From Macrostomum lignano (lineage: Eukaryota): DNA of 64,000 nt. The position numbers and the translations under genes were made by a program. Within the stretch, counting starts at the first letter, position 1. Each line of letters begins with the position of its first letter. The stretch lies in contig NIVC01000027.1 in assembly GCA_002269645.1 (NCBI GenBank), forward strand, positions 1 through 64,000. Direction: 5' to 3'. Positions 1-64,000 of the stretch are shown piece after piece. The notes beneath the pieces are model-generated. The model saw only the letters and a program-made list of their open reading frames with translations. It ran no database searches and was not told the DNA's origin.

Positions 1-1655
1 AACTATTCACACAGAGACGAGCAGGAGTTCATGTTCGACAAGCGCTGTCAGCACGGCATGTGCCAATCAGCTGGGGGTGTACATCGGTCTGGCCAAGTAC
101 ATGGAGTACATTTTGTACTGTTATTCGCCAAACAGGATTGCACAAGCCGACGCGTGGGCATCAATGAGCACATCGTTTTTGACCTGACGAACTTTACCGC
201 GAACACAAAGAATTCTTTGTTTGTCCAATCATTGTACTGCTGGATGTGTACAGTGCAAGTTCGTTGGACGAGATTCGGGAGATGGGAATCTTCGTCAGGG
301 CTTCATCTGGCGACAGTGGGTAGAGGAACTCTACAGTCGATCCTACATTGCTAGCCTGATCGTGCTACTTTTGGTTACGGCCTTGTGCATCTGCACAGTC
401 GGATTCTTCGGTGTAGAGTCTAACAAATACCTGAGGATAAAGTGCAGCAAATCGACAAATGAGGTAGCATCGACGCCTTACGGACTACTTAGCACTTTAA
501 TCTGCTGGATTACTTTCTCGCTTTTTTGTCTAGTGAGCACAGCTTTGGGCCTAGCTCGAAAGGAGATCTGGAGGTAAGCATGATAATAGAGATATCATTA
601 CTCACATATTACATTTTCGGGCAGATTACCTCAGCAGTTATGGCATCTGCCTCTCGTGCCTGTGCATGTATTTTTATGCTGGCTCAAGGGTTAGCAAAAT
701 TAGCATAACGGCTTGCTCCTCGCTGGCTGCCGGTTTACTGTCACTTTTTCGATTTGCTGCAGTGCCGAAGCCAGCTCCTGCAAGCAAACTGATGCGTGAT
801 GCAAACTTCTGTTTATTTAGGTACAAGCTCGGCTATCCCGCTTGGCCAAGAAGAAGCTACTCGGATCTAATTTCCTGGTTGGCCCCATTAATTTTGGCGC
901 TGCCAGTCTCGTGTTTTTTGTACTGGCTTCATCTAAATACAACTACAAGCTGCAATATGTTTGGCACCATGATCTATGCAACAAGTGGATGCTGCACCAT
1001 TTTGCTGGTACTCTCCAGTCTAGCTTTCATTCTCTGCTACTTGCAAATGTGTTGGCCGATAACAACTATCACAACTAGCTTCTACAACAGCATTGGCACT
1101 TTCACATTATTCTCACTTGTCTACATCATACTGACGGCTATTTTCACGCGATTGTTTCAAGCTAGTTCGACGTTCGCCGCGGCGCAAGCTGCTGCCAGTA
1201 GTAATTCTTCGGACAGCAGCAACACATTCTTCAGAGCTTATTACACCACCTTCTTGGTGTCACTGAACATCATTGATCCGACGGTATTCAGCCGGGCGAA
1301 GACAGAGCTGACCTGAGCCTGCTGCATATGGCCTACATTCTTGCGGTACCTGTATTGTTTATCAACTTTGTTGTCGGAATTTTATCTTCAGTGGTGAATC
1401 GAGTCACGGAGAACAGTGTTGAGCACCGCTACTGGCTAATGCTTACTGTTGCGGAGTACTTCGAGCGAACCTTTTGTCGTGCTCTTCCGACTGAGAACTG
1501 CGCTGTTCGGACGGAAAAAGCTCACTTTGACTGTGTGCAAGCCTTTAAGTCCGGACAGCAAGCTCATCGCGTTCAATAATTACACTCTCGACTCGGTTTG
1601 GCCGCCATGCGGACAGACAGAAGTCTGCGAACTCGAGTCTACAGAAGAAATTTGA
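1..1655 (+). pseudogene. TRP (TRPV-like) cation channel C-terminal half, interrupted by multiple frameshifts (pseudogene or low-quality consensus); 5' part lies outside the window
   Basis: Joining ORFs 31-354, 221-577, 666-1316, 1328-1579 and 1449-1655 gives TRP-like segments in order: pre-S1 'EHIVFDLTNFTANTKNSLF', hydrophobic S1-S2, S4-S5 'LAFILCYLQMCWPI...FTLFSLVYIILTAIF', pore 'FFRAYYTTFLVSLNIID', and S6/TRP-box-like 'YILAVPVLFINFVVGILSSVVNRVTENSVEHRYW'. A small intron 574-634/637 (AG|GTAAGC...CAG CAG) restores the frame. Frameshifts fall near 60, 150, 225, 1312 and 1480. Family assigned by remembered motif resemblance only. Confidence 0.55.
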
Positions 1656-4593
1656 TGCTTTATTGTGCTTGACGTGTCAAACATTTCGAGAAATCTTGAA
1701 ACTATGACGTATCTGAGCGCTGATACTCCGAGCTTGTTTATAGACGACTAAGATAGAAGGACGTTCCCCTTGTCTGTCATTACAGAGGTCTCATTAGTGT
1801 ATTAATAGACTGTTTTTGCACAGGTATGGTATAGACTCCTCCCTTTTTTATTGGGTAGAAATACTTCATAGCAAAAAATATTTTTCCATGGAGCTTGAAT
1901 TTTACAAATAATATTGACATCAATCCAAGGACAGCTATAAAATTAGGATAAGGCACTCGTTTCATCTAGAACGTTGTGGCTTCAGTGTCTGAGATTCTTT
2001 GTCTTTTGTTTTAAACTTGATGAATAGAAACAAATGTTTTAACTCATTACAATATTTTATACTAACTGCGGATTCTCTATGGATTCTAAATGTTTGTCTC
2101 TAACCTTTGCCAATCACTGTACTGTATACCGATTCCGAAAACAAATATTTGTATCTAATCGATAGTTGAACTGAATGTCGCATGACAACACTTACGCGTT
2201 ACGTTATTATCCATCCAAAACTGGTCGTAACTACCGCGTTACAAACTGCGATCTTGGCGCAACGAAGTGTGTTGCTACTAGAGATAGAAGTCTTCAGTAA
2301 GTATTTTTGAGGTTGCAGGGACGTCACAAAGACGAATCGATTCCATTATAAGATCAAACGTACAGATAAAATAGCCTCAAAGCATTATTGATTCTCTATG
2401 TTTCTAAATATCTGATCACAAAAATGAGTGCATTCGTCTCAGGGACGTCCCTTCAACATCAGAAAGCTTTCTGAAGACGTCTCACCCGCACAGCATTTGC
2501 ACGTCGGCGTCGTCGAACAATGGGTTCGTCAGCGGACGTCGGAATGTTGCTTAATAGTAACTTTGGTTGTAATCTTCGGGATTCGATAGCGCCATACAAT
2601 CGTCTATCTCTATAGATTTTCGACAACTAGCTAATTCACTTCGTTTTACGTTAAACATTTTTCTTGTCGTTAAATCTTTCGCATAATTTTAACAAACGTC
2701 AATATACCACTAGCATATCGTCTAATATCATGCATCAGGATCATAATTTTTTGAGAGTAGTTCTAGCTTCTGTCAGAAATTTGTTTGCATTGCTCGGACA
2801 AATACGAGATCTACTGATTTACTGAGCTAGTTGCTATTTGCCCAAAATTAATAAATGCCAATAAAATGACTATGTAGCCATATACCAGTTGTCAAAGTTT
2901 CTGCCCATGCGATCCAAGGTACGCAGAAAGCATTGACTTAAGCTTCATAGTGCAGTTGAGTTAAGTTGATCAGTTTGATTAAATGCAAGTCTAGCTAAGC
3001 AAATATACGTAACTAACTCCGACTAATTGTCTACGAATGAATATTTAGGGCACACACTCATAGAAGCAATTTTCTATTTCGCGTTATTGGCTTAGATAAA
3101 ACATTCTCCGATTTAATCATGCACGGTAAAAAATGCAACGCATCTGATTATAGTATTATTTGCAAATCATCAGTATAGCTTTCTTTGATTGACAGCTAGC
3201 GGCTGCCGTCATAAAGCTTAATTTACACACGGGATGGACAATAGAAAAAATATTCGCTGGTGGCTTTTTTGGTTTTGCTATTTTGCAACGCAACCAGCCC
3301 GTGAGGCAATTCTGCTCATTCCGCTGACCCCTGAGCACCTTCAATACAAGCTGTACATGTACAGCGGCCCTGACTCTCTAATCATCAGGCATGCATGTGA
3401 TGGGGTTTCAAAATATTAATTTTTAAAGCGTATGCCATCGTTTACGAGAACGCTTACTTCAAATACGTATTGCTAGCTATAGCTATATTAGTAGGAAGGT
3501 AGAATTTAGCATTTGCATTTGCATTTTGCATATTTTAGTCTTTATATAGCAGTTATATTAGAATTAACATATTTATGCGCACTCTAATTAAGGAAGTTAC
3601 ACGCATGCATGGAAAAACTGAATTGCAAATTCAGCCAACAATGAGTGCGCAAACTACTTTCCAGGATAAGTAGAGTAATTCAGTCATTGATAAAAATTAT
3701 CTCGTGGTTTAAAATAACAACAGAGCGAGTAATTAGTTCGTACATGTAACAGCTGTATATTAATTATGAAAAATTTCGACACCAAGACTCAAGCTGATTA
3801 AGAATATCATCGAAACTGAAAGAGTAGTGAAAAAAAGATTAATAATATGGTAGCTCGTAATATTGCAATAAATTAACAAAATAGTATACAGTATATGGAA
3901 ACTAAATGTGTCTGATTTTGTGTTTTTTTCAGCTGCGTTACTGTTTTTAGGCGGTTTAAATGGTAATGCAAGTTTTTCAAATTTGAAAAAATAAATTGTA
4001 CATCATATTACTTAGAGAATACTTCGACAAACCTGAAAGACAGTGGTAGTGTGATTAAACATACTATCATTCTTACATGTAGCTAATTAAATGTACGTAA
4101 GTCATTACGACATGCTCCATGCAGAATATATAAATAAAAATGAGCAACTTTTAGTAACAACACATTGCATATAACCATGAGTATAGCCAAAAAATCATAA
4201 AATACTCAGCACGATGCTTTTGATTTGTTTATACATGTACATGTACGAGTACATGTATCTTTAATGGCTTGATATTTTTTATTAATTGCAACTTTTATTA
4301 TTTAAAAAATATTTTATATTTTGAAACTATCAGCATATTTACGTTTATTTATTTACTTAGCTACCTTAAAACGTTTCCTTATTATAAGCTCATAAATTTT
4401 TGCGACAACGCGATCGACACAGCTGGAAACCGCGTTAAATCACTCAAACTAAAACAAATATCTCACAGTGTATGAAACAACTACAGTATATTAGTTGCCA
4501 GAAAAATATTAATACATTATTAGACAGTGCAAGTCATTATTAGAGCTATGTATGCATAGATGGAAATAAGAATCCTAAAAATGAAGCTCTCGA

Positions 4594-26886
<22,293 letters not shown>

Positions 26887-26927
26887 CTGAGTGTTGATCA
26901 GATGGAACTCAAGTTAGGAATGCAGGT

Positions 26928-27505
26928 AGTGAGGTGGGTGTGTTCGGGGCAGGGAGTGAGGTGGGTGTGTTTGGGCAGGGAATGAGGTGGGTGTGTTCGG
27001 GGCAGGGAGTGAGGTGGGTGTGTTTGGGCAGGGAATGAGGTGGGTGTGTTCGGTCAGGGAGTGAGGTGGGTGTGTTTGGGCAGGGTGTGAGGTGGGTGTG
27101 TTTGGGCAGGGAATGAGGTGGGTGTGTTCGGTCAGGGAGTGAGGTGGGTGTGTTTGGGCAGGGTGTGAGGTGGGTGTGTTCGAGCAGGGTGTGAGGTGGG
27201 TGTGTTTGGGCAGGGAATGAGATGGGTGTTTGGGCATGGAGTGAGGTGGATGTATTCGGGCAGGAAGTGAGGTGGGTGTGTTCGGGCAGGGAGTGGGGTG
27301 GGTGTTTTCGGTCAGGGAGTGAGATGGGTGTGTTCGGGCAGGGAATGAGATGGGTGTTTAGGCAGGGAGTGAGGTGGGTGTGTTCGGTCAGGGAGTGAGA
27401 TGGGTGTTCGGGCAGGGAGTGAGGTGGGTGTGTTTGGGCAGGGAGTGAGGTGGGTGTGTTTGGGCAGGGAGTGAGGTGGGTGTGTTTGGGCAGGGAGTGA
27501 GGTGA
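26928..27505. repeat. 26-bp G-rich minisatellite (GGGCAGGGAGTGAGGTGGGTGTGTT(T/C))n, about 22 copies
   Basis: Directly visible; period 26 measured from 27421 to 27447. Confidence 0.93.
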
Positions 27506-28060
27506 GCGAGTAAATAAAATTTGAAGTTTTTAAATATTTATTTACCGCACAATGAAATGAATTGCTGGTATCTAGATGGAGTTCAGCAAACTCGTTGAAA
27601 TGCATGAGATATACTGTGTTTATAGTTCCTAGAATTACTACGAATTTTTATCGAAAGAATCTAATATACACGCAAGCATTATTTGGATTCAAAAGTACAC
27701 AGAATGCTAGCTCTCAATATATATTCCTAAACCTCATTGAATCACCTTGACCCATCGCATTCTCCAGCTGCCGTGTCCCTGCTCGACCAAGCGAACAAAT
27801 TGACCCGCAGTCGTTCGCTTATAAGATTGAGCTGGAGACTACTCAAGCTAAAATTTCTATCAAAGAGAAATATAGAGGCATAAGCTTTACAAGTAGGATT
27901 AATGCCTTTCTGCATCCTTAAAATATCCTGTTGGTCAAGGACGGACGGACACCAAAAATACATTGCGATCCAGGCCTACATAAGACTATGGGTTTGAAAA
28001 AATAATTTACGAGCGTATTATGCCAACGCCAGCAACGTAGTTAAGCTAGTATGGTACAAA

Positions 28061-29140
28061 GGAGGCGCCAGCTACAGAGAGGGCGTCAGCTACAGACGAG
28101 GCGCCAGCTATAGAGGGGGCGCCAGCATTAGAAGGGGGCGCCAGCTTCAAAAGGGGGCGCCAGCTACAGAGAGGGCGTCAGCTACAGACGAGGCGCCAGC
28201 TATAGAGGGGGCGCCAGCATTAGAAGGGGGCGCCAGCTTCAAAAGGGGGCGCCAGCTACAGAGAGGGCGTCAGCTACAGACGAGGCGCCAGCTATAGAGG
28301 GGGCGCCAGCATTAGAAGGGGGCGCCAGCTTCAGAAGGGGGCGCCAGCTACAGAGGGGGCGCCAGCATTAGAAGGGGGCGCCAGCTTCAGAAGGGGGCGC
28401 CAGCTACAGAGGGGGCGCCAGCATTAGAAGGGGGCGCCAGCTTCAGAAGGGGGCGCCAGCTACAGAGGGGGCGCCAGCTACAGAGGGGGCGCCAGCATTA
28501 GAAGGGGGCGCCAGCTTCAGAAGGGGGCGCCAGCTACAGAGGGGGCGCCAGCTATAGAGGGGGCGCCACCTACAGAGGGGGCGCCAGCTTTAGAAGGGGG
28601 CGCCAGCTACAGAGGGGGGCGCCAGCTACAGAGGGGGGCGCCAGCTACAGAGGGTGCGCCAGCTTCAGAGGGTGCGCCAGCTACAGACGGGGCGCCAGCT
28701 ACAGATGGGGCGCCAGCTATAGAGGGGGCGCCAGCTACAGAGGGGGCGCCAGCTACAGAGGGGGCGCCAGCATTAGAAGGGGGCGCCAGCTTCAGAAGGG
28801 GGCGCCAGCTACAGAGGGGGCGCCAGCTATAGAGGGGGCGCCACCTACAGAGGGGGCGCCAGCTTTAGAAGGGGGCGCCAGCTACAGAGGGGGGCGCCAG
28901 CTACAGAGGGGGGCGCCAGCTACAGAGGGTGCGCCAGCTTCAGAGGGTGCGCCAGCTACAGACGGGGCGCCAGCTACAGATGGGGCGCCAGCTATAGAGG
29001 GGGCGCCAGCTACAGAGGAGGCGCCAGCTACAGAGGGGGCGTCAGCTACAGACGGGGCGCCAGCTATAGAGGGGGCGCCAGCTACAGAGGGGGCGCCAGC
29101 TTTAGAAGGGGGCGCCAGCTTCAGAAGGGGGCGCCAGCTA
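28061..29140. repeat. 18-19-bp minisatellite (GGGGGCGCCAGCTACAGA)n with higher-order blocks
   Basis: Directly visible. Confidence 0.95.
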
Positions 29141-29518
29141 CCAAATATCACCAATGCGAAAAGGAGAGATGACCTGCCTGAGTAGAGTAGAGTAGACTTG
29201 AACAATCGCACTCACAAATAGAGGCATACATATAATTTAGCAAAGCTACGAGTAAAAGCTTTCTATCAGCCACGCATAGGTGGTCATATTTCATCTCAGC
29301 GCAGAATTAGCAATATATTAGCAATTCATTGTTTCCAGTTGTACATGTGCATCTAAACTAATTAATCTATAGACTAGATAAAACTATTTTAATAAAGTCT
29401 ACTCTGTGTAGGCCATTCATTTTAATTATCCTGCTAGTATATCTAGATTTTTTAAAGCAAGCGGGACTAAAATGATGCATTACTGTTTTGGGAATAACTA
29501 AGGTAATTACTTTCAAAG

Positions 29519-30160
29519 GTATGCTCATATCTGCTACAATAGTGTGCTCATATCTGTTACAATAGTGTGCTCATATCTGTTAAAATAGTGTGCTCATATC
29601 TGTTACAATAGTGTGCTCATATCTGTTACAATAGTGTGCTCATATCTGTTACAATAGTGTGCTCATATCTGCTACAATAGTGTTCTCATATCTATTACAA
29701 TAGTGTGCTCATATCTGCTACAATAGTGTGCTCATATCTGTTACAATTGTGTGCTCATATCTGTTACAATTGTGTGCTCATATCGGTTACAATTGTGTGC
29801 TCATATCTGTTACAATAGTGTGCTCATATTTGTTACAATAGTGTGCTCATATCTGTTACAATAGTGTGCTCATATCTGTTACAATAGTGTGCTCATATCT
29901 GCTACAATAGTGTGCTCATATCTGTTACAATAGTGTGCTCATATCTGTTACAATAGTGTGCTCATATCTGTTACAATAGTGTGCTCATATCTGCTACAAT
30001 AGTGTGCTCATATCTGTTACAATTGTGTGCTCATATCTGTTACAATTGTGTGCTCATATCGGTTACAATTGTGTGCTCATATCTGTTACAATAGTGTGCT
30101 CATATCTGTTACAATAGTGTGCTCATATCTGCTACAATAGTGTGCTCATATCTGCTACTA
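29519..30160. repeat. 23-bp minisatellite (TGCTCATATCTGTTACAATAGTG)n, about 28 copies
   Basis: Directly visible. Confidence 0.95.
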
Positions 30161-30458
30161 TCTATCTAGAATTTTAATAACAATTAGAACACGAAAAGTG
30201 AGCTGCTCACCCGACTTCATTAGATTCACTTGCGTTGTTCCCGAACTTAGCAGAAGCAGAATCGCTTCCAATAGGGTTAAAATATTAGACAACATTTTCT
30301 TTGTCAGTTGTTTTCGAAGGTTCAATTTGGTTCGAAGTTGGTTTCCCCGAAAAGAGTAATGCGTTCAGCATTTCAGGTATTCTTTTTTATAAAACTGGCG
30401 GCCCGATAGGTAGACCCCACTATATAGAATTCTGAAATCCGCAATCTGATTGGCTGAC

Positions 30459-33400
30459 CGAACCAACTAGCCAATCAGATTCGTCCGACAGGATCATCAT
30501 TGAGACTGCATAATGTCCCATACAGAGCCTATCCAATTCAATTGGAAATCGCGACTGGAGCCTCACAATGCCCTCGAGGGGAAGTGGATACCCATCAGAG
30601 TTCGCGATGTCAAACCTCGAATGTAAACCTGTCAGATGTTTTGTCATACGTAGTAAGGCCGAGGGGCTCATTAGCATATTTCAGCAGGCTCATTAGCAGT
30701 TGACTTCTACATGTGCATGTGTATACACGAACTCTGTAACGCACCAATGATTTTTGTTTTAATTAGCGTCAGAAAAGCATGTGACTATTCATTGTGGTAA
30801 ATATAGTATAGCTACGCGGCAGTACTGCGCAAGGCCAAAATATTAATACATTAGTAGTTTTGAATTCCAACATGTAATAAATTGGTACACATTTCTATAG
30901 AAATATTCGTAACATGCTTCTTTCTGTATTTACACCTTTCAGTCATACTCTTTTTACTTCGCATTCTATTTTCCCTACTGCTTCTACCTATTGATACGAC
31001 CAGGTATATCTCTACTCCTCACCCTACTGTCTCTATCCCTCGACCACACTATTTAGTGTCTCCCCGCCATCCCATAGAATCGTTGCGTTCAAACAATGCG
31101 CTGTTAAAAAAATTTTAAAGCTTAAAAAAGTTTTTTAGACAAAAAGCTTTTCTTTAAAACAATGCAGATTTGTAAAAGCGTATCTAGCTTTTTGTAAATA
31201 TCTGCTTTCTGCATTGTCACTGATTCAAAAGTACATGGCCAGGTAGAGCATCACCTGCTTCTGCTACTCTAAGGGTATAAGGCGCTATAAATACGACTTT
31301 GTTACTTTGTACTTTTAGATATTGTTATCACAGGGGCGCCCACCAAGAGGCAGGGGCGCCCACCAAAAGACAGGAGCGCACACCAAGAGACAGGGGCGCC
31401 CAACAAGAGACAGCAGCGCACACCAAGAGACAGGGGCGCCCACCAAGAGACAGGAGCGCACACCAAGAGGCAGGGGCTCCCAACAAGAGACAGGAGCGCC
31501 CAACAAGAGACAGGAGCGCCCAACAAGAGACAGGAGCGCCCAACAAGAGACAGGAGCGCCCAGCAAGAGACAGGAGCGCCCACCAAGAGACAGGGGCGCC
31601 CAACAAGAGACAGGAGCGCCCAGCAAGAGACAGGAGCGCCCACCAAGAGACAGGGGCGCCCAACAAGAGACAGGAGCGCACACAAAGAGACAGGGGCGCC
31701 CAACAAGAGACAGGAGCGCACATCAAGAGACAGGAGCGCCCACCAAGAGACAGGGGCGCCCACCAAGAGACAGGGGCGCCCAACAAGAGACAGGAGCGCA
31801 CACCAAGAGACAGGAGCGCACAACAAGAGACAGGAGCGCACACCAAGTGACAGGAGCGCACACCAAGAGACAGGGGCGCCCAACAAGAGACAGCAGCGCA
31901 CACCAAGAGACAGGAGCGCACACCAAGAGGCAGGGGCTCCCAACAAGAGACAGGAGCGCACACCAAGAGACAGGAGCGCACAACAAGAGACAGGAGCGCA
32001 CACCAAGAGACAGGAGCGCACAACAAGAGACAGGAGCGCACACCAAGAGACAGGAGCGCACAACAAGAGACAGGAGCGCCCAACAAGAGACAGGAGCGCC
32101 CAACAAGAGACAGGAGCGCCCAGCAAGAGACAGGAGCGCCCACCAAGAGACAGGGGCGCCCAACAAGAGACAGGAGCGCCCACCAAGAGACAGGAGCGCC
32201 CACCAGGAGCGCACAACAAGAGACAGGAGCGCACAACAAGAGACAGGAGCGCACACCAAGAGACAGGAGCGCACACCAAGAGACAGGGGCGCCCAACAAG
32301 AGACAGCAGCGCACACCAAGAGACAGGAGCGCCCACCAAGAGACAGGAGCGCACACCAAGAGGCAGGGGCGCCCAACAAGAGACAGCAGCGCACACCAAG
32401 AGACAGGAGCGCACACCAAGAGACAGGAGCGCACAACAAGAGACAGGAGCGCACACCAAGAGACAGGAGCGCACACCAAGAGACAGGAGCGCACAACAAG
32501 AGACAGGAGCGCACACCAAGAGACAGGAGCGCACAACAAGAGACAGGAGCGCACACCAAGAGACAGGAGCGCACAACAAGAGACAGGAGCGCACAAGAGA
32601 CAGGAGCGCACACCAAGAGACAGGAGCGCTCTCCAGAACACCAAATAATTGGCGCTCCTTAGGGTGCGGTTTTTACTCTTTACCCTTTACCCCTCTAATT
32701 TCAATTCCCTAGATAGATACGCTCGTAAAAAGACGCTGAAGAGTCAGAGACTCTTAGCGCTCACACGCCCGCAAAAAAGTTCAGAGGGGCAGGAAGTGGC
32801 CTCGCCTCAAGCGGGTGAGGTGGATGGCCTGAAGGTCACTAGCAAAAGTCTTTAGAAGCGTCTCAGTGCGCGCATGTCCGCAACGATATGGGTCGCACGG
32901 CGGGTTGAGCACGACACCTGCGAAGGGGCTCATTTCCCCGGCCCCGCGTAGCACATGGCCGAGAGGTCGCTGTCTCCGCGCTCTAAGGATGGAGCTCACT
33001 GGCGGGACGCCGGAGCGAGCAGCGAGCGCGCGGTTTGACAGCCTTTCAGGGTAGCGGAGGTCGAGAGCAAACCGCAGCAAAGCTCTGAAGGTGGCGTCGA
33101 GAGCCTGCATGGTTGCGAGATTCCGTGACCGGCAGAGATTCGAAACCGTAATGGAATATCGGCTCCACGGCAGCTCGAAAAAACCTGATTCTAGTAGTTC
33201 AGGCACGGGCGAGCTGAAGATGGGACTCAGTTGCCGAGCAGCTCTCCAGACTTGCGCGGACGGTCGGTGACGATGTCGTCCGGAGAGACCACCAGCAAGC
33301 CGAGGTAGCGGAAATCCGAGCAGGAAGAGATTTCGTCGCCGTTTGGGAGGGTGAGAGCAGGTGGGTCGCTGATGCCGACGTGGAGCACCTCGGTCTTGCG

Positions 33401-35480
33401 GGCGTTCACTTCGAGGCCGACTCTGGCGCCTTCCTCACAGATCCTGTTAAGGCATGATTGAGCGGGCGAGGGGTCTCTGTACACCCAGTGCAAATGTCGT
33501 CGGCAAAAGCGAGGGCAGCCAGTGTGATCTCAGGGTAACGCGAGCTGCGGCGCCGAGCGACAACGAAGCCATCGTCTTCAGAGAGGGTGCGGCGCAGGAC
33601 ATAGACATCGGACATCAATTCCCTAATTAAGACTAATTATGTATTACCGTATGTCACACGCTAAATGAAGCTTCTAATAGCTCCTACATGCTAAACTTGT
33701 AAGTTATGAAAATTAATAAAAAAACAAAAGGTAGCGAAACACATATAACACATATGCATGTCAATATAAATGTCTCTACCGGTACAGCTATACGATGTCG
33801 GCGACCTCGCTGACAAACTCGTATATGTACTTTTGTATTACACTAGCTGACGGATAATAAATTAGACAGGTTATTAACGAAAATTGGCGCTTGACTGCGA
33901 GAAAGACGTCATACGTCCACACTGAACGTCGGGTGTGTAAGGTCCATGTAAAAGTACATTGTTCGCAACGTTGATTTTAGAAGTCGGGAAAATTGACCAG
34001 CGGATAAAGACTGCATATGCATGACTATAACGTACTGATCACGTCAACTAAAAAGGTGTTTCACCCGTGAAAAAGGTGAAGAACTCGCCAGTCGTGCTGG
34101 GGTGGAGATATGCACATACCTAATTATTTATCTACTATTTTACAGTATATTGTAATAAAAATCAAATAATCAAATCAAAAAATAAAATCAAAATCAAATA
34201 AAATCAAATAATTTAACCTGCATGCTTTACTCAATTAGATTGATCTGCATGTTGATGCGTCTGCATTGTGCAGCCTCACAAACTACTTAAGTGTAGTCTA
34301 CTAAAAGTAGTTCATGTGCAGCCTATATTCAAGAAAGATCAAACATGTAAATTAGGATCTCGGTTTTACACGTTCACATGCATGTGATGGGTTTCGACCT
34401 TCGGGCTCCTTGTTAGGGAAGCCTTCGGGCCTCAGGCTCAGAAATAAATCAATTAGAGACCTGGCCCCCCACTCCTGTCAGATGGTCAGCCCCATGGTAG
34501 CTTGATCGTGTGGCGAGCAGTCTAGGTCCTATAGCTAAGAGAGGGACAGCGAGAGACGAGCAGGGAGAATTTTGAAAGTAGAAATTAGCTAATCCGCAGA
34601 TCAACTAACTTGCTGCCACCAGCCCGTGCGCCCTGGCTCACCACACCGGGACTCTCGAAATCGGGCTTCCGACTAGAAGGGGCTTTGCACTTACCTGCCA
34701 ACTAGTGTCTTTTTGCTGTCAATCTCGAAGTCATAGCCGATGATAAGGGACACTGCTGGGACTAGATCGCATTGGCCATGCAGGTACAGAGGGGACTTGT
34801 GCAGGGGATTCTTGCGGTGGCGATCGAGTCTATGGGGTAGCTACATGTACTATTACATTGCTAAATACGAAGATATGTACTTTTGGCCTTCAACGCGCCA
34901 ACTAGCCTCTCATAGCGCTGATGATAGGCTAACTCGAACTTCAGAGACCGCATGATTCATTTACCCGAGCCGCTTGGCTACCCTAGAGTGCACAAAGTAC
35001 ATCTCTGGCGCCGATTCTGCACTATTGGCGATTTTGCTCACTGATTGATAGATTGATTGACTGAGAACTGCCTTGCCATTGGTCCACTGTGACCGGCGCC
35101 TACTAGCTTAGCTACTCATCTGAGCCATCGGCGAACAAAGAAATCAAACCGATAAAAATAACTGTTAGATTTAACCTTCTCCTTAGTTCACTCCACACTT
35201 CAGATTGAATTGGAGTCTTAGACTACTAGCAGTATTATTGAATGATTTCTGCCTCAGCAACAGCACTACTAAACAAAATGAGCAAAAGTGTGCGCCTAAT
35301 TCAGCTACTGCAACAGGGGACAGATAAGGGATCACCCAATCAAGCAAGTCCAGGTAGCCTCTCACCCAACCAATCAGAAACTCAACAGCCGGAGACCAGG
35401 TAATCCACAGTGACCGAATCGGCTCGATGCTCTGCAGCTGTAGACTCGGGATGATGCTGTCACACTCTTCGCTGTTAGCT
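30459..35480 (-). CDS. Candidate upstream (FN3-like) exons of the LamG/EGF gene: ~35366-35480, 34695-34829, 30459-30628
   Basis: Translations LQLQSIEPIRSLWITWSP, LIIGYDFEIDSK and IELDRLCMGHYAVSMMIL loosely resemble FN3 strands A-B, C and E-F in the right order. 34695-34829 has a strong CAG|GTAAGT donor. Splice phases could not all be reconciled. Confidence 0.3.
31331..32630. repeat. 20-bp minisatellite (CAGG(A/G)GCGC(A/C)CA(C/A)CAAGAGA)n, about 65 copies
   Basis: Directly visible; explains the long periodic ORFs 31299-32662. Confidence 0.96.
32781..33615 (-). mobile_element. 5'-truncated, frameshifted RTE-type LINE fragment (RT domain 5 to C-terminus)
   Basis: Three consecutive minus-strand ORFs give LAALAFADD, then GLEVNARKTEVL...DFRYLG, then ILRARRQRPLGHVLR...GHARTETLLKTFASDL, matching the RTE C-terminal pattern RRLxWxGHVxR...GRP. 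Confidence 0.8.
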
Positions 35481-35715
35481 AGCAGGTGATGCTCTTAACT
35501 TGATGTTCGCTGCTGTCGACCGGGGGACTCGTCCTTGATGATGATGGGGGAAGTCGCAATCCGGGGATCAAGAAACGACGGTCGTGCTCTTGGAACCAGA
35601 AGTTGCGCGCTGGGCCCGAGCCAAAGTTAGTAGAAGATGTGTCCGAGCGGGCCAAAAACTCCGGTTTAAATAGCCGCCAACTGGACCGCAGTTTGTTATA
35701 ACGGAACACGTCGAT

Positions 35716-35797
35716 TCTGATTGGCTGAGCCGTTTTGTTAAAATGAGCGCCGAATTTTCTGATTGGCTAAGCTCGTTGCTACCCAGAATCACGTGAC
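35716..35797 (-). promoter_or_regulatory. Promoter-like motif cluster (two CCAAT boxes and an E-box)
   Basis: TCTGATTGGCT at ~35716 and ~35758 (CCAAT on the minus strand) and TCACGTGAC at ~35789, at the edge of a GC-richer patch next to AT-rich intergenic DNA. The target gene is uncertain. Confidence 0.3.
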
Positions 35798-37105
35798 CGA
35801 GAGATCCTATCAGTTCCCACAGGGTCGTAAAAAGATGACAGGTGCGGCCACAAATCACTCAAAATCGCAACAAAATGATTTATGACTTTTCGCGTAGGAT
35901 TGACAGAAATTAATGAAAAAATATACATTAGAAAGCTCTTATTAAATAGAAAGTGAAGATAATGAAGAGAAATCGCTAATCGCTAATCCCAAGGTACTTT
36001 TAGGGGTAAAACGCATAGCTGTCAAAGCTGTCACACGCTTGAGTGAATCCGAACAATAGGCTCTGACCTCATAAATCTTGATGGCCTGTCAAAATGATGA
36101 GAAAAAAGCTACCGCCCGCATCCTCTCAGACCATCTGGCGCCCGTCTCAACACTGAGTGAGGCGCAGGTGGCTGTCAGACCAACTTCGGAAGCGATGATT
36201 TACGACCCAAAAAGCTACGCCTATGTTATTATGACTACTAGTATGGCCAGACATTATATCTAGTATAGATCTTATGACAATTTGCAGAAAAAAGATAAAA
36301 AATGCCCCTTGCCCACTGTTAGTAGGCTAGTAAGTTTCGAGCCCATGTGCTAGCGCGGGATTTGGGAAAAAGTGCGTCCTCATTACATGTACAAACATTT
36401 ATTGTAACGCATGTATAGCGCCGCACATTAAAAAATTGAAGGACAGTTTGATAGCATCCGTCTGTTAACGAATGTTGAAAGTCTTTTGATTCGGAGTGAG
36501 TTGCAACGGATATGAAAGAAAATTTCTACTTGTAATGTTAATGGCCTATGGCAGCTAAGCTCGGCAGTATGTTCGTTATGACAAAAAATAGTAAATTTAA
36601 ATGTTTTATTTAAAGAAATAAGAACTTGTTTGTTGCCTGAAATTAGGTAACATTTATCTCTCACAGAGAAAGAAAAAAACAACTTTAGCTATGTATTTAT
36701 CGCACGAAATTGACTTTCCTCTCGTGTTTTTTGTATAAATGACCATTACCATTACCAATACGGATTCATACCTATGCCTTTTAGAGGAATTAATATTTAT
36801 ATGTTTACACAAATTATTTTAGGTCAAAATTTATATGTTCTCTTAAATGTATGTGAATTTTTTGTGCGCCTAAATTTTTACGCCAAAAAATGGCACGAAT
36901 TCGTATGCAGAATGTGTAGTGTAGTGTATACCAACTTTGACCTTGACTCTTTGAGACTGAGACTGAGTCTCTGAGACTAGTGATGTTAGGCCCTAGTCAT
37001 TTTTAACATTTGTACACAGGATATTTCTAGCATACATGTAACTTTCCTAATTGTGGCCTTTATGCTTGGAAATATAAAATATCATACTCTATAGGACTAT
37101 AGGCC

Positions 37106-37723
37106 CCATAGTCAGGAAGGTGTCCAGTGTACGCCGGAATGAAAATTAAGAAAAAATGTTGTGTACGCCAAAATTGAAAAGCCCTAAAAAAGCGCTTTTT
37201 GACGTACGCCAAAATTTGAATAGCCCAAAAAAGCGTACGCCAAAATTTGCAACTTAAATCTTAACTTACCTGTATGTCATCTGTTGTAACGTGAAGAAAT
37301 CTAAAATACTAAAGTAATTATTGTACAGAATTAGTTAATAAGTTAAAATAAATAACTGACTTACACAAAACTTTAGTAAAGTTTTGTTAACAATAAATCA
37401 GATTTAAAATTTACGTAATTTCAGCGTTTTAAAGATGAAAATAGATTTACCAATTCACTAAAATTGAACGATATACAATACTTTGTCGAAGTAATTGGGT
37501 TGTTTGCAGGTTTTTTAAACGTTTGTTCGTACGCCAATCACATGCAAATATTGTAGGCCGATTTTTGGACAGATTTTTGCATGCGAAAACTGTGTTGTGT
37601 ACGCCAAGAACTCTGTACGCCATTTTTCGGACCGCGTGTACGCGAAACTGTACGCCATTTTTTGGGGGGGGGGGCTGATGTACGCCGGAAAATTCCGGCG
37701 TACGGACACCTTCCTGACTATGG
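37106..37723. mobile_element. Non-autonomous DNA transposon (MITE) with 8-bp TSD
   Basis: TIR CCATAGTCAGGAAGGTGTCC(AGT)GTACGCCGGAAT at both ends; perfect TSD TATAGGCC (37098-37105 and 37724-37731). Confidence 0.85.
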
Positions 37724-38000
37724 TATAGGCCTACTGTTATGGCAGTCCTTAGCTTATAGCCTTAGCTGGAATTATCCTTGGACTTTTTCTTTTAGGCCTA
37801 TGCTTTTGCATTTTTAGTCTGACAGCCATAAAAATCTATATTGGGGCATTATGACCCTTGACCAAATTAAAAGCTAAAATCATTTTTATAAACAATACCT
37901 CAACCTATAGTATAGGTGTATAGCTATATTGGCTTAAATTCATTTTAGGAAAATTATTGGCCTAATATAATCTTTAAAAGTCTAGGGCCTGCATTATAAG

Positions 38001-38885
38001 CAGTGTTGGGTACCATTAATGAAAATCTTAACTTCTATTAATGGCAAAAGCATTAGCATTAAAATAAAAAATAGTAACTTAATAATTTTTAATTTTGTTA
38101 AGTTAACTAAAAGTTAATTGATAATCATTAATAAGCATTAATCCATTAAACTTAAAGTTAACATAGAAAATATAGAAATCTAGCACTTTTTACAAGACAG
38201 ACTTTACAATGCACTGTCTTTGCTTTGCAGCTTTTCCATCTTTTTAATAAAATATAGAGGTCATCTAAGTGATTTACAAGCTAAAAAGTGATAAATAATA
38301 ATTAAAAAAACGTGTACATATTATACTACTAAAAGTAAACATAGGCCTACTGTAAAAGAAATAACTTATTTATTTGAAACTTGAAGCTAAATAGTTAATA
38401 ATAAAATATGAATAGGAAAGTTGTTTTAGTAGCATTAGTAAGGCAGTAGGCATAGTAGAAAGTTACAAAAGATTAGAAAAGAAGTGAATAAAAACAATCA
38501 ATGCTCACACTCAAGCAATAAAGTTCACAATTGTAATTCATTTTTAAAGTTCATTAGTTAATAAGTTGTTAAATTTGCATGATCATTGTCATAAACAAAG
38601 AGTCAAAAGAGATTAATTAGGCATTTAGGTAAATTCAAACACATTTATAATGTTGTAACTTCTCTTCAGACTTATATTTTTTTTCTTTGCATCTTTGGTC
38701 ATTGACATTACCATTAACATTAATGATGAATTTGTCATTAACTCACAAAATTATTAACATAAATTCATTAATCTGTTAGTTCAAAAAATCCTAATGGCAG
38801 TCTATTAATGTTAATAAAAAATCTTAATGCTTATTAATGCTTATTAATGGATTCTTGCTTATTAATGGACTGGTGCCCAACATTG
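38001..38885. mobile_element. AT-rich hAT-like non-autonomous element
   Basis: Imperfect TIR CAGTGTTGGGTACC ... GGTGCCCAACATTG. Flanks ATTATAAG/ACAGTAAG are at best a decayed 8-bp TSD. An inverted partial copy lies at 41257-41404. Confidence 0.55.
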
Positions 38886-39172
38886 ACAGTAAGCAATAAA
38901 TATAAACAAGGAGAAAAAGGATAAAAGCTGTTCTTAGTCAGTTAGTTCACTATATAGCCAATAGGTTAATATAGAACAAAGTTATTAGATTGCAATAATT
39001 TTGAAATGTTATAAAAAGACTAAAGTCAAGATGCTTAGTTTAGTAAAATTCCTATAAATATTCAATTTAATTTAATACTTAAAACTTAAGCATTGATCTC
39101 TATTTTATAATGCGGAACCCTATTGGAATACAATTTCAGATCCAGCAGATGCGGAGCATAGGGTTCATACAT

Positions 39173-39328
39173 GCGCAACCTAGGGATTCGCCCGGCCATT
39201 TCTATTGGCGACACACACATGTAAGTCGCTATTGGCTGAGAGCAGTCACGTGCCTACTATTCCGTCCAATAGCAACTTACATGTGTGTGTTGCCAATAGA
39301 GATGGCTGGGTGAATCCCTAGGTTGCGC
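39173..39328. repeat. Long inverted repeat (63-bp arms, 30-nt loop)
   Basis: Arms 39173-39235 and 39266-39328 are reverse complements with 5 mismatches. Confidence 0.92.
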
Positions 39329-39636
39329 CCAAGCATGATAGGGTTAATAAATATTAAGCTTAGGCATAATAAATCTTATATATAAATATAATTAATTTTA
39401 CAATCCATAGTATAGCTTGGCACCCAGGGTCCAGATTGTTTAGTACTAGTATACATAGGAACAAGAATCCTATATCAGGTAAATGTAGGCCAGTATACAC
39501 CAAAAAACAAGCCCTAAAATGTAAGCCAAAAATTCTTCCTAAAAAGTCATTTAGTTTTCACAAGTTGAGTTTCCTAAGAAAGGCTTTTGTATGAAAAGTC
39601 TTTTTAAAATATTATAAATATCTTCATTTTAAACAA

Positions 39637-40422
39637 GGCTCATTCCATATAAGCATGGTCGTAACATGACAGGTTATTTTTACTTATAAAATGAAATCTA
39701 ATAATAGAATATACTAAACCAATATTTTAAATGAAAGATTATTTTGTCTAGAATATATTTATAGAGTTTCATATAGATATCATCATTAGTATAGATGCTA
39801 TTAAACCTTAAATGACACTTATGGTCGTAACGACAGGATTTTTGACATATAGAAACTAAAAGGTAAAAGTCTTATAACATTTTTCATTTTTGATATTTTG
39901 CAATACATTTTTTAAATTTGACTAAGAACATCTTTAGAAATCATACTCTTTTATTAGAATATATAAACTCAAAAGGCAACAAAGATACAAAAGAAAAGGC
40001 AGCCTTATGGTCGTAACATTATGGTCGTAACATATTTTTTTCTGTCAATTCAGTAACTTTGAGGTACTAATACATTAAAAATATAATAGATTATTTGGTC
40101 ACCAATGCTTTTATCTGATGATGCAAGTACTATACTTTTATCTATAGTTTGTTTCAACCTTCAAAAGCTTTCTATTTGTTTTTAAAAGGTACAAAATCTT
40201 AATGATGTCTTTTGCTTCGAAAAATGTCCAAATTTTTACAAAAATGACTTTTTGCCAATTGATAACATACTAATCCAACATTTTACCATTCCTTTATTCT
40301 TAGATTGTATATATTGCACAATATAAACATTTGGTAAAAAAATAGGCTAATTAGGCAATGGCAAGCAAAAATATTGACTTTTTTCTATTTTCCAAATATG
40401 TCCATCTTATATGGAATGAGCC
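39637..40422. mobile_element. Non-autonomous DNA transposon (MITE) with 17-bp perfect TIR
   Basis: GGCTCATTCCATATAAG (39637-39653) and CTTATATGGAATGAGCC (40406-40422), flanked by ACAA on both sides (possible 4-bp TSD). Internal ATGGTCGTAAC occurs four times. Confidence 0.8.
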
Positions 40423-41858
40423 ACAAACTTAAATTATACCTATAGAAAGAATGATGAAAAGTGTACGTTTTTAGCAATAAGTTCTACTATTTTTATTTAC
40501 TGTTAATTTTAAAGTAGCAAAAAGTTTATCATTGACTTTTTAGGCGTTATTCCTTTATTTTACATTCTTTACTTTACTTTATTTTATATTACTTTTTGGA
40601 ATCTGGCTTATTTTATATATTATTTTTATTGTTATAAAAATAAAGCAAAGAAGAACAATTTTTAACCATAATTAGTGTAGGTAAAACTTTTGTTTTAAAA
40701 GAATATACTATAAAAAGTAGGCATATTTTAAGCAGCTTTATTTTTATATCATTTTTAAAAAGTTAAACTGAAGTTGAGAAATTTTTATTGTAGCTCTTGA
40801 TTCTTAAATATTGAGTTAAGTCAAGTAGTTAATAAGAATAAATAGCAGTAAATGTCTTTCAAATGTTTCATTATATTTACATTTTATGTTTTTAAATTAT
40901 ATATTTATATTTATAGGTTATAACATAAATTATACATAAGCATTGCGCATAAGCATCACTTTGATTCATTTTCTTTTCTAATATTTTGTAACTTTCTACT
41001 GCACTTGCTAGTGCTATTGAATGAAATTTCCTGTTCATATTTTATTAGTAATTAATTAGCTTTCTAGTTTCAAATAAATAAGTTAGTTATTTTACTTTAT
41101 CTTTTCTTAGTAATATTTTTATACACATTTACTTTTAATTTGTTTCTTTTTAGCTTGTAAATTGCTTGGATGACCTCTCTGTTTTGGCTAAAAAGATGTT
41201 AAATGTAGTTTGCTATTATGAAGTTTGCTTTGAAAAGAAGGGCAAAATTCCCATACTTTCTATGTTAAGATTAATGTATTAATGCTTATTAATGATTATC
41301 AGTAACTTTTAGTCAACTTAAATGAAATTAAGAGTTAACAAGTTAAGATTCTTTGTTTTAATGCTAATGCTTTTGCTCTTAATGTAAGTTAAGATTTTCA
41401 TTAACAGTGGTTATTATTACTCAACTTGATCTTAGGTTAAAACTTTGCTTTGTTTTGGATTCTAAAACCTCATGCTAATATATAATACCTAATACCTAAC
41501 CTAATCGCTCATGATAAACCCTAACCCACTAGACAATAAAAAATGTGCAAACACCATAATAATGCTTGTGGAACTAAACTATAGATTCTTATAAATGAAT
41601 ATTCTATTTACACATCGGTTTATTTTTATACTGAAGACAGATTTTTGGTCCAATATGCCTATGTTCAGAAAGATTGTGTTTAGAAATTGATTGTTGCTTA
41701 ATTGACTTATTCTGTATTTGACCAGATCTAAGATCACAATCAATAGTAATTGTATTTTAATCATTCTACGAGTATTTCCAGAAACCAATCAGATATTACA
41801 GACAATATCAGTTATGCCTGCAGAGATTCAAAAAACTAAAAAGCCACTCGCTATAAAA

Positions 41859-43463
41859 ATGACTGAAGCACATTCTCTGCTAGAGATACAGCGCACAGCT
41901 GCCGCTGAAGCTGAAGCTAAATTAGTAGAAATAGACAGTCAGCTGGAGAAATATTCTGCACTGGAGAAGCGTCTTGCTGAAGTTTCAAGCAGATTTCGCT
42001 CTGAACAATTATTAACATTGTCGCCTGGTTGCTTAGCTAAAGGCACAGTGCTGCACTGTTGCGAAGTTACTATTCGACTTGGCTGTGACTATTATGCTGA
42101 GACTTCTGCAGTGAATGCATTGAAAATTGTTCAACTAAGATGCGATCGATTGAGAGCTAGCAGGAATTTGTTTCTGGTGCGTTCATCTCTTTGTTTCTTT
42201 TGTAATTTAGGGTTTAAAATAGCAAGCACAAGTTACTGCTAATATTAAATTCGTGGTCATCTGATCTGACTGAGTCATTCCTCTTGAAAATGGTAGATTT
42301 GGGCTGATATTAGGCAACGATGGCACCTCACTTGCACCTGACTTGTCCCGATTGGCCGAGCCCTAGCTCCTAACTCTCACTTCACCTTAAATTACATGTG
42401 TGCCATTTAAAAGTGGCTGGGTGATTCTGAAAACTGATCATGCCGCACAGGGAGCCCGAGAATTTCCAGAAGACAGATGTAGCTCACAGATAAACCCATG
42501 TATGTAAATATAAATAAATAACATACAAGCATTTAATATGCAGTTACCATCGAAACGTTTTGATGGGGTAAATCTTTTATTAAGACACTAAGCGTTGGGG
42601 GGGGCAATGCAGAAAAAATCTACCTCATGGCAAAATGACAAATCTTGGCGGACAATTCTCATGGACCCCGCCATACATGCATACTATTCTGACCCTTAAC
42701 TAGAATGCTGTGAAAACTCAGATACGTTAACTCAAGCGTAAACAATTAACAACACAAAACGCAGGCTCGCCAATCTAGCGCGATGGAGAACTGTCGCCTA
42801 CTAGAAGATCTAGGCGCCACAGAAGCTGGCGGCGATATTCGAGAACAGTGGACAAATGAATCTGAAGCCGATTGGGCTATCAAGCATCGTCAGGCAGTTC
42901 GACAACAGAAAATTGAAGAGCGAGAACAGCGAGTGAAAGATTGCGAAGCAACCGGTGCAGTTGATGATGCTAAGATTTGGGCCCGTCTCGACGAACTTGA
43001 GCTTCAAGAAGCGCTAGAAGAGCAAGGATTAACAGACAAGCCGATTAGTAAGTTGAAGTCAAGCAAGTCGGTTAGTTTCGCCCAGCCAGACGAGAATGAT
43101 AGTCTGACTTACCGGCCTAGCGAGCCACCTAATGCTGAAACTATGCGTCAGAGGACAATCAATTTTAGACACATTGGAGTAAGACTTGGTCAGACTAAAG
43201 CTGCCGACTGTGATGATGCTGACTCCCCTGGCGATTGCAGCGAAGCGTCAGTCGCGCCGCTGTACACTAGTCCAGCCGATATTGGTGCTCCTGAGCGGCT
43301 GAAACGACAAGCCTTAAGTCAGAGTCAAGCGCCGGCAGTTAAAGATCGAGTAGTTGAAGCCAATATTGCCACTGCTGCTAATGCTCATCAATCAATTTCC
43401 GAATCCAATAGCCAACGCCCAATGTCGAAATTTCGACAGCAACGTTTGTTAGGGAAACGTTGA
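41859..43463 (+). CDS. URI1: Unconventional prefoldin RPB5 interactor (URI1/Bud27-like); exons 41859-42176 and 42765-43463 (alternative in-frame ATG at 41814)
   Basis: Prefoldin-alpha segment 'YSALEKRL...LAKGTVLHCCEVTIRLGCDYYAETSAVNALKIV', then URI motifs 'DIRE...HR', 'IWARLDELELQE', 'DRVVE' and C-terminal 'MSKFRQQR'. The phase-0 intron CTG|GTGCGT...CGCAG|GCT joins the exons. AATAAA at 43586. Confidence 0.85.
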
Positions 43464-44033
43464 ACTGAGTGTAATTGACTGAATTGATTTATTTTTGTCT
43501 GTTAGCTACTGAATCCGTTGTATTTATGTAATTATTGGAGCGCATTTTAAGACGATTGAAACACTTTCTTCGTTGTTTGTTATTAAATAAATGTTAAGGT
43601 GATTGTGTTTGCTTTTTGAAAGATTTTCTTAGTTACTCTTTGTATCAATATTTTCCGCGATATAGCGTAAAAAAAGATAATAGTGCAACTTGTAATGACT
43701 CAGGAGTCAGGCAGTGTTTGTGGCGTTCAAGAAATAAGGTGTTCATCCTCCAAGTAGGGTGAGACAATATTTGTATGTTTAGAAGCGATCTGATTGCAAC
43801 GTGCACAAGAGCTGCGTGCCTTACGTACATAAGTTGAGTAGCAACATGTACTTACTAATACAATGTACAAGCTTGCACTGGCCAGAGTGGCATTACACAA
43901 CTTTACTAATAGCTCGTTTTAGTTGTAGCAAACTGCATTTTTTAGTTTATTGGAGTTTGTCTTGTATTATTAAATAGTTTTGTAACTAACTGTACAAATT
44001 TATCAAATCGATTCTTTCAGACGATGCATTCAA

Positions 44034-46100
44034 ATGGAGCTTAAAGTGCACTATCAAAAGTTACAGGAGAGATTTGGAGACAACGATTTTGTTAAAGCTT
44101 TAAACGAAGGCTACTGCACTCTGTCGGATGGCTTCCTTACTAGAGAAGTTCGTTTTGTGCTTCAGAAATGCTTGACTGCGGAATTTCTCAACAGCCTCAA
44201 TGAGCTAGACTTTAGCGATAGTTTCACTGCCGCCTTCATCTTTCAGCAGGACTGGCGTATAGGCGATTTTTTTGACAAGTTTAATTCCGAATTGAAAGCG
44301 TACTTCGACAAAGAAAGTACCATACTGTCCGGTATTAATCAAGACGGTGCGGAGAGCGAGGTGAGGCTCTACGAAGTTGAAGATCGGTATCATCGGTTGT
44401 CGAAGGAGTTTTCTAAGTACTATAGTCAAGAATTGGATGGAAGATGGAATTTTTTAAAACTGATTAACAATGTTTTCAAGTTCGAATCTCAGCTGTTAAA
44501 TTCGAGTCGCGACGAATTGCAAAGTCGATCAGCCAAGAAGAGGCATGTCTCATCCGCTCTGTCCAGCGATTCGAAAAGTCTTGTAGCTAGCAAGGTTGCT
44601 CGGCTGTGCGAGCCTTGTATGGTTGGCAGAGGCCCACAGCTAGAAAAAACGTTGGGTTACTTGAAAACTGTTTGCCTCACGCCAGACCGAGCTCAAAAGC
44701 AGATTGATGGAGTGTCAACTCTTGTAAATGAATTTCTTGCTTTGTCTCATCGCGTTTCTGCTATCAACAATTGCTTGGATTATCAGAATCTGTTAGAACT
44801 GGAGAAGAAAGCTCCATTGGAGCTTGTTTATCGGACCTGCTCACAGTTTGAGCAAAGTGGTATGCTTAAAAAGCTTGCAGACCCGATGAAGAAATTGCTA
44901 CACAACTCCCTAGTGATTGAGGAACATGCTCGAGTGGTCCGAGTCGGGTCTAGCACTGCTGGTAAATACTTAAAGCTCCGCGTGCGACCACTCTTTGCCA
45001 AGTTCTTCCAAGTCGTACTAGGCGTTGAACGCGACGGTGATTTGCGCATCGCTGTATTGTCTGCTAAGACTGCGCATAACTTTGAAGACTTGTCGATGGA
45101 GGCCTTGTGCAATGCGGAGCAGTTAACTAAAAATCTACTGGGTTCCAGCTCAATTGACTGGGATGGAAATACTGCCAAACTGTCGCTTCGCTTCGAAAAT
45201 CGGCCGCAGTCATCTAGCAGCGGATCAAAGCCTACTCAGGCCTTTGTACTTTGCGTATTTTTCTTGACGCAACCAAACCCAGGTGGACTGTTGCCGGAGC
45301 AAACAGTCGTCTCGTGCTTGTCCAAGCCAATCGTTTTCATTACGAACGACATCCAGCGCTCGGAGGCTACGGCCGCTATTGAATGGTACGCTTCGGATCG
45401 TCCAGTCTACCCAATAGTTGCCGGAGCTCCCAAGCCATTGACGCTTGATGAAGTAGTTTATCTAATCCAAAATTACATCCTTCGAAAAACTAAGCATCAA
45501 ATCAATGCTGATAGTATTGCGTACTTCCGTGAAAAATGCCGTCTATTGTTATCAGCCGGCGATAGAGTAGTATTTAAAGATTTTATTAAAAAACCTATCA
45601 TTGGAAGTGTGAGCAGTGGTGAGATCAAGCCTCGGTCACTGTGGGAATTCGCATTCTGTTGCGTGAATTTTGTCTCAAATAGCAAATATCTGTGCAAGGC
45701 GATGTTCTCTAACGGACTCGTGTATGGATTTGTAACGCGAGACAAAGCCGATGAACTCCTGAGATCGAATCCGCACCACCCGAACTCGCTTGCTCTCTTA
45801 CGGTTCTCAGAGACCATGGCAACCGTTACCGTGGCGATATGGCGTAACGGTGAAACAATGCACGAAGTGCCAAAGCCGAAGAAGCATTTTGACAATACTT
45901 CGGTGCCTGAGTTTTGTTACACTCCGATTCAACAAGAAAGCGTGCTCAAATATGACGGCACGTTCGCTACCCCGCATGAGCTGAGCTCGTACTTTCCAAA
46001 GGATAGCTATATACCTGGCTACGTTGCGATCAGCAGAGACATGGACTTATTAAGCCTTTGCAGCGGTGAAATACCTGATGATTATATTTTTAGTACTTGA
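44034..46100 (+). CDS. Divergent STAT-family transcription factor, 688 aa, single coding exon
   Basis: N-domain-like FLTREVRFVL; DBD end LSKPIVFITNDIQRSEATAAIEWY (cf. STAT LSLPVVVI..xSQ..ATATxLW); linker VVFKDFIKK...SLWEF; SH2 entry GLVYGFVTRDKADELL and LLRFSE (Arg590); tail GYV with Tyr663. Confidence 0.85.
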   Translation: MELKVHYQKLQERFGDNDFVKALNEGYCTLSDGFLTREVRFVLQKCLTAEFLNSLNELDFSDSFTAAFIFQQDWRIGDFFDKFNSELKAYFDKESTILSGINQDGAESEVRLYEVEDRYHRLSKEFSKYYSQELDGRWNFLKLINNVFKFESQLLNSSRDELQSRSAKKRHVSSALSSDSKSLVASKVARLCEPCMVGRGPQLEKTLGYLKTVCLTPDRAQKQIDGVSTLVNEFLALSHRVSAINNCLDYQNLLELEKKAPLELVYRTCSQFEQSGMLKKLADPMKKLLHNSLVIEEHARVVRVGSSTAGKYLKLRVRPLFAKFFQVVLGVERDGDLRIAVLSAKTAHNFEDLSMEALCNAEQLTKNLLGSSSIDWDGNTAKLSLRFENRPQSSSSGSKPTQAFVLCVFFLTQPNPGGLLPEQTVVSCLSKPIVFITNDIQRSEATAAIEWYASDRPVYPIVAGAPKPLTLDEVVYLIQNYILRKTKHQINADSIAYFREKCRLLLSAGDRVVFKDFIKKPIIGSVSSGEIKPRSLWEFAFCCVNFVSNSKYLCKAMFSNGLVYGFVTRDKADELLRSNPHHPNSLALLRFSETMATVTVAIWRNGETMHEVPKPKKHFDNTSVPEFCYTPIQQESVLKYDGTFATPHELSSYFPKDSYIPGYVAISRDMDLLSLCSGEIPDDYIFST

Positions 46101-46595
46101 CTTGGCTTATCAACAATGTTGAATCGTTTTAGTAAGCCTATTTTCGTATGAAAATTGTTTTACGAGCGTAAAAGGGTTTTGTAAATCGCATTGATGAGAA
46201 CACTTAAAAGTTGTGCATTTCTCTGCCTATATCTGCTCACAACCAAATTAACTCCAAGTCAGTTCAGAGCATACAATTGTCGACTCTTCGGGGTTTTTAA
46301 TATATTATTTTCTACGTATCAAGTCTAATTACGATTTTAATTTCATGAGTAAAACTACGAGTATTTCAATTTATTAAAAAACGGGCAAAAATAGAACCAT
46401 TAAAGTGTTATTCAATTTCCTTTTTCCAACAAAACCGAAGTGCAACTCTTTGTAATGTACTTTGCATGATTCATCATCACACTGTACTAATTTCTCATAA
46501 TCGTTCAAAACTGCCGTTGTGCCGTGGAACGGAGATCATGCTATTGTATATGTAATTAACTTGGCTCCTATTTTAAATTTCTATATGCTGCTTTT

Positions 46596-46775
46596 CTAAT
46601 CACGAATATCATCTTCTAATCACGAATATTGTGTTCTAATCACGAAAATTATTTAATCACGAATATCATCTTCTAATAGTAAGTATTATCTTTTAATCAC
46701 GAAGATACGGCTCGTAATTTTCTAATCACACGATTTTCTAATAACGAATATAACCATTTAATTTTCTAATCGCAA
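46596..46775. repeat. Degenerate short tandem repeat with TTCTAATCACGAATAT core
   Basis: About 7 copies of the TAATCACGA core visible. Confidence 0.7.
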
Positions 46776-47212
46776 ATATAAAATCCTAAATACGTTTTTT
46801 TATCTTGGTTCACACTTCGCAAAAAACTGAAAAAGTCTTAACTTAATCCGATTGCCCAGTTAACTTATGCCCCCTCCACTTGTAAACTGATTGGTGCTTT
46901 ACAACTTTTTTGAATTATACTTAAAAAACTTTATTACCAGGGACTAATAAGATTCTTATCGTTCTTATCGACTGTCGTATCTAAGAGTTGTTTTATTTTA
47001 ATATATTCAATTCTAATTACGACATATGACATACGATGCGAGTGATACTTTATGCCTGCTACCTGTCGTTGGTGAAATTTTCTTGCGTTTTCTAAAAGTT
47101 TTTTGTTACATTCTCAGGAGTTATTTAATTGAAGCAGTTTAGACTAACTTTTTACGAGCTAGTATATTGGAAGTGCTCGGGGTTAGGGTTTCGGTATAAC
47201 TTAATACTGCCC

Positions 47213-48270
47213 CTTATCACAGTTCCCCCTTCTCCAGTGCCCCCCAGTCTCCACAGTTCCCCCTTCTCCAGTGCCCCCCAGTCTCCACAGTTCCCCCTTC
47301 TCCAGTGCCCCCCCAGTCTCCATAGTTCCCCTTCTTCAGTGCCCCCCAGTCTCCACAGTTCCCCCTTCTCCAGTGCCCCCCCCCAGTCTCCACAGTTCCC
47401 CCTTCTCCGGTGCCCCCCCAGTCTCCACAGTTCCCCCTTCTCCGGTGCCCCCCCAGTCTCCACAGTTCCCCCTTCTCCGGTGCCCCCCCAGTCTCCACAG
47501 TTCCCCCTTCTCCGGTGCCCCCCCCAGTCTCCACAGTTCCCCCTTCTTCAGTGCCCCCCCCCAGTCTCCACAGTTCCCCCTTCTCCGGTGCCCCCCCCAG
47601 TCTCCACAGTTCCCCCTTCTCCAGTGCCCCCCCCCAGTCTCCACAGTTCCCCCTTCTCCGGTGCCCCCCCGTCTCCACAGTTCCCCTTCTCCAGTGCCCC
47701 CCCCCAGTCTCCACAGTTCCCCCTTCTCCAGTGCCCCCCCCAGTCTCCACAGTTCCCCCTTCTCCAGTGCCCCCCCCTAGTCTCCACAGTTCCCCCTTCT
47801 CCAGTGCCCCCCAGTCTCCACAGTTCCCCCTTCTCCAGGGCTCTTCTCTTCACAGTGCCCCCGTCTCCCCAATGCTCTTCTCTTCGCAGTGCCTCCTTCT
47901 CTAGTGCTCTTCTCTTCGCAGTGCCTCCTTCTCTAGTGCTCTTCTCTTCGCAGTGCCCCTCTCTTCACATTGTCCCTCTCTTCACAGTTCCCCTCTCTTC
48001 ACAGTGCCCCTCTCTTCACAGTTCCCCTTTCTTCACAGTGCCCCTCTCTTCACAGTGCCCCTCTCTTCACAGTGCCCCTCTCTTCACAGTTCCCCTTTCT
48101 TCACAGTGCCCCTCTCTTCACAGTGCCCCTCTCTTCACAGTGCCCCTCTCTTCACAGTGCCCCTCTCTTCACAGTGCCCCCTTCTCTAGAGCCGCCTTCT
48201 CCACAGTTCCCCTTTTTTACAGTGCCCCGTCTCCTAAATGCCCCCTTCTCCTCATGGCCCCCTTCTCCTC
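47213..48270. repeat. Compound C-rich minisatellite: ~33-36-bp (CAGTCTCCACAGTTCCCCCTTCTCCAGTGCCCCCC)n grading into ~17-19-bp (CTCTCTTCACAGTGCCC)n
   Basis: Directly visible; explains the many Pro/Gly-rich ORFs. Confidence 0.93.
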
Positions 48271-48387
48271 ATGCCCCCCTTCAACACAGTGCCACATTCT
48301 CCCCAATGTCTCCTCTCTGCAGTTGTTTGCAAAGACGGAGCCAAATGCCAAATGACACTATTTATTTTTTCTATCAAATTTTCAGCC

Positions 48388-48840
48388 ATGGAGCGAGTTG
48401 CCTACATGCCGTTTCAAGTGACCTCGGATCACGGCGACACGCGTCGCGAAGAGTATCTAATGTCAACACTGCGCATCAGCGATCAAGATCCTGCACTGTT
48501 TAATTGTTCCTTTAGAGGCCGGCCGATCAGCGGTAAGACTATTCGAGAATTACCCCACGGATGCGTGGGTCATCTGGTCACCCTGCTGCCCAGACCCAGC
48601 GATGCCGAGGTCGTTATTGACGACAACAAAAGCGATGGTCGACAAGTTCGCGTTGAAGAGACTTTTTCTAGCATGTCTGTGTGCAGTCTGGGCAGCAGGC
48701 ACCATCACACGGACAAATTGTCCCAGGCTATTACCAGCTGGATGAAGCTTAGCCGCCTGATTCACGATCCCATTGATAAAGACAGTGTGAATGCTACCAC
48801 TGCTAATGATGATACTACTGAGAATGACAATGCTAAGTAG
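48388..48840 (+). CDS. RNASEH2C: Ribonuclease H2 subunit C (non-catalytic)
   Basis: Motifs MPFQV, CSFRGRPISG...LPHGCVG, VEETF and WMKLSRLIHDP match the RNase H2C pattern (FRGRxLxG...PxGyxG...WxxxaxxIH). ATG lies 2 nt after the acceptor TTTTCAG; a short upstream exon (47026-47071) is possible. Confidence 0.78.
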   Translation: MERVAYMPFQVTSDHGDTRREEYLMSTLRISDQDPALFNCSFRGRPISGKTIRELPHGCVGHLVTLLPRPSDAEVVIDDNKSDGRQVRVEETFSSMSVCSLGSRHHHTDKLSQAITSWMKLSRLIHDPIDKDSVNATTANDDTTENDNAK

Positions 48841-49454
48841 TTTAATTAATAAGAACTCTTACCTAAATTAATGCATGATGATAAATGACTTTAACTTCAG
48901 CGTTACCGTTGCAATCTCTGTAAATTTGTTTCTCCATTGCTGTACTTTAAAAAGTCAATTATGTTCTATATAAATCGTTAAAAAATCAAATCATCTCATA
49001 ACGGTTTTGTTTTAACTTTCCTATTATAATATTTTACATGGGCATAGTTGCATTTTAAAATTGATAACTAATCTATAAGTACATTGTGAAACTTGCATTT
49101 TTCTATAATGTTGCTTTTTATCGAATGATCTGTTGGTCAGTTAAACGTATTCTGTTTAGCTTTTTTATTTTTCGTTTGCCACATGTTAGGTTAAGCTATA
49201 GGAATTAGTTAAGGATAGGCATTAATAATGTGTGAGTCTGACCCTTAGGGCACAAAGAGTGTCCATCCCTGACAATTAGAAAGTCAGGGTCGTTGCACAC
49301 ACTGTGTGAGCGTGTGTGTGAGTGCGTGCTTTGTGTGTAATTTGCCGCCAGCGCTGGTTGTTGTTGGACGCAACAGTCTTGTAAATGTTTAGATATTTAT
49401 TATCTTATTTATACTGCTTTGCAAACACATGCATGCCATTGTTCCAGCCTAATA

Positions 49455-50985
49455 ATGTATCAGCGTCTCTATCGATCCGTCCGATTTCTCTCTGGACTCG
49501 CCGTTCAACGGCAGCAGCAGTTGTCTGCTATCAGCAATTTGACTGGCATTTCTAGAAGCTCTCAACTTTGTAGTCATCGATTGATGTCGTCTACTTCTTC
49601 GGAGGCCGACGCTGGCGCTCCTGGAGTCGGTGGCGAGGCTGATGACGCCCAGAAGCTGGAGCAGCAGCAGCAGGAGGTTGCGGCTCTGGCTAAACGTTGC
49701 TCGGAATTACAAACAGCTATGGATCAGCTGCAGGTGAAGCTTATTTAATTGTTTTTATTGAATTGAATTAAAATTCATGAGAGTCAGGGCCGCCGTGCGA
49801 GTGTGCGTCCCTGTGCGGGCGTGTGTCTGTGTAAATATTCTTGCTTCAATACCTTTCAGGGCCATATTAAACACTGTTGCAGTGTATTCTACTTCTGCAG
49901 AGTAGTAGTATTAGAACATTTTTAAAAATAGTTTGTTTCGTAATCGTATCTAACTTTGAACAGGACAAGTACGTTCGCGCTCTAGCCGAAAGTGAGAACA
50001 CCAGGCGTCGATTGACTAGACAAGCCGAAGAGGCTCGGATATTTGGTATCTCCGCATTCTGCAAGGATCTCCTCGACGTTGCCGACGTTCTGGCTAAGGC
50101 GAACGAGACCGCGCCACCTGAGGCAGATCCCACTCTGGTGGAGGGTCTGCGCATGACTGAGGCCCAGCTCAAACAGGTGAGTAACTGGCTGACTTTGTGG
50201 AGTACCTTTGTTCTTGTGTCCTTAATCAATTGTGATCGTGTCCTTGGTTGGTTGTGAGATTGTGTCCTTGGTTGGTTGTGAGATTGTGTCCTTGGTTGGT
50301 TGTGAGATTGTGTCCTTGGTTAGCTGTGAGATTGTGTCCTTGGTTGGTTGTGAGATTGTGTCCTTGGTTAGCTGTGAGATTGTGTCCTTGGTTGGTTGTG
50401 AGATTGTGTCCTTGGTTAGCTGTGAGATTGTGTCCTTAGTTGGTTGTGAGATTGTGTCCTTATAGTTGGTTTTGAGATCGTGTCCTTAGTTGATTGCGAG
50501 ATCGTGCCCTTAGTTGGTTTTGAGATCGTGTCCTTGGTTAGTTGTGAGATTGTGTCCTTGGTTGGTTGTGAGATTGTGTCCTTGGTTAGCTGTGAGATTG
50601 TGTCCTTAGTTGGTTGTGAGATTGTGTCCTTAGTTGATTGCGAGATCGTGCCCTTAGTTGGTTTTGAGATCGTGTCCTTGATTGGTTATGAGATCGTATC
50701 CTTAGTTTGAGATCGTGCCCTTAGTTTGTTATGAGATCGTGTCCTTGATTAGTTATAAGATCGTGTCATTCCTGGCCACTTCAGGTGTTCCGACGTCACA
50801 AGCTTGAGCCAATAAAACCCGACGTTGGCGAGAAGTTCGACCCGAATCAGCACGAGGCCCTATTCGAAGTGCCCGTTGCCGAGAATTGCCAACCAGGCAC
50901 TGTTGCCGTAGTTACAAAGGTTGGCTACCGTCTGCACGAGAGAACCCTTCGTCCAGCTCTTGTTGGCGTGGTCAAATACACCTGA
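49455..50985 (+). CDS. GRPEL1: Mitochondrial GrpE nucleotide-exchange factor (GRPEL-like); exons 49455-49733, 49964-50176, 50785-50985
   Basis: Arg/Ser-rich mitochondrial-presequence-like N-terminus; DKYVRALAESENTRRR, FCKDLLDVADVL, EGLRMTEAQL, KFDPNQHEALF, GYRLHERTLRPALVGV. All introns phase 0 with GT-AG. AATAAA at 51077. Confidence 0.93.
50225..50770. repeat. 24-bp minisatellite (GAGATTGTGTCCTTGGTTGGTTGT)n in GrpE intron 2
   Basis: Directly visible. Confidence 0.93.
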
Positions 50986-52187
50986 ACATTTTAGTTACAC
51001 CAATAGTTCTAACGGGGTGTTTTGATCGTATATATTATATAGTGTTTGCAATTAATCTGTGCTGGGCTATTTGTTAAATAAATGAGCTTTTATAAAAACC
51101 GTGTGGGAGGAGTATTGATCAAGCACCCTGTCTATTTAGCTTTTCTTTAGGTAAGAACTTAAGTCTAAAGAGTAACTTTTGTCTTTGCATTACTACTAGG
51201 TACTAACTATGCACCCCTCTGATTCAGTAGTATCGTTCGAATGACGGAAGATAAGAAAGTTGCGCTTCTTTGCCATCTCATTGTACGATCCACTTGCAAC
51301 TTATACGCCTTTCGTTGCGTACTGATCGATATATTCAGTCTGTTCTGCATACGATTGTCAAGGTCGTTTTGCCGGTTATCCTTTATTTTTAATAGCTAAT
51401 AATAGGATTTGCATTTGCTCTTGTATGGAACATGAATGTTACTTTGAGCAAATAAACTGAAGCAGCAACGTACGTAAGAAAAAGACTTACTTAAGTTGCT
51501 TCTCGTGAAGTTATTTGATTGTAACTGCAACGAATCAGTTTTGGTTGTTTAACATTTTTCTTCATTTTAATTGAATAAATAAACTACTTGACGGCTTGAC
51601 AGGCACAATATGATTTAAATGTACTGCAACAAATACAAATAACCTGAAAATGAAGGAATGATTGCTCAGAATCTCATGTAAGCTCTTTCATGTACAATGT
51701 TCAATGCATGTTAGAGTACATACATCGTGCATCTCGTCTCTTGGTACATCTTTGACTTTTTCTGAGCTTTCACAATTTTTATTCCCCTTAATGGTTTAAT
51801 TGACGTTTTGATACTACAAAAGTATACAGGCTTTTTCATTAAAACCCGAAATACCCCAAGTTGGCAATGATTAAGATTTGTTAACGGAGAGTTACATATT
51901 CAGCTGAAAATAGCATTAAATACCCATGTAAACAGAAAATTAAGACTGCAGACAGTTGTTTCGTCAATAATTATAATATGCCAGTACGAGCTACTATATA
52001 ATTAAGGTATTTATGAAGGACAATTTACGTACAAGAGCAACAAGCTTTTTGCTGTTGAAAGCTAGCTATTCCCTAAAACTGGGGTTGTTGCTTCGCCGTT
52101 TGAATTGAACGTGCGTGGGCATGCAGACCCAAATCTAAAAATAACATTTTTACACGCCTCAAGTAGGCGTGTTGCTTTCGCATAAGA

Positions 52188-52273
52188 CCACGTCAGCCTT
52201 AGGGAATTCCTAACGGAATCACCCAATAGTGTCATGGCAACTGTCTTGCGCCGACCAATAGAAAGCGACCACA
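52188..52273 (+). promoter_or_regulatory. Unfolded-protein-response elements upstream of GRP94: UPRE and ERSE
   Basis: CCACGTCA at 52188-52195 is the reverse complement of UPRE TGACGTGG. CCAAT-agaaagcga-CCACA at 52255-52273 has the exact ERSE spacing CCAAT-N9-CCAC(G/A). Both lie 150-240 nt upstream of the ATG. Confidence 0.65.
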
Positions 52274-52423
52274 TCTAATTGCGTCTTACTAATCTGCTTT
52301 CCGCGCCAATTTAAACACGAACGCAAGAAGAAAACTTTCTTTTAAACTGTCTTTCTGACTAGTTAATTATATTACAATTAAGTTCTCATTTTGTGTTTCC
52401 TGGCTACAGAAGCATCTTTCACA

Positions 52424-55400
52424 ATGCAAAGAGGATACTTCTACTTTGCATTTACCTTGCTGCTTGTCTTTGGTAAGTGAACCACTGCTCATTTAATTAG
52501 AAATATATCAATTGTAAATTGTATTGACATTGCAAAAATGGTTTCCTGTTGCCTGTTGGTTGGGTCGGGTTTCTTCATTGCTAAAAATTTCTGTGATGTG
52601 CTCTGCAGCTGTTTTTTGTCAAATAGGCCTAGCTATTTTCATAAAACATAATGTTTGCATTAATTAGTTAGCTTAGTAGCTCTTTAAGAATCAGATTTTT
52701 TATTTTAATTTCTAATACTGTCTTTGACTCTTAAATTCTCATAATTGCCTTCTATTGTCAGACATTGACAACAAAAGCCAGTGACAATTTTAGGAAACAG
52801 GAGGCCAAAGGGCATGCTATTATAAGATGTGGCCAAAAATTCTATATCTTTGATGGCATGCCTCTTTTGATTATCTAGTTATAGGTTGCTGCTTTCATTT
52901 TTATTCATACCTTGTCTTAAGCAAAGCTATTATACTAGCTAATCTAAACTAATTGATTTTGAAAGTGTTTAGTTTAAAAATGAATTCAAAAGTAGTTTTC
53001 AAAATCTTTTTTGGCTTGGCTAGACAAATAATAATCTAAAAATGGCTTTCTTTTAAAACTATCAGTATAAAAGTTATCAATTATTGCCTAGTAGTTGCTA
53101 TATACTAATACATATGATTTATATAAATGGTTTATATACTCACCAATATTGAAAAGTCACTTATCCTATATGCCAATAGGCAATTTGTCTTGGACTAGTC
53201 CGAAATAAAAGATGCTAAAAAACTCAAGGGTAGCTTTAATCTATTCAACCTTTTTGCATACTTATCTCCCATTCCTCCTATTTCATTTCTTTACCCAAGT
53301 CTATTGCAACATAGCTAAGTTGTGTCACTTGCAAATATTGGAAGACTTGACCTGCATTCTCAAAACAACAAAAGTGGCAACTATAAATAGAATCTTCCAT
53401 GATGGCACTTTTTAATAATGTTGCTAAGTATATAATAACAAAGTAATGTTTGTTTTCCATTTTCAATATATATGAAGCCAAGCAATAATACAATTCTGTC
53501 CTAATCTGCTTTCTTACCTTGGATTTCACCTGCAGGCATCCTGTCCTCGCTGGTGCCCCCGGCCCAGTCGTCGCAGCAATCTGACGATGCCAGCAAAGTG
53601 ATGGAGCCAACTGGTAGCGACAAAGTTGGCTCCAAAACTGACGACCGCGTGGTCGAACGCGAGGAGCAGGCCATCAAGCTCGATGGTCTCAACGCTGCTC
53701 AAGTTAAAGAGCTTCGCGAAAAGGCCGAGAAGTTCACCTTCCAGGCTGAGGTTGATCGAATGATGAAGCTAATTATCAATTCGCTCTACAAGAACAAGGA
53801 GATCTTCCTTCGCGAGCTCATCTCCAATGCTAGCGATGCCCTGGATAAGATCCGCTTCCTGTCTCTCACTAACAAGGAGGTCCTGTCTGCTACCGACGAC
53901 CTCAGCATCCGCATCAAGGCCGATAAGGACGCGAAGACTTTGCACGTGATTGACACCGGCATCGGCATGACCAAGGAGGATTTAGTGAAGAATCTGGGCA
54001 CAATTGCCAAGTCGGGCACATCGGAATTCTTTAATAAATTCAACGAGGCCAAGTCTCAGACTGAGATGACGGATTTGATTGGCCAGTTTGGTGTTGGATT
54101 TTACAGCGCCTTCCTTGTCGCAGATCGGGTCACCGTCATTACTAAGAATAACGACGACAAGCAGTACATCTGGGAGTCCGATGCCAGCAGCTTCTCTATT
54201 AATGAGGATCCTAGGTGAGAAAATGACTTTAGAGTTATCTTTCAAAGAATTTAAAGGATTTCTAGGCCAATTTAAATGTTTAATAGTCAATTAGACTAGG
54301 TAGTAGAGATTTGTAACAGCACACTCAGATAAGTAAGAAAGCGGTAAACTTTCGTGCTTCAAAGGGCCAGATTGAGAACCTAACATATAATTGCGGGCCA
54401 GAGGAGGGGAGAGAGGTAATAGAGAAGATAGATGGGAGGAGAGCTGAGGGAGAGGAAAGGAGTGAGAATAGAAGAGAAGGAGAGGAGAGATGAAGAGAAG
54501 AGAGAGAAAAAAAGGGGAGGAGAGAGAAGAGAGGAGACTGGAGAGGAGAGGAAAGAAAAAGAGGATATTAGAGAGAAGGGAGCTGAGAAGAGACAAACCT
54601 TGAGCAGGCCGGATTGCTATTGTGAAGTTTCAATGGACCCGAAGACCGGATAGAGAGGCTTTGCGGGGGGGAGTTTTCCGACCCCTGCTCTAAATCCTAC
54701 AACTGCAGGCAAATCACCCGCTTTGCAGAGGCAACACGCTGAAGCGGGGCACCGAGATCATTTTGCACATGAAAGATGAAGGCCTGGACTGGCTGGAGCC
54801 CAGCAGCCTGCGCGATCTCATTGTGAAGTACTCGCAGTTCATCAACTTCCCAATCTACGTGTGGGAGAGTCGCACCGAGACAGTTGAAGAGGCAGCCGAG
54901 AAGTCCGAGGAGAAGAAGGAGAAGAAAGACGAGGACGCCACGGTAGAGGAGGAGAAAGAGAAAGCCGAGCCGAAGAAGGTTGAGAAGACTGTGTGGGACT
55001 GGCGCCTGGTCAACGAGAACAAGCCCATCTGGACCAGGAAGCCGGCCGAGATCACTGACAGCGAGTACAACCAGTTCTTCAAGTCCTTCACGAAGGCTAG
55101 CGAGGATCCTCTGGCCAAGACTCACTTTGTTGCCGAAGGCGAGGTCACATTCAAGAGCATCTTATTCGTCCCTAAGACTGCCGACTTTGACGCCTGGTCG
55201 AACTTTGGCAAGAAAACTGACAACATCAAGATGTACGTTCGACGAGTGTTTATCACCGACAACTTCGAAGAGATGATGCCAAAGTATCTCAGCTTCATCA
55301 AGGGCATTGTTGATTCGGACGATTTGCCATTGAACGTCAGCCGAGAGACTCTGCAGCAGCACAAGCTACTTAAAGTAATCAAGAAGAAACTGGTTCGCAA

Positions 55401-57283
55401 AGCTCTCGACATGATTAAGAAAATCGAGCCGGAAAAGTACAAGGAGTTCTGGAAGGAGTACTCTACTAACATCAAGGTTGGCATCACGGATGACGCCGCT
55501 AACAGGACTCGGCTGTCTAAGCTGCTGATGTTCTGGTCCTCGAACAATGACAAAGAGCAGGTGTCTCTGGCCGACTACGTGAGCAGGATGAAGGAGAAGC
55601 AGGAGAACATCTACTTCATCTCTGGACAATCTCGCAAAGAAGTTGAAACTTCGCCGTTTGTTGAGAAGCTACTGAAACGCGGCTACGAAGTCCTGTACCT
55701 GCTGGAGCCAATCGACCAGTATGCCATCCAGTCCCTGCCCGAGTTCGAGGGCAAGAAGTTCCAGAATGCCGCCAAGGACGGCTTGAAGATTGGCGAAGAG
55801 ACCGCCGAGGTCAAGGAGCGACGCGAGGCCATGGTGAAGGACTTTGAGCCGTTGACCAAATGGCTGCAGGAGACCGCTTTGAAGGACAAGATTGAGAAGG
55901 CTCAGATCTCCGACAGATTGGCTTCCTCCCCGTGCGCTCTGGTGGCCTCCCAGTACGGCTGGGACGCCGCTATGGATCGGGTGATGCGAGCTCAAGCCTA
56001 CCAGAAGGCTGGCGATCCGTCTCAGGTAAGTTCAGATTGGGATTAGCGGTTTGCTCGTATGTTATGGGCCATTAAATTTCAAAAAACCTTTCTTGATGCT
56101 CAAAATATCAAAATTCTCAAACGTCCCATTGACACACAGGGCTCAAATATCCGATTGACACACAGGGCTCAAATATCCCATTGACTCAGTGCTCAAATAT
56201 CCCATTGACTCAGTGCTCAAATATCCCATTGACTCAGTGCTCAAATATTCCATTGACACACAGGGCTCATATATCCCCATTGACACAGTGCTCAATATCT
56301 CATTGACACAGTGCTTAAATATCCCCATTGACACAGTGCTCAAATATCCCCATTGACACAATGCTCAAATATCCCATTGACACACAGGGCTCAAATATCC
56401 CCATTGACACAATGCTCAAATATCCCATTGACACACAGTGTTCAAATATCCCCATTGACACAGTGCTCAAATATCCCCATTGACACAATGCTCAAATATC
56501 CCATTGACACACAGTGTTCAAATATCCCCATTGACACAGTGCTCAAATATCCGATTGACACACAGGGCTCAAATATCCCATTGACTCTGTGCTCAAATAT
56601 CCCATTGATTCAGTGCTCAAATATCCCATTGACACAGTGCTCAATATCTCATTGACACAGTGCTTAAATATCAACATATATCCCATTGACTCAGTGCTCA
56701 AATATCATTGACACAGTGTTAAAACATTCGATTTAGTTCCTAAAAAGTAAAGGCATTGGGATAGTACTGTATAAGGTACTCAATTAGTCCCTGCCACCAC
56801 TCATTAACTCTACGTCACACCCTCAAACAGGTGCACTTCGCCTCCCAGAAGAAGATTCTGGAGATCAACCCGCGCCATCCGCTCATCAAAGAGCTCAAAC
56901 GTCGCAGCGCCGATTCCCCAGACGACAAAACCGCCAACCAGCTGGCCACCATCCTGTACGAGGCCGCCACCCTGCGCAGCGGCTACGCCCTGGAGGACTC
57001 GTCAGGCTTCGCTGAACGTCTCGAAGCCATGCTGCGTCGTTCGGTGAACATTCCCGAGTCGGAGACAGTCGAAGAGGACGACCTGGACGGCGCCGCCGCT
57101 TCCCCACCGTCGACAGACGAGACGGCGAAAAAGACGGACGAATCTGCGACGGTGAGTGTTTGAAATTTCTTCTATATGACGAAAGATATTTTAGTCTTGT
57201 GAATTTGGATCATATTTTAATTCATTGCCACACACTTATTTTTCTCCTACATACATTTTATATTTCAGAAAACCGAGTTGTAA
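52424..57283 (+). CDS. HSP90B1: Endoplasmin/GRP94 (ER HSP90); exons 52424-52472, 53536-54214, 54729-56025, 56831-57151, 57269-57283
   Basis: Signal peptide [16 protein letters not shown]; [16 protein letters not shown] (GRP94-specific), [67 protein letters not shown]; C-terminal KTEL-stop. Splice phases 1, 2, 0, 0 are all consistent. Confidence 0.97.
54333..54687. mobile_element. hAT/Charlie (MER58-like) MITE with GA-rich interior, copy 2, in GRP94 intron 2
   Basis: Shares AAGGGCCAGA, GCGGGCCAGAGG, GAGCTGAGAAGAGAC and CCGGATAGAGAGGCTT with 18762-19068. Right end GTTTTCCGACCCCTG followed by CTCTAAAT; left end decayed. Confidence 0.6.
56120..56720. repeat. ~20-23-bp minisatellite (GTGCTCAAATATCCC(C)ATTGACACA)n in GRP94 intron 3
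   Basis: Directly visible. Confidence 0.92.
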
Positions 57284-59384
57284 TATGAATAAAACAAAGA
57301 ACTGAAAACATTTATTAGTAAATCAAAATCTTTATAATATTAAAGTTCTATATTTGAGTTGCTCCGGTAATGTTAGACTAAAAACATACAGTAATTTAAT
57401 TTATTAATAATCAGTTGCAATATGCCCGCACCCTGTGTAACTGAACACTTCACCAAAATCGTTTCATGGTTCACTTATTTTCCTAGCTATACTTTGTAGT
57501 TTGAATTTGTTCAAATTTTCTCTCTTTTATGTTGTTTTACTGTTGCCACGTTTTCTTCTGCTGTGTGTTTGTGTGTGTGTGTGTGCGTTTTTTGTGTTTC
57601 CTTTCTAGCGTCAGTGTTTTCCCTCACCTTTGTTCGATTGAAAACCCGATTTTTTGTCCTGGTGCATTTTGCCGCGCTGTCTTACATAATAATATATACT
57701 TAAGTCTTATTCAATATGTCCTTAAATTGTTTGCCAATTGATGGATTTTATTTGAAAAATAAAACACAAGCTAACTACAGAGGCGGGTACTGTCGCCTGA
57801 ACATTAAACCATTGTTCAGAAAGAGAGAACTGCTGGGAAATTTCTTGCCTCCTTCATCGAATAAGGAAAACTTGAGAATTATTGATTTGATTTGATTTGA
57901 AGACGCACGCATGAGATTCCACGTTTGCCAATTTTAGTAAATAGCGCGTTCCTATACTCACCTCTGCCTGCCTCCTCCCTTCATTATATTCGTAGAGACT
58001 TATGACTAACATACCGATAATTAATCACCTTTGAGCAGCCAGCGTCTTTATTTCAGTTATTTTTATTTTTGTTTTTTTGCTTGCGTTTTTCCTCTAACCT
58101 CTACCTAACTCTTCACGACACCCCCTAATGGATGCATTAAAAGCCGTGTCGTCAGTTATAAATTTCGCTCATCTATTTAATGTGTCGTTTTTGCATTCGT
58201 TAGAATTCGAATCGAAAAGAAAATTATATACGTGTCCTGAATAGGTATGCTACTAGCAGATATCCAAATTTAATCAGTTAATTATATTAAAATATTGCAT
58301 GATTGACTTTATTTGTTGTCTTTCTTAATTTTTATCTTTTTAGTCTACTCTTATTTATTGAACGTTGTCAACCCGTATTAACCCTTATCCTGCTAGTTCC
58401 TTGTTTGACAATTTTGGCTCCAAAAATTAAGCAGACTAATACCGATAACCTTAAATTTGAATTACCTACCTCACCTATGCTCTGTATCACTCAGTCCTCA
58501 GAAACCTTTCAAAATAATTTATTAAATTGCATGCTGCATGCATGCATGACAAGGTTCCCTATAATGCATATCGATTGCTTTTGAGCAACTGCAGCAAAAA
58601 AACCTTGCCAACATCTGGTAAGCGAGAAGTTCCCTAACTGACCAGTGAATAATACTGTGTATTTAATGTCTGAGTGTCTGAGCAGATTGCAGCGCTGGCA
58701 TGACATGAGAATTCACCGCGTGTTTGCAAATACTAATCGGGTTTTAATTCCTCTCTGTGTAGATAAGGATTGGACTTATTGATTTCCCATGGCTTTGGCT
58801 TGATTGTCGCATGCAAGCACGAGATTTTTCCTGCACCCTGAGTGAGCAACTTAAGAACAAAAATTTTCGTTTTAATTGTCCATCTACTACATGTAAGCGC
58901 TACTATTAGTAATACATTGCAGATGCTAATGCAGAAACAAACTTTTGTTGCATTTGTAAACAAGACCGTCTCCTAAAATGACCCCGTTAAGTTTCCCAGA
59001 ATGTATGCTAGGAATTGTACTCTAGGAAAGTTACACTACATGTAATTCTTTATGACGAAATGTAGCGATTGCAAGGAAGTTGCTCGATGAAGCTTTCATT
59101 TGTTGCGCTAATTGAACAGCCTTGAAAGCTGTGTGTGTTTTGTGTTTGTGTACACATCCATTGAAAGACAGCGACTGCTGGAATACGGTAGTCACCCATG
59201 TAGTGCAATTTCCAAGTAATCTTGGCCTTACATTAAAGTAGTGCGTTATCTCCTACCAGAGCCAGGGGCGTCGCCACCGGAGGAACATGGGGCCTAGGGG
59301 GGGGGGGGGACATCCCCCCAGTTAAAGCTACATGTATATGGGAGTCCCCCCTCATTTTCCCCCCTCACGAGTGCCTTCGGCGCC

Positions 59385-60510
59385 AAAATGAGTGTCTGCA
59401 GCACCAAAATGAATGTCTGCAGTGCCAAAATGAGTGTCTGCAGTGCCAAAATGAGTGTCTGCAGTGCCAAAATGAGTGTCTGCGGCACCAAAATGAGTGT
59501 CTGCAGCACCAAAATGAGTGTCTGCAGTGCCAAAATGAGTGTCTGCAGTGCCAAAATGAGTGTCTGCAGTGCCAAAATGAGTGTCTGCAGCACCAAAATG
59601 AGTGTCTGCAGCACCAAAATGAGTGTCTGCAGCACCAAAATGAGTGTCTGCAGTGCCAAAATGAGTGTCTGCGGCGCCAAATGAGTGTCTGCAGCACCAA
59701 AATGAGTGTCTGCAGCACCAAAATGAGTGTCTGCAGTTCCAAAATGAGTGTCTGCAGCACCAAAATGAGTGTCTGCAGCACCAAAATGAGTGTCTGCAGC
59801 ACCAAAATGAGTGTCTGCAGCACCAAAATGAGTGTCTGCGGCACCAAAATGAGTGTCTGCAGCACCAAAATGAGTGTCTGCAGCACCAAAATGAGTGTCT
59901 GCAGCACCAAAATGAGTGTCTGCAGCACCAAAATGAGTGTCTGCAGCACCAAAATGAGTGTCTGCAGCACCAAAATGAGTGTCTGCAGTGCCAAAATTAA
60001 ATGAGTGTCTGCAGTGCCAATTAAATGAGTGTCTGCAGTGCCAAAATGAGTGTCTGCAGCACCAAAATGAGTGTCTGCAGCCCCAAAATGAGTGTCTGCG
60101 GCACCAAAATGAGTGTCTGCAGCACAAAAATGAGTGTCTGCGGCACCAAAATGAGTGTCTGCAGTGCCAAAATGAGTGTCTGCAGTGCCAATTAAATGAG
60201 TGTCTGCAGTGCCAAAATGAGTGTCTGCAGCACCAAAATGAGTGTCTGCGGTGCCAAAATGAGTGTCTGCAGTGCCAAAATGAGTGTCAGCAGCACCAAA
60301 ATGAGTGTCTGCAGTGCTAAAATGAGTGTCTGCAGCACCAAAATGAGTGTCTGCAGTGCCAAAATGAGTGTCTGCAGTGCCAAAATGAGTGTCTGCAGCA
60401 CCAAAATGAGTGTCTGCAGTGCCAAAATGAGTGTCTGCAGTACCAAAATGAGTGTCTGCAGTTCCAAAATGAGTGTCTGAAGCCCCAAAATGAGTGTCTG
60501 CAGCGCCGAA
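59385..60510. repeat. 21-bp minisatellite (AAAATGAGTGTCTGCAG(C/T)(A/G)CC)n, about 53 copies
   Basis: Directly visible. Confidence 0.96.
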
Positions 60511-61387
60511 GTGAATGTCTGCGATTTTACACGTCAGAAGATGAGCTTAGAAGGCTGTTACCGCCGGATGTGTGCCAGAAGCTTTACTGCAGTAACTGCA
60601 GCTTAGATTATAAAGTACGTTCATGGAATGGCACAACGAGATGAATTAGACAGTGCATGGGCGTTTGCTATTTAGCGTGTACTGGTGGTGCTCAACAAGG
60701 AACAAGGAAGTATCAAATAACTAATGCATGCATTTTTCTCTTGTGTTGTCATTTTTTAATTTCTAAAAATGCATTTCAATCCTGCACCTATATGATGCAT
60801 TAGATCTATAAAGGAGTTTTTACCATAGAAACAATCAATTCTACACGCTCAATCGATCCAATAGAAATTATGGATCTTATGATCTTTGATCGATATTCAT
60901 AATCTGCAAAAACACAAGAGACAGGAACAGTTTGGTAGATTGTGTAAATAGTTTACATATACATGTACCTTGCCCAGTGCAGCCATGAGGCATTCAAGCA
61001 ACGTTTGGTTTTAAAGCAGTGCAAATACACAAACCAATATTTGTTGTCGCTCGAGGTTGGCCCCAGGTAGCGTACCCGCGGTCTCTGATAAAGAAAGGGC
61101 AGTGACAGTGACAGACAAAGTGCTGAGAATCTTCATTGTTGTATTCGCAAAAAGGGCAAAGTTCAATCTTTAAATCGCCTCGGAGGAAGCCGCGCCTGGC
61201 GACCGGTAAAGGTCATGACATGGCAAGGACTCGAATATCCTTCTGGTTTTGGTTCAGAAGGACGGTGACAATGGTGACAATACAGGGATACAAGATTTAT
61301 CAGCTGAATCTCAGATATGCAGCATTTCAACAGACAATACACGCATTGTTTTTCTGCTTGGTTGACGTCCTGGTCCTGAGTCACTCT

Positions 61388-64000
61388 CTCCAGTCACTGT
61401 TTCTTCCCTCTCCAGTCACTGTTTCTTCCTTCTCCAGTCACTGTTTCTTCCCTCTCCAGTCACTGTTTCTTCCCTCTCCAGTCACTGTTTCTTCCCTCCC
61501 CAGTCACTGTTTCTTCCCTCTCCAGTCACTGTTTCTTCCCTCTCCAGTCACTGTTTCTTCCTTCTCCAGTCACTGTTTCTTCCCTCTCCAGTCACTGTTT
61601 CTTCCCTCTCCAGTCACTGTTTCTTCCCTCTCCAGTCACTGTTTCTTCCCTGTCCAGTCACTGTTTCTTCCCTCTCCAGTCACTGTTTCTTCCTTCTCCA
61701 GTCACTGTTTCTTCCCTCTCCAGTCACTGTTTCTTCCCTCTCCAGTCACTGTTTCTTCCCTCCCCAGTCACTGTTTCTTCCCTCTCCAGTCACTGTTTCT
61801 TCCCTCTCCAGTCACTGTTTCTTCCTTCTCCAGTCACTGTTTCTTCCCTCTCCAGTCACTGTTTCTTCCCTGTCCAGTCACTGTTTCTTCCCTCTCCAGT
61901 CACTGTTTCTTCCTTCTCCAGTCACTGTTTCTTCCCTCTCCAGTCACTGTTTCTTCCCTCTCCAGTCACTGTTTCTTCCCTCCCCAGTCACTGTTTCTTC
62001 CCTCTCCAGTCACTGTTTCTTCCCTGTCCAGTCACTGTTTCTTCCTTCTCCAGTCACTGTTTCTTCCCTCTCCAGTCACTGTTTCTTCCTTCTCCAGTCA
62101 CTGTTTCTTCCCTCTCCAGTCACTGTTTCTTCCCTCTCCAGTCACTGTTTCTTCCCTCTCCAGTCACTGTTTCTTCCCTGTCCAGTCACTGTTTCTTCCC
62201 TCTCCAGTCACTGTTTCTTCCCTCTCCAGTCACTGTTTCTTCCCTGTCCAGTCACTGTTTCTTCCCTCTCCAGTCACTGTTTCTTCCCTCTCCAGTCACT
62301 GTTTCTTCCCTCTCCAGTCACTGTTTCTTCCCTGTCCAGTCACTGTTTCTTCCTTCTCCAGTCACTGTTTCTTCCTTCTCCAGTCACTGTTTCTTCCCTG
62401 TCCAGTCACTGTTTCTTCCCTGTCCAGTCACTGTTTCTTCCTTCTCCAGTCACTGTTTCTTCCCTGTCCAGTCACTGTTTCTTCCTTCTCCAGTCACTGT
62501 TTCTTCCTTCTCCAGTCACTGTTTCTTCCCTGTCCAGTCACTGTTTCTTCCCTGTCCAGTCACTGTTTCTTCCTTCTCCAGTCACTGTTTCTTCCCTGTC
62601 CAGTCACTGTTTCTTCCCTGTCCAGTCACTGTTTCTTCCTTCTCCAGTCACTGTTTCTTCCTTCTCCAGTCACTGTTTCTTCCCTGTCCAGTCACTGTTT
62701 CTTCCCTCTCCAGTCACTGTTTCTTCCTTCTCCAGTCACTGTTTCTTCCCTGTCCAGTCACTGTTTCTTCCTTCTCCAGTCACTGTTTCTTCCCTCTCCA
62801 GTCACTGTTTCTTCCCTCTCCAGTCACTGTTTCTTCCTTCTCCAGTCACTGTTTCTTCCTTCTCCAGTCACTGTTTCTTCCCTCTCCAGTCACTGTTTCT
62901 TCCTTCTCCAGTCACTGTTTCTTCCCTCTCCAGTCACTGTTTCTTCCCTCTCCAGTCACTGTTTCTTCCCTGTCCAGTCACTGTTTCTTCCTTCTCCAGT
63001 CACTGTTTCTTCCTTCTCCAGTCACTGTTTCTTCCCTGTCCAGTCACTGTTTCTTCCCTGTCCAGTCACTGTTTCTTCCTTCTCCAGTCACTGTTTCTTC
63101 CCTGTCCAGTCACTGTTTCTTCCTTCTCCAGTCACTGTTTCTTCCCTCTCCAGTCACTGTTTCTTCCCTCTCCAGTCACTGTTTCTTCCTTCTCCAGTCA
63201 CTGTTTCTTCCTTCTCCAGTCACTGTTTCTTCCCTGTCCAGTCACTGTTTCTTCCCTGTCCAGTCACTGTTTCTTCCTTCTCCAGTCACTGTTTCTTCCC
63301 TGTCCAGTCACTGTTTCTTCCTTCTCCAGTCACTGTTTCTTCCCTCTCCAGTCACTGTTTCTTCCCTCTCCAGTCACTGTTTCTTCCTTCTCCAGTCACT
63401 GTTTCTTCCTTCTCCAGTCACTGTTTCTTCCCTGTCCAGTCACTGTTTCTTCCCTGTCCAGTCACTGTTTCTTCCTTCTCCAGTCACTGTTTCTTCCCTG
63501 TCCAGTCACTGTTTCTTCCTTCTCCAGTCACTGTTTCTTCCTTCTCCAGTCACTGTTTCTTCCCTGTCCAGTCACTGTTTCTTCCCTGTCCAGTCACTGT
63601 TTCTTCCTTCTCCAGTCACTGTTTCTTCCCTCTCCAGTCACTGTTTCTTCCTTCTCCAATCACTGTTTCTTCCCTGTCCAGTCACTGTTTCTTCCCTGTC
63701 CAGTCACTGTTTCTTCCCTGTCCAGTCACTGTTTCTTCCCTGTCCAGTCACTGTTTCTTCCTTCTCCAGTCACTGTTTCTTCCCTGTCCAGTCACTGTTT
63801 CTTCCCTGTCCAGTCACTGTTTCTTCCCTGTCCAGTCACTGTTTCTTCCCTGTCCAGTCACTGTTTCTTCCCTGTCCAGACACTGTTTCTTCCTTCTCCA
63901 GTCACTGTTTCTTCCCTCTCCAGTCACTGTTTCTTCCCTGTCCAGTCACTGTTTCTTCCCTGTCCAGTCACTGTTTCTTCCCTGTCCAGTCACTGTTTCA
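61388..64000. repeat. 22-bp minisatellite (TCCAGTCACTGTTTCTTCC(CTC/TTC/CTG))n, about 119 copies, runs off the window end
   Basis: Directly visible. Confidence 0.98.

What the first reader, a model, noticed from the sequence alone, without database searches (positions are those of the whole stretch)
44034..46100. Highly divergent intronless STAT with intact SH2 and phosphotyrosine tail but eroded DNA-binding segment
Seen: a 2067-nt uninterrupted ORF among intron-containing neighbours. SH2 Arg590 (LLRFSE) and a STAT5-like GYV Tyr663 are kept, as is the DNA-contact N..Q (ITNDIQ, 45345). The segment corresponding to STAT5 'FRNMSLKRIKR...GAESVTEEKF' reads 'FENRPQSSSSGSKPTQAF' (45186-45263), without the basic cluster or VTEE. 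The N-domain Trp appears lost and the tail after the Tyr is only about 25 aa. Established: canonical metazoan STAT genes have many introns; the basic/VTEE segment is needed for DNA binding; STATs truncated after the tyrosine act as dominant negatives. Inference: a retrocopy-derived, fast-evolving STAT that can still dimerise via pTyr-SH2 but has altered or weak DNA binding and no transactivation domain. It may be a decoy or modulator, or part of a lineage-specific, possibly JAK-independent immune STAT expansion. Alignment was by eye.
Basis: partly seen in the sequence, partly recalled or inferred. Interest (0 to 1): 0.72.

Follow-up and report, generated by a model that had tools for sequence, protein, structure and literature searches.

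The report
Divergent intronless STAT gene, flatworm Macrostomum
This is a real but very fast-evolving member of the STAT family of signal-activated transcription factors in the flatworm Macrostomum lignano, one of at least three such intronless-type paralogs; it keeps the parts needed for phosphotyrosine-driven pairing but has changed one DNA-binding motif that is otherwise invariant in the STATs compared.

Summary
The 2067-nt ORF (44034-46100, +, 688 aa) is real. The window is Macrostomum lignano assembly Mlig_3_7. Pfam and PDB sequence searches with the protein alone find nothing. A full HMMER scan of 1.84 billion proteins finds only two M. lignano paralog groups plus two bona fide STATs. 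A profile built only from the three M. lignano paralogs hits STAT5B at E 1e-21, then STAT6, STAT3, STAT1 and STAT2, across the DNA-binding, linker and SH2 domains. It is therefore a STAT, closest to STAT5/6.

Confirmed: SH2 Arg590 (LLRFSE), Tyr663 (PGYV, kept in all three paralogs), Asn438/Gln441 (ITNDIQ), a 25-aa tail, and Cys46 at the N-domain Trp position.

The "eroded DNA-binding segment" is only partly right. The basic cluster is specific to STAT5, and STAT1 and STAT3 have no more basic residues there than this protein. The real change is the Glu-Glu pair (STAT3 E434/E435), here Thr-Gln. All three paralogs share this change, so it belongs to the clade, not this gene.

A second paralog is also intronless, whereas a clam STAT5B has at least 15 coding exons. 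Intron loss is therefore old, and no retrocopy scars remain.

Most likely it is a functional, JAK-independent STAT with modified DNA contacts. The decoy reading is not excluded. It is a new member of a known kind, of moderate interest.

The parts
44034..46100 (+). Complete single-exon CDS of a divergent STAT-family protein (688 aa plus stop)
   Evidence: ORF list. A gene is called on two M. lignano contigs. A paralog-only profile hits STAT5B at E 1.2e-21.
44034..44510 (+). Residues ~1-160: all-helical N-terminal region, a putative and very divergent STAT N-domain. The W37-equivalent residue is C46 (nt 44169-44171).
   Evidence: hhalign of the M. lignano-only profile against STAT4/STAT2/P0004 N-domains is colinear, with P 0.002-0.012 and probability only 3.5-5%. 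The paralog P0008 has a sub-threshold Pfam STAT_int hit at E 0.0025. The AF2 model is helical here, with pLDDT 66-84.
44511..44909 (+). Residues ~160-292: predicted helical region where the STAT coiled-coil domain would lie. Only its last helix (from about residue 258-274) is covered by profile matches.
   Evidence: Helices in the AF2 model. hhalign against canonical coiled-coil domains finds nothing (E 0.4-0.7). The profile match to STAT1 and STAT5 starts at profile position 258-274.
44910..45440 (+). Residues ~293-469: STAT DNA-binding domain. R303 corresponds to STAT3 K340. The segment at residues 387-404 (nt 45192-45245) has T401/Q402 in place of STAT3 E434/E435. T437-N438-x-x-Q441 (nt 45342-45356) corresponds to STAT3 S465-N466-x-x-Q469.
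   Evidence: HMMER profile alignment to STAT5B. MAFFT alignment with PDB-verified STAT1, STAT3 and STAT5B sequences, and the site map.
45441..45710 (+). Residues ~470-559: STAT linker domain, helical, including the SLWEF motif that corresponds to canonical F-W-x-W.
   Evidence: Profile alignment to the STAT5B linker. This is the best-modelled part of the AF2 model, with pLDDT 56-77.
45711..46016 (+). Residues ~560-661: SH2 domain. It includes GLVYGF, R569 (STAT3 K591), and R590-F-S592-E593-T594 (STAT3 R609-F-S611-E612-S613).
   Evidence: These residues are invariant or conservatively replaced in all three paralogs.
46017..46100 (+). Tyrosine motif PGY663VA (the Y663 codon is nt 46020-46022) followed by a 25-aa acidic/hydrophobic C-terminal tail and the stop codon.
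   Evidence: GYV is conserved in all three paralogs, 73-85 residues after the SH2 Arg.
44013..44020 (+). Pyrimidine-rich 'ttctttcag' 14 nt upstream of the ATG. It may be a (trans-)splice acceptor. The nearest in-frame upstream stop is at 43983-43985.
   Evidence: Read directly from the sequence. 38.8% of M. lignano genes are trans-spliced (PMC5730564). This is inference only.

Best explanation
The ORF encodes a functional, fast-evolving STAT5/6-type STAT of Macrostomum lignano. It is one of at least three paralog groups that arose by duplication of an already intronless ancestral gene.

Proposed mechanism: a tyrosine kinase other than JAK phosphorylates Y663. The phosphotyrosine of one molecule docks into the SH2 pocket (R590, S592, E593, R569) of a partner, either itself or a paralog. 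The dimer then binds DNA through the retained beta-barrel DNA-binding domain. The base-reading Asn438/Gln441 strand and the K340-equivalent R303 are kept. The Glu-Glu minor-groove/backbone element is replaced by Thr-Gln, so site preference or affinity probably differs from canonical GAS binding. The short acidic/hydrophobic tail could act as a minimal activation motif.

Shown here: homology, domain order, and conservation of the key residues. Inferred: phosphorylation, dimerisation, DNA binding, the activating kinase, and the biological role (possibly stress or immune response, by analogy with the planarian stat5 homolog).
For: Identity as a STAT:
- phmmer against 1.84e9 proteins finds only M. 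lignano paralogs plus two bona fide STATs (E 7.9e-6 and 5e-4).
- A profile of the three M. lignano paralogs alone hits STAT5B at 1.2e-21, STAT6 at 4e-13, STAT3 at 5e-13, STAT1 at 1e-10 and STAT2 at 3e-6, across DBD, linker and SH2.
- The top ten Foldseek hits for the model are all STATs, with E down to 3.9e-9.

Key residues kept:
- R303 = STAT3 K340.
- T437/N438/Q441 = STAT3 S465/N466/Q469.
- R569 = K591, R590 = R609, S592 = S611, E593 = E612.
- GYV tyrosine is conserved in three paralogs that share only 25-28% identity.

Other support:
- The ORF is intact, and genes are called on both assembly copies. The GenBank annotation of this assembly is transcript-based (PMC5730564).
- DBD charge is comparable to STAT3.
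- JAK is reported absent in flatworms (PMC4557010).
- A planarian stat5 homolog is induced in the dsRNA response (PMC8797187).
- Stat5b-type motifs mark accessible chromatin in flatworms, including M. lignano (PMC11398382).
Against: - No Pfam domain reaches even E 10 with the protein alone.
- The Glu-Glu pair, invariant in the five canonical STATs compared, is T401/Q402. The E434A/E435A change makes STAT3 dominant-negative (PMC2212906).
- STAT3 R382, R414, R417 and R423 align to non-basic residues, although the alignment is unreliable there.
- Only 15 of 33 canonical-invariant columns are kept.
- The N-domain and coiled coil are not demonstrable by sequence.
- The structure model has low confidence (pLDDT 49.5), and its alignment contained two STATs, so the Foldseek result is not independent.
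- There is no direct expression, phosphorylation or DNA-binding data.
- No orthologs from other flatworms could be retrieved.
Confidence: 0.6

Rival explanations
1. Natural decoy or dominant-negative STAT. The protein is phosphorylated and heterodimerises with a DNA-binding-competent STAT paralog. Because the Glu-Glu element is lost and the tail is short, the heterodimer binds DNA poorly or cannot activate transcription, which damps signalling.
For: T401/Q402 sit at STAT3 E434/E435, and E434A/E435A is the classic dominant-negative STAT3D (PMC2212906). The tail is only 25 aa, the shortest of the three paralogs. The SH2 domain and Tyr are intact. M. lignano has a gene whose best human match is STAT5A, which could be a partner (PMC5946080).
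Against: The Glu-to-Gln change and the non-acidic neighbour are shared by all three divergent paralogs, so they cannot all be decoys unless a separate canonical STAT exists, and this was not verified here. Asn438/Gln441 and R303 are conserved, which would be unnecessary in a pure decoy. The DBD net charge equals that of STAT3. The tail is acidic and hydrophobic, like a small activation motif.
Confidence: 0.2
2. A STAT-derived protein that has left transcription. It would work as a cytoplasmic SH2 scaffold or adaptor in tyrosine-kinase signalling, with the DNA-binding fold kept only as structure.
For: There is extreme divergence outside SH2 and linker. In the DBD 4 of 9 canonical-invariant columns are kept, against 9 of 15 in SH2. 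No Pfam STAT_bind hit. The coiled coil, which carries import and partner surfaces in canonical STATs, is unrecognisable.
Against: The most conserved block among the three paralogs outside SH2 is precisely the DNA-reading strand S-x-P-V-V-F-I-T-N-D-x-Q. The tool chose this block as the family's signature pattern.
Confidence: 0.12
3. A non-functional processed pseudogene or decaying retrocopy that still happens to have an open frame.
For: It is intronless. A LINE with endonuclease, RT and RNase H ORFs lies 28 kb upstream, so retroposition machinery exists in this genome. The sequence is very divergent.
Against: A 688-codon open frame at 45% GC would not survive the amount of change seen (about 20-24% identity to canonical STATs) without selection. 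The functional residues are selectively retained across paralogs. There is no poly(A) tract after the ORF. The intronless state is shared with a 28%-identical paralog, so it is ancient.
Confidence: 0.04

Closest known systems
Vertebrate STAT5A/STAT5B (PDB 6mbz, 6mbw, 1y1u, 7tva)
   Same: They are the best profile match (E 1e-21 to 3e-20) over DBD, linker and SH2. They share the short a-b loop without the STAT1/3 'CMPxHPxRP' insert. The G-Y-V tyrosine motif and the 73-residue Arg-to-Tyr spacing resemble STAT5, which has 76 (spacing measured; the STAT5 numbers are from established knowledge).
   Different: Identity is only about 24% in the best-aligned 233 columns. SVTEEKF becomes KPTQAF. STAT5 has His where this protein has the STAT1/3-like Asn438. 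The STAT5 basic cluster (8 K/R) is absent. The tail is 25 aa instead of a long transactivation domain. The gene has no introns.
M. lignano paralogs: Mlig018849 (PAA55342.1/PAA60097.1, 'hypothetical protein') and A0A1I8HF71/A0A1I8GXG3 ('SH2 domain-containing protein')
   Same: They have the same architecture and share derived states: E435 to Q, V463 to F, FIT(N/H)DxQ, ALLRFSET/FLLRFSET and GYV. They form a clade with 85% bootstrap support. Mlig018849 is also a single uninterrupted ORF.
   Different: Identity is only 25-28%. The paralogs have longer tails (77 and 46 aa). P0006 keeps more basic residues in the e-f loop (K386, R390). P0008 lacks most of the linker in the available model.
Caenorhabditis elegans STA-1/STA-2 and Dictyostelium STATs (JAK-independent, divergent STATs)
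   Same: They are STATs that function in lineages without JAK, are strongly divergent, and in some cases lack N-terminal or activation domains (established knowledge, not tested here). Dictyostelium STATa is a weak hit of the paralog profile (E 0.023).
   Different: No specific sequence relationship was shown. These are analogies of evolutionary situation, not orthologs.
STAT3D (STAT3 E434A/E435A), an engineered dominant-negative
   Same: The same two positions are non-acidic here, T401/Q402 (PMC2212906).
   Different: This is a natural protein. Gln rather than Ala sits at the second position and is conserved in all three paralogs, with many co-varying changes around it. The effect on DNA binding is unknown.
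Planarian stat5 homolog (Schmidtea mediterranea)
   Same: It is a flatworm STAT reported as up-regulated in the dsRNA response after adar knockdown (PMC8797187). This shows that STATs exist and respond to stimuli in the phylum.

Membership tests
STAT transcription factors | SH2 domain with the phosphotyrosine-binding Arg (STAT3 R609) and pocket residues K591, S611, E612 | tested here: met
   R590, R569, S592 and E593 in GFVTRD...LLRFSET. The paralog-only profile aligns through the SH2 of STAT5B at E 1.2e-21.
STAT transcription factors | STAT linker domain between the DBD and SH2 | tested here: met
   The profile alignment is continuous through the STAT5B linker. The hits that phmmer found (P0004, P0005) carry Pfam STAT_linker exactly where they match the query at residues 427-597.
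STAT transcription factors | STAT DNA-binding domain with the base-contacting S/T-N-x-x-Q strand | tested here: met
   SKPIVFITNDIQ aligns to STAT3 [12 protein letters not shown], giving T437/N438/Q441. The profile match starts at the first DBD strand, about residue 293.
STAT transcription factors | Conserved Glu-Glu of the 'VTEE' element (STAT3 E434/E435), needed for DNA binding | tested here: not met
   T401/Q402 here, and A/Q and H/Q in the paralogs. The pair is invariant (EE) in STAT1, STAT3, STAT5B, the Mactra STAT5B and P0004.
STAT transcription factors | C-terminal tyrosine phosphorylation site about 75-100 residues after the SH2 Arg | tested here: met
   Y663 lies in PGYV, 73 residues after R590. 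GYV is conserved in all three paralogs. Actual phosphorylation cannot be tested with these tools.
STAT transcription factors | Four-helix coiled-coil domain (Pfam STAT_alpha) | tested here: inconclusive
   The region is predicted helical. hhalign against canonical coiled-coil domains gives E 0.4-0.7, and only the last helix is covered by profile hits.
STAT transcription factors | N-terminal interaction domain (Pfam STAT_int) with the invariant Trp (STAT1 W37) | tested here: inconclusive
   The hhalign alignment is colinear with P 0.002-0.012 but probability 3.5-5%. The Trp position is C46; it is also non-Trp (Thr) in the bona fide STAT P0004.
STAT transcription factors | Passes Pfam gathering thresholds for STAT_int, STAT_alpha, STAT_bind, STAT_linker or SH2 | tested here: not met
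   There are no Pfam hits even at E<=10. Membership rests on profile searches, not on the curated models.
STAT transcription factors | Activation by an upstream JAK kinase | not testable with these tools
   No M. lignano proteome or genome search was available. The literature states that JAKs are absent in flatworms (PMC4557010).
Processed retrocopy | Lacks the introns of the parental gene | tested here: met
   A single 2067-nt ORF, against at least 15 coding exons over 31 kb in the Mactra STAT5B gene.
Processed retrocopy | Poly(A) remnant and target-site duplications at the insertion | tested here: not met
   There is no A-tract after the stop codon or the putative ATTAAA signal. Target-site duplications were not searched for systematically.
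Processed retrocopy | An intron-containing parent gene in the same genome | not testable with these tools
   Only two paralog loci could be fetched, and the one with DNA (L003) is also intronless. The P0008/P0003 locus is not on record.

The most novel reading that the evidence does not exclude
Macrostomid flatworms, which reportedly lack JAK, carry a private radiation of intronless STATs. In this radiation the otherwise invariant Glu-Glu DNA-binding element has been rewired to x-Gln. That could give a new DNA-site specificity, or, for this shortest-tailed member, a natural STAT3D-like inhibitor that tunes its paralogs. It would be a self-contained STAT network driven by non-JAK tyrosine kinases.
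Probability: 0.2. Interest if true: 0.6.

Novelty: new member of a known kind. Interest (0 to 1): 0.36.

Why it matters
STATs are central to cytokine, immune and stem-cell signalling, and how they work in animals without JAK is known mainly from nematodes and slime moulds. This gene and its two paralog groups are annotated only as 'hypothetical' or 'SH2 domain-containing' proteins and are missed by Pfam. Flatworm STAT content is therefore probably under-counted in comparative surveys.

M. lignano is transgenic-tractable and amenable to RNAi. The family therefore offers a testable case of how STAT DNA recognition and activation evolve when the canonical kinase is absent and a motif thought essential for DNA binding is replaced.

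It is still a STAT with the standard architecture. The result extends a known family and does not reveal a new kind of system.

Tried and rejected
1. Pfam hmmscan and PDB phmmer with the single protein gave no hits.
2. The search for homologous proteins was run three times, with the protein, the paralog alignment and a trimmed P0004. Each run returned only the query itself, so the word pre-filter was too insensitive for this family.
3. Single-sequence AlphaFold2 was unusable (pLDDT 33). The 5-sequence run gave pLDDT 49.5 and pTM 0.28. That is enough for Foldseek to rank STATs first, but TM-scores were 0.16-0.26, so no residue-level structural conclusions were drawn.
4. The metagenome scan with paralog-derived patterns produced 208 pattern matches, none confirmed.
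5. Profile-profile tests gave no signal for the coiled coil and only weak signal for the N-domain.
6. I tried to use the second genome copy (99.25% identical) as evidence of constraint. There are 0 differences in the CDS, but substitutions between the copies cluster at 40.4-41.7 kb and the whole 42.3-50 kb stretch is almost identical.
7. I looked for the genomic locus of the third paralog (P0008/P0003). It is not on record.
8. I looked for the M. lignano gene ID behind the 'STAT5A' entry in the ageing RNA-seq paper. The supplements give only human symbols.
9. Rejected: that the 'basic cluster' is a general STAT requirement. STAT1 and STAT3 have the same number of K/R in that segment as the query.
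Full report
**Observation**

The window carries an uninterrupted ATG-to-stop ORF at 44034-46100 on the + strand, 688 aa. A gene with this product, called with two extra N-terminal residues as a 5'-partial model, is on record on two contigs of assembly GCA_002269645.1: NIVC01000027.1 and NIVC01002711.1. NIVC00000000 is the Mlig_3_7 assembly of the free-living flatworm Macrostomum lignano (PMC5730564).

The two contigs are 99.25% identical over 10.8 kb. This fits the known chromosome duplication of the sequenced DV1 line (PMC5730564).

Three of the four flanking genes (prefoldin-domain, GrpE, HSP90) have introns. RNase H2 subunit C does not.

**Is it a STAT?**

An exhaustive phmmer scan of 1.84 billion representative proteins found only four relatives.
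- Two are M. lignano proteins: P0002/P0006, which is Mlig018849 and annotated 'hypothetical protein', and P0003/P0008, annotated 'SH2 domain-containing protein'.
- Two are bona fide STATs. One is a metatranscriptome-like contig protein with Pfam STAT_int, STAT_linker and SH2 (P0004, E 7.9e-6). The other is STAT5B of the clam Mactra antiquata (P0005, E 5e-4).

A profile built from the three M. lignano proteins alone, so not circular, matched the following:

| PDB target | E-value |
|---|---|
| STAT5B | 1.2e-21 |
| STAT5A | 2e-20 |
| STAT6 | 4e-13 |
| STAT3 | 5e-13 |
| STAT1 | 1e-10 |
| STAT2 | 3e-6 |

These are continuous alignments from the last coiled-coil helix through the DNA-binding domain, the linker and the SH2 domain.

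A low-confidence AlphaFold2 model (pLDDT 49.5, 5-sequence alignment) still retrieved only STATs as its top ten Foldseek matches, with E down to 3.9e-9. TM-scores were 0.16-0.26, and the input alignment contained two STATs, so I count this as weak support only.

Homology to STATs, nearest to the STAT5/6 type, is therefore secure.

**Domain by domain**

I verified human STAT3 (127-327 and 321-715) and STAT1 segments against PDB chains. I took STAT5B from the HMMER output and aligned them with the query, its paralogs and the two invertebrate STATs.

- **SH2 pocket: intact.** R569 = STAT3 K591, R590 = R609, S592 = S611, E593 = E612, T594 = S613.
- **Tyrosine motif: conserved.** G-Y-V is kept in all three paralogs despite 25-28% identity, and lies 73-85 residues after the SH2 Arg.
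- **DNA-reading strand: well kept.** SKPIVFITNDIQRSEATAAIEWY aligns with STAT3 [23 protein letters not shown]. N438 = N466, Q441 = Q469 and T437 = S465. R303 aligns with K340.
- **Glu-Glu pair: lost.** The pair is invariant in all five canonical STATs compared (STAT3 E434/E435). It is T401/Q402 here, A/Q in P0006 and H/Q in P0008. The E434A/E435A double mutant is the classical dominant-negative STAT3D (PMC2212906).
- **Basic cluster: not a real loss.** In that segment the query has 4 K/R and 1 D/E. STAT1 and STAT3 have 4 K/R and 5 D/E, and STAT5B has 8 K/R and 4 D/E. The DBD pI is 8.5 against 8.3 for STAT3.
- **N-terminus: suggestive, not proven.** It aligns colinearly with STAT N-domains only weakly (hhalign P 0.002-0.012, probability 3.5-5%). 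In that alignment the tetramerisation Trp (W37) is C46. The bona fide STAT P0004 also lacks that Trp.
- **Coiled coil: undetectable by sequence.** hhalign gives E 0.4-0.7, although the region is predicted helical.

**Gene structure and family history**

The paralog Mlig018849 is also one uninterrupted ORF of 2223 nt. The Mactra STAT5B gene has at least 15 coding exons spread over 31 kb. M. lignano genes average 4.9 introns (PMC5730564).

In a neighbour-joining tree on 233 ungapped columns, the three M. lignano proteins form a clade (85% bootstrap). The window gene is sister to Mlig018849 (92%). Long-branch attraction cannot be excluded.

The simplest history is an old loss of all coding introns, plausibly by retroposition, followed by duplication and rapid divergence. 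There is no poly(A) remnant after the ORF, so there is nothing to indicate a recent retrocopy. A non-LTR retrotransposon with endonuclease, RT and RNase H ORFs lies at 12.7-16.5 kb, which shows only that the retroposition machinery exists in this genome.

**Function**

The most likely reading is a working STAT, with three steps:
1. Y663 is phosphorylated.
2. Two molecules dimerise reciprocally through phosphotyrosine and SH2.
3. The dimer binds DNA through the retained Asn/Gln strand. The minor-groove/backbone element is changed, so affinity or site preference may be shifted.

The kinase is probably not a JAK, since JAKs are reported absent from flatworms (PMC4557010). I could not check this in the genome.

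The 25-aa tail (VAISRDMDLLSLCSGEIPDDYIFST) has 5 acidic, 1 basic and 10 hydrophobic residues. Its IPxD motif aligns with the C-terminus of Mlig018849. 'No transactivation domain' is therefore not established.

Context from the literature:
- A planarian stat5 homolog is induced in the dsRNA response (PMC8797187).
- Stat5b-type motifs mark accessible chromatin in three flatworms, including M. lignano (PMC11398382).
- An M. lignano gene with best human match STAT5A appears in ageing RNA-seq (PMC5946080). I could not tell which gene that is.

It is weakened by two points. The EE change is common to the whole clade, and the DNA-reading strand is the most conserved block outside SH2.

**Verdict**

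This is a new, unannotated and very divergent member of a known family, belonging to a Macrostomum-lineage STAT expansion, and not a new kind of system. Interest is moderate. It matters mainly for the evolution of JAK-less STAT signalling, and as a warning that domain-model surveys under-count flatworm STATs.

No step had to be referred.

Noticed in passing
window 12673-16466 (+): ORFs of a non-LTR (LINE-type) retrotransposon. An endonuclease ORF (Pfam Exo_endo_phos_2, E 3e-21) lies at 12673-13752. An overlapping 940-aa ORF with RVT_1 (6e-27) and RNase_H (2.5e-10) lies at 13644-16466. The long ORFs suggest a young copy.
   Followed up: partly
window 47218-48278; 50234-50767; 46594-46703: The first interval holds C-rich tandem arrays (periods 17, 37 and 51 nt) that create spurious Pro-rich ORFs of up to 408 aa on both strands. 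The second is a 24-nt x 22 array. The third is a 20-nt x 5.7 array in the STAT gene's 3' flank. These arrays carry most of the indel differences between the two assembly copies.
   Followed up: partly
window ~41800-56100 (+): Five consecutive genes lie on the same strand: prefoldin-domain protein, the STAT, RNase H2 subunit C, GrpE and HSP90. Three of them are chaperone-related. M. lignano has polycistronic trans-spliced precursors, so co-transcription is conceivable.
   Followed up: no
L002 (NIVC01002711.1) vs window 40423-51226: A second assembly copy is 99.25% identical. Substitutions cluster in the AT-rich stretch at 40.4-41.7 kb, while 42.3-50 kb is almost identical. This is probably the DV1-line chromosome duplication.
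   Followed up: yes
window 31299-32662, both strands: Several overlapping ORFs of 300-446 aa lie on both strands with no Pfam match. The region has 55% GC and strong AT skew (+0.35). This looks like a repeat or low-complexity artefact, not genes.
   Followed up: no
window 21082-22325 (+): Three overlapping long ORFs lie here. The 342-aa one gives only repeat-type, zero-stretch Pfam hits (ALTTAQ_rpt and others). It is likely a low-complexity repeat.
   Followed up: no
window 38000-42000 and 62000-64000: 38-42 kb is a very AT-rich block (GC 27-28%). The last 2 kb of the window show extreme strand skews (GC skew -0.55, AT skew -0.64), suggesting a simple-sequence repeat.
   Followed up: no
L004 (JGI 3300036281, Ga0373523_00230): P0004 is the closest bona fide STAT to the query. 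It sits on an intron-free 4.3-kb contig (probably a transcript) of unknown organism. It has no close relatives in the word-indexed database and also lacks the N-domain Trp (Thr instead). It groups with the clam STAT5B (86% bootstrap).
   Followed up: partly
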